This document shows, piece by piece, positions 1 to 64,000 of a stretch of DNA of 64,000 bases. The notes under the pieces are model-generated. The model saw only the letters and a list, made by a program, of their open reading frames with translations, made no database searches and had not been told where the DNA came from. The DNA is from Pocillopora damicornis (Eukaryota): contig NW_020843823.1 of assembly GCF_003704095.1 (NCBI RefSeq), positions 186,001 through 250,000 of the forward strand, read 5' to 3'. Position 1 is the first letter of the stretch. Each line of letters begins with the position of its first letter. The position numbers and the translations under genes are program-made.

Positions 1-123
1 GTTTTAAAAAATATGAGCTTTCGGCTATTATAGGATAATAGGATAATTGTAGGAGAAACTGGCAGATGGTTTAAAACCCGAAGAAAGGAACATCAACGAA
101 ATCTTAAAAACTATACGAGTGGC
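1..123 (+). mobile_element. GIY-YIG endonuclease fragment of a Penelope-like retroelement
   Basis: Translates ...VGETGRWFKTRRKEHQRNLK, the YIG-ET-R..R.KEH motif typical of Penelope C-termini; ends at a gap. Confidence 0.6.
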
Positions 124-269
124 NNNNNNNNNNNNNNNNNNNNNNNNNNNNNNNNNNNNNNNNNNNNNNNNNNNNNNNNNNNNNNNNNNNNNNNNNNNNN
201 NNNNNNNNNNNNNNNNNNNNNNNCTTGATTACTACGTAGATTAATGTCAATAATGCCTCAGCCACGAAA

Positions 270-800
270 ATAATTGAACTTACATCGGAGGTCGGCCCGC
301 CGAACAACAACTGCGCCGCCTTTGTCGGTCGCTTTAATGACTACGTTTTGGCGTTTTCTTGGACTTTTTAGTGCCGACCACTCTTCCGAAGAAAGATTGG
401 AAAATTTGGTGTTACGACTGAATTTAAGTTTGTTGATATCGTGGCGACTTTTTTGATGAAAAAATCTAAAGATGCGTACTAGCCCTCTGGGGGAATGCAT
501 TTAGACTTTCGAACCTGAAGTGTTTCGAAAGTATCTTCGTTCGAGATGTTAGAATTATCCTCTTTTTCATGAAAAAAGGCTTTCAATTGAACGCGGCGAA
601 GGAATTTTTTAACGTCTTGCTTAGCTGAAAATTCGTCGGTTTTTTTGGATATGGGAACAAAATTTAAGCCCTTACTAAGAACTGATTTTTCTGAATCGGA
701 AAGTGGTCAATTTTCTGGTATGGTAACTGCAGTTTTGAGGTTTTCAGGCCACGAGTCGCTTGTAATTTTAGGGCCGATAGGTTGTCGAGTTTTTGGGCCT
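270..800 (-). mobile_element. Degraded Penelope-like element, pre-RT region
   Basis: Minus strand gives SEKSVLSKGLNFVPISKK...FSNLSSEEWSALK...VVIKATDKGGAVVV (the KGLNF and DKG motifs), with frameshifts. Confidence 0.75.
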
Positions 801-977
801 TAATTTGGTGCAAATGGTTAAAAAGTTTAGAATTGGAATCCTAAATTTTGGCACGAATGGATTGTACTGAAACAGCTGGAGTTAAGTCTTCAGTTAAGAC
901 AGCTAAGAAAGAAAAGACAAAAAGAACAAAGGCATCAGCTTCAGGGTTTTTTCCCCTAATTGACTCTATGAAAAAGT

Positions 978-1145
978 CAAGAGATTGGAAAATTTGGTGT
1001 TACGATTGAATTTAAGTTTGTTGATATCGTGACGACTTTTTTTGATGAAAAAATCTAAAGATGCGAACTGGCCCTCTGGGGGAGTCCATTTAGACTTTCG
1101 AACCTGAAGTGTTTCGAAAGTATCTTCGTTCGAGATGTTAGAATC
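978..1145 (-). mobile_element. Second copy of the same Penelope-like fragment
   Basis: Near-identical to 393-556 (SNISNEDTFETLQVRKSKWTPPEGQFASLDFFIKK). A further small piece lies at 3891-3955. Confidence 0.7.
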
Positions 1146-1286
1146 GGCGACTTTAACCAACTGGACACAAAACATCTTTGTCGAGATTTCCGCCTAAAAA
1201 ACAACTTGTCCACCAACCAACACGCGGTGTTAACAATCTCGATCTAGTGATAATCAACATGCATAATTTCTATGATTTAAAACCAG
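1146..1286 (+). mobile_element. LINE APE-endonuclease fragment
   Basis: GDFNQLDTKHLCRDFRL..QLVHQPTR..NLDL; nucleotide-similar to the reverse complement of 7146-7285. Confidence 0.65.
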
Positions 1287-2319
1287 NNNNNNNNNNNNNN
1301 NNNNNNNNNNNNNNNNNNNNNNNNNNNNNNNNNNNNNNNNNNNNNNNNNNNNNNNNNNNNNNNNNNNNNNNNNNNNNNNNNNNNNNNNNNNNNNNNNNNN
1401 NNNNNNNNNNNNNNNNNNNNNNNNNNNNNNNNNNNNNNNNNNNNNNNNNNNNNNNNNNNNNNNNNNNNNNNNNNNNNNNNNNNNNNNNNNNNNNNNNNNN
1501 NNNNNNNNNNNNNNNNNNNNNNNNNNNNNNNNNNNNNNNNNNNNNNNNNNNNNNNNNNNNNNNNNNNNNNNNNNNNNNNNNAAGCACTTAATAACTTTGC
1601 GGCAGCGTGCTTTCTCCTCTGGGAACAATGTTATGTTCAAATAAGGTCAACAAAATGAGAAATCCTGCACTTAAGAAATGGGGAGAAACACGAGACGTAG
1701 TCAAGTGTTTCTCCCTACAATTCTTTCGTGCACGCCTCCTGCGTGCTTTACAACAGAACAGAGCACAGTCAAGGCTTCTATATTTGTTAATTCAGGATCG
1801 CTCGGGTTTTGCTATAAAGCTCAGATTAAAAATTATTATTAATTAACCTTGACTTAATGTATATCAACAAAGAAAAGAAGTTAGTCATTGTTACTGTGAA
1901 TTTGCAGTTTTTACCAAAATTTTAAAACATTACATATCAGTCATTTTTTGCTGCCTCAAGGTCATTTACATATAGGGTGCTCAAGTATATCATCATCAGT
2001 TTGGTCTACTTTATCAGATGCAGTAAAATCCAGCTGTAATGTGCTGTGCTGTCTTGTTCTATAACTGATGTATCATGTTTGAGCTTTCAGTAATGATTTG
2101 TCATATTCGGTATCTTTTAGTCTGGTTTGGTGTGAGTCTGAATCCAGGCCATGTAATTTACCTTAGATATAAGCTTTGTGAGACTCTTTAACCTTGAGTT
2201 ACAGTGAATTGTTGCACCGGCTTGATGCTACTCTGGCTTAAAGATTTAATGAGTGTAACCAGGAAGTTACAATTTATAGACCCAACGTTTCGACACTCCT
2301 GTCTAGTGCCTTCATCAGG

Positions 2320-2700
2320 GGTGATCTAAACGCTGCAACAAGACGTTCTTTTTTATGCTCACTATTTAGCTGCCTTTTTTCTGACGAGGTGTAAATAGGC
2401 GACAGGAAGTACGCCGCCATCATTAAGATTTAAAGGAGCGTGGGTGGAGTTAATATGCCGAGCTTCCAAATAAAGGCGCTGGTGATAACGCCGATTAGTG
2501 GTGATAATTTTAGACTTATCCCACCAAATTGTATGGTTGGTTAGGCATGTGGGCTCCGATAAAGCTGAATTTTCTATTTTGTAAAAGAAGACCGATTTTT
2601 GATGCTCTTTTAAAAATGTACCAAACTGACGTTTGGTCTGTCCGATGTACTCGTTATCACAGTCATTACAAGGAATAGAATAAGTTGCAATTTGTTTCAC
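2320..2700 (-). mobile_element. Penelope-like GIY-YIG endonuclease 3' fragment
   Basis: YSIPCNDCDNEYIGQTKRQFGTFLKEH...SALSE...LEARHI...LNLNDG; sister copy at 27205-27527. Confidence 0.8.
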
Positions 2701-2784
2701 AACATTTACGTTTAGCTAAAAACCATAAAATGAGCGTCTGATCTCAACGGATAGAGTATCGCTCCCAAATGTTTTATTTTTAAG

Positions 2785-3790
2785 AGGCTTTTACCAAGAC
2801 GAAATGGGCCAAATTGACTGTAAGAACTGCTCCATTGGTACCTATGTTCCTGAGATTAACTACCCTGGAAAATCTGCGACTGACTGTCGTGCATGCCCTG
2901 TTTATCAAACAGGTACCCAATCTAACAAATCTGCCGGTTATCGTGCATGCAGTTGTCTTCCAAATTTCTTCCGCCTGGATCGTTTTGGCTCTCGTTCAGT
3001 GTGTGAAGAGCATGGAATGATATGTCAGTCAGATACAGAAATCTTAGCGCCAAAGTACTTTTGGAAGTTTAACAGCTCTAAATAAATGGACCATTACAAA
3101 ACTTTTGTTCTCAACATTCAAATCTTCAATGCTGAATGTAACCGTGACTTTTCCAGTTATTGCGCTGTGTTACCAACCCCTATCAAATGTCCCTTTACAG
3201 ATTCGTGCAATGGTGGTATTGAATCATCGTGTACAGAAGGATACGAGGGTACCCTCTGCGGAACTTGCTCCTCAAATCTCTTTCTCCGTTTTAACAGATG
3301 CTTAGAGTGTCCTAGAATGTTGGTAAGGGTAACTTCTTGTGTTTTGGTTATCGTGGTATTCATTTTTCTGTTTTCACTTATATTCTGGGGCGACTCAAAC
3401 GCTGCAAATGGCGAACGTAGAGGTACTGAGGCAGATGTCGTAATGTCTTGTGTTAAGATGGTGGTTGACTTTTATCAAGTGGCCTCTGGTATTTTCTCAG
3501 CGGTACTGCAAGTTCAGTGGCCTGTAGTTCTTGTGTCTATGGAAAAATACTTGAAGTTTGTCGAGGGGAACAATTCGCACCATTGAGCCACATTAACCCA
3601 GTGTTTCGACTGGATCCATTCATCCAATTTTTTCTTTCCATCTCTTTCAATATCTCAGTAATTTTGTTGATACTGATGTACTTATTACTTAAGAGACAAT
3701 ACATCAGAAAGTTGAAGATTCTTGAATGCCAAAAAATTGGATGAAGTTTCGCATTTGAAGAAGTCTTGCTACCGAAACATATTTCTATTT
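2785..3790 (+). pseudogene. Disrupted paralog of the LRR/Cys-rich multi-TM receptor (Cys-rich region plus first hydrophobic segments)
   Basis: Collinear with exons 20-21 of the 12.4-26 kb gene (GFYQDEMGQ..C..C..GTYVPE...PGKS..DCRACP; AGYRAC.CL..F.RL.RFG; CP..DSC.GGI.S.C..GY.GTLC..CS....LRFNRCL.C). In-frame TAA at 3083-3085, frameshift near 3575, stop at 3742-3744. Hydrophobic segments follow (CVLVIVVFIFLFSLIFWG; K.VVDFYQV; FFLSISFNISVILLILMYLLL). Confidence 0.8.
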
Positions 3791-5796
3791 CNNNNNNNNN
3801 NNNNNNNNNNNNNNNNNNNNNNNNNNNNNNNNNNNNNNNNNNNNNNNNNNNNNNNNNNNNNNNNNNNNNNNNNNNNNNNNNNNNNNNNNNNCCTCTGAGG
3901 GAGTCCAGTCGAATCTGAAGTGTTTCGAAAGTATCTTTGTTCGAGATGTAAGAATCAGATGTTTGTGGGACACTGCGCTCGCGAACCGTTTTTTTTTTGT
4001 TTTTTTATCTGTTGCGTTCCTTGCTTTGTAGTTAAGAAATTAAAAGTAAAACTTTCGGAATTGAAGTTATTGTTCGTTTTTGGATGTTAAACAAAAGGAA
4101 ATTGTCTCAAATGTCATCAAAGAGCGTTCCGATTTCTATAGCGGTCTTACATTTCCGGGTGAAATCCAAGAAGAACTTAAACAATAGCAAGATATACGAA
4201 TACTTAACAACCCACGAAACATAGGTGACGTGAAGTTGTAATGAAAAGGATCAGCTAAAAGGCATTTTCCCTTTGATTGAAACTACTGATTTTTGTCCTT
4301 GTTGAGTTAAGCCTTCCGTTAAGACAGCTAAGGAAGAAAAAAGATAAAGAAAACAAAAGCATCAGCTTCAGTGGTTTTTAACCCTAATTGATTCTAGAAC
4401 ATAACGAAAACAAGGTACGGGTTTTTCTCCTGACAATGGAAAAAAACCGTGGGTGATTTCATTTGTAATATAATATATCCTCCACTTTCTAATAATCAAC
4501 AACTGTTCCTTCCTCGCATCTCGAGCGAGTTGCTCCTTAGTGGGTGAGTGTGTTGATTTGCGTTTTCTGTAATTAATAAGAGTGCATGTAAGTTTGTTTT
4601 GGATGATCAGCGTTGCATTAATCACACAAGGCAATCTCTTCTATCCTTGATACCCTACGACTTTATCTTTCTAGTACTTTTAGACGGTAAGCAATCTGGA
4701 GACGGGACTTAACAATTGGTTAGGACGCTGGACTTGTAAATATGGTTCCTCCTGCTACTCTCTGGATTTGTTCTCGGTCGCTCCCAGTTTAAAACCTCGC
4801 GCTGTATAAATAGCCAGCTGGTCTGCCTCATGCTAGTTGGGATTTTCTAGCACTTTACCTTTATTTGAAACATAAATTGTTCATCATTTATTTAAAGAGA
4901 CATGCTTTCCTAGATCTTCTGAAGCAAAACTTAACACTTCAACTTAGAAGCGTAACGGTCTGCTAAACAAACATTTGCCGCATAAAGCGTGATTGGTTGG
5001 CTGATTCCTTTACATCTTAACATGTCAACCGGTTACAACTGCTTCCTCTTAACAGTGCATGTCACCACTGACTGCCTTTCGCAATGAAACTTCATGTACT
5101 TCGATAGCCGAAAGATAACATTTTTATAACAGTCTAATAACAGCCATTCTTTTACAACATTTGCTTCATATCAATTTAATGACAATTACCACACGTCCAT
5201 TATTTTTGGTAAAAATTCACCGTTCTTTGATTAATGCCTCATGTGCATTCTTTGAAAAATCNNNNNNNNNNNNNNNNNNNNNNNNNNNNNNNNNNNNNNN
5301 NNNNNNNNNNNNNNNNNNNNNNNNNNNNNNNNNNNNNNNNNNNNNNNNNNNNNNNNNNNNNNNNNNNNNNNNNNNNNNNNNNNNNNNNNNNNNNNNNNNN
5401 NNNNNNNNNNNNNNNNNNNNNNNNNNNNNNNNNNNNNNNNNNNNNNNNNNNNNNNNNNNNNNNNNNNNNNNNNNNNNNNNNNNNNNNNNNNNNNNNNNNN
5501 NNNNNNNNNNNNNNNNNNNNNNNNNNNNNNNNNNNNNNNNNNNNNNNNNNNNNNNNNNNNNNNNNNNNNNNNNNNNNNNNNNNNNNNNNNNNNNNNNNNN
5601 NNNNNNNNNNNNNNNNNNNNNNNNNNNNNNNNNNNNNNNNNNNNNNNNNNNNNNNNNNNNNNNNNNNNNNNNNNNNNNNNNNNNNNNNNNNNNNNNNNNN
5701 NNNNNNNNNNNNNNNNNNNNNNNNNNNNNNNNNNNNNNNNNNNNNNNNNNNNNNNNNNNNNNNNNNNNNNNNNNNNNNNNNATCGTTGTATTCCAG

Positions 5797-5889
5797 GTCC
5801 TCCGGATAAAACCTTAAAGTACAAGGTTTCTCCATGGCCCGTGATAACAGCTGCTGATTCCGTCAAAGTCACGGCTACGTTCACCCCTG
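5797..5889 (+). CDS. Isolated internal exon of an ML-domain (MD-2-related lipid recognition) gene paralog
   Basis: ttccag|GTCCTCCGGAT...ACCCCTG|gtaagt; 93 nt, phase 1-1; GPPDKTLKYKVSPWPVITAADSVKVTATFTP. Same length, phase and motif as exon 2 at 28724-28816. Flanked by gaps. Confidence 0.75.
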
Positions 5890-6093
5890 GTAAGTCGTTG
5901 TGTTACTTTTTAAAAGAGCTCACTTAATCAACCCGAGTTGGAGAATAGTTGTCAGACATTCCAGTTTGGCGGTAAAAACGTTTCAATGTCGGTNNNNNNN
6001 NNNNNNNNNNNNNNNNNNNNNNNNNNNNNNNNNNNNNNNNNNNNNNNNNNNNNNNNNNNNNNNNNNNNNNNNNNNNNNNNNNNNNNNNNNNNN

Positions 6094-7830
6094 CGTATGG
6101 GTTGCGGATGAACGAGGAGTACCGCCAAACTGAGATGGATCGATTATCTTCAAAACAGCAGGGGCGATGGGCTTTTCAACTAAGAAGTCCTCAGCTAGTT
6201 TAGATAAAGCAGGGGTGAGCGAAATTGGTCTTAAATGCTTGCTGATGTTGGAAACCGGTTTTCTCCTTGGGAACTGGTGTTATGTTGGCTTGTTTCCATT
6301 CTCAGAGTAGCTTCTGTTCTTTCTACGAGACGTTGAGTAGGTGCGTGATAGGATGTGCGTATTCTTTCAGGATCCTATTGTCAATGCCATGAGGGCCTAG
6401 TGCTTTGGACGGGTTGAGGTTTTTTCACTTCTTTAACACAGAGCAGGTCAGTGTCAGCCAAGTTGGTGTTAAGATTTGGGTACTCATGGATTTCATCAAG
6501 AAGGGTAGAAATGTTTGATGTATCCAGTGGATTGTAGGCTCTCATTGGTGCGATCAGACTGTTGTTAATTAAATCTGCAAAGTCTTTAGATGACAGATCT
6601 TGGGTGTTGTCAATATGAAGTTGATTGAGGAGTTCGTTAGGAGCAGATGTCATACCACTTAAAGGTTTTACTTCAGACCCCAGGTCTTTTGGTTCGTCTG
6701 TTTAAGCTTGATAAATTTGGAGGCAAAATACTTCCCTCGGCAGGATTTCTTCGTTCTGTTGACCTTGTTCCGATAGAATTTGAACATAACATTGTTCCCA
6801 GAGGAAAAAGCACGTTGGCACAAGGTTATTAAGTGCTTCAGTTCTTCCGATATCCACGGGGGATCATTCCGGTGAATCTTCACTCGTTTCTCTGGCATGA
6901 GAATGTTGTAGCTAGTCATGATTACAGAGCACACAGAAACTTGCATTTCTCGTCGCACGACGTTTCCGATTCAATCAGCTGCTAATCGATTTCGGATAGG
7001 TACCGACCAAGTTTCATTTTACGCGATGGGCAGGTGTCTCTTTTAATGACTATTTTCATGCTTGGAGTACTAGAAGATGCTCTAGTTTTCGGCCAAACTG
7101 CAACAGCATTATGGTCGTATAGGCCAAAGGGTGGTAAAAGTACGACTGGTTTTGAATCATAGAAATTATGCATGTTGATGAGCGCTAGATCCAGAATGTT
7201 AGCACTGCGGTTTGGTTGGTGGACAAGTTGTTTTAAGCGGAAATCTCGATAAAGATGTTTTGTGTCCAATTGGTTAAAGTCGCCGGCGATAATAATACCG
7301 CAACCAAGAAATAGACCTTCAGCACGCGTGATGGCATCGGACAAGTACTCCAAGATTTCAGTATCGATAGAACTAGGTGGGTGGTAAACACATGCGGTGA
7401 CGACGCAGTTAGTCCCTACTGGTAATCTTGGGGGTCTGATGTAGGGCAATAGGACTTCGAAGGCGGGATCTTCAAGCTCTTGTAGTCTCCTGGTCTTGGT
7501 AGATTCTTTTATATACATGCAAACTCCTCCATGTGTACCTTGGGGAGCGATCACGCCGAAGAAGATTGCAGTTGTTTAGTGTCAAGTGATTGTCTCCAAC
7601 GGATTCTCGTAACCAGGTCTCCGTAAAGAAGATGTAATCAAAGTTCTTTTGGGATATTAGGATACTAATTTTGTCGATCTTTGGGACCAAAGACACGACG
7701 TTTGTCAATAGAACAGGACACTTGGAGCAAACTCGGTCTTGTGAGAAGATGGCGTTGTTAAGGTGTTACTTTGTATAGTTCGTATTGAACGAATTGAATT
7801 GTTTGTATTTATTTCGTTGATATGCAAATT
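6094..7830 (-). mobile_element. Degraded LINE (CR1/L2-group-like) ORF2: APE endonuclease plus start of RT
   Basis: NVVSL..K, FFTETWL, R.DR...HGGVCMYIK, VYHPP, IIAGDFN, ILDLAL, DHNAV, PWISEELK, KALGP.GI, WKQANITPVP, LRPISLTPALSK; several frameshifts. Confidence 0.85.
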
Positions 7831-8462
7831 ANNNNNNNNNNNNNNNNNNNNNNNNNNNNNNNNNNNNNNNNNNNNNNNNNNNNNNNNNNNNNNNNNNNNN
7901 NNNNNNNNNNNNNNNNNNNNNNNNNNNNNNNNNNNNNNNNNNNNNNNNNNNNNNNNNNNNNNNNNNNNNNNNNNNNNNNNNNNNNNNNNNNNNNNNNNNN
8001 NNNNNNNNNNNNNNNNNNNNNNNNNNNNNNNNNNNNNNNNNNNNNNNNNNNNNNNNNNNNNNNNNNNNNNNNNNNNNNNNNNNNNNNNNNNNNNNNNNNN
8101 NNNNNNNNNNNNNNNNNNNNNNNNNNNNNNNNNNNNNNNNNNNNNNNNNNNNNNNNNNNNNNNNNNNNNNNNNNNNNNNNNNNNNNNNNNNNNNNNNNNN
8201 NNNNNNNNNNNNNNNNNNNNNNNNNNNNNNNNNNNNNNNNNNNNNNNNNNNTTGGAGCAAAAGGTTTTGCTTTTCCTGAGGTTAGTTTGGTATTCAAGAT
8301 AATGATTGAACAGTCGTGAGTAACGAGTGAGATAATTAACATTTTCACGAGGGTTTTTTTTTNNNNNNNNNNNNNNNNNNNNNNNNNNNNNNNNNNNNNN
8401 NNNNNNNNNNNNNNNNNNNNNNNNNNNNNNNNNNNNNNNNNNNNNNNNNNNNNNNNNNNNNN

Positions 8463-9240
8463 TTTTGGGCAGAAATCTCAACAAAGATGTTTTGTGTCCA
8501 GTTGTTTAAAGTCGCCAGCAATAATAATAATACCGCAACCAGGAAATAGACCCTCAACATGTGGAATGGCATCAGACAAGCACTCCAACATTTTAGTGTT
8601 GTTAGAACTAGGTGGGTGGTAAACACATGTGGTGATGACACAATTAATCCCTCTTGGTAATCGTGGAGGTCTGATGTAGGACTGTAGGACTTTAAAGGTG
8701 GGATCTTCAAGCTCTTGTAGTCTTTCGGTCTTGACAGATTCTTTTATATATATGCAAACTCCTCCATGTGTACCTGGGGAGCGGTCACACCAAAGAAGAT
8801 TGTAGTTGTTTAGTGTCAAGTGATTGTCTCCAACATATTCTTGTAACCAAGTCACCGTAAGGAAGATCAAATCAAAGTTTTTTTGGGATATTAGGATACT
8901 AATTTTGTCACTCTTTGGGACCAAAGATCTGACATTGCCAACAGAACACTTGAAGCAAACTCGGTCTTGCTAGAAGATGGCATCATTAGGGTGTTGCTTT
9001 GAATATTTAATTTGTTGATATGCAAATTATGTATTTTGCCACTGTCATCAATTAGATGATTTTGGAAATTGTTTGTACATATTCCATCCAGCTTGGAATT
9101 GCTATTGAGTAAGACAGGTGCATGCTGTTTTCTTTTACCACTACAGCAGCCACAGGGAGTGGGTGATGTTCTTGTTATTTGTAGCTGTACAAGCGTCATC
9201 CACAAAGAAGGCTTTAATCCGTGGGGCGTAAGATTCAATA
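8463..9240 (-). mobile_element. Second degraded copy of the same LINE (APE domain plus upstream region)
   Basis: Highly similar to 7240-7770 (ISILISQKNFD..F.T.TWL...HGGVCIYIKES...VYHPPSS...IIAGDF). Confidence 0.85.
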
Positions 9241-11409
9241 AAATGGCATTTAAAGCAGTTCAAGAGTACACGAGGGCCATCGATAAACCAGTTAATGACA
9301 AAATCCCCAATAGGTGAATAACGTTAAATCAGAAGAAGCGGTAAATAACGAGAAAGAAAAAAAACCTGAAAGACTGAGAGCCAACTAGGTGCTCCCTTGA
9401 GACCCTCCAAGAGGAGAGAGAGAAAATAATGTCTGAGCAGAGCAAAAAGAAAATACAGCTACAGATAGATGGAAGTAAGTGATTTTTAGAGTGGCTAATA
9501 AACCAGGGCTAGTATGTATGAAAATATATGATATATATAGAGCACTATTTCCTGGATCTCAATAGCACTTTACAATGACTACAACCAACAATAAAGAATN
9601 NNNNNNNNNNNNNNNNNNNNNNNNNNNNNNNNNNNNNNNNNNNNNNNNNNNNNNNNNNNNNNNNNNNNNNNNNNNNNNNNNNNNNNNNNNNNNNNNNNNT
9701 GAATGTCATATTTGTGCTTCTGAACAGCGCCGTGGTGTTAATTGCTGTAGGTAAGTTTTATTTGCCTACGATAAGCAATGACCGATTTTGCTAATGCTGG
9801 GATCAGAATGAACGCTGGAACTGGGCAACCTAGTACCAGATCCTTGATGGCCAAGGTGATCATTGATCTCCGTGAGAATGTGTAAATGACCGAAGACATC
9901 GCGGAGCGAAAGAAGGCTCGCAAAGATACCCTTTTTAAAACATTAGAGAAGCTCTTCGGGTCTCCTTAAAAGATCTAAACCGCGCGAAACAGGATGGCAA
10001 AGAAGCTGTAGCAACTTATTACGGACTTCTGCACATACCCACGAATTGGAAATAAAAAGTTTTCCTTACAATTCTGTACCTTTCGGGATGTCTACGGTCA
10101 TTTTCACATCTCCATGCAGATCAAAGTCCCCCTCATGGAAAGAAAAAAAGGTTGGCAAACATATAGCTTGCGACGCTTTCTTGGCTCTGTTTCTCTCGCA
10201 CGACAACAACAAACATTAAAGCCACGCGAGACAACATGCCCCTTGAGGGACTTGGTACAGGGTTGTCTAATCCTAACATTTATTGGGACCTTGTATTAGC
10301 AAAGTCGTGTATTGCTTAACCGCACTGAATTTATACTGTATGGCTTGGACTTACGGCCGCTAAGCAAGCTGAGGAAAAAAGAGAGCCATCACTCTCCCGG
10401 ATTGTACAATTTGGGAACAGGACCTCACTTTGAGGTTTTCCAAGACCGACCTCTTTCTCCCCTTTTAAGAAGTTATTTAAAAGGTGTGTTAGCCAGATAA
10501 TCTGCGTTGTATTACATCTAAGTTATCTCATTCCCTTCTTTGATTTTTACATTTGTCATGACAACCTGTGAGCTACAGTTAGTCATATGCCTATAAAAGG
10601 TTCCGGAGTCATTCAATAACTATCTCACTGTTTGGCGCATTCGGAAAAAGAAAAAATCTAAACATTATGGGATTTTGTTGAGAAAATTCTGCATGATTTC
10701 TTGTCATTTTTTTTTCTTCAACAGTTAAAGGCCTCCGTTACTTAAAGTCTAACTGGAGAAGGTTCTCCTCTTGCCCGGTGCGATGTTTCTGGAAGATGTG
10801 CGGCAGATGTCGCGATGGTCACAGGAACAGATGGAGTGATTTGTCCCTAATACAACCACTGACAGAGGAACCATTAGTTTTCGATGAATAAAAAACTTAA
10901 TTGTTTTGGCTTCATTATGGTAATTTGGTGCAGCAAAGAGAGTACACAGGGGTCTCTCATTTTGTTGCTTAGCTGTACCCCCAGCCTAAGTCTGCTGCTT
11001 TGCATAGCTACTACGCTGACAAAAAAAAAAAATTATCTATTTCGCTTCAATTGCATCTGTTGTTCGTCAAATGTTTTCGAAATGTAGGTAACAAAGAAAA
11101 GTTAGGAAAGTTCAAAGAAATATTTTACAATGCAAAATAGTTCACGAACAGTGTTATGCTTTGCTTCTTTTCTCCGTGTATTTGATTATTTCTTTTTCAT
11201 TTTTAATTCTATCACAGAAACGTTGAGCAGGAATTTAAGATGTCACTATATAATTACTGGACCTTCGTTTTGTATACCCCACCCATAAGGCCGGGAAGTT
11301 AAATATATTTAAACATCTGAAAGGCTAATCAATAAAATTTTTACCTATAGTACATTGGCCACATTTACTCCAACACTCAATTGACCCATCTTTTCTTGGG
11401 AAAATTGGT

Positions 11410-11490
11410 TTACAACACTACTACGCCCTCGAGGCAAAACTAAAAAGCCTGGTTTTCATTGAAGAAACGGATCGAGAAGATAATTTCTCC
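11410..11490 (-). pseudogene. Terminal exon of another ML-domain paralog, with a nonsense codon
   Basis: caactag|GGA GAA ATT... reads GEIIFSIRFFNENQAF*FCLEGVVVL*. It has 27 codons and aligns with the last exon at 30954-31034 (GTVTGTVALYNQNQVMWFCIKFEAVL*), with TAG where the paralog has TGG. Confidence 0.6.
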
Positions 11491-12387
11491 CTAGTTGGCG
11501 ATGATAAAAAAAGCATTAATATAGATGCGTCAATAGTTATTTTACTCGTCCCAATTCCTCTTAAAATAAATGCTTTGTCTTGAAGAATCGTAACAATGAT
11601 TGCGGCGGATATTAATATTTAGAATACCATATGATTTACCAATACGATACGAGCTTGATCAAAATGTGATCTGGTGAAATTAAGTTAAAGCAAGTAATGT
11701 TTGGTAAATTTAAAAGGAAGAAGGAAAATAAAAATTTTGCATGCGCGGAGTTTCAATGTACATATATTGCGTGAAAAATTTTTAACCTAAGAAAACATGG
11801 GGGGAAGTAAGTTGGATTCTTTACTTTAAGGATCATCAAGAGAGGATAAATTTTGGGGGAACACATCATTTTCGGAGGGAACGGAGTGGCATTAGTCGTC
11901 ACCAACAGAGTATGCAGGGGGGGAGAGGGGGGGAGTTAAAAAAAAAATCTACTGCCAATGAGGGGGGATCATTTAAAAATGTTTCAGAGCCATATGGGGA
12001 GATCAGGTAAATTTTATTGAGACACAGTCAAAACTCATGATTTAACATTGAACGGATCAAAATGTCTCTACACCGAGAATTTTTAACTACCAATTTGTTC
12101 ATCAACATAAAAAAATATATACTTTGGTCTTCAGGATTTAAAAACTCTGAATTCCTTACACATGGGGCATGGCGCTCTAGATCTCTTGTGGTCTTTGATG
12201 TCGGGTTTGAGTTAATAATTGTAAGTCATTCTATAGTCTATCTTTTCATTTATGAGCGTGAAAAAAAATCGGATCGGAACGGGCCAGNNNNNNNNNNNNN
12301 NNNNNNNNNNNNNNNNNNNNNNNNNNNNNNNNNNNNNNNNNNNNNNNNNNNNNNNNNNNNNNNNNNNNNNNNNNNNNNNNNNNNNNN

Positions 12388-15300
12388 GACATTTTAAACA
12401 TCTGTTGAATCTAAGATAATGGTACGAGGAACATGCCGCACAGAGGGTACCCTGGTAGCCAGTGTTACACTTTGAGTTTATTCCGCCCTTACATGAGTCT
12501 GGATAAGGGCACTTCAGAGGCTTTGGCAACTGTCCTTCAAAAATGGAGAAGGTTTTATTGTATTTAGCTGTGGTAATATGAATGTTGTGGACGAAACTTA
12601 AGTAAAATTCCATTTTTTCGGAGCTGTTCCATTTCCAAAAGTAATTTGGTGCTAATATTGCCGTATCATCCTCACAGTTCATTCCATGATATGGACACGA
12701 TTTGCAGGGACCAAAACGATTCAAGCGGTAGAATTTATGAAGGCATCGACATGCACGGTAACCAGCGGTTTCATTAGTTCTAGTACCTGTTTACAAACAC
12801 AGAAATGTTATGTAAACACATTGCGACCAAAATTTCCCAACATGAAAGCCCTTTACTCTTCTGAGAGATCTTTCAGGGACCAGTTGTTCAATGGACGGAT
12901 ACGATAACACTATCAAACGGGTAAATCGCTATCCAGTGGATAAGTGTTCACAAAACGTACTGCGCTATCCACCAAATTGAGATTTATCCAGTCAAGAGCG
13001 CTATCCAGCCTTTGAACAACCAGGGCCAGATGGCAACCACCAGTGCTCTCCACAACATTGTAAACCTATGGTTGCATGGGAAGTGATACACATCAGAGAC
13101 CACACCAAAATTTACCGACAGCACCTGGTCAACAATTTACGGTTAGCGACGGGTAGTCGTTTTTCCTCACCGCGCTCTGAAAATTAGCAATACAGGTGTC
13201 GAAATAAATGGCTTTTCCTAGCTTGGCTCCACGATCAGTAATGACTCTTAATCGCGAGAAAATGATTAATAATTAGTTTGTGTGTAAAATCATAATGAAA
13301 AACAAACACATTTTGCAAAGCATAAAATCATGGTAATCGGACAATAAGATGGTGAGTAAAACCACGCAAGAGTTTGTTATTGAACCTGATCCTTACCGTA
13401 TGGGCATGCGCGACAGTCATTAGGACTTTTTCCAGGATGCTGTTCCTCAGGAACATAGGTACCCGTGCTGCAAATCTTGCATCCATATTGACCCATCTCA
13501 TCTTGATAAAAGCCTCCTGAAACGAAAGCATTTTCAGTTAATACGTGTTACTTTTATTTTGAGATCAATGAATAGGCAAAAAAGAAAAAAATGTGCGCAA
13601 GCCCTGTTCGCAAGCCTTATGCGCTGGTTTGCGGAAGGAATGAAGGAGCGGAGGAACGAAGGAGTGAATTTTGGTTCGGCGCAATTCTAACAAAATCTTA
13701 AAGGGACTGATCCTTGATTTTTTTATTAGGAGCATCTGAATGCATGGAACAACGCGTCTAGTTTTTCGTGAAAAACGGTAATGAAAAAAAAAACAATAGC
13801 ATATTATAATCAAAAGACTTAAGTAATTACCTGCGGGACACTTTAAACAATTGGTGTGTGAGTCAACTGTCGGATAATAGGTACCCACCGAGCAAAAACT
13901 GCAGTTATAGCACCTGCGTAAAGGACCGTGCCTGTATTTTCGGCACATAAAACCTATGAGTCCCCTCATTACAAACCCAATTTCATCATTGCAGAGGACT
14001 ACGTGGAAGGTAGCTGACGGAGCACATTCGCTAAAGAAAGAAACAAAAGACAGATTGACACCGTTATCACCTCTTTCAACAACCAATAAAGCGAAATAGG
14101 GTTTATCTTTAGCGCATGAAGAAGACAGTGATAATCGTGTGAATGATTAAAGCGCCAAAGCCTCTGCAAGCCACCTAACCCTTGTTTAGCGACAAGTTTG
14201 CATTTCTCAGAAGGCAGACGCTCTAAGTAGGAGTTCGACTATTCCACTAGATTAGCTTTTACTATTTGTATGACACCAACTCACTCGTTACTAACATTTT
14301 ATGATAATTATTTATTTATCATTTACTTTGTATTAATTTCTAATTTGAATTTGTTGAAAACTGAGCTGGGTGAATAAATTAAGTCAAGTGTAAGTGTATA
14401 AAGCTAACTCATTGCTTACCCATTTGTTTCTAAGCTTTTCATGACTACTCACATTAAAGGAAAAGTAGACTTCCCTCGTGGAATCTTTCGAAGGTTTTTA
14501 CATGAAACAGCCCTGCAAGATGAAGCACAATCTTTATCATACGGTTTTTTTTTCAGTGATGGTAATGATATGGCCTGTAGCAACTAGAATTTGAATTTCT
14601 GTTAATTGTCAAGTAACTGCAAAATTATTTTATCATATAAACTGCGGTGTTATACAAGGATTTCCGGCCTTAAGAAAAGCCGTAACAACACACGTGAAAA
14701 AATATCGTATTTTTTCACGTGTGTTGATATAGCCAATCAGCTACTGACACGTCACTCGCCTTTAGCGCCACTCAATCAGGTTGATGAATGAACGGCAAAG
14801 CCTTCACCCATTTTTCCATCTTAAGAGTTAGCGCCAACGTACTCTACGATAGTTATTCGGAGATTGTCGATTCATTTATTTTCATTCATTAATGAAGTCG
14901 GCTTTTCTTCTCAGTAAAGGGCTATTATACAATAAACAAAGTTATTTATACGATAAACAAAGTAATACATGGTTGCTTGTAGACATGTAATTTCTCTTCT
15001 CGTGTTCAACTCGAAGAGAGATTCCATATCTACGTGCGCCCAGGTACTATTCTCTATTTTTATTATTTCCTCTTTCAATTGAACTACTGTTGTATGTTAT
15101 GCTGTATGTTATGTCTCTATTCAATTAAGTTCGCGTTTTTGCGTGAGGTTGTGTAAGAATTACGTAACGCCAGTAGCGTTGTATTTCTCGTCAGTATAAA
15201 GTTAGATAATTTTCATCGCTAGTTGATTTCAACTAAGTCAGTCGTTTCGTTACTTTTTGCTAGCGCCGTGTTACTTTTGTTTAAGAGTTTTACTATCGGA

Positions 15301-18300
15301 CCTGGTTACGCCACAAATTGTAAGTTCGTTTCTATTTCAAGTAGCTTTGTCTATATTCTTGTTGTTGTTATATTTGTACTGAGATATTTATATTAATTAT
15401 TTATTTTTAGTCAAATCACATTCACATATTACACATCTACACATCTTTACTTTTAAATATTTGTCGATCTGGGAGTTAGATTAAACGTGCATTCAAGTTG
15501 TGGCGTAAAACATGTAGTACATACAAACATGTACAAGGCCATGCTTTCAAACGGAGAGAACCAGAGTTACAAAGGAAAGCAGGTTTTTCAGTCCTTGGCA
15601 GACTCAGTGGCCGGGTTATCGTGTTAAGGTATTGGGCAAAACATTTTACTCTCCCCATGCCTCTCTCCACCCAGGAGTGTAAATGAGTGAAAGCCAATAG
15701 TCAGGGAAGCCTGATGAAATGCCGGGGATGTCATTGCGAAAGACTAGCATCTGGTCCCATCCAGGGGGGAGTGCTAATACTTCTAGTTGCTACATGCTAA
15801 GGAAACCGGGTTAAGCTTCGGCCAGGTGGATTACTTGGCTCGAGTTCAGTCTCCAGACATGTGCTTTAAAACTGGAATGATACACATAAAACATGATCCA
15901 ATTTAAGTGATGAGGTAACACTTGTACAATAAGCATCCGTGAATGCAAACAATTATCTTCAAATTGTTGATAATGCGCTCAAATCGTTGTGGCCAAAAAC
16001 AACAAAAACAAAACAATCCATATAATCGTACGTCCTGCACATTTTAAAAACATTAAGCTACGCCGCTTAGTTTTTACAGTGTTCGATTCTGCTACTCTTT
16101 TGATTGGATAATACTTACAATGTAGCATTTGTATTAATTCCCATGAACATCTGTCTTGGAAGAAATTTTAGGGGATTGTCAAATAGTGTCCTATAAACGA
16201 ATAAAAAAAGGCACATCTGACTTAAAAATCAATATTAAAAGTATTTTTAATCATTTGTTAATATCGTGTTCATAGTAAATACAGAGCACTTTGGTTATTG
16301 AATGAGTGGTATTTTTTTAATAAAAGATCTGAGACACTACAAGGCCCATAAGTTATTGGTCAAACCCTATCTTTTGTTGGTCTTTATTGCACCGGTAAAC
16401 CGATAGAAAATTGAAACATTGAAAAGTTATTTAATAAAAGCGAAAGACTGCCCTCTTTATCAGTTTACCGTGTCGGAGGCGAGTAATCCACAAACTTTTC
16501 AAGTGTTCTTCCAACATCCTGTGTGGATCATTATTCCGGTAAAACCTGTAGAAAGTGCGGTCTATCACTTCATTTAATGATTGAGAAACACGAACTTCTT
16601 TGTTTTGTGAGAGATTTAATATGTGATCTTGTCTTGATCTCAAACCAACCAAAAGCTATGTGGAAAAACATTCTTTTAGATGTCGATTATGCATATTCTT
16701 GAATTAAAAGAGATTTTTGCTTATAACTTACATCGATTTAAGGTCACTGAGGCCTCGAAAACCGTTGCTATCAACATCTTTGATTCTGTTTCCGTGAAGG
16801 AACCTGTTTAAAGTGACAGTAAGATTGTTCGAGAAGGAGCACAACAGGTTAAGTTCTACTCAAGCCATACCGACTCAGGTTATGCAATTTTCTTAATTAT
16901 GGGGAGCCTCTGATTTTCAATTAAGAAAGAAGCTATAAAGTTTATGAGTTAATCATTTTTCATACGCTCAACGTTCGAGTGTTTCCCCGTATCATCCCTT
17001 TTTTCTTAAAAAATACCGTTTTGTGTGAAAATTAAAAAGGAGAACTCCAAAGTACTTACAAAATTTGTAACGGAGTGTCAGCAAAAGTGTTTTCAGGAAT
17101 GAAAGCCAGACTGTTGTTTACGAGCGACCTAATGTTAAAAGAAGTAAAAGATTGTGGCACGATGATTATTAATAGTATATACATTATGTACGTATAGAGA
17201 CTATATACATTATAAAGCAGAATGAATTGCTGGTAATCTCTTGCATGCGACGCCGATCCCTCACAGGTAATCACTCAGCATTTCCTTGGTTTCAATTGAC
17301 AGTTTGAATTGGCGCCCGTTTGCAAGGAAAACTATGGACAGCAGATTGATCTTAATTGTATAAGTCATGATGCGTGACTTGATTAAACAGCTCAAACAAA
17401 CTCCATTAATTAGCTTATTATATAAATCTTATTTATCCTCGAGGAAAACAGGTTTAAAATGCCGAAGTACAAGAGGTTAGGTAAAAATGAGGGCCTTGAA
17501 TTTCAAGTTCTTCCAGTGATGATTCTTTGTCGACATGTGTGAGTGCTGTAATTGGCTATGGCGAGCCTTTGTGAAAAGAACAGGATATACATACAACATG
17601 CGCAGATTTTTGAGCCCAGCGAATGAGCGGCGGCTGATTTCTGAGATGTAATTGTAACTTAACGCCCTTCAGATCAAAAGAAAACACAAAATGAATACAT
17701 TAATTCGAGTTTATCGTTATTCGGTTTTATGTATCGTACAGTGATCAGAATATCAGAATACTAAGTTCAAGTTAGTTTAGTTTTTCTTTTCTTTCTTTTT
17801 CTTTTCAATCAAACACAGTAGAGCATAACATCAAAGAGAGAAGATGCAGAATGTGATCTGACATCACAAAATGGCATCTTGTTACTCACAACCGAACTAA
17901 CTGCTTGCACCCAGAAAACGCCTCATGTGGTATGAACTGGAGATTATTGAAGGACAAATCCCTGTGAAGAGAAACAGAAAGACAGGCTGTGTAAGAGACT
18001 AATCATTATTTTCGCCTAGGGGAAAGGGTTTTTGAGGAGATCACATGGTTTTCAGAGAGGGAGTGGGGGGTTCCTACGTCATCAACAGAGTATAAGGGGG
18101 GACCGTATGAAATTGACTACTAATTAATTGCTAATCAGGAAGGGGATCATAAGAATGTTACAGAGTCTTACGGAGGATCAGTTACACAGAATCCTTCCTC
18201 TCCTCCCCCTCCTCCCCGCAGCTCGATAAATAATGACTGGCTCCTAAGCTATTTAATGTGGCGAAACAGATATAAGGGAAGATTGAGAATAATCTTTCAT

Positions 18301-21300
18301 GAGGACTTCTTTACCTTTCTACTTGCATTGGATAATACAGACAGACTTACAAAGTGTATGCGACGGGTAAGTTCTGAAAGATATCGGTTGGTAGCTCTTT
18401 GATGTCATTATTTCCCAATAACCTGCACATAAGAACGTCAGGAAGTGAAGTTAATCTTCGTTGATTAAATTGTGTTTCTATTCTCGCACTGATATTTCTT
18501 AATTGCGGTGACTGTTGTAAACATCTTGATAAATAAGGATCACAGTAGATCGAAGAAAAATACTGCAATCTGATTGGCTGCGCCAGCCAATCTCCATTTC
18601 GCGATGGATAGTGAGAAAAGTGGGTAGCCTTAGAGGAGGATACAAAATATGAGTCTTTAAAAGTTTTAACGATCAAAAGGTTTTTATGTATATAAAAAAT
18701 TACAACTAAATCATTCTCTCTCGATTTCTATGGTTTCGTAATCATAAACTAACACGCGATAGAAAGCTCTCTAACTAATAGTTAGAGAGGCTTTGACGAC
18801 GAATTACAAAGCGCTTTCTATTGCATCCTTTTCACCTGACCAGAATTTATACATATTGATTTTCTATTCTTATGAAGACTCGTTTTGCAAAGTAACAATA
18901 AAAACAATCGATGCCCTGCGGAGAATAACAAGATATACCGAAAAAATTTTTGCCTACAGGTCTTTCACGACTTTTGAGGTTGCGCTGTTGAGTCGTGATA
19001 TGTCCTTGATTTTGTTACGTTCCATGTCTCTACAAAATATAAAGAAGGATGAAGATTAGATTGAAGCAAATTAAAAAGCTCTCTATTTCCTACAATTAAT
19101 TCTCCGAGCCACCCCTGGAATATAAACGTCCAAGGAATAATCATTGAAGCGGAAGTTGACATCACAAAAAAGCCACAGGCGCGCCACTGCGCAGGGTACT
19201 GGAGTTTTCATTAGGAAAATATCATTGGACTGAAAACAAAATAAAAGCGAGTGATCACGTGCTGAACATTGCCCTGAGTTTGCCTTGGGATGATTCCAGT
19301 TTTCATTGACCCTTCCTGTCGGAAAAGAACATTCAGTCCCTTTACCAGAATGAAATTTATGTGCTTCTGGAATGTCTACGCATACAAGAGGGGATGGCAT
19401 TTCACTAGTTAGTCTTGTTGTCACATCAGCTTATAATAACTCATCGACCTTTGGGAAATTACTTAATCCCAAGGGTTACAAATTTAGTCTTACGTTGGAG
19501 GTAGCGGGGCAGAGCGGTTACGGCGCCGGACTTGTAGTCTGCTGGGCTCAATTCCTCCAACTATCTAATCACTGGATTTGTTGTTGCTCGCCCTAAGTAA
19601 ATATCCTTGGCTGCGCCCTTTATAAAGAGGCCAAATATAGCCAACTTATTTACTCCCTGCCAATTGAGTGATTTTGTTTCGCAATCTGTGTTCAATTGTA
19701 ATATGTCCACATCGGCTTTAAGGAGCCGCATCATCTGGTACCCTGATCCTACCGTGTAACTGAAATGTAAGATCTTACAACCGCTTGGCCGTGATAGGCT
19801 TGGGTAGGAGACTGAGAGCCGCATTGAAAGAATAGCTGATAAAGTAACTATTAAGATAAGTAAGGTGAAATGGTATGTGGTAATCAGTGAAAAGGACTAA
19901 TTCACAGCGTCAATCACTTACAACTTAATCAAACTAGTGAGGCCAGTTAAATCTGGCACAGATGTTAACTTGTTGGTTTTCAGAAGTCTGGAAAAGAAAC
20001 AAAAAATTTGACTTCAAACAAACCGTTACGGCTAGAGCTACAGCCACCATTACTACAACTGCTAACACCATTATTACGATTAGACATGGAGAATAATACA
20101 TGGGCGTGCGTAGATATGGAATTTCGCTTCGAGTTGAACACGAATATATAATAAACGTTAAACACGTTTATCGTCTGAACATAAAAGCCCTTTACCGACA
20201 AGAAAAGTCGACTTTGATTGAATGTAAATAAAAGGATCGACTATCCCCGAATAAAGTGCGTTGTCGCACTCACTATGGAAACATGCGTTAGATCACTACA
20301 AAAACAAACAAGGGACCTAATTTCCAATATACAAAATTCTCAGTTATTGACTTAGTCCTTACCGACAAAGAAATCTTTCAGGTACACGGCCAAATCGGCC
20401 TATGGCAAATCTTCCAGCTGCCTATTTTCGTTCTCAGCCACGAGAAATGCCAGTAAAGCCACTAAATACGTAACTTTCGGTCTTTCTTTTCATATTTTGG
20501 TTTTCTTCCTCTTCTAGGATAGTTTGAACGGTTCTGTATGTAAGCGATACGGATTTTTCAGTGCTTTAGCAGCCATAATCCGAAAAAAATTCCGACAAAC
20601 GAACTTGGATTGAGAATGGTGAAGGCTTTGCCGTTCATTCATCAACCTGACCGGGTGGCGCGAAAGGCGAGTTACGTATCAGCAGCTGATTGGCGATACC
20701 AAACACACGTGAAAAAACATACTGATTTACCTGATCCCCCCATAAGGCTCTGTAGTATTCTAATGACCCCCCTCACTATTTAGCTCGAAGGATCCCCTTC
20801 TGTTCTCCCTGAAAGGGAGTCAACAGTTGGAGTCAACACGGAGTCAACAGTTGGTCGTAAAACATTTGTTAATCACGAGTATGATTACAGACAGAATTGG
20901 ACGACACCAAGTCCTGTTACCAATTAATCAAAACTAGGACAAAATTTGAGAAAGAAAGGGCATTGGTTATACGTTTTCATAAAAAAAAAAAGCTACAGTG
21001 AATTAACTCGGCAAAATGCGAGACAACAGCGCGCGCACACGACGCATTCTGTCCACTTACACAGGCATGGCTTGTTAACTGTCCTATTACATTATCCAAA
21101 TACAAGCATGACGCGCACGCTGTCCTATTCGTGCTCAAATTGCACCGGTGATAACCAATCACGTTCGAGAATTTTGTAATAGTTTTGATAAATAATGGTA
21201 ATAGGACCGAGTGGAGTCCAATTAGGTCTGTAATTATACGAGTGATTAACAAAATCGGACGATCGCGAAGCGGAAGTCCAATTTGTCAATCACTCGTATG

Positions 21301-23565
21301 ATTACAGAACGAATTGAACGACAAGAAGTCCTGTTATCAATTAATCATAACCATTTAAATTTCTGAAAAAGCAAATACACCTTAAACAAATATCTCCAGT
21401 GGAGACAATGTTTTTAGTTAAAAATTCCTCTATTATGGAAATTCCCCAGTTTTTCTTTGGATAAGTGATTGTTGCTTTAGTTATTTTGATCATTTCTGTG
21501 ATTGGTAGATTAGCTCAGTGGACTTAGTATGATTGGCTGCTTCAACTGTCCGATTACAGCCAACTGTCCGATTACACTGTTCGATTACAACTGTGCAGAA
21601 TGATTAGTGAAAAATGAAGCTGCGAATACACCAATAACATTTTAGGAATTTGTAATGATTGTGATTAACAATTTAACTGCAGAATCTAAATGGAGGCGGG
21701 AAAATACGATACAATGTTTACAAGGACAAAGAGCACTTACAAAGAAGAGAGGCTCTTGAAACGACTGAATGTTCCATCAAGAATCGTTGAAAGAGAATTG
21801 TTATGCAGATCCCTGTGACAAATTAAAATAAGTCATTGAACCAGGAAAGTTACAGTTTCACGTGGAAGGAAACTAAAACCTCTCCAAAAAAGGGTTCTTA
21901 ATTAGAGAAAATGCTTTAGATAAATAACACATGCCGCCATTTTAGGTTTTATTGCCCCGTTAAAAGCCAAGCGAACTCAAACTTCGCTTCAAAAATGTTT
22001 TATCTTTTAGAGAAAATCTACGTTCGGTTTCTCGGATGTTTTTAAGGCGGATTGCAGTCCCGCTCCTCTAAACATGCACATCTCAGCTGCAGGAAGGGCT
22101 CAATTCGGACGGCCAGACCATTTCGCAATTTTCTTTACTTACAAAAACTTGAGTTTATCAGAAAGTCCTTTGAAGGTTTCTGGCTCCATACGAGACAACA
22201 TGTTGCAAGCAAGGTCCCTGAAAGTTTAAGGTAGAATAATGACAACCTTTAAATTTTTCTCACAACTCATTAAACCCCATTCAATGGCTAAGGAGGGAAA
22301 CCCTTTGTATATTATAAAATGGGTTGGAAAAAAATTAACTGTTGGATACTTACAGGTCAGCTAATTGCTCCATCGATTTAAAGGTTCCGCTCTCAATATG
22401 CTTTAGTCCACATTTTCTCAAACATCTAGTGAGGTAATAAGTTCTTAAACGTGGTTAAAAAATAAAAATAGGAGTATATTACCGTTGCATTCAAAGCACC
22501 CGTTTTTCAGGTCAAAGCATTGTTGATGATAACATGACCTTTTGATTGATTCCAACAGAAAAATGAAGATACAAGTTTAGCGAGAGATTAGGAACTCTTG
22601 TGGTTAGTTACTTACAGAAAGATCATACTTTCACAGCCTTCAAAAGTGTCCACTGTCAAGTTAGGTCCGATTGGATTTCCAGTTATATCTCTGTGGCAAT
22701 GGATACCAAAAATATATCAGCTTAATTCATGGCAAAGCATTGTGTTGCAGCCTTACATTTTCTGCTCAGAAACTGGACTCATATCTTGGGATACACATCT
22801 TATAGGTTAAATGAGGTATAAAGCAATGATGTGATACTTCAGCTAAAGAGCTCTCATTAGAGTAAAAATGTTATACCCTATCGATGAAATTGCTATGGTC
22901 GGAATCGTGAAATATTGAACATGTAATTAGGCATACTTACAAATTTTTGATTCTCTTAGAATGTTTCAAAATAAGTTTCAGGTCAATCAAAGATAGTCTA
23001 TTAAAGCGTACTAAGCTGAAATTAAAAAAATATCCCGCAGTCGATATATTGAATTAATCTAAGAACGGCAGAATAGTGGCTTTACATTGATTTTGTTATG
23101 TTTAAAAACAAGACAACTAGTATTAATTTTCGCATGATATCAAGAATTGTCAAACTTCGTGCCCGTGTTATCTATCTACCTCAGCCTTTGGCTTCAGCAG
23201 ATAACCCAGACTTCGGCTTTGATAAGTAATAGTAATGGGACTGAGTGGAGTCCAATTCAATCTGAAATTATACAGATGATAACAAAATCGGACCCGCAGC
23301 GGAAGTCCGATCTATTTATCACGAGTATGATTAGAGACAGAGTTGGACGACATGAAGAATTATCACCAATTAATCATTACAATTTCTGAGAAAAGAAGAA
23401 TATCCAATTAAGTTATGAAAGAAAGGGAAAATTTTCATTAAAGGACTGACAAAGGAGGTGTAAATTGTTTAATTGGTTGATTTAAACTACTACTTTGAAT
23501 GCGATTGGTTGATTTAATCTACAAATCTGAAGGTGGTTGGCTTCTTGAACTGTCTGACAACAAAT

Positions 23566-23598
<33 letters not shown>

Positions 23599-25971
23599 AA
23601 TATAGTAGTTTTTCAAACTATAACAATCAATTATCCATCGTATCATTTTCAACCTCATCTGATAATTGCTTGGTAGTAGTCAAAACAGCCTGAGAAACTC
23701 AAAAGGCTAATACTTACACTATTGCCGAGTTTTTTGGAAGATAAAATCCACCTTGGATAAAGTTGTTGTTGATATTTCTGTGAGGGTAAAATAAAATATT
23801 TTCACCGCTCTAACGCGTGTTGCACAAAATGTTATTTTATTGAATTGTAAACTAAACATGCTAAACTGAACCTTGAGTTAGTTAGATATACCTTAAGCCC
23901 ATTTGGAAAGAGTGTATGTACTGAGCCCAAACCCAAATTAAAGTAATCATGACTACAACCAATCAAAACAGAGATACACACCACATGGAAGCCATTCAAA
24001 ACTCAAAGTACAGACATTTTACGACATCAAGCGAGGGAAAACGCGAGTGATTTGAAACGACTGGTTTTTAATTGCATTTTAACTGCATCTAGAGAGAGGT
24101 GTAAGGTAGAAAGGCAAAAATAGCGCTATTCTGAATTACTTTAGATATGGAAATTCAAGCTAAAAAAGTACACGCAGCTCCTTTGCATTTGCTTCCTTGA
24201 TTTCTCCTCTCATTAAAGTATTTTTCTCAAAAAAGAAATTCTCTACTTGCATTGTCTCAAGCAGCGTCAAATTTCGAAAGGTGTTCTTTGGAACTGACCT
24301 CAAATCGTTCCACGAAAGATCTCTGTTATGGCAAAAAAATTGTAAACATATGAGCAATCAATGAGAAAAAATATATATAAAAGAAGTGAACATATCAGCA
24401 GGCGGGAATTTTTTAGTTGATTCTCAATTGGAAGTTGACAATCAAATAAATATTTCATTTGTCCGCCGAAGCAGCTTGTTCGATGTTCAGTCGCTTAGTA
24501 AAAAAACCAAAACCAAAACCAAACCAAACTTTCCCTAGGGGAAAAAAAAAAAAGAAGGAAAATTTTAAGTTCAGGATCCTCTAATTCTCAGAGGCGAAAC
24601 AAAGTTCAGATGAAGTATTTGGAAGTTTGAAGAACGTCTAGCACGATTAACGACTGAAAAGAAAAGTCCAGTAAAACTTTAACGTCGCACACTGCCTTTA
24701 CTCTTGAAAAAATCTCTCCTCCAACTATTAGTAATCTGAACATTTATGAAGTTATTTAGCTCATTTGAAAAAGGCAAAAAAGACAATTTTCCGGGCTCGT
24801 CTTAGAGATGTAGTGTTTCGTTTTCCCCAATTCAATCACTAGGGATAGTCCACACGTGGATTCATTTCTATCATACATATTCAGAAAATAGAGAATCCCA
24901 GCTAGATCACGTACAGTAAAAACCAAATTAATACAACGTTCCTCTTTTCATACCAAATACATTTTTGAGATAAAGGGCGGAGAGCATCATGAACAGAAAT
25001 TTTCAACCTACACATTCTTAAGCGACGTCAGGTTTGTGAAAGCATCCTCTTTGATAGACGTCAGATGATTACCTGAAAGATTCCTTAAAAAAATAGCATA
25101 TACATACGTGATTTTACCTAATCATTTTTACCACTTATGTACCGGCAACGGCTAGACGCATCATCTTTTCGAAGAAGAAACTCTGGTTATATTGCAACAA
25201 TTCGCACTAAATTTCTTTCAGCGTTCTGGCTTATTTTTCCGCCGAGTGAGACAGTATGGTCATCAGTCTCGATTTACCGATATCGGAGCTTATTTTAGAG
25301 ATAAAGGGTATCCCAGACCAGAGTTTTTTGTGGCTTCAGTCAGTTAGGATGGTCCATACATTTATAACTATCAGTAGAAAAATATCGTCAGTAGAAATTG
25401 GAGAATGCTATCCACTGTCTCTTTTTATAATGGTTGAGTTACTGTGGACAAAATAAAATGATTGAATTCAGTAGACTTTGACCTGTTCTTAAAAAGCCTT
25501 TGAGTTTCTAAAGACCTATTTTTATTTTTGCCGCATTAACCGTTCACCTTGGGAAGATAACTTATCATGGAATTTTTTCAGGCTGTTATTTGATATGCAC
25601 GAGTCGTCAGAGTCAGGTTTTACAATATGTTGACAATTGTAGCAAATGTGTTACCATAAAACATTAAAATTGTGGCGATTTTTCCTCATCCAATTAAAGG
25701 AAGAGTTATTTTAATATAAGGATAACTCTTCTGGGGGACTAAGTTCTTATTCTACTCACAATATCACTGTATTCGATGGCAAATCATCAGGCACCTGTGT
25801 AATTCCAGAGCACTTCACGATAGTTCGACTATCGCCAAAAGGTGTACAAGTACAAGTCCCTGGATGAACGTCTTCTAAACAACACAATCCTAAAGCTGCG
25901 GATGACAGCACAATTAAAAACTGTATCACAGGCAGACATGCCGAAGGTCGGAGCTCAGAAACTTTACCCAT
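12388..25971 (-). CDS. Leucine-rich-repeat receptor-like protein: signal peptide, LRRNT, 16 LRRs, Cys-rich (GCC2/GCC3, ephrin-receptor-like) repeats; probably multi-pass TM; 3' end lost in gap
   Basis: Phase-consistent exons: 25971-25760, 25083-25012, 24322-24251, 23777-23718, 23015-22941, 22690-22616, 22425-22354, 22217-22143, 21812-21741, 19987-19922, 19029-18958, 18422-18351, 17961-17890, 17666-17595, 17128-17060, 16803-16732, 16190-16119, 14512-14453, 14030-13831, 13516-13397, 12786->12388 (gap). LRR exons are 60-75 nt and phase 2-2 (e.g. NLSGNHLTSIKEDAFTNLTSL, DLSFNNLQFIPHEAFSGCKQL). About 710 aa with no stop before the gap. Confidence 0.9.
14640..15060. repeat. Interspersed repeat in a receptor intron; partial inverted copy at ~20620-20720
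   Basis: cacgtgtgttgatatagccaatcagct...tcaggttgatgaatgaacggcaaagccttc matches the reverse complement at 20620-20717. Confidence 0.6.
15600..15850 (+). repeat. SINE-like interspersed repeat
   Basis: Core ...ttgggcaa(a/g)acatttt...cctctctccacccaggagt.t.aatg is shared with 49535-49685; weaker copies near 41700 and 46900. Confidence 0.55.
20865..21660 (+). repeat. Interspersed repeat (partly duplicated in tandem); another copy at 23228-23600
   Basis: aatggtaataggac(c/t)gagtggagtccaatt...aacaaaatcggac...gcggaagtcc...gtatgattacaga...ccaattaatca recurs at 20865, 21195 and 23228. Confidence 0.7.
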
Positions 25972-27204
25972 CTATGAAAAGAAAGTAAATACATGCATTA
26001 AGGTTTCGTAAGCCCGCACATGCCTGAGTGAGAGTGATGCTAGCGCTAGCTCAACCAAGAAGGATATGCCTTGGATTTATATAAAAAGGAAAAAACCAAA
26101 GTTGAAAAAGCAGCGCGGGAGCAAGGTCATTGTCTGGAAAGTTGAGTTTTTGTTTAGAGAGCGATTTTTCATATTTATTCTTTGCTTGACCATGGGCGTC
26201 TGTCTCCCTCAGAAATGTTGTAAAAACATCGCTTTCAACTGTAAATCATACATTTATGAATTTCCAAATGGAATTTAAATTTTCCATTTTATATAAAAGC
26301 TTCTCTTCACCTCTAAATTTGACTCGTAACTCAATTATGCTTAAGCTTTAAAGAAATTTTAAAACAAAATGAATCAGTCACAAAATCATTACGTATCAAA
26401 CACCACCGTCGGCTGAATGATTTTAAGTCAAAACCCGCTGAATGGATATCAGGATTTCTTTGCAATATGCTTGAACAAACCTCAGCGTGGCTTTTATCGA
26501 GCTTCTGTGACGACCAACCTCTGCGAATTTCTTTTTCCTTCTATACCCTGATATTCAGTTTAAATTGTAAACTACTTGTTCCTTGATCCCATCCTTTTAT
26601 GATGATTTTTAATGACCCCATCAGACATAGGTTCGATCTAGAAACAGATGGCACTGACAGAAACTGATACTTTATATCAATTGCTAATGCTAATGAAACA
26701 TCATCCAATGTCAGCAGCTATAATCAAGAATAGGCCTGACAATTTTTTTTCCTTGATAGTTCTTTTTTAAATGTTCGGATGAAAGCATCCCTTGTCTAAA
26801 ATCCTGTTCTATTAGACTTTTTCGTTGTTCAGTTTTCAGTCGCCATTAACCTAACTATATAGATACATCCTTCACTTGCGAGAAATCCTGAACTCGGGCA
26901 ATATTATCTTATGAATTTCATCGCTAATTACGAGAGGTTGTTAATTACTTTCAGAACTTTAAGAATAATGAATGCAGTTTGCCTTTCATAACTAGCATCA
27001 GTTCACTAATTGTAGTTTTCAGAACGAAGTTGAACACTTGTATCCAATGCAAAACATAACGGAATTAAGTTGATCCGAAACAAATATGTATTAAAAAGCG
27101 AAACNNNNNNNNNNNNNNNNNNNNNNNNNNNNNNNNNNNNNNNNNNNNNNNNNNNNNNNNNNNNNNNNNNNNNNNNNNNNNNNNNNNNNNNNNNNNNNNN
27201 NNNN

Positions 27205-27527
27205 GGTGATCTAAACGCTGCAACAAGAGGTCCTTTTATACGATCACTAATTAGCTACCTTTTTTTTCTAACGAGCTGTAAATAGGCGTCAGCAAGTAAG
27301 CCGCCATCATCACGATTTAAGGGAGCGTATGCGGAGTTAATATGCCAAGCTTCCAAACAAACGGCGCTGGTGGTAACGCTGATTAGTGGTGACAATTTTA
27401 GACTTATCCCACCCATTTGTATGGTTAGTTAGGCATGTGTGCTCCGATAAAGCTGAATTTTCTTTTTTGCAAAAGAAAACCGCTTTTTGGTGCTCTTTCA
27501 AACGCGTACCAAACTGACGTTTGGTTC
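27205..27527 (-). mobile_element. Penelope-like GIY-YIG 3' fragment
   Basis: TKRQFGTRLKEHQKAVFFCKKENSALSEHTC; near-identical to 2320-2640. Confidence 0.8.
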
Positions 27528-28345
27528 TGTGTTCCCTCATGTTCTAACGAGTTAGCAAAAGAGAAAATTCTTGGAATTTAGTCGAATGCTTTAATAGGAG
27601 AACAACACGCTTAGGAATGGGAACTTAGAGTTCATTACTGCGTATTAAATCTGTGCCCCGGTGCTCACAGGCGCTGGTCATGTTAAAATCTAGGCAATGA
27701 CCTCGTACGATTTTCATTCATAATTTACTTGAAAATTTCATGTGTATTTGAAATATTCTACTCAAAAAGCATTCAAAAAGCAGTTGAAAAGGGCAGTGAT
27801 GCCTGTCACAAAATGGTTCTTCGTATTTTCGACCTATTCTTTAAGACTGCACATAAAAACCTTGCTCTTTAGCCTTTGCTTCAGAGCATCCATGGCGCTT
27901 TGTGACCGAATACGAACAAACCCAAGCTCAGAACACATAGCTCCCACAAGGCGAATAAGTAATCAATCGCTCGAGGCAAATAAATATACGCTTAAAAAAA
28001 AGACAATCAACTGACCTAAGGGGCCATTATATTCCAAAAGTTATAGAGCAACGTGTTAGTTTCGCATCAGCTCTTTCCAGTGACGCTATCGTTTATTTGT
28101 CACGGCTGACAGAGGAGTAGTCGAGGGTTCCCCTTCTGCACAAGAGAATCATTTTCATACCAAGAAATATAATTTTCTTCACTTAGCCGGCTGTGTATGA
28201 AAGGCCGTGACCACGGTAACAGTACACCTAAAGGAAAAACGGCAGAAACCTACCCCTTCAATCCTAGAGGCAGTCTGCAACTGGTTTATATTTCACTTAT
28301 TATTGTATATTTCAGGTCTATGATCTGTGGATATCTTTTCGACCG

Positions 28346-31034
28346 ATGGCTTCCAAAATTCAATACCAGGCTGTTATAATCGTCTGCTTCTGCTGTGTTG
28401 TGCTATCTACTTGCTTAAAAGTCAACTATGTGAGTTACTGTGGTAAGATCAAAATTATTTTACTCGTTTGTGCCCAAAGAAAAGCGCAAATGTGACCTTT
28501 GTTATATCGTTTCGCGCACAGAATAGTGAAACTGAATGTTATATTTCGGAAGGTGTTTTGGCCATTTAAAAATTGGTGGGGCAGCACAAGAAAACTTGGT
28601 TTTATCAAATGAGTTGATAATGTGAATTGGACACCACAGAGCCGGATGGTAAAGCTGACATGTCGAGCTTTGAAATCACAAAAAGTTTATTTCTAACTCT
28701 TTGGCTATTCCATTCCGTTACAGGTCCGCCAGATAAAACGTTCGCGTTTAAAATTACCCCATGGCCAGTGATAAAACCTGGTGATGTTCTCAATCTAAGT
28801 TTCAAGCTCACTCCTTGTAAGTTTTGAACTTTATTCTCAGCCCAGCTGTTTCAAAAAGTGGTATCTGTACAATTTCCTAATCATGTAGCTGTACTTCAGT
28901 AAGGTATTTCCCACATACCTCGAGCCTGAAGAAGTCCTCCAGTATTTCCGCAGTGTTCATTCACGAGTATCTGTTAGGAAAAACCTTCAGGTTTCCGTAA
29001 ATTACCGAATTACCTGAAATATTCTAAGCTTACGTATGCATCCTGTCGATTTTTAATGTCAACATTGATTCCCTCCTGCAGGCATCTCCTGCATGCGAAT
29101 TTAAACCAATGATGTCAGTTAAATGTGATTCATTTTTTAATCATCTTAAAAATTTTAAGTGCAATACATGCAACTTTATTTCTGATTACGCTGTATTTTC
29201 TAAAGTTGTAGACGTTTTTTATTCAACACTCCGTGCTCGCATTACCTCGAAGAAAGACCACCAAGTGTTTATTGATCGTGTGATGAATTTAGGATGCAAG
29301 CGCACCAAACTACTTTGCAACCTGGCGGCAGGAGGTTTGTGTGTAAAATCGAAATTCCTTAGAATGGTTTTTTTCTTCTAAAAGTTGCCAAGGTTAACTC
29401 CTTTTTGCTGAAGATAAATAATTGGAATTCTGCAACCTTAGATATTTCAGTTCTAGATTCGTTTCATCTTTAGGCTGTTTACGATGTGAAATGACGTTTT
29501 GCAATGATGTTCAAACAGAATCACCAGTTAAAAACTCGTACAAATATACAAGATACACCCCTAGTGAACACAGTGGTCAAAACTAGGGCATGCTCGAGGG
29601 ATCAAATCTGGCCGGCTGAGCACCGAATTTCCCGCGCAAAAATTCTAAGGAAAACATAAGAAAAGAAAACCACTGTCTCACAAAATAAGTAGAAGGAAAT
29701 TGAAATGTTCACAGGAATCTGTAAAAGGAAGCAAAGGAAGGGAAAAGGAAAAAAATAAAATAAAAAACTCGAGACTTCGAACACCAAGCTTACTCAAGTA
29801 CGGGCATCCTCAGTGTCGATTTAACACACTGTTTTGAGTTTTACCAAAACCTTGCACGCGTCTAAAACACCATAACTTAATGGCTTGTGTGCTTGTTTAT
29901 AACTTCTGTGAGACAGCTTGGCTCTGACAGCCTGAAAAGACGCCACCTAGTCATAACAACGCTCGCACACACTTAACGTAGGCGCAGACGCTTGAACGCT
30001 GTGTTCCCCCTCTACCACTAAAAGCCTTCCAAAGGTGTTGAGTGTATTTGGCAGCTTTATAACCTGACCCTCCATCTTCGTCAAGTCTCCGCGCGGGCCA
30101 AAGTTTGATTCACACCCACTAATCTAATCTCGGTTTCTTATGCAATCCTATGAGTAATATAATGACTTACTTAAGACGGCAACGTTAGGTGAGCAAGGAG
30201 GGGTTTTGAAGTCAACTAAAAATTGAGGAGCTTTATATGTTTTCCCAGAAACCTTAACCAAGTCAGTCAATGGAATACACGTGGGGAATTTTTCACCTGG
30301 CCTAAAGGTATTTCAAAATACAATCACTATCAGTCAGTTCACCAGCTCACAATTTTAATTGCATCCGAACGCAGGGTCATCTATAGGTCATTGGCATCTC
30401 TGATCAGAGGTTCATACTTTTTCCTTCTCGTGTAGCTGAAATTAAACAGACAAGTAACAGCAGCGAGGATTTTCATTTTCAATTTTCTTCCTTCACTGGT
30501 TTGTTCCTCATTTTTTCTATTCCTTTGCAGTCCATGTATTTTCCCCCGTCCCTCCCTCTCTCTGTCTCTCTCCATCTCTCTGTGCTCATTCATTCATTCT
30601 TTCAGTCATCGATGAACCCTTTCAGTATTGTTTCTTTCTTTTTCCTCCTTGATCTTTCTTTCATTTTTGTCTCCTATACTCTCTCATCAGTTTCCAATAC
30701 AACATCAACCCTCTTAAATCCTTACGAGATCTTAACAGAAGACCACGTCCTTGAATTGGTCCTCGTGTTACTCTGATCACGGGGCTCTGTTCAAGGTTGA
30801 GGAAATTGGATATACAATTGTTTCTTACATGAGCCAGTGTAATTGAAATTTTTTCTTTTTGCTTTAACTGAATCAACAAGAAACATTAAGTGCTAAGGCT
30901 TTTCCAAGTATTAATGTTTTTTTTGTGTGTGTCTAATTTCTGTTTCAAACCAGGGAACGGTGACAGGGACAGTTGCGCTGTACAATCAAAACCAAGTAAT
31001 GTGGTTTTGTATTAAATTTGAAGCAGTCCTATAG
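28346..31034 (+). CDS. Secreted ML-domain (MD-2/NPC2/GM2A superfamily) lipid-binding protein, 152 aa
   Basis: Exons 28346-28442, 28724-28816, 29206-29334, 30249-30307, 30954-31034 (all GT-AG, 459 nt). Protein: MASKIQYQAVIIVCFCCVVLSTCLKVNYVSYCGPPDKTFAFKITPWPVIKPGDVLNLSFKLTPFVDVFYSTLRARITSKKDHQVFIDRVMNLGCKRTKLLCNLAAGETLTKSVNGIHVGNFSPGLKGTVTGTVALYNQNQVMWFCIKFEAVL. Signal peptide and ML hallmarks (YC, I.P.PV..G, C-x6-C..AGE, C-terminal C.xF). Confidence 0.8.
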
Positions 31035-33239
31035 GTTGAGTGTGTACAAGAAAACCGATCTTACAGATTTGTAAAATGTTTAATCCTGGGTTAATTTTTT
31101 TTTGCTTATTATAACTTTTAAGTAATTTGTTATCTTTAAACTACGTAGCTTTGATCAATGTCCATGAACGCCTTCTGATTCGTGAAATAAGAAATTTGTA
31201 ATATTTGTAAAGCGCCGATGAGGATATATCTTTCAAACAGCGTTAAATAAAGAAAAAAGGATTGGATCGTTATTAATATAGTGTTCGTGTTAAATTGTAC
31301 GGGAATGTTAAATGATTCTTGATAAAGTGTTCATGGAAGTATAAATGGAACGACCAATGTGACTCTTTTACTGTCGATGTTTATAGTTTTTCCATTTCTA
31401 CAGTATACAACCGTCCGGCCTCCCCCACGTTTTAATAGCAAACACGTTACTTGCAAAAACTGATGATTGCGTTCGTAATCAAATCACAGTCAAAGCTCTC
31501 TTTAAAAGCATTATCGTAACAGGACATTTCATGCTGCTCACGCGCCTGGCCTGGCTTAGACCAGCAATCCAGATTTCTAAAGCTAATACTTAAAGTAGTA
31601 ACATCATGATCCTCTATATTAAAGGTAACGAAGGCAGTTTGTTCAAGTTTTGATTCCATGTTTGCTCTCGAAGTGAGATCATTTGACTATACTCTACACC
31701 TGTATTATAGGATAAATTTCGTAAACAAATTGCTAAACAACTGACAGTTTTATCATTAGCATCTGTTATGTAAGTTATTCTTTTTACTAAAGTTAAGACA
31801 GAAATAGCTCAAGAATATGATCATCTGCTAGAAGAACGCACTCTCGCTCGAGCTATCGTCAAGTTAAGCTCTGATTCTGCAGGTAAGCCGGAATTTTAGC
31901 AATTGTAGAGGAGAGGCCTGAAAATTCGGGCTTCGACGCGATTCGAACCGGAACTTTTGATAAACTAGTTATAGTTGGTCGGCTACAACCAAGTGAACTA
32001 CGAAGCCACACGTTGGGAAAAATGCAAATTTCAAGGGTTCTTTTTCCATGTGAAGGAATTTGATTTGGGAAATTTTTTCATTAAAAACTGAGGTTAAATT
32101 CCTCTAATTTTTTCCATGGTAAGCTGATCATACCCGTTAGATTTTTCTGCAAGGAAAGTTTCTGTTTTTAATCACAGGTCGGCGAGAGGCCATTGTGAAA
32201 CAATTATTATAATAATCATTTCCTACATTTCTGTTGCATACAATTCGCTAATTCAGCCGGTAAAATTTCCTCTTTTCAAAGGTAACAATTTATTTTCAAA
32301 GTTCTATCAACGCTGACCACAAACATCTGATTCTTATACAAGGAACAGTTATGTTTTGTATTTTTTCTACGCGCGGGTGAGAGGCCATATGCATAATTAT
32401 AAAGTTATTTTGAATGTAGTGTCATGGTAACCATTGAGAAAATTGCATCTTGAATAGATAGTTTAGGTTGTTTAGTGGAAAATGTCTTTTAGTGAGGCTA
32501 AGCTTAGTCATAATATAAGTGACAGGTAACCACGTATTTGGGGCAGGAAAAACCGTTTCGACACCAGATCAAGGAAAAATTCTTAAAGCGAAAAAAAAAC
32601 AGATATAGACACGGCAGTCGAAGCAGAGAGTAAATAAAGCATGCTGATCTTTTCAGTCTTCCCCAAAAGAGCAACAACAAGTCGATAAAAGCAAAATTAT
32701 CTATCAAACGTGCGTAATGCAAATGCTTTTCGAAATCTTAACCACAGTAAGCAAAACTAACCCTTCCAAAACAATCGCTCCAGTGAAAAGTTCGTGTCCG
32801 GCTATATGTTGACAGCCTGTGCGTTGTAAGTGAAGGAATGGTGCACATAACACGTATTAACTTTTAAATTCTAGAAAAATGTTCTACCGACCTTTCTAAC
32901 CCCGACAGATCATAGCAATGAAGTCCGCAGGAAGGACAGAACCATTACACCGGGTAGATTAGCATACAATTCGTTGACGTTTTATCAATTCATGGGTGAT
33001 GTTACGAGGAGAAATTGGATGCTGGTAACACTTAGGGTTTAAAGAGTTAAATCTTGGAAAACTTGTGAACTTGGAAGGAAATTTCCCCTCTTATCTCGAT
33101 TATTGCTGCACCTCTCTTTTTAAAATGAATAAAATGCCCTCATATTTTGATTTTGTTTTCCTGTCTCAAGAAGGAAATGTGGACCTTCCAAGATAGTGGA
33201 GGTTGAAAATAGCACTTCAGAGAGGAAGATCAAGCATTG

Positions 33240-33480
33240 AAGTCGAAATTATACGGTGTTGCAACAGATAAATGTGGAAAGTCGGATATCGAAAGTTCAC
33301 AGTCAGCCAGATTAGAGGTCGAAAGTCGCAAATTAGAAGTCCCTGGCTGGAAGTATAAAAATTATTCGTCAATGGTTGGAAGTAAAACTCCGAACGCTGG
33401 AAGTCGGAAAATTAAAAGTCGATAGTCGGAAATGAAACTCCGAACTCTGAAATCGAATGTCTGAAATTAGAAGTCGGATA
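33240..33480 (+). repeat. Degenerate short-period (gaagtc(g/c)gaa-like) simple repeat
   Basis: Recurrent gaagtcg/ggaagt/gaaatt units. Confidence 0.45.
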
Positions 33481-33804
33481 AACTGTTGTAGCATTAATTT
33501 GCGGGCCGGTAACAAAATCAATAACATATTCTTCATTGCCCCGTTAAATATCTAATGATGTATTGAAATCCAAAGTTAAGTCATTAAGAGTCCATTTAGA
33601 TAAGGAAAGGACAAATGTCAAGTTTTTCGGGGATGGGTCGAGGTGAGTATTGTATTTTTCTTTCGTTTATGTTTTATCTTTTTTTGATTGTTCCTTTTTA
33701 TTCTTTTATTAAAAGTTTAGGATCTATCTTTATTTTTCGGGGCAAACATATATTTCGTTACTCATCATTTTACTTTTCGACGATCACATGATGCATATTA
33801 TGAA

Positions 33805-34170
33805 ACTGCAGCTTTAAAAACTGCTTCTTTGCTTATGATCAGATCATGCGTAGCCACTACAAAGATTACACCGCTCCTTTTATGGCAACCACGTGATGGA
33901 TAGACATCGCAACTTTTAAACTGCTTCCTTGTTGACAAACACATGATGCACTGACATGCACCGCAACTTTTTAATTTCTTCCCAGGTGACAAACATATGA
34001 TGCATGGACACCACAACTTTAAACTGCTTCTTTGTTGACAAACACATGATGTATGACTGCAACTTTTAAACTGCTTCCTTGTTGAGAAACACCACAAATT
34101 TCAACCATGGAGAAAACAACTTTTAAACTCCTTTCTGATGAATACTCAGCATGTAGACTCCACAAACTTC
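33805..34170 (+). repeat. Degenerate ~40-50 bp tandem repeat
   Basis: caacttttaaactgcttccttgttgacaaacacatgatg variants at ~33910, 33965, 34015, 34060, 34117. Confidence 0.65.
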
Positions 34171-34494
34171 AACTGAAGCTGTACTAAAAAGTTTACCATC
34201 ATTAGACAAGGTTTGTTTCCATCTACGTCGTTTTATACTTCATCCAAATTCCGCTCTTGAATGGTGAACCACCTCTTCTTGGAAGTTTAGATTTCTCTTC
34301 TCAATTTTCATGAGATTCTTAGACCGGCTGTAATGAAACAAAAGATGTTACAGTTATATTTAGTTATTCAGTCATATAAATGATTCGTTTTTTAAAAAGA
34401 CCTTTGCCATCATTCAAGTAGCTAGGTCTACAATCAACAACCTGACAATGTTTTATACTAAGGGATCTAGCTTGATATCCTTCTTGTGATTAAA

Positions 34495-36845
34495 GCGAAG
34501 TTTGAATCCTCACGTCGCTAAGAGGTAGGGGCACCTTTCTCAATACATTTCCTTCAATGAGACTGTGACATAGACAATTAGTCCTTATAGCCCCTGATTG
34601 AGCTCCATAAGCTTCACTCTCCGTCACTGCGTCTTCTGTGAATGCCAGGTATCCTTACTCTGTGATTTAAAAGGAGAAACTTTCTAACCCAGCTATTTTT
34701 TGTTTTAGATTCATTTGCCTTCAAATGTCAAATGTCTCGGAAAAAACCCGAGCAAGTACAACCCCCACTGAAATGCAGACACTGTCCTTTGGTGGTTACA
34801 ACCGAAAACCAAAATGAATCTGGACCTCCGCGTGTAAGACCTCGGTTTAACGGCTCACTGCTCGAACCTAAAAAAGAAAGCAAACATCGAAAACAGAAAA
34901 ACGTAAATGATACGAGCTTACACCGAGGTACCAGAGGGGGACATCGAAGCATGGGCCATCGTCACTACACCCCTGGACGAGAAAATAAACAAGCAATGCA
35001 TGAGTGGAGCGCGCTAAGCTCTCCATCCAGTTATTGCAGTTCTGATTGTAAACTTTTTTACAGCTCTCCACCCAGTTGGTTCTTACTCCAACCTTTCTTC
35101 TTCATTTCATTCAAACTTTTAAAATCACATAGATAGCTTAATCATCCTTAATGAATTATGGATATCTATAATTCAAAACTGACCTGAACAGTAGGTCCAC
35201 TAAATCACTGACTTGAATATATCAGGCGTTTTATTCCAGCAAAACAATGACTGGATCTGTATAACCTGTTGATCACACAATCGAGAAGCAAACAAAAGAC
35301 AATTCTTAGAATTAATTTTATTCGTTTAAAAGATCGGATCAAAATGGTTCTGACTCTAGTCTTTTGTCTTGCTGTTTTCCAAAAATATATGTATTTCATG
35401 ATTGTCGCTGAAATATTCTTACAGTTCTCCATCAGTTGCATTTCAGTTGCATTTGATCAGGCTGTATTTGACTCTAATGTATAAATTCCATTCAAGTGTT
35501 TCATTGCTTTGTTTTCATTCGTTTGTTTTGTTGTGAGTTTTCTATTTTAATGTTTTAATTTCGCGTTAAATGTTCGGGTTAAAATGGTTCTGACTCTAAT
35601 CTTTGCTCTTGATCTTTTCCAGAAATATACACATTTCATGATTGTCAATAAAATATACTTACAGTGTTCCACCAATTAAATTCAAAATTTCAGTTGCATT
35701 TGATATTTTTACTTAAAAATAACGTATTTCCTGACTGGAACAGCTCAGTCATACTTCAGGACCTTTTGATATTTCTGATTCATTCCTTACCTGAACAGCA
35801 AAGCAGCTCATAATGATCGGTACTCTAAATGGCTGAATTGCCGCAGGCGTTTGATTCCAGCCAAAGAATAACTGCATCTGTATAACCTGTTGATCACACA
35901 CTCAAGAAGCAAACAGAAGACAATAACTTATTGTGAGATAAGAAAAATAACTACACGAGTTTTGTATACGTCGGCAGGTAGAGTATTTGACGGCAAAATC
36001 GGTGGATCTAAGGTTTGAAATCCTCATGAAAGTCCACCAGAAACTTTCATTTCACACGTTTCAGACATAATTTCTTGCAAAGGTTGACCAATATTTTTTT
36101 CTCAGCTCAACTAATAGAGCATTAGATACCGATTTTGGAAAGTCTGAAGTTTGGATCCTCATGTACGTTTACACAAAATACCTTTCTCTGCTCTGCCATA
36201 ACAGCATTCAGCAGCAAAACCGATTAATGAGGTTTGAATCCTCACGAATGTTAACCCATACTAATTTTTCTGCCAAGCTAGTAAAGCTTAGAATCCTTAC
36301 AGACGTTGACCCAGATATTTTTCCTACCCCGCTGATATTGTGCTGCGCAGTTTTCCTTGGAAGTACTTAGGATTGAGATAACAAAGACAATTAGTTACTG
36401 TGACCCCTCTCAAGTTAAGCTCTAGAAGCTTCAGTTGCCATTAATGTGTCCTGTAAATTCTGTTTTTACTCATTCATCAGTTAAGAAGGAGATTCTCTTC
36501 AACTCGGCTAAAGTGTTTTGTATTCCTTGGACTTTGAATGTCAAGGGTGCTTGATAAAAGGCTAAATATAATCCCCGCTTGAGCACAGACACAATCCTCT
36601 GGTGGTTACAGCCGACAACCGAAATGGGTCTGGCCTCCGGGTTTGAGACCTATTTAACGGCTCATTGCTCGTATCAACAAAAAGAAATAAAATAAATAAA
36701 AACAAAAACGAAAAAAAAATTGATACGAGCTTACACCGAGGTACCAGAGGGTGAGACCGAAGTATGGGCAATCTGCACTGCACCTCTCCTCGGGACGCGA
36801 AAATAAACAAGCACTGGGTGGAGTGCGCGAAACTCTTCATCCAGC
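34495..36845 (+). repeat. Local diverged duplications
   Basis: 34740-35030 resembles 36570-36845 (tgatacgagcttacaccgaggtaccagaggg identical); 35240-35302 resembles 35865-35925; 35340-35460 resembles 35580-35705. Confidence 0.65.
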
Positions 36846-37960
36846 TGGGATCGCCTCATTTGAGCTGACTGCGTGGGGTTCGAATCCTCACGAGGGACTC
36901 CGATTGTAATGTTTCTTTACTCACTATCCTATATATGGTACCATTTGATTTCTGTGATCTAACTTGTCCACTGAGAGTAAATTGTATTTTATTGAAACAC
37001 GATCTTCGAGCTGAAAAAGAAGTGTACTCGAATTAAATGACTTTTGCCGACAAGTTTGGAACAAATAGGTTACTCCCCAGACCCTCAAAATTCAATTACT
37101 CTAAGGTAAGGACTCTAAAGCTAACTTCTCCTTAAAAAAATAAAAAGACAAAAAAGACAAAAAAAACTTACTTTGGAATCTGTTTGGCCTTCTTCAGGAG
37201 CGCATGCTTGCGAGGTACATCGAGTCCTTATCTTTTTCCTGCTTCTCACAATTTCCAACAGTCCACGATGAAAATAAATAGCACATCCATGCTTCTAAAA
37301 GATCTTGTTCGAATGGCCATGAACGTCTACCTCAGCCGCTTAATTTCTTTCCTTATAAGAATGTCTTGGCTCAGTTCCAATGAGAACTTAATGTAACCTT
37401 CAACAATATGGAAAAAATATAACAACTGTAAATAAGGAATACCTCAAGTTTTCTTATCCATCACAATGGATAGACAAAATACTAATTCATGTTTGGTCAT
37501 TTGTGTACATTTATTCTAGTTTCCAGAAAAAAAAACCTATGCAATTTTGCAATGGGGTGAACCGTTAACCTTAAAACAGCGAAAACAAAATTCGCAAAAT
37601 CCAATGTTTCTTATCTACTATTTGTCATCTGTAAAATGGCCAAAATTTTCACTGTTATCGCGTAAGACCTCCGTTGGTATCTGCGCTATACAAATTAATA
37701 GGTAATATTATTTTGATTAAGATCATTTCAATTTTTTTTTTATGAAAAAAAAAATAATTAAAAAACGCCCCTCCTTTATGCCCGCTCGGTGTCACAGCGG
37801 ATTTGNNNNNNNNNNNNNNNNNNNNNNNNNNNNNNNNNNNNNNNNNNNNNNNNNNNNNNNNNNNNNNNNNNNNNNNNNNNNNNNNNNNNNNNNNNNNNNN
37901 NNNNNCGCTTCCCCTCCCACCCCACCCACCTCAAAGAGAGCTTTTACCTCAGAATTGAAA

Positions 37961-40900
37961 ATGGCGACCCGTTTCCCAGAAGACGGATCTGAAAGCAAAA
38001 GTGTAAGGAATGAAGACACAAAAGGTCAATTTAAAGAAAATATATCAAAACCCAGCTTAACTGGTGAGTTTTTGGTGATTATTGGGAGAAATTTGTGCAG
38101 ATTCTTGCATCAGCGCGGCTTCTCCAGTGAATTCACATGGAAAATGCCTACCTCAGCGTATCTGAGAGTGTGTGAAATCTTAAGAATTTTGACACCCATC
38201 TGTTTTGGATAGCTTTCCTGTGGCGAAAGTAACAAAATGGAAATTTGCAGTACTGCCTAATTAGCAGTGTTAATCATGTTCTTTGATAAGCTCCGATCGA
38301 TTATTCGATTGAATCTTCGTTTCACCGCTATTGCGGAAGTAAAGCGAACCGAATTAGACTTATTTGAGAGTCTACTCACTTACACTAACACTGATTTCAG
38401 GTTTGTTTTGAATTCTTCCTTGAGAAAAGTCGTTTTGTTGTGTCGGATTGATACCCAAGGATCTCCGAAAATAGTGAAACCTGATTAAGGAGTGTGGCAA
38501 TTATCAACGTGCGGTCCATAAAGTTGAATAAAATCGTTCTATTTACATCTTATACGCTTTACTAAAACTGTAACTGCCGTCACAAGTATGACAGAGCCAT
38601 GTGTAATTTACTCACTCGCCTTTTCAATTGCATTTCCAGGATCGCTGGTACAAGATCCAAATAAATTGAACGTTACCCTTGCAACAGATGCAGAGGGTTG
38701 GGACAAGTCTGTCAATGAACAATTTCTTCTTGAACTTGCTCAGAATCCTCAAGTAAGAGTCACTGGGTTTGTACCTAAGCACACCCCAAAGCAGAAAGAC
38801 CATGCCAGGGACTTAAACATTGAGCTGGTTGATGCCAAAGAAATCACAGGTTTTCCAGCAGTTGAGCTTCTAGCTTATCCACCTGACGATCTTGACATTG
38901 ATATTCTCATCATACACTCCTATGGGCGTGACCTGGGGCGACAAGCACAGATCATAAAAGACAAGAAAAAGTGCCAGTGGGTTAATGTTGTCCATACTGT
39001 CAGTGAAGATCTAGAGAAATTTTCTGTTAAGAAATCTGCAGACTCAGCTGCAAATGATCAATTAACTGAACACGACCTCCAGACAAGATTGTGCGAGAAA
39101 TCTGACCTTATCATTGCAATTGGCCCAAAAGTTACAGAAGCTTACAGAGCTGCTCTGAAGTACAGTGGTAAAGACCAAAGTGTGATTTGTTTGACTCCTG
39201 GAATTATTGAAGAATTCCTTGGTGTGCGCGGGGAAATTAAAGGCTCAGGTGAAATTTTCCGTGTGCTGCTCAGTGCCTCATCCAAGTATTTCTTGGTCAA
39301 AGGATGTGATATTGCCACTAAAGCTATCAATCTGTTAAAAGATTCATCCTACCATCTTATATTTGTCAGACAGCCAAAGGATAATGAAGATCAGCTGAAG
39401 AAAGCCTTTCTTGATTTAGGAATCAATCAGCATCAACTCACCTTTAGAAGTTCTGGGAGCAAAGACTTCTGGCCAAGGTTGCTTTGTGAAGTGGATCTGG
39501 TCATCAAACCATCAAGAACAGAGGGTTTTGGCATAAGTGGTCTGCGTGCCATTTCAGCAGACGTCCCTGTTCTTGTGAGCGGAAACTGTGGTCTTGGCAT
39601 GGTGTTGAAGTCATTACCCTCTGGTGCACAGCATGTAATTGATTCCGAAGACCCTCAGGACTGGGCTGATGCGATAAAGAAAGTCAGGGCAAAGGCAGTG
39701 CAAGTTCGAAAAGCAGAATCAGAACAACTAAGGAATGATTACATGCAGCAATTCAACTGGAAGATGCAATGCAATGAAATTGTCAAGAAAATGTTTTCAA
39801 TGAATCCACACAAATCTGGTGAGTTTGTTTATTGTAATTTTGATTTAATTAGGAACAGTTTAAGTTTAATTTGTGTTTGTCCTGTTGTTCACCCTCTACA
39901 GCCTAATATAATAATAATAATAATAATAATAATATAATAATAATATCAGTGTTTAAGTTCTCCATTATGTTGTTTATATGTTTCTTACTGACAGTATTTA
40001 CATTAAAACAAGGAGAATTTGCTTAATAATCAAGAGCTTCTTGACCTTGTAATTATTTTCTTTATTCTTGTCACCTTCATATTTGACTCAGGGGTGACAC
40101 TGTTGGGAGAAATAAGATTCTTATCACTCTCAGGGGCTTAGGGTTAATACATCCTAAGACAAGTGTCATTAGTTAGTCTGAAGGCAGTGTCACAATTGTG
40201 AACTAAGAGTTGCTGGTGATGGTAACAGCAAATGTCCTTAGATGTCCTTAGGGCACACTGAGGTGCATTTGCATTTGGTTTTCTTGTAGGGAATTCAAGA
40301 AAAATTTGAATTACCAAGAAAAATATTTTTGAAATGCATGTAAGCTGAAGTTTGGCCTTCTGTTCAGGCACATGTTGGATGAGTTAGCTCTTGATTTTTT
40401 TTTTTTTTGACAATAGATAATAGTCATCTTTGATTTTCAAAGCAGAGTAAAGTTGCAGGGAGAAAGGAAACTAATGACTTTTCAGTGAATAATTGCAACC
40501 TTAGAAAGCTGACTCTTGTTTACTCATTAGACTCCTTCATTGTAAATTGCTGACTGATTCTGAACAGAAGTTCTTAAATTCAAATCTTTTTGTTAATATA
40601 GCATAAATATAAATAGGCAAATTTATCACCTTTTTTATATTTCTTAGAATACAGAAAGAAAGCTGTTGAGTGGCAGTTTGATGTTGCTGATACCACAAGA
40701 GATCTGCAGTCACTGCAAGTGAATCGCGATGATGTGGATGGAGGTCCGTATTATCAGTATGAGACTGAGAAGATGAGTATTCAGGAGACAAGCCAGTTCC
40801 CTAGGACATACAAACGTGGAGACATATCACGTAGAAACATGGGAGTCAGTAATCTACCCCTTAAAGAATACAGAAAAGTTTGCATAATGCTCAACACCAA

Positions 40901-41135
40901 GCGAGATCTGAAATTTGATGACTTCAGGATGCTTGCTGAGAAAGTTGGATTCAACAGGGATGAGATACGGATGATTGAACAGGGTGAAAATCCTACTGAC
41001 AAGGTTCTGCAGACCTGGTCATCAAAGAGAGAGGCTACTGTTGGAAACTTAATTGACCTGTTGACAGGTGAGGACCTGGAGAGAATGGATGTGGCAAAGG
41101 TGCTTGAAGACTGGGTAAATGATACTTGTCATTAA
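37961..41135 (+). CDS. GT4 (GT-B) glycosyltransferase-like domain plus C-terminal MyD88-like Death domain, paralog A (~589 aa)
   Basis: Exons 37961-38063, 38640-39818, 40648-41135; all GT-AG, phase 1; 1770 nt open. GT4 motifs KGCDIA and DLVIKPSRTEGFG..., VPVLVS. Death domain VSNLPLKEYRKVCIMLN...DDFRMLAEKVGF..DEIRMIEQGENPTDKVLQTW..ATVGNLIDLL...RMDVAKVLEDW. Confidence 0.88.
39889..40146 (+). mobile_element. MITE-like short element (ttaaccct...agggttaa family) with an (AAT)n expansion
   Basis: Same family as 55067-55518, 62298-62480, 62812-63008 and 42590-42750 (aaggagaatttg.ttaa.aatcaagagcttc...ggagaaattaga...tcactct.agggg.taa.gggttaa). Confidence 0.6.
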
Positions 41136-43671
41136 ACATTTAGAGTACGGCTCCTCCCCAAGTCAGATTTGAATGTTCTTGATGTGGAAGAACAAGCAGA
41201 TCTAGTTTTTATCAGTAAAAGTTTTGTACAGTATGGCAAGAAATTTGTAGACTTGGAGAAGAATGTTCTAGTTTTTTTTGTTTCCATAGAACCTCTGTTT
41301 TAACTTTGGTCAAATGATAGTTTATGAACTTTAAGTCAACTTTATTTGTGATGATCTTTTCTCAGGTCTTGATCTTGATGTGTAAGATTGGTAGCTTGTA
41401 TCTAGCTCTTTTAAAAGTGCATGCCCTTTCAAGATTTAATTTCATGTAGTATTAAAACAGAGAATTTAGCCTAATTGACATTAGCTGGTAACATTAACCT
41501 AATTTTTCCTTTTGGTATGTTAAAAAAAATAGTATTTAGAAAGGGGTTGAAGCCAGTGTTGAAACTAATCAACATAATCATCTTTGGCTGATTCTTTTAT
41601 AGACAAGTAGTTGGTCAAGGTGACCTCTTTTGTCAACAACTGAGTACCTTTGTCTCGTATGTGGGAGAGAAATGGAAGGATGCTAGGATTTGCACCGTTT
41701 AAGGTCACTATGCTGTGTTCTTGGGTAGTATATTAACTCTCACAGGTCCTTGCTGCAGAAACAAGCTTAGTAGCTAAGTTCTGGTAGCTGTATGAGTCAG
41801 TCTTGTAAGCAGAATTTTCCTTTTGTCACTTTGCATACAACAGATGTGACAAAAAAATGAAACAATGCAAACAAATAACTTCTAGACAACATTTAAGTTT
41901 CAATTAGTATATGAAAGTAGTCTTGTCATAGATATCTATCATTTTTATAGTTAAATGGCTTGTATGTTCACTAATTCTTTAAAAAAGAATGTATTTGAAT
42001 ACATAGTCTAGAGTGTGTTAATGTTACACTTAACATATTTATACTTCTTTTATTTAGTTTTACACCAATTGTTAAGGTTATTTTATAAGTTAACTTTTTT
42101 TTAGGTGGTATGGTTAATAACAATGATGTGGAGCAAGTGTCAAACCTGATGAGTGTAAACATTAAAATTACTTAATGGGAGAATTGGTTTAGTAGAACGA
42201 GTGATTGAGTCTTCATGTATTTTTTTTTCATTTTTTTGCTTCCTTGCATGCTGCCTTAGCTTGATGAGTTGACCAGTTTCCTGCTGCATGTTGAAATAAT
42301 TATATTACATATGACCATCAACAACAATAAATTGCATATTAGGTCATGGGTTCAAATCCTGTACAGGCCTGAATTTTTTTTCAAGCCTTATTTCAACTAC
42401 TAGTTCAGTGGTGTTCTTAATTGCAAGGATCAATTCTATATTTGTATATTAGGCTATTTTAGTGTCTCAAAAGGAAATTTAAATCTGGACTCTCCTGGAT
42501 GAAGTGACATCCACATCAGTTTACCATTTTCTAAATTTGCCAGTATCACCATCAATTTTTTACAACCTAGCTAACATTAGTGTTCACTGATCTCTCTACT
42601 TTTCCTGTGGTGATGATAGGGAGAATATATGCCAGTCAGAAGCTTCTTAAATTGGTTATCATTTTCATAAATTTCATGACCTTTACATTTGATTCAAGTG
42701 TGAAACTGTGATAAGAAATAAGATTCCTGTTACTCTTATAACAAAGGTTAAGAAATAGGGTCCCTATGAAATAATGGTTGCTTTGCATTCTTATTACTTG
42801 ATAAGAGGTCAAAGTTTTACAATGACAAAAGATGCAAAAGCACTATGCCTATTGACACTGTTTTAGCATGATGACCCTTCTCAAACTAGCTGCAAATGGA
42901 TGTGTCTTGTTTTCTTTGTAAATTTTGTATCAAAACACATTTAGGAAAACCAAGAAAGGCTGAATTTAAAAATTTTGGCTGTTGTTACTTCCCTGTAAAT
43001 CAAAAGCTCACGAGAAAAGTAAAATGAAAATCTCAGTACAGGTTCTTTGAAATTATAGTGAACTTTAAGAAGAAGAGAGCCAGGTCTTGCAAAGTGGGAT
43101 GTAGATGCCAACCACTGTTATTAACCCCAACCAAAAACAGGCTAAAGTGTTGTTTGAAGTTACATTTATTTATTGATGACACCTTGAACTGATCAACTCT
43201 CTTGTCATTTGGAGTGAGTTCATATCCTAAGCTAAGCCAATACTTGATAACTTGCTGAGCAAGCTCGCTTGGTCAGAAAAGTAACTATGAACATTAACAA
43301 AAACTTCCAGAGAAACCTTTTTTCTTTGCTTTAAGCTTGGCAATGTACTGATATGTAGTGATCAAATGCATTATGCTATGCAAGTTGTTTTGAGCTAGAC
43401 CAACATGCAGCTATTAAGTTTTGTCTTCAATAATGAACAGTAAAAATGGTAATAATATTTTGAAAAAGCCCTATCATGGCTTTAGTTCACAACATAATTT
43501 CAGAATGTTAGACCTATGAGCTACATTGTCAGTCAACACAAAGATTTAAATTGTATGGTATCTATAATCAAATCGGGCAAAATACTGAGTCTCAAACTAC
43601 CTAACTTCCAGCAAACTCTACTCCCTTTTTCTAATATGTAGTGGTAAACTTTGAGTCTGAGGAGGATGTGA

Positions 43672-45953
43672 CTAAATCATGGTGAACATTTTTTCAACAA
43701 GGTTTTCACACTGATCTTTCCAGTTGAATTGCCCAGTGTACTCTTTTCTTAAAGACTCTGCCTCTGCATTGCGCCCTTTTGCATCCTTTGCTTTAACTTC
43801 TTTGATCTTGTCAGCCCAGACCTGGGGATCATTGGACTCCACAACATGGTTTGCTCCTGAGGGTAACTTCTTCAGAGCTACACCAAGGCCAATATTTCCG
43901 CTGACTAGGACAGGAAGGTCAGCAGAAATGGCTCGGACACCACTTATTCCAAAACCTTCTGTTCTGGATGGTTTTATGACAAGGTCTGCTTCACGGAGAA
44001 GATTGTTCCAATCCTCACTGCTTTTTGCAACTTTGACAGTGAGTTGGTCAGGATTAATGCCCTCCTGGAGCAAAGCTTGGGTCATCTCTGTTACATTCTC
44101 ACTAGGCTTCACAACAAACACAAGGTGGATGGATGGTGTACCAGTTAGTTTGATTGCTTTAGCAGCAATGTCACAGCCTTTGATCTTGAAATATTTGGAT
44201 GAACCACTGATCAACACACGGAACACTTCACTGTCATCTTGAGGGGGTCGTACACCAACAAGGTTGAGGAAAATTCCTGGTGTCAGGTCAATGACCTCTT
44301 TCTGTATTCCACCAAGTTGGAAAGCTGATCTGTAAGCTTCTGCCACTTTGGGTCCAATTGCAACCACGATATCAGCTTGTTTGCACAATGCAAGTTGCAA
44401 CTCATGCTCAGATGTATGCTCAGGTGCAAATGGCACAAGTTCCTCACTCACAGTGTGCAGAACATGAAGCCACTTGCAATTCTTGGTCTCCTTAATAATC
44501 TGTGCTTGTCGACCCACTTCATGTCCATAAGACTGCATCATCAAGACATCAATATTGAGACCATCAGGTGGATAAGCCAGCAAGTCTGCTGATGAATGCC
44601 CTGAGATATCTTTTGCATCAACAAGCTCAATGCCTAACTTCTGAGCTGCATCTCTCTGCTGCTGAGTGTTTTGAGGTACAAATCCAGTAATCTTCACTTT
44701 TGGGTTGCTGGCAAGCTCAAGAAGTAACTGGCCATTCACAGCTTTGTCCCAGCCCACATTACTAGCAACCAAGGTGACATTCAGTTTCTGTGCATCTCCT
44801 GAAAGTAAAATTTTAAACAGTTACTTTAAATTATTTAATAACTATAATAATATGTTTGGTTAGGTTAAAATATTGGTGACCATATTATGACTATAACTGT
44901 AATAAAGAGATTAATTCTGCATTCTTTACTCTTGAGCAGACATTTTGGGTGACTTATTTTGTCCAAAATTGAAAAAGGTAGGGTTTAGAAAGATAATTAT
45001 AAGGTGGCATTCATAATCCATAATTTATCTAATGAGAGTTCAGTAGCTCTTGTAAGACTTAATACCTCTTTTTCTAGAGGAAAGGTAGATGTTAATCTGT
45101 AACCTTAATTTTAAGTGTAGTGAATTGATTATAATCATTCATTTAAAATAATCCCACAATTCATGGTATAGATGTGATATTACTTTCTTGAATAGGATTC
45201 CTGATATGAACTACTTCCCCCCTTCAAGTCTTCATCCCGTCCTTCCCCTATTCTAGCTAAATAGGACAGTACACATTTACACTTTGGGAGAGGTCTGTCC
45301 GTTTAGTTTTACCATAAAATAATATTTTCCTGCCGCCATTGACACATAAAATAGAAAATCTCAGTTCTCTGGTAAAAGTTCACGAAAATCGTCTACATAT
45401 AAAGAGAATTCCCTTTTTTTCGCCCAGCAGTCAAGTCGAAAGACGTCTTGATCCACATGTCATGATGATCTCAAAATTTGAAATGAAAATTTATCAAATG
45501 TTTCCTACTCGCCTGTAGCATCTATTTACAGCGAGTTCAAGTATAAAATTTGTCATCAATGTGCATTTCGTACGACGAACCTTCAACATTTCCTCCACTT
45601 CCGTCTTCAAAGCAAAACTGCTGACGAATCATATTAGTGCGCACTTTCAGCTTAGCGCGCTTAGTGTATGTGCTTGTGATTTCCTCACACATAGCAGTGA
45701 AAATTTTAATTTATTGAGGATAAAAGCGGATGGTAGCAGTAACTTATCTCAATTATTAAGGGCACATATGGTTAAAAGTTGACCCATTTTGGAAAAATTT
45801 GACTAAGGCTGATTTTAGCACGCACGAGAACATAGAGAGAACTGTGTCTGATTGCACCTCGAATCTCGCTGAACACTGTAGTACATGAACTCAGATGATT
45901 AAAATGTGCTCTTCAAGAACGAAAAGATTAGTCTCACCTGTAACACCTGACAT
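43672..45953 (-). CDS. GT4 glycosyltransferase-like protein without a Death domain, paralog B (~380 aa)
   Basis: Exon 1 45953-45938 (ATGTCAGGTGTTACAG|gtgaga) plus exon 2 44798-43672 (tttcag|GA). MSGVTGDAQKLNVTLVAS...DLVIKPSRTEGFGISGVRAISADLPVLVS...FNWKDQCENLVEKMFTMI*. The stop lies where the paralogs have a splice donor. Confidence 0.88.
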
Positions 45954-46220
45954 TTTGAATCATGTGGTACTCAAGATCAAAAAGATGAGAATCGAGAGTT
46001 TTCGCGAGGGTTTTCGACTATACTCCGTTACTGGTACTGTCAAATGGTCTGACCGAGGGAGTACTGGAGACGGCTTGTTTCACTTCCTTAATTTCCGCGA
46101 AAGTGGGGGGTGTTTGGTGCGATGCCGAAGCGACTCCAGATGTCGAGACAAGAATTAGAAGCGAAGGAAACCATCCCAGCTACAGCGAATCAATGACCAT
46201 AAATGAATGTTACATAGCAA
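45954..46220. promoter_or_regulatory. Putative bidirectional promoter shared by paralogs B (-) and C (+)
   Basis: CpG-richer interval between the B start codon (45953) and a strong plus-strand donor (caa|gtaagt at 46221), which could splice to the acceptor ttccacag at 47918 upstream of the C ATG. Confidence 0.45.
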
Positions 46221-47939
46221 GTAAGTTCTACAAATTTAAATTCTCCCCGATTTGATTACCGGTAGGTTTCTAATGTAGCTAATCTGCAAAAGTTCAAAAC
46301 CGAAAGAGGAAAACGCAATGGATTCCCCATTAAGAAACGAAAATGAAAGAATCGGTTTTAGTCCTATTCATCTTTTGCTCGCGTATGAGGTGATTCCAGC
46401 TGTTAGGTTCTTAACTCCTATGCAGTTTTGTTTTCGATCAATATTTAGACAATGCGCATAGTGATTACTCGATCGCTTTCACGCCAGAAAATGTGTTATG
46501 ATTGTCTTGTATGAATTCTCCAAACGAATCTGTAACGCATGAGATTTAAGCATATTTTCTCTTTCAAAGTTGTACGTACATCCAGCGAATTTTTTTAAAT
46601 TCTTAGTTTCTCATGGTTTAAATATAGCTTTGCGAGGAAACGTTGACAAAACCATGAGTTTACTGATGCCATGCCTGGAGTAATTAGTGATGACATTCGA
46701 TCTGCATCTGGACGCGTCATCTAGTAATCGCAGCTGCCGAGTTGATTTCAAATCCTGAAAATTAAATATAGATTTTTGTTTTCATTCTGCCTCTTGTCAT
46801 GTATTAAATGTAGCACTTTCAACCGATCAAAGCCAATCAGGGATACAGTTGCTTGATCATGATAATATTCTTTATAATATTCTTTAATCAGGGCGAAGGG
46901 GTCAAGCTTCAAAATCTGTTTTTGGGAAAGACACTTTCCTCTTCAGTATCTCTATCTGCTAAGCGTGTCTGTGGGTGCCATAAAACTGTAATAGGAACCT
47001 GACAAAACTGATCTTGGGAGGTTTCCTTGCAGTGGACAAGCATCCCATTAGTGAAGGAGGGCAGGAAGGGCAAAGTAGCAACAGGGGTGGATCTAGGGAA
47101 GGGGTGTAGAGGATGTGCTCCCCCCTTGCCTGAGATGACCTGTGACTGTTTTATTGGTGTTGAAGTAAAACATGAGACAAAATTAAGGAATTCTTGTGAA
47201 ATACAGCATCCGTTAAGTATTATTTGTATTCTTGGCAGTTCACATTATGTTATTATGACAGACTGATAAATTTATTAAGTAAGAACATTTTAACATTGCA
47301 GTTAGTAAGCTGATATTTAAAATAAGTTAAAAAAAAATTTAACAAATGCATAGTCCTTTAAAACAACCATGCACAATAGTATTTGAATTATAGAATATAT
47401 GTCAATAAGTATCTGATTTACTTGTTTAGTAGACTTATTATATGCAAAACTAATACCTACTCTATGAAAATATAGCAACAGTGTTGTCACTTGTAACAAG
47501 TTAAACAAGAAGACCACCTTGTTGCATAATCAGCAATTCATTTGAGCTATCATCAATCCATTTCTGTCTTGTCACATTTTGTCACAATATAAATACTTGT
47601 CAATGAGTGTATATTGTCCCAACTGTAATATATGCAGAAATGCTACCAAATATATAAACTCGTGAGTTTAGTTCAATATAGGATTATTACTTTCATTTGT
47701 GTGTGTATGAATAAAGAACTTTTGCAGAACCAAGTAGTTAACACACCTTGTCATAAACCTTCTTCTTCCTTGCTTGCTTTTGAAATTTATTTCAGTCACC
47801 CATCAGTCATGTCATTCTTTAGTAAGAGCAAATACTCTTAGTTATACCTGACTCTAGATGACACAGTTGAGTTTGAATTTTCAAATAAAATTTAGTTTCT
47901 TTCCTCCTTTTTCCACAGTTGGCTTCTCAGCAGTAAAAT

Positions 47940-50900
47940 ATGGAGAAATGTAGATTAAACATAACCTTGGCCACTGGTGCAGTTGGATGGAACACATTGG
48001 TGAACAACCAGTTACTTATTGAACTTGCAAAAAATTCAAAAGTGAAAGTGACTGGACTTGTGCCAAGAAGCACCCAGGAACAGAAAGAACAGGCCAAGAA
48101 GTTAAATGTTGAACTTGTTGATGGCCAAGAACTGGATGGTTTTTCTTCAATGGAACTCCTGTCTTTCCCACCAGATGATCTTGAAATTGATGTTTTGTTC
48201 ATGCACTCATATGGGCTTCATGAGGGAAAACATGCACAGAACATAAGAACAGCTAAGAAATGTAAATGGTTTCACATCATCCATACCATTGGCGAAGAAC
48301 TTGCTAAATATATGGATAACAAATGTGAGCAGGAGTCAGAGCACCAGCTACAGCTTAAACTGAGTCGGAAAGCAGACTGTGTAATTGCAATTGGTCCCAA
48401 AGTAGCAGACACCTTCAGATCTGAACTGTGTCATTGTGGAAAGAGCAATGATGTCATTGATTTAACTCCAGGGATCATGAAGGAATTGGTAGGTGTGCGA
48501 GCATTCCAACAATGTGGAGAAATCTTCCGCATCTTGATCAGTGCAACATGGTTTGCAAAGTATTACAAAGTAAAGGGGCTGGATATTGCAGCCAAGGCCA
48601 TGACGTTCTTGAAAGAGGTATCATGCCATCTGATCTATATTGTCAACAAAGATGAAGATACCGAAGACCTCAAGAACCAACTCCTTCAGGAAGGGATTGA
48701 GCTGAACCAGCTTACTGTGCGACGTTTGCAAAGTTCTAACTTGGAAAATTGGAAGAGTCAGCTGTGTCAAGTCAATCTTATCATTATGCCAGCACGAACA
48801 GAGGGCTTCGGCACAACCAACCTCCGTGCTATTTCTGCTGACCTCCCAGTACTTGTCAGCCAGAATTGTGGTTTTGGAATGGCTCTGAAGAAATTGCCCT
48901 CTGGAGAAAAACATGTCATTAAATCAAATAAACCTGAAGTTTGGGCAGAGAGGATAAAAGAAGTCCTAGAAAAAAGGCCAGAAGATCTGATGTCAGAAGC
49001 GAAGAAGCTTCGCAAAGAGTATGAGGAAAAATACAACTGGGAGAAGCAATGTGAAGATCTTGTTGACAGAATGCTTACAATGTTTCCAAGCAAACAAGGT
49101 GTGTTTGATTTATCACAGATTCACAGAGTGCTTGTCCACGCTAAGAGAAGGTTCACTTTGAGAGCTAGCTCTAATGGTATAGCAAAATTTAATGTTGGTG
49201 AATTGTTGATTTACCTGAATTTACTCCCACTCCAGGTTTTTTTTTCTCTGAAGAGTTATAGTATCACAAATTTTTTTCTGCATTGTACAAGAGGTAATTT
49301 CAATGGCATCATATATCATTCAATAAAATACCTATGAATGTCTTGAGTTACAACTGTTGAGTGAGTCTCAACTATTACAAATTAAATACAAAATTTCAGC
49401 AAAAAGTTGTTCTTATTTTTTCTTATATTTTGAAAAAGGGAAACCAAAGCTCTGCTCTTGATACTTTTAACTCAAACTGCCTTTCACTAGCATTGTGTTT
49501 ACATCTTTTGTCCTTAATGTAGTCCCTTTATTGGGAGACGCAGTGGCCAGAGGTCTGTGTTCAAGATCAGGCAGGTCAATGTGTTGTGTTCTTGGGCAAG
49601 ACACTTTTAGCCTCTCTCCACCCAGGAGTATGAATGGGTACCACCTAATTTTCAGGGAAGCCTGAAGAAATGCAGGGGGGGGGGGNNNNNNNNNNNNNNN
49701 NNNNNNNNNNNNNNNNNNNNNNNNNNNNNNNNNNNNNNNNNNNNNNNNNGGGCCACTAGGGTTATGTACAGTCACTCTACCCTTACTTTTACTCTCTTTA
49801 TGTAACAAATAGAGAAGCCTTGACTGTGCTCTGTTCTGTTGTAAAGCAGGAAAGAAGCAGTTAGAGCATGAAAGAAGTGTAGGGAGGAACACAAGACATA
49901 GTTGAGTGTGTCTCTCCACTTCTTGAGTGCTCAGCTTGAGTGCTCAGCTCTGTGTTTTGTACTCTGGTAGTCTATAATGTGGCTTGGGTTTAATTTTCGA
50001 ACTTGGTGTCTATCAAATGTGGGTTCATTTTGTTATTGGTTTTTGTCCTTGCTCAAGAATTTTTCATAGGGAACTCTACTTTTGTTTTCCTCCCTCCACA
50101 CACAAAAAAAGATTAACACTCCAACTCCCAATTTAACATGGAAACAGTGAGCAAAGAAATACTTTGTGGTTTTTTTATTTGTGTATGTTTTGATATATAT
50201 TTTTCATTGTTTTTAGCAACTTGATTAAAAGAATGTCTTTTCTTTCTCTCTTCAGAAGATTTCAAACAATGTGTTGAGCACGGTGAAGAGTCTGACCAAG
50301 CAAGGGGAGGGGATCCAGAAGTCCAGCAATGTGAAACCGAGGTAATGGTATATGAGGAGAGAATGCATGAAAATGGTAACCTTGGAAGCGCAGAGCTGAG
50401 GCTTGCAGGAAAAAAGAAAATCAACCAAAGTGAGAGAAAAGCTAACAAGGAGATGGTTGATGTTCTCCAGAGCAGGACTCAGGAACTGAGCCTTGTAACA
50501 AGAGAGTCTGAAAGTAAGAGCATAGACTACAAGGAAAAGGTTGAAATTGTCCAGGAGAGGACTCAGGAGGTGGGCCATGCAGCAGCAAAGGAGGTCAAGA
50601 AAAAGGGAAGTGGATTTGATCAGACAGATGGTGCAGCAGCAACATTAGATGGTGTTAATGATAGTGAATCAAACAGGGATCAGACAGGACAGCCTGTCAA
50701 AGCTCAAGACATTCCTTATTCTATTTTGAGTAAAATCTGCCTGAAACTAAATGCAAAGGATGACTTGTCTTTTAGAGATTTTCGCCTGCTTGGAGAGAAA
50801 ATGGGATTTGATAAAGATTTGACAAAAGTTTTAGAACAGAAAAGTAATCCTACTTATGAACTTTTTCAATTGTGGCATCCAAATCCTAAATCAACTGTGG

Positions 50901-50998
50901 AAAATCTTTTAATGATACTCAAAGATGATGAAATGGGGAGATGGGATGTTGTAACCGTTCTGGAAGACTGGTTGGAAGAAAAAGGGATTAAGAATTAG
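47940..50998 (+). CDS. GT4-like domain plus long acidic/charged linker plus MyD88-like Death domain, paralog C (~633 aa)
   Basis: Coding exons 47940-49098 and 50256-50998 (phase 1); in-frame TAA just upstream of the ATG. NLIIMPARTEGFGTTNLRAISADLPVLVS. Death domain AQDIPYSILSKICLKLN...RDFRLLGEKMGF...NPTYELFQLW..STVENLLMIL...RWDVVTVLEDW. Confidence 0.88.
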
Positions 50999-52701
50999 TT
51001 AGAAATAATGGAGAGTGTATAATATTAGGGTGGTTTGGCAGGAGGAGACAAATGTTTTCAGTTTTAACTACAGTTGATACACTGCACTGATAGATGAGGT
51101 GCTGAAATATTTTCAGTGGCAGAACAAGCATGTGAAGGGTGTTTCCTGCAATTAAATTGTGAGATTTAATCAGCAAATGTAAAAATGTTACCTTAAAAAG
51201 TACAAAGGTAGGGAATATTATAGGAGTATAACTGTTGTAGTAGTGGAGGAGTTGAAAAAGACCGATAAACTGTTTTAAAAAACTTTTAGTTTTTGAATTT
51301 GGAATTTTAGTCTTTTTGCATTAGTTATCAATCTTAGGTTGACAATATTAGCACAAATAAAAGTTTTTGTGAATCACAAGTCACAGAAATTGACAAGCAC
51401 AACTGTGTAGCAATCATAGCCAAAGCTGTTTATTTTTCTAAATTAGATGGCTTTTTAGCTCAGTGTTTTCCACAGATTTTGAAGAAGTCTGCTGTGATGG
51501 TAAAGTAACCAGAGCTTCCAAATCAAGTGCAAATTCAAGCTACGCTCGAAATTGTCTTACAAAAAAAAAAGGGAATTGTTTTCTGTGGCTTTGTCAAACG
51601 AAAGTAGCGGGCACTTGAGACGTGAGTATCCGGCAAAAACACCGGCTGCCAGGGCTTCTGGAGAACACTGTAAGCATTTATATATAGACTAAGTAAGTAC
51701 TGTAAGAAAGTGGTTCATAAGCAGAGGGTATCCATGGAATGGCCTCTCACCTGGTACTAACTTAAAAATAAATATCTGTGATTGAAAGATTAAAATAATA
51801 ATAACTCAAAATAGATAGGTTATAATAATAATAACTCAAAATAGATATTTGACATTGAAACTGGGAGAAAAGAAATGTGATACCACTTAAAGTAGTGTCA
51901 CAAAGAGAAGAAGTCTTTGGTTTGAAGGTTTATTTTTTATGTTTAAGTGTAACTTTACTTATGTTTTATTTAAGAAAAGGTGATCTTTTGTGAAAATGTC
52001 ACATTTACAATAAGCTTTTTGTAAATAAAGTTTCACACATTGTATCTGTGAAGTTTTGGTTGTGGTTAACATATACTTCCAGTTTAAAAACACAATGAAA
52101 TTTTAATGAACAAACTCTTGGATCCTCAGTCAGTCTTCTTGGGTTATTTCCTTTGTTCCGGTTGTCCACCTTGATTAATTTGCGTTGGGTTTAATACAAC
52201 TCAAAAGAAACTGGTGCCATAAGCCACTAACCATCATCAAACCTTGGTTATGAATTACCACTAAGAAGGGGTGGGTAGGGAGTGCACACCTACATGCTAT
52301 AAAGGGCTTTGCTACGGAACTCGTGTCCGCATCTTATTCACAGTACATACCTTTTTCAGGGGCGCGAATGAGACAGCTGAAAATAGCTAGAAATACAATA
52401 TCAAAGAGGTTTTATCCCTAACAGAAATCAGAATCTCTCTTAAAATATGTTTTGAGGACACTATGTGTAGCGTTATATGAATGATTTTCACAAATTTCGG
52501 CAATTTCGCGGGTCACTAACTCGTTCGGACCCTAATTGCTACATGTGGGCCCACTCTTTTCAAGGGATTACTTTTTGTAGACCATAGTCCCCTCTACTAA
52601 CTATGTGTAGACGTAGGCAGACATCTATATAGACATCTATTAGATGAAGTCTTCGAGGAAATGATAAATGGATTATAACTTTGTACACGGGATCTCTCGA
52701 T

Positions 52702-55700
52702 ATGGCGAGTGGAAACTCAGGTAAGTTAGAGGCCTCTGTCATTCATCTAAATAGGGATGTCATTCTGTAATTAACACTCAAATGAGCTTTGAAAGTTACT
52801 AGCAGACGCCCAACTCCGTTAAAATGTTTAAATAGTTCACTTTAAGATGCGAAAGTTTACTATAGGTAGTGTATGGCAATATTACGATACCAAAAAATTA
52901 AACTCGATTTGGCTATCATATAAATTTTGAACCAACTCACAAACTGTATGACTTGGCAATTTGGTGACTGGATTCATTTGCATTGCGGAATTAAGTTTTA
53001 TTCTAATATATCCTCGGGACTTGAGATAGATATTAGGGGCATGTCAGTTGTTGAAACATTCGAGATATTATCTTGAAAGACTCTTTGTTCTGAGTAAACC
53101 GGAAATGCTTATAGTCAATTACGGCAATAACATAAGGTAAAATTTCCGCACAGCCCCATACTATTGTAAAACAATTCTGTTTTCCCAATGGCAATGTGTT
53201 GTTTTTGTCATTGTTTCCTCTATCCAAAAACTGAATGCATAATGTAGTATGGGGCTATGCGGAAATTTTACTCTTGAAGTTGCACATTACGAAACACAAC
53301 GTGAACATAATGCAATTACATGTAGACCCAAATAGCCATATCTATTTTCTTCCATCATGTATTTGTGAACTTATCACGATGGAGAGGTTAAAATAACTTG
53401 GTTTGAAATTTTAAAAATGTTGTCTAGGTACAAGTAATTTTAAATTATCTTAAACATTAAAATTTTAATTCCATTTGAAAGAAAGGTATTGGTTGGAGTA
53501 ATTATGGTACTGTAAGATCTCTGTGGTTGATTAAACAAATGCAATCACCTTTTTTGTGGGGGGTAAATATGTTTGTTGGGAGTGGGGTTTCAGTGATTTC
53601 TAAAAAGTTTTTTTAAATGAGATGAACTACAGGTTTTAAGATAATCTTAGTTTAGTTTACTTTCATATTATTTTTTGTCTAAATTGCAGTTTCAAAACTG
53701 AATGTTACTTTGGCATCAGATGTTGATGGCTGGAACAAAACTGTCAATGGACAGTTAGTAATTGAATTGGGAAGAAATGACAGGCTCTGTGTGACTGGTT
53801 TTGTGCCAAAGAACACACAACAACAGCGAGAACATGCCAGAAGTCTAAACATTCAACTTGTTGAATCTAAGGACCATGATGGATTTTCATCAGCAGAGCT
53901 ACTGTGTTTTCCTCCTGATAATCTTAATATTGATGTTCTTTTCATACATTCTCATGGAACTAATTTGGGTCGACAAGCTCAAGCCATAAAAGATTTGAAG
54001 AAATGCAAATGGGTTCAGGTTGTGCATTCGTTTCATGAAGAATGTCATACAGCTAGGTATGAAAATGAAAATGAACTGCAAAGGAAAATGTGTGAAAAGG
54101 CTGATGCTGTTATTGCAATTGGTTCAAAGACTGCAGAATCATGTAGACGAGCACTGCGTTATTCCTTAAAACAGGAAAATGTCATCAACCTCACACCAGG
54201 TGTTTGTGAAGACCTTATTGGTGTGCGCCGGGTTTATGAGGATTTGGCAACCTTCCATGTGCTAATAAGTGGATCTTTGAGTCATTTTAGCATCAAAGGA
54301 TGTGATGTTGCAGTGAAAGCAATCAAATTATTGAATACACCATCTTATCACCTGACTGTTGTTGTGAAGTCACATGATGAGACTGCTGGCATTACAAAGG
54401 CTTTGCTTAATGAGGGGATCAATTCACAACAACTGGATGTGTGTGTTGCTGGAAGCCGTGAAGAGTGGCGAAAATTGATGTGTAAAGTGGATCTTGCCAT
54501 TAAACCTTCAAGAAATGAAGGATTTGGAATGAGTGGTCTTCTTGCCATTTCTGCAGACTTACCTGTGCTGATCAGTGAACACTGTGGACTTGGCATGGTT
54601 CTAAAGACTGTGTTATTTGGAAATTCACACGTGGTGGACTCAGTCAAACCAGAGGTTTGGGCTGACAGGATACAGCAAGTCAGAGATAAAGACCCAGAAC
54701 TTCGCCGCGAAGAAGCAAAGCAACTGAGGGATGGTTACACACAGAAGTTCAACTGGAAGAATCAATGTGAGAAAGTAGTGGAGACTCTGTGTAAACTTGG
54801 CCAAAAGATTGGTATGCATGATTCAAATGTAACAGTAACAGTGACATTTGTTAATTATTAAGTTTTAAGGATTTACCAACAATATGGCATTAAAATCTCT
54901 CTAGTTTTCAGCCCTTTTGTGTCAAGTAAAAGCAAATTATCCTCGGCCACCAACTTTTCATTTTTTAATGGCTCTTTATGATTTCATAATATCTCAACAG
55001 TATCATGTACCATGATAAGTTCTTGATTGTTGTTATTGTGGTGGAGAGAAGACTTGCTCTTTTTTTTTAACCCTTTTCACCCCAACATCAGTATGCATAT
55101 TCTCCCTAACATCAGTATGCATATTCTCCCTAACATCAGTATGCATATTCTCCCTAACATCAGTATGTATATTCTCCCTAACATCAGTATGCATATTCTC
55201 CCTAACATCAGTATGCATATTCTCCCTAACATCAGTATGCATATTCTCCCTAACATCAGTATGCATATTCTCCCTAACATCAGTATGCATATTCTCCCTA
55301 ACATCAGTATGCATATTCTCCCTAACATCAGTATGCATATTCTCCCTACTCAGTTCTCTAAGATTCCTATATATGCTGACAAAGAGAATTTGTTTAATCA
55401 ATCAAGGGTTTCTTATGTTGGTGATCGTTTCTATTATCTCATATCCTGTGACATGATTAAGGAGTGATATTGTTAGGAGAGTTTAGATGCTAATCACCCT
55501 TAGTGGTTACAGGGTTAACTGGAATGAAAGGGTTAATTACATTACATTCATAGCCATTTTTCTGCCACAGAGCCTGGAAAGTCTTAGTAGTTTACCAGTT
55601 ATGAAATACTGTTCTTTTTTTATGTGATTGCTGTGTCTTCAGTCAAGATTGCTATATCAATAGTATTTAGATTTTGGAATTATTAAATATATTGGGAAAC

Positions 55701-56371
55701 AAAATATAACAAGCTGGTGTTTTGAGCCAACACCTAGCATTTTGATTTTTAAAATGTGGCTTCAGGCCCTAGAGGTTACTTGGACATAGAACATACATTT
55801 ACCTAATGTTTCAAACTACATGCTACATTGCACTCTGTTTACATGTTATTGTAGAATTTTTGTCATTTTATGTATTATTTCTCCTGTTACAGAGGGACCT
55901 ACAGAAAAGCAGGACCAAGAGGAGGCAGTAATGAAACTTACTAAAACAGTTGAAAAGACCAACTTATCTGATGAAAGCTCTACCAGAGAGGAAAAAGACA
56001 CTAAGATGAAACAGGATGTGGTAGATGCTGGAAGAAGCCTGGCAAATGAACGGCTGTCAATGAGTGTCAGAAACTTACCTCTACCAGTATATTCGAGAGT
56101 CTGTTTGTCACTGAATGTCCTGAGAGATGTGCGATGGGATGACTTTCGAATGCTGGGTGAGAAAGTTGGGCTCTCTAGAGATGAGATTGACTTTATACAA
56201 CAGCAGAGAAACCCCACTGATGAAATTCTGAAAACATGGTCATCAAATCCCCATGAGGCAACAGTGGCAAAATTGATTGAACTTTTGAAACACAAAGATT
56301 TTAGAAGAATGGATGTGGCACAAATACTTGAAGAATGGGTTTCTGAGATGAATGAGAAGTACAATAATTAA
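52702..56371 (+). CDS. GT4-like domain plus MyD88-like Death domain, paralog D (~539 aa)
   Basis: Exons 52702-52720 (ATGGCGAGTGGAAACTCAG|gtaagt), 53690-54811, 55893-56371; all phase 1; 1620 nt open. DLAIKPSRNEGFGMSGLLAISADLPVLIS. Death domain VRNLPLPVYSRVCLSLN...DDFRMLGEKVGLSRDEIDFIQQQRNPTDEILKTW..ATVAKLIELL..RMDVAQILEEW. Confidence 0.88.
53137..53271. repeat. 27-bp inverted repeat (MITE-like) in intron 1 of paralog D
   Basis: gtaaaatttccgcacagccccatacta (53137-53163) versus tagtatggggctatgcggaaattttac (53245-53271); 1 mismatch. Confidence 0.65.
55080..55348 (+). repeat. 24-bp tandem repeat (~11 copies) inside a MITE-like element (55067-55518)
   Basis: Unit ccctaacatcagtatgcatattct, near-perfect copies. 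Confidence 0.95.
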
Positions 56372-57749
56372 TAGTTAGCATTTTTAGAAATTCTTTCACT
56401 GTAGAAATGCTCTAAAATCACAATAACAGCATTTATGAGTTGTTACTTCAAAGGGACTTAAAGCTTTTAGATGGACATTTTTTTGTTTATTTTGTTTTTA
56501 TCTTCCTTAATCTTTAATTAAGATGTTCTTATAATGGCTGACTGTTAATAAAGTACAACATATTGGCACCTCAGTTTTGTTAAGCTTGTGGCTATGTCAT
56601 GTCCCTTACGCATTTAAAACCAAATAAAATTTATAAATAGTTGTATTAATATAATATGAAGCAATTTTTTAGTTGTTTTGTTGGATTTCTAGGGAAAAAT
56701 GTTACCCAACCCTTTAGCAAACAAGTGAGGTGACAAAATTCCCTACTGTCAGAGAATCAACGATTTTTTCTTTTCCTTTTGGTTCACAGTAAACATCAAT
56801 GTTTGACTGGGAATGTCAATGAATCAGATGTGGAACTTTCCATGTTTCTTACATAAAGGCAATGCAAACATTATTTGTCATGGTGTTTTAAAGGAAACAA
56901 TAATTTTTATTGCATTATAAATTATGTATCTTATGAGTTTGGTACTGATGGACCAAACTCGTTTTAAATGTTTTAAACATTTCAAGGAAATTTTGCCCTT
57001 ATTTAACCCAAGCTTTTCTTATACTATTAATTGAAACTGTAGCAATAAAAAATATCAGTCAAAAAGTTGTGACAAAATTCTATGTTTACTCCAGGAGAAC
57101 ATGATTGGCAACACAGAATGCTTTGTTTATTATGGTCACTAATTTTGACAGTAAAATGTATCATTATGCTCTGTAATTTAGTATTATCAAGTGAGTTGAT
57201 AATGTAAATTGGCCACTCTTAAGAGTTTAAAAGCTGATGTTTCAAGTGTTAACCCTTTGTTGGAGCAATTGGAGGAATTGTGGATTGTGTATGTTTATGA
57301 GCAAAAAGTGGAGCTGCGCTAATGGTGGGAATACAGTGACAACAAAACTATGTATCATTATACTCTAATCACTCAGAAACGTGTACAAAATATTTTGTAA
57401 TAAATATTCAGTAAACACATAGTTCCAGGCAGTTATTGATGTCCATCAGCATATATTGGTTACTTTAACACTAAGAAGACATATTCTCCTACGGTTTACA
57501 TCAAAGTTCACACGCAAGAAGAAAAAAGCAAGTGTAAGAGATGCCTTTGAATGGTTTCTGCATAACTTACAATCTCCTTAATAGCAAAACAAATCCCACC
57601 ACAGGCACCTCAAGCTCCAGCTGTGAGATGATCATCTTGCATAATAAGAGTTATGGTGAAAATATGAGCTATAGGAATATTTATGACCACTCTTAAGAAT
57701 AAAAAATATAGTCAAATTCTCAACAAAAATACCTCACCTTACTTTCACA

Positions 57750-57905
57750 GTACATTGCTTCTTTTGTGACCGCTTACTTTGTTGCAATGAGGCCATTTTA
57801 GAAAGTTATCCAATTCTAGGTTAGAGTAGTAAACCTAGAAATGAATAACTCACTAAAATGGCTTCTTTTCAACATAGTAAGCAGTCAGACAGCGAGCAAT
57901 GCACC
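57750..57905. repeat. Imperfect palindromic element downstream of MRPS18B
   Basis: acattgc...gcttactttgttg..a.gaggccattttag is mirrored by ctaaaatggcttc..ttcaacatagtaagc...gcaatgc. Confidence 0.45.
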
Positions 57906-58037
57906 ATGGAAGTTCTTCGCCAACATTTTTTGTCACAATGAATTACTGTCTAGGAATGGCAGTTTAAACTGCACACAGAGCTAGCATTAGTCATTCATCT
58001 CATTACTCATTTCTTTGGTTATTTTTAAGCTTTATTT

Positions 58038-61000
58038 CTATTTTCTGTTTTTAAACATAGATGGTACTCCAACAGGTTGAAAGACTCGCAGTGGATCCCT
58101 TGGGCCTGGTATCATGTAAGGAATCAAGCCTGTCAAAAAATTGCACAAGTAGAGTTATATACACCATGACAGGGGCAAGTAGACTGCAATAGATGGAGCA
58201 CTTTGCAACTAACCAACTGCAAAGCGTAGTGCCCAACGGATTGATGTAGAAAGTTAGGATCAGTGGAAAGGTCTTAGAATTGTCTATACTGTATTCTATT
58301 CTCTCTTACATCACCACAACCTTTTGTGCTCCTGTGCACTCCTCCTTGAGTTCTCTAGGCCACATTCACAAAAAGGCAACAATACATCTTAAACTGATAA
58401 AATTCCACAAAAAAAATCCCAACAGCATACCTTTGTCTCGAGCTTCGATTATTGCCTTTGTTAAAAGTTTGTGCTGTTTTTGGCAAACACCTGTAACAAA
58501 AAGAGCAGAAAAAATTAATGCAATTGAAAACTCCCCCTCAATATTTTAAGGAAAACAATTACGGTAGGTAAATAAACAAATGATCCAAGCACAGCAAAAA
58601 AAAAAAAAAGCTGTATAACTGGGTTTTCCATAATTTTTCCCATGAGCAGCTGCCAATGATGTAATAGCCAGCTGTGCCATTGGGTGAAATCAAAACAAGA
58701 GAACTTGCTTGCAGGCTAAACAGACAACAGTCGGAGGTCTTATGGGCAGCAGTTGACTGCCACTAAGTGCCTTTTATTGAGACTCCTGGGTAGCAAGTGC
58801 TCACACTGACCAAGATGCGAATTAAAAGGTAGGCACATGATTAAATTACTCGAGTTGGTTATGATAGCCTCAAAGAAATGAAAAAGAGAAGGGTTACTAT
58901 GTGCAGTGCTATATTTGTCCTCACTATATAATAACTTCACTGATCCTTTTGTAGAAAGCACTATCACCTGTTTTGATTGTTTCAAGAATCTTTTCTGTGT
59001 GAGGGCAGATGAACTGCGACAATAAACCCACATCCTGAAAATCAAATTTAGTGCAATCTTTAAGCTGTTGAAGTTTCTGAAAACAACTTCTAATGTTGTG
59101 CATTTTCTATACTTCTACAAAATTTTTTTTCTTCACTTGCCACCAACCACTGTGCCAGGCTAATGTGTCAGTCAATTCCGAGCATCAACCTCTCCAGTTT
59201 TCCCACACATTTGAACTTTTATAGATTAGCTCATTCAAATTCCTGCCAGCCAGGAAAAATGCCTGTGACTTCCCTGGAGGGAGGAAATTGCAACAACCTG
59301 AAATTCATTGCAAGCTCAGCCATAATTCCACGTTAAGAAAAATCTAGGGTGACTCAATTGGCACAGTTTGTAGATCGACTACTGAATACATGGCACAACT
59401 TGAAATCTAACAAGTGCATGATTGCCAAAGACGGAGACTACTCCCCACAAAATATTGCATGACCTATTCCTAGGCACCAGCAAAGTGTGAGAGTATACAT
59501 CTTCCACTACCTTTGTTTCACTCAGTCAGAGAAGGAAAAAAGGATGACACACTTCAAGCATTACCATGCCTAACTTGTCCATGCACCATGGGGACAGTGG
59601 AGAACCATAACTGTTACATATTTATAACCAAAACCACTCATAAAATACCCTGACACTGGGCCAATTTGACAGGTCACATGACCAAAGATACAAAAAAGAC
59701 CCCAGCCACCAGCTGTATGTTATGATAATTTTACTGAATATGACAAAATTAACAAACCAGTTGGGTAAAATGGTATTGTTTCTACAAACACAAGTAGCTG
59801 TTAACAAGTTATTACTTTTTTTATTACTCACTGTATAAACCACTTCATAGTTTCTCTCTGCTTTAAGTTGACATATGGGACAGGGATTACTGCATACTTT
59901 GGTACCAGCCTGAAAAAGAAATAGGTTGTTGCATTCTACAAAATTCATGACTCACCACTGGTTGCTATTAGTGATGGCAACAAATATTTGGATATTCCTT
60001 TTAGGTATCTATAGAGTAATAATACTCAGCTAAAATGCTATTGATAATAATGAACTACTATTCACCAAAGCAGAGGTAGCTGGTAGTGGATATTTATTAA
60101 TGCCGGAAGTGGCAAGATAAATACCCACCACTAAACCACCTAAAATGAGGTAAATGGTTGTTTTATTACAGTAAAAAAAGTATCACTCCTACTGAAAAAT
60201 ATGAAAGTGTGCTTTCACACAGTGTAAACAACTTGGTCCATGAAAGCAACATCATTCATCCGTGATATTATGCTTATTTTCAACCTTGCAATACTTTTGA
60301 CTCAATAAAGAAATACAAATTACTATTCTAGTACCCAATGGGAAAACTTTGCAATTATTCCTCAGTGGCTGCCTGTATATATTTAGACTTAACAACAGCC
60401 AAAGGTTCATAGTGCAGTCCAATCACATTACACAAATCCCAATTTTGTTGCAAGATTAATATAACAGAGGTCAGATTGACCTGGTGGTAAATACAAAACA
60501 CCTTTTTTAAAACTGTTTCAGAAGGCTGGGCGAAGCTGTACACTGGCTTTTCAAAGCAACAGGATATTTCTAGAGCAAGCTCTCATGTGTAACTAACCAA
60601 AATTTAAATAAAAACTTACAAAGCAGTTCCGTCGCGTTTTCTGTCAAAGAAACAAAACACAAAAGGCAAATTTAGCAATTAGACTAGGAGTGCAGCAACA
60701 GATCAAAACATAAAGCTTTCCAAGGGAAAAAATTCCACAAAATTAAGTCCCACAATTGGCAGGTAAGCTTGTTGTACTGACTCAGCAACAAAATCACACA
60801 AAATGCATCACCCTCTTGTCTGTAGACTTCACAAATACTTAATTAAAGGATGACTTTATAATTAGAGAAAGAACTTTACCTGAGGTGGAAACTGGCCTTT
60901 AAAATTTCTTTGGAAATTTGTCCAGATTGGTTTTCCTCCTTGAGCAAAAATGAAATGAGTAAAACAAAAACTTATCAAACAATTAATATATTGTATATTT

Positions 61001-63708
61001 TTAGCTACTTTAAATCAGAGCTGCCCAAGTTCTATCATTATCACAGTGAGAATGGTAAAGTATCATTAAAATTAAAAATTAATCTTGTTTCTAACAAGTT
61101 GATACTAGACCACAATAATAAAAGAGGAGATAGTCACAACATGCTCAGCCAACTCAGCAACTGTGGTGTTGTAGGAATAATAAAACAAAGATTAACAGCA
61201 AATGAGAATTACTGGGCCAGAAAACTTGAAAATGTTCCAGAGTCAATCTACAAGATATAAAACAAAATTTTACTTATTTTGATTATTTGCTATTTATTTA
61301 CATATCGGTATAGGTATATTGCTTTCTGCTTTATTTTCTAGATTTTCAACTCCAAAGATCCCTGAATTAGATCTAAATTTAATCATAAATATGGTATGTG
61401 TTCAGTTTACACCTAGCTGATGGAAACAGCTTGGTAGTCAATCTGAACACATTCCATTGTGAGGCTGGTTTATACTCAGTACACTAGCTTCTATATGAAC
61501 TTCTAATTATTTTCATTTGAATCACATCCAATATACCACAGACTTGTAAGTTATTTCTATTCTTAGACACTTGATGAATCTAAACTTATATATAGATATT
61601 TTAATAAATACAATTATATTACTTATTTAAATGTTGTATTTTTTTTTAATAAATTAGTATTAGACAGGTCCACATCAGCTGCGGCTGCCTGACTCTTAAC
61701 GTGCATTTCCAAATAAACTAAGTTATGTTATTTTATGATAAGACAAAGAGACACATTTTGAAATTCTTGAATTTGAACTCTACTCTGAATGCATCCTGCA
61801 GACAGTATTCACTGAAATAAGAATTCCAGTGATAAGTCAGTTGCAAAATAGTCACTTGTAATTTGGCCTATGAGGCTGTCTATTGTTGAAGTGCCTAATA
61901 TATCTTGTAGTTTAAAATAACTTAAAATTTGAAATAAGAGCAGTTGATTTGTGTTTCTTTATTCAGGGATTAAAAGAGAAAATACATAACAAACTAGTTT
62001 GAAACCAAATACTTTGGTTTAATCAACTAAGTTGATATTGTAAATTGACCAGCTTAAATAGCTTCTGCTGACAATTTGAATGTTTGGCCTTTGCAAGTTA
62101 GAGCAAATGACAAATAACTTACCCTCAAAACATTTCCTTCAGAAATTTTTTATGGTGGGCAATTTACATTATCAACTCAGTTCAGAAAGCCAAACTATCT
62201 TAAGTTGTAATAATCCCCACCGATACAGCACCACAGTTTCTTTAGAACTTAACCCCATATTCATTAGCTTGAAACCATAATGATTTAAATTTGGATTTAA
62301 CCCTTGGACTACTTACAGTGACTAGCATCTAATTTCTCCTTACAATTAAGTCCTGAATCAAACATTGGGGTCACAACAATAAAGGAAATGATGACTATGC
62401 ACAATCTCCTTGTTGACCTCACAAGAGATGTATAGAGAACAGTATGGAGAATTTGCATGTTAATATAAGGGTGTAGAGGGTTTTGATTAGCTTCTACATG
62501 TATACTGTAAATTAAAAAAAAACACACATACTTATCAGTAGAATCTGGATCAATGATTCCTCCTTCAATTTTTCCAACTAGATAATTACGCATTGCTGAA
62601 GACATCCATTGCTCTTTTCCTGTGAAGAAATTAAAAAGAAAAAAAAGGCAACAAAATAAACAACTAATGTCACATCCAATTGACCATAGGTTTTAAACTG
62701 GGTTTACAGACCTTTGGAATTCCATCAAACAAATAAAGATTTACAAGAAGAGATGTCTGTGCTGACAGATCAGCACCTTCATCTTGACTGAAACTGTAAA
62801 TATGTATGCTGAACCCTTTAACTTCCTCATCAAATTTGTAATTCTCCCTACTGTCAACCGTACAATTCTTATAATGTTAGTTCAGAGAATTTAATATGAG
62901 ATCAACTAATTATTTCCAAATTGATGTTTTTCTTAATTCTTATTACTTATCTGTTTGATATTGTAAGGAGAAATTCTGTCTTGGTCACTCACGGGAGTTA
63001 AATGGTTAAGTTAAAAGATGAACAGTTACCATATTGCACACTTCTAAGGAGTTCTGCTGTAATGGGAGTGATGACTCTGTGGGCTTTGATATTTTTCTTG
63101 TCACTTGAATGGGTAATTCCTATAAAATATTGTGGGTACATTAAATGTTATGAATAAAGATCCGTGTTCCCTCACAAAGAAATCCCTTGATATCTTATTA
63201 ATATGAATCGCACAGACAGTCTATTTCAAAGTGCTTAGTGACCAAATTCTACAATGAATTCCCTTGTAAGTAAAACTGGCGATGATTAAGCGAGAAGTAT
63301 TGCCAATAATCATGTACATACATGCAGAAGGTACATTCATAAAATAAATAGAACCCAAAAAGTACTTATATTGCATTTAAATCCCCAGCAAGCATGGTCG
63401 CTGGAAAAAATTTTTTCCGGCAAAAAAAGATGTAAAAAAATTACGAGCGATTTTTTATTATCAGGCTAACGTAAAAAAATTCAAACCTATCTGAAGACTG
63501 CTAAGTTGTTAAGGAAGGGGTTGCACGTGACATATTTACCTCTGGCCCAAGAACGTCGCACGAGCCATGATTGATCCCTTGGGCGATAGTTATATAACGA
63601 TCTATCTCTGAAACAGAAACTAGAGAATCTTTGTGGAATTTTACGTCCAAAATCACACAATGAATTCATAGCAAGATTCTTCGGTAATACTCGAGGTAAG
63701 GCCGCCAT
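58038..63708 (-). CDS. MRPS18B: Mitochondrial small ribosomal subunit protein S18b (mS40)
   Basis: Exons 63708-63540, 63119-63030, 62619-62532, 61247-61213, 60938-60880, 60640-60620, 59909-59832, 59034-58968, 58490-58431, 58129-58038. Yields KPIWTNFQRNFKGQFPPQKTRRNCF..NPCPIC...DVGLLSQFICPHT..IL...TGVCQKQHKLLTKAIIEARDKGLIP, matching the S18-2 pattern; Arg-rich N-terminal transit-like peptide. Confidence 0.9.
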
Positions 63709-63863
63709 ATTGAACTTTTTCAATCTGACCCAGTCTACTCACTGACAGATATTTTTGATTGATGGGAAATTGACCAATTGGAGCGTAGTTTCTTTCTTTG
63801 ACTCTTACATGTCCATCGTCCCTTTGGGGTGTTAGTGTGAGTCCAAGTGAAAATTGGTAAGCC

Positions 63864-64000
63864 ATGTTACTCGGAAAATTCTCTGCCAGAAATTTGCGGT
63901 GTTTTCTTCCTCACAAGTACGATGTGAAGTGGAAATTTCGACGTGGTAACAATGTTGGACTAATTTTGTTCCTTTTGTTTATTTTTAGGTGAAGAAATGC
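63864..64000 (+). CDS. Probable first exons of an unidentified gene head-to-head with MRPS18B
   Basis: gccATG at 63864 gives MLLGKFSARNLRCFLPHK; donor at 63917; polypyrimidine tract and ag acceptor ending at 63988. Truncated by the window edge. Confidence 0.4.

Follow-up and report, generated by a model that had tools for sequence, protein, structure and literature searches.

Introduction

The GT4-conflict family (PF20706) and its expansion in corals were described by Kaur et al., 2021 (PMC8195603). In the GT4 section of that paper the domains are regarded as effectors that glycosylate, and inactive members go unmentioned. The source data of its Figure 6 list Acropora digitifera proteins with a GT4+DEATH make-up and lengths of 524-675 aa, so that family and architecture had both been published before. 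The accompanying alignment file gave 0 matches for the motifs of the clade described below, and a canonical control motif gave 0 too. In the literature we found neither an activity assay for any member of the family nor a report of an active site rebuilt in the way shown here.

The closest characterized enzymes are the retaining GT4s MshA, PimB', BshA, and Tll1590, which combine a GT-B fold with a sugar-binding His, a Lys, and a first Glu (H133, K236, and E316 in MshA). In PimB', replacement of these residues leaves 0.7% (H118S), 3.5% (K211Q), and 4.6% (E290Q) of activity, and the Lys and first Glu are joined by an ionic bond; G20W (3.2%) and R206S (5.6%) retain GDP-Man binding, the former being read by the authors as blocking closure (PMC2988379). 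Mutants of the second Glu are inactive in TviE, almost inactive in GTcp, and merely weakened in WsaF (E333A). The fold can also be used for binding and assembly once catalysis is lost: the inactive GT-B proteins GtfB and Asp1, which have lost the essential Glu together with the two basic residues and whose cleft is acidic, serve complexes (bioRxiv 10.1101/219105).

Four neighbouring genes share a GT4-conflict domain

The window, a stretch of 64,000 nucleotides from Pocillopora damicornis, contains four neighbouring genes (A-D) that are transcribed and spliced (Table 1); a tRNA gene search found none. Gene A has an open spliced frame of 589 aa, with the acceptor of exon 3 lying 3 bases later in one RNA run. 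Genes B and C stand head to head, the first exon of C being ~160 bases from the ATG of B. Gene B totals 380 aa, and the 380-aa relatives P0001-P0003 share its end point. Gene C (633 aa) has in-frame stops upstream of its ATG. For gene D (539 aa), RNA extends back to 52537, and RNA contigs in 3/3 runs continue past 54811 with the sequence of 55893 onward.

Table 1. Coordinates of genes A-D and of their active-site motifs in the window.
Feature	Position	Strand	Evidence
Gene A, coding exon 1 (ATG 37961)	37961..38063	+	GT..AG joint to 38640, 3/4 RNA runs
Gene A, exon 2, complete GT4-conflict domain	38640..39818	+	PF20706 170 bits, cut-off 26
Gene A, GW	38696-38701	+	
Gene A, HT	38993	+	
Gene A, K-to-E site	39068	+	
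Gene A, beta8-KG	39269-39304	+	
Gene A, E-x7-R (EGFGISGLR)	39521-39547	+	
Gene A, exon 3, linker, death domain (~40836-41132), and stop	40648..41135	+	Joint in 4/4 RNA runs
Gene B, exon 2, GT4-conflict domain, stop directly after domain	43672..44798	-	PF20706 177 bits
Gene B, E-x7-R (EGFGISGVR)	43933-43959	-	
Gene B, coding exon 1 (ATG 45953)	45938..45953	-	Joint in 2/4 RNA runs; start as in P0001
Gene C, non-coding first exon	46112..46220	+	Joint 46220-47919 in 4/4 RNA runs
Gene C, exon 2, GT4-conflict domain (ATG 47940)	47919..49098	+	PF20706 178 bits
Gene C, E-x7-R (EGFGTTNLR)	48801-48827	+	
Gene C, exon 3, long charged linker and death domain	50256..50998	+	RNA joint; PF00531 31.6 bits
Gene D, coding exon 1	52702..52720	+	Joint in 3/4 RNA runs; frame open
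Gene D, exon 2, GT4-conflict domain	53690..54811	+	PF20706 174 bits
Gene D, E-x7-L (EGFGMSGLL)	54517-54543	+	
Gene D, exon 3, linker and death domain	55893..56371	+	PF00531 44.9 bits; RNA

All four domains belong to PF20706, with 170-178 bits against a curated cut-off of 26 over profile positions 15-385. The AlphaFold model of the gene A domain (pLDDT 92.8, pTM 0.91) is a GT-B fold of two Rossmann domains. This predicted model matches MshA (Foldseek E 2e-15) and the sucrose-phosphate synthase Tll1590 (VIA Z 30.3, rmsd 3.4, 355 aligned), and a search of the ESM Atlas returned GT4 clusters only. Also among the fold matches was Tps2's N-terminal domain, an inactive GT-B that has kept its fold. 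Sequence identity to MshA, PimB', BshA, and Tll1590 is 12-18%.

Residues lost and kept at the active site

The first-pass annotation had proposed that the four domains share a loss of canonical catalytic and donor-binding residues. Its motif readings were accurate: the second Glu of E-x7-E is R/R/R/L in A/B/C/D, AD(V/L)P takes the place of the following 'A.G.P' in 4/4 genes, and the Arg upstream of KG is absent from all four beta8-to-KG stretches, which read as quoted there. We found no source in the literature for a donor-binding role of the Gly of 'A.G.P'. The reported absence of an N-terminal Gly-Gly loop was half right: the second Gly is Trp but the first is retained, GWxxxVN aligning with GGLSTIN. 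Of the features of a GT4 transferase, A-D thus lack the Gly-Gly loop, the second Glu, and the Arg of the pyrophosphate Arg+Lys pair; they have the Lys, the first Glu, and the sugar-binding His. The annotation named losses only, and to speak of lost catalytic residues was an overstatement, as H153, K255, and E329 (gene A numbering), retained in 4/4 genes, are by mutagenesis the most critical for chemistry. Relative to MshA, R231 is Ser/Thr, E324 is Arg/Leu, and R154 is Glu.

This pattern extends well beyond the locus. Counting residues in two sets of related domains (up to 82 and up to 65), we found Trp for the second Gly in 75/76 and 61/61 (136/137; this register depends on an alignment in which 3-4 residues are deleted upstream), no beta8 Arg (0/82 and 0/64; 0/146), no Arg at Lys-1 (0/147), and no second Glu (0/82 and 0/64; 0/146). 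The acceptor-side Lys/Arg is present in 1/82 and 1/63, with Glu in most of the others, and the Gly-Ala after beta9 is likewise lost. By contrast, the His is kept in 82/82 and 63/65 (145/147), the Lys in 82/82 and 62/65 (the remaining 3 being Arg), and the first Glu in 81/82 and 62/64 (143/146); these three are among just 11 polar columns, out of 180, conserved at ≥98%. Since they are near-invariant, the pocket, judged from sequence, appears to be rebuilt rather than erased. In 69/82 domains, and in A, B, and C but not D, the beta8 loop has a new Lys (Lys-5) that might stand in for the lost Arg. The replacement of the second Glu varies with subgroup (Arg, Leu, Tyr, Ser). A crude sum of cleft charge over 20 columns gave +0.7 for the clade and +0.7 for bacterial-type domains.

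Not every one of these changes is diagnostic. Loss of the beta8 Arg, which had been offered as a sign of lost function, proves little alone and was discarded as a stand-alone marker of inactivity: the Arg is missing from Pseudomonas aeruginosa WaaG, which is active, and by pattern it occurs in just 21/83 ordinary bacterial GT4 frames. The 80 bacterial loci at hand are uninformative on the second Glu, because the pattern that selected them already included both Glu; the second Glu is present in 6/6 solved GT-B enzymes aligned. Taken together, the combination of substitutions differs from what active GT4 enzymes show.

One coral clade under purifying selection

In a tree computed with five diagnostic columns masked, genes A-D group with their relatives in one stony-coral clade (82 non-redundant domains; FastTree support 1.0, SH-aLRT 100, stem length 0.54-0.61), which falls within the animal part of the family. 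It contains four orthologue groups (SH-aLRT 98.8-100), and its named members come from Pocillopora, Orbicella, Oculina, Desmophyllum, Acropora, and Montipora. The active-site loss therefore happened once and four independent losses are rejected; the changes are indeed common to the four diverged paralogs, as first annotated, but they bear witness to a single inherited event. Desmophyllum pertusum lacks algal symbionts and has clade members, which weakens a symbiosis-specific role.

Genes A-D are under purifying selection: dN/dS is ~0.13-0.22 in 13 pairs of window genes and relatives, against 0.11-0.22 among canonical paralogues (11 computable of 16 pairs). With intact, spliced frames, these values support the proposal of selection for a non-canonical role. 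Neutral decay, in which A-D would be dying copies of an expanded family, might be suspected from the fast turnover of the family, the fragments and stops among its genomic matches, and the existence of other degenerate lineages, but it is refuted by the open frames, dN/dS near 0.2, well-supported orthologue groups, and named members in six genera, and we give it practically no credence.

The genome holds 68 GT4-conflict matches, including fragments and stops, with ~40 full-length and mostly canonical paralogues. Among 26 other paralogues the second Glu is present in 23/26, the Arg in 19/26, and Gly-Gly in 15/22 covered, and none has the Trp; since they largely retain these residues, the shared changes are not due to chance. 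Bacterial-type domains have the complete residue set in 17/18, and NACHT-fused relatives, with which a comparison had been suggested, keep the Arg, the Lys, and both Glu in 5/5 tabulated cases; GT4 domains fused to NLRs, mostly canonical, fall outside the clade. In two other decayed coral GT4 lineages (7 and 5 domains) the His, Lys, and first Glu are also gone, so their retention in the clade is not automatic. No further clade members appeared among the 26 paralogues and 29 further frames (18 of the 68 matches, all short, were left out). The locus is a small, stable four-gene part of a family whose mostly canonical rest turns over fast.

Death domains and architecture

Genes A, C, and D carry a death domain (PF00531 48.5, 31.6, and 44.9 bits; cut-off 22.6), absent in B. 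The closest solved death domains are those of MyD88 for A (best match, E 1.8e-8), UNC5 and MyD88 for C, and Pelle and MyD88 for D. The identity is too low to deduce partners. A, C, and D differ from these proteins in that their death domain is C-terminal and their spliced models contain neither a TIR or kinase domain nor a membrane segment (no TIR or kinase domain was found in the exons scanned). Coral GT4-NACHT-LRR NLRs place the same GT4 family in an immune setting, but A-D have neither NACHT nor LRR: the spliced models end after the death domain or the GT4, with no NACHT following the latter, and 0 of 90 NACHT matches fall on contig C458. A search for longer clade fusions among 840-2395 aa proteins, weak as evidence and with 652-839 aa covered by one other search only, gave 9 matches, the single clade member being a tandem GT4. 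No death domain was found in the basal subgroup proteins at hand, many of which, as single-exon calls, would have missed any.

Discussion

Genes A-D are likely no longer ordinary enzymes. The reading that we favour, with slightly less than even confidence, is that the clade forms a GT-B clamp that likely no longer transfers sugar but binds a ligand, and that in A, C, and D is coupled to a death domain; A-D are predicted to act as intracellular sugar-ligand sensors. By analogy with solved GT4s, His153, Lys255, Glu329, and the E-G-F-G loop would form the centre of a sugar-holding cleft, while the subsites for the nucleoside, the pyrophosphate, and the acceptor phosphate would have been lined by the lost residues. 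Trp55 would obstruct the closure of the domains on which catalysis depends and could stack on a sugar. The ligand would then contain sugar, probably without a nucleoside part, and its binding may cause a shift or clustering that lets the MyD88/Pelle-like death domains seed the assembly of a signalling complex. Gene B, lacking a death domain, would be a competitor for ligand or a co-receptor. Several observations speak against the clamp. The ionic bond in PimB' means that the Lys and first Glu may be kept for structure alone, and the varying replacement of the second Glu counts against a single ligand contact common to the clade. The E333A mutant of WsaF is only weakened, WaaG is active without the beta8 Arg, the new Lys could stand in, and the Trp-to-Gly register depends on the alignment described above. 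Gene B has no death domain, and none was found in the basal subgroup proteins at hand.

We consider it rather unlikely that the clade is instead a pseudo-enzyme without a small ligand, one that serves as a protein-binding scaffold, regulates active GT4 paralogues, or acts as a decoy for microbial inhibitors of these, with the death domain reporting contact. All the evidence for loss of transfer fits this equally, the Lys-Glu pair has a structural bond, GtfB and Asp1 set a precedent, the genome has ~40 full-length and mostly canonical paralogues, and B is a bare domain placed head to head with C. Yet the His, Lys, and first Glu, decayed in the two other degenerate lineages, are near-invariant here, and the clade differs from GtfB and Asp1 in keeping the Lys and first Glu and in a cleft whose crude charge equals that of bacterial-type domains and is not acidic. 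A further difference from GtfB and Asp1 is the attached death domain (A, C, D).

An enzyme of changed chemistry, be it a slow or activated transferase that reads the nucleotide differently, a user of a non-nucleotide donor, or a hydrolase, is in our judgement unlikely. The clade keeps the residues that are most critical in PimB', its dN/dS matches that of canonical paralogues, genuine GT4s may have the Arg displaced or missing, and the new beta8-loop Lys together with Arg337 could bind phosphates. However, at least four separately harmful changes must cancel out, gene D lacks both the new Lys and Arg337, and the second Glu is kept in all the solved enzymes aligned. Both phosphate-binding basic positions, which a phosphorylase would need, are also lost.

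As an extension of the clamp reading, and a distinctly improbable one, corals might run an immune pathway of writers and readers with a sugar second messenger: intact GT4s, in NLRs and other sensors, would make or mark a glycoside, and the disarmed clade would read it in its preserved central pocket and fire a MyD88-like death domain, with B as a death-less buffer. This would resemble nucleotide-messenger systems, with the same fold used twice.

Of the immune-linked domains of corals, GT4 domains belong to the most expanded, and their function is shown nowhere in the literature that we found. Database names such as 'D-inositol 3-phosphate glycosyltransferase' are probably wrong for the proteins of this clade. 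The domains are soluble and encoded by single exons, and the canonical paralogues provide a natural control for a ligand or activity screen. If the sensor reading is true, the clade would represent a new type of intracellular receptor in animals.

Domains, splicing and layout of genes A-D

The window holds four GT4 domains, each on a single exon, which match the Pfam family GT4-conflict (PF20706) with 170-178 bits and share 47-57% pairwise identity. GT..AG joints were found in all four genes in contigs from four RNA runs of three studies, attesting transcription and splicing, not levels; in a second RNA-contig comparison, the GT4 exon of gene D reads on into its death-domain exon. The first-pass annotation had described the ORFs as intact, and the spliced frames are indeed all open (A 589, B 380, C 633, and D 539 aa). 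Genes A, C and D encode a C-terminal death domain scoring over the Pfam cut-off, whose nearest solved structures are MyD88 for A (E 1.8e-8), UNC5 and MyD88 for C, and Pelle and MyD88 for D. Gene B has a stop directly behind its GT4 domain, and the cluster of a protein 99% identical to it has named members from Pocillopora, the genus of the window. Gene B lies head to head with C and tail to tail with A, the latter arrangement being also present on a metagenome contig (L051). B and C likely share a promoter.

Several further features were observed (table). The first exon of C is non-coding and contains upstream ATGs. In gene A both tandem acceptors are in use, in different RNA runs. Death domains closely related to those of A, C and D lie on two other contigs with no clade GT4 nearby, and their genes are possible partners of the A, C and D proteins or possible sources of the death-domain exon. 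The exons beyond gene D presumably resemble mitochondrial ribosomal protein S18, their translation having been read by eye; such a housekeeping gene, if true, would mark the edge of the GT4 cluster.

Coordinates of features in and related to the window
Feature	Location	Strand	Remark
Cys-rich exons and LINE-type endonuclease fragments	2729-3586	+	three spans taken together; ephrin-receptor-like, DUF7630 and NCD3G matches in the Cys-rich exons
Cys-rich exons and LINE-type endonuclease fragments	6982-8969	-	taken together with the row above
Cys-rich exons and LINE-type endonuclease fragments	12212-14146	-	taken together with the two rows above
Tandem splice acceptors, gene A	40648/40651		3 bases apart, before death-domain exon
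Starts of B and C	45938-46220	opposite	~160 bases apart
Tandem splice acceptors, gene C	50256/50259		3 bases apart, before death-domain exon
Exon-skipping joint, gene C	50256		one RNA run; first exon joined directly to death-domain exon, GT4 exon skipped; weak, short side 25 letters
Tandem repeat, last intron of gene D	55076-55348		unit 24 bases, 11.4 copies
S18-like exons	~58060-58490	-	
Death domain	G000:C3883:921359-921595		42-46% to those of A/C/D
Death domain	G000:C3883:932501-932776		42-46% to those of A/C/D
Death domain	G000:C1915:191228-191488		42-46% to those of A/C/D

A coral clade with an altered active site

A genome search gave 68 GT4 matches in P. damicornis (70 by Pfam profile), with no further clade member among the 26 tabulated paralogues and 29 other frames from 20 more loci. 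For the tree, 299 sequences yielded 242 domains that span 75% or more of a profile; these were reduced to 191 at 93% identity, and five diagnostic columns were masked. A-D and 78 relatives formed one clade (FastTree 1.0, stem 0.61), with an SH-aLRT of 100 in an IQ-TREE run on a 50-sequence subset, where subgroups around A, B, C and D and a fifth, basal one obtained 98.8-100. Named members belong to Pocillopora, Orbicella, Oculina, Desmophyllum, Acropora and Montipora, although most clade sequences are nameless and the range may be wider. We infer that the active-site change was a single event predating the split of these corals.

Each motif quoted by the first-pass annotation was found where it had been placed. 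Residues (gene A numbering) were counted in the 82 tree members (set 1) and in 65 further domains with redundancy kept (set 2). The second Gly of the Gly-Gly loop has become Trp55 (75/76 in set 1; 61/61 in set 2). The β8 Arg is replaced by Ser248 or Thr (Arg in 0/82 and 0/64), and neither set has an Arg directly before the kept Lys. The second Glu of E-x7-E gave way to Arg337, Leu, Tyr or Ser (Glu in 0/82 and 0/64), and the Gly-Ala following β9 is gone. A change missed by the first-pass annotation affects the acceptor-side helix, where Lys/Arg became Glu178 (75/82; 45/63); this position aligns with MshA Arg154, which we take to hold the acceptor's phosphate. Kept are His153 (82/82; 63/65), Lys255 (82/82; 62/65) and Glu329 (81/82; 62/64), aligning with MshA His133, Lys236 and Glu316, as well as the G-F-G behind Glu329.

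The AlphaFold model of the gene A domain (pLDDT 92.8) matches MshA, BshA and sucrose-phosphate synthase across its full length, as does that of a canonical paralogue. Helix 1 is interrupted around the Trp, at lower confidence (block mean 78), and begins directly behind Gly-Gly in the paralogue, a difference that is a hint only because the paralogue model is without its first strand. For 13 pairs of window genes and relatives from metagenome contigs, dN/dS was 0.13-0.22 (NG86) and 0.12-0.24 (YN00), with 0.11-0.22 for canonical controls (11 computable of 16 pairs) and up to 0.63 among the metagenome relatives, all rough values because dS is 0.9-2.0.

Equivalent residues in studied enzymes

Mutants of PimB', whose positions we equated with those of the clade by motif place and not by direct alignment, retain 3.2% activity for G20W (second Gly of Gly-Gly; GDP-Man binding unchanged, closure blocked according to the authors), 5.6% for R206S, 0.7% for H118S, 3.5% for K211Q and 4.6% for E290Q; Glu298 contacts the ribose and Lys211 holds Glu290 by ionic bonds (PMC2988379). 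Second-Glu mutants are reported as inactive in TviE (PMC8760489), almost inactive in GTcp (PMC8231724) and merely weakened in WsaF, where the authors invoke recognition, not catalysis (PMC3898925). ALG2 requires its G-rich loop (bioRxiv 10.1101/2025.10.15.682550), and a GumH model places His and the first Glu at the sugar and the second Glu at the ribose (PMC13104830).

P. aeruginosa WaaG is without the β8 Arg. Of 83 ordinary bacterial GT4 frames searched by pattern, 21 had this Arg, 32 had one adjoining the Lys and 30 had neither. The Arg noted as missing by the first-pass annotation is truly absent from A-D, but its absence from WaaG and many ordinary frames cautions against over-reading this loss.

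Decay elsewhere in the GT4 family

The 26 other P. damicornis paralogues mostly keep the second Glu (23/26), the β8 Arg (19/26) and Gly-Gly (15 of 22 covered). These three markers form the full canonical set, present in 17/18 bacterial-type and 40/75 other animal-type domains and wholly lost in 7/75 of the latter, so many GT4 domains of the coral expansion have decayed, including some next to NACHT domains. In three paralogues a same-strand NACHT domain follows 3-9 kb further downstream, a position suggesting fusion. The comparison with NLR-associated GT4 domains proposed in the first-pass annotation gave a mixed picture: L007 is canonical, the Arg is Cys in L015, and both Gly-Gly and the Arg are missing from L006.

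Two other degenerate lineages lost His, Lys and the first Glu as well (P0139, P0172, P0178, P0185, P0193, P0194 and P0201; P0181, P0191, P0204, P0215 and P0218), indicating that pseudo-GT4 domains arose several times. A separate coral lineage of seven domains (L006, which is upstream of a NACHT domain, L013, L014, L018, L029, P0123 and P0160) lost Gly-Gly and Arg and kept His, Lys and mostly both Glu.

Canonical domains (paralogues within L005-L038; bacterial-type, e.g. P0260) carry His, Thr, Lys/Arg and Glu at MshA His133, Thr134, Arg154 and Glu158, and their nearest fold match is sucrose-phosphate synthase (Z 33.8, rmsd 3.2, 352 aligned). Both features hint that canonical members would glycosylate a phosphorylated acceptor.

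Discussion

Kaur et al. (2021) described the GT4-conflict family and its Acropora expansion as predicted glycosylating effectors, and their source data contain GT4+DEATH 51 times, isoforms and any proteins outside the clade included (PMC8195603). Where three papers on coral genomes touch on the family, they go no further than noting its expansion (PMC12314368, PMC8260672, PMC10236652), and inactive GT-B proteins were already described in bacteria (bioRxiv 10.1101/219105). Our literature search, with most subscription journals and the figures and one supplementary file of Kaur et al. outside its coverage, found no report of the clade's active-site state. Judging from sequence, the clade is a variant of a known family in a state that appears unreported, though Kaur et al. 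may hold a remark on inactive members.

The first-pass annotation had proposed pseudo-enzymes or a changed ligand. Ordinary nucleotide-sugar transfer is probably lost in the clade, because several separately harmful changes were fixed together. The residues retained fall in the sugar-holding centre, and those lost in the nucleoside subsite and the two phosphate subsites, which is why we tentatively favour a predicted clamp for a sugar-containing ligand that would signal via the death domain. We regard a protein scaffold or decoy as less likely than this clamp, and an enzyme with changed chemistry as slightly less likely still. For the favoured clamp, the ligand, its coupling to the death domain and the role of B are all putative. 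The altered GT4 site is real, selected and well defined, with the sensor role hypothetical, and what distinguishes the clade is that it is old and stable and has retained the pocket centre.
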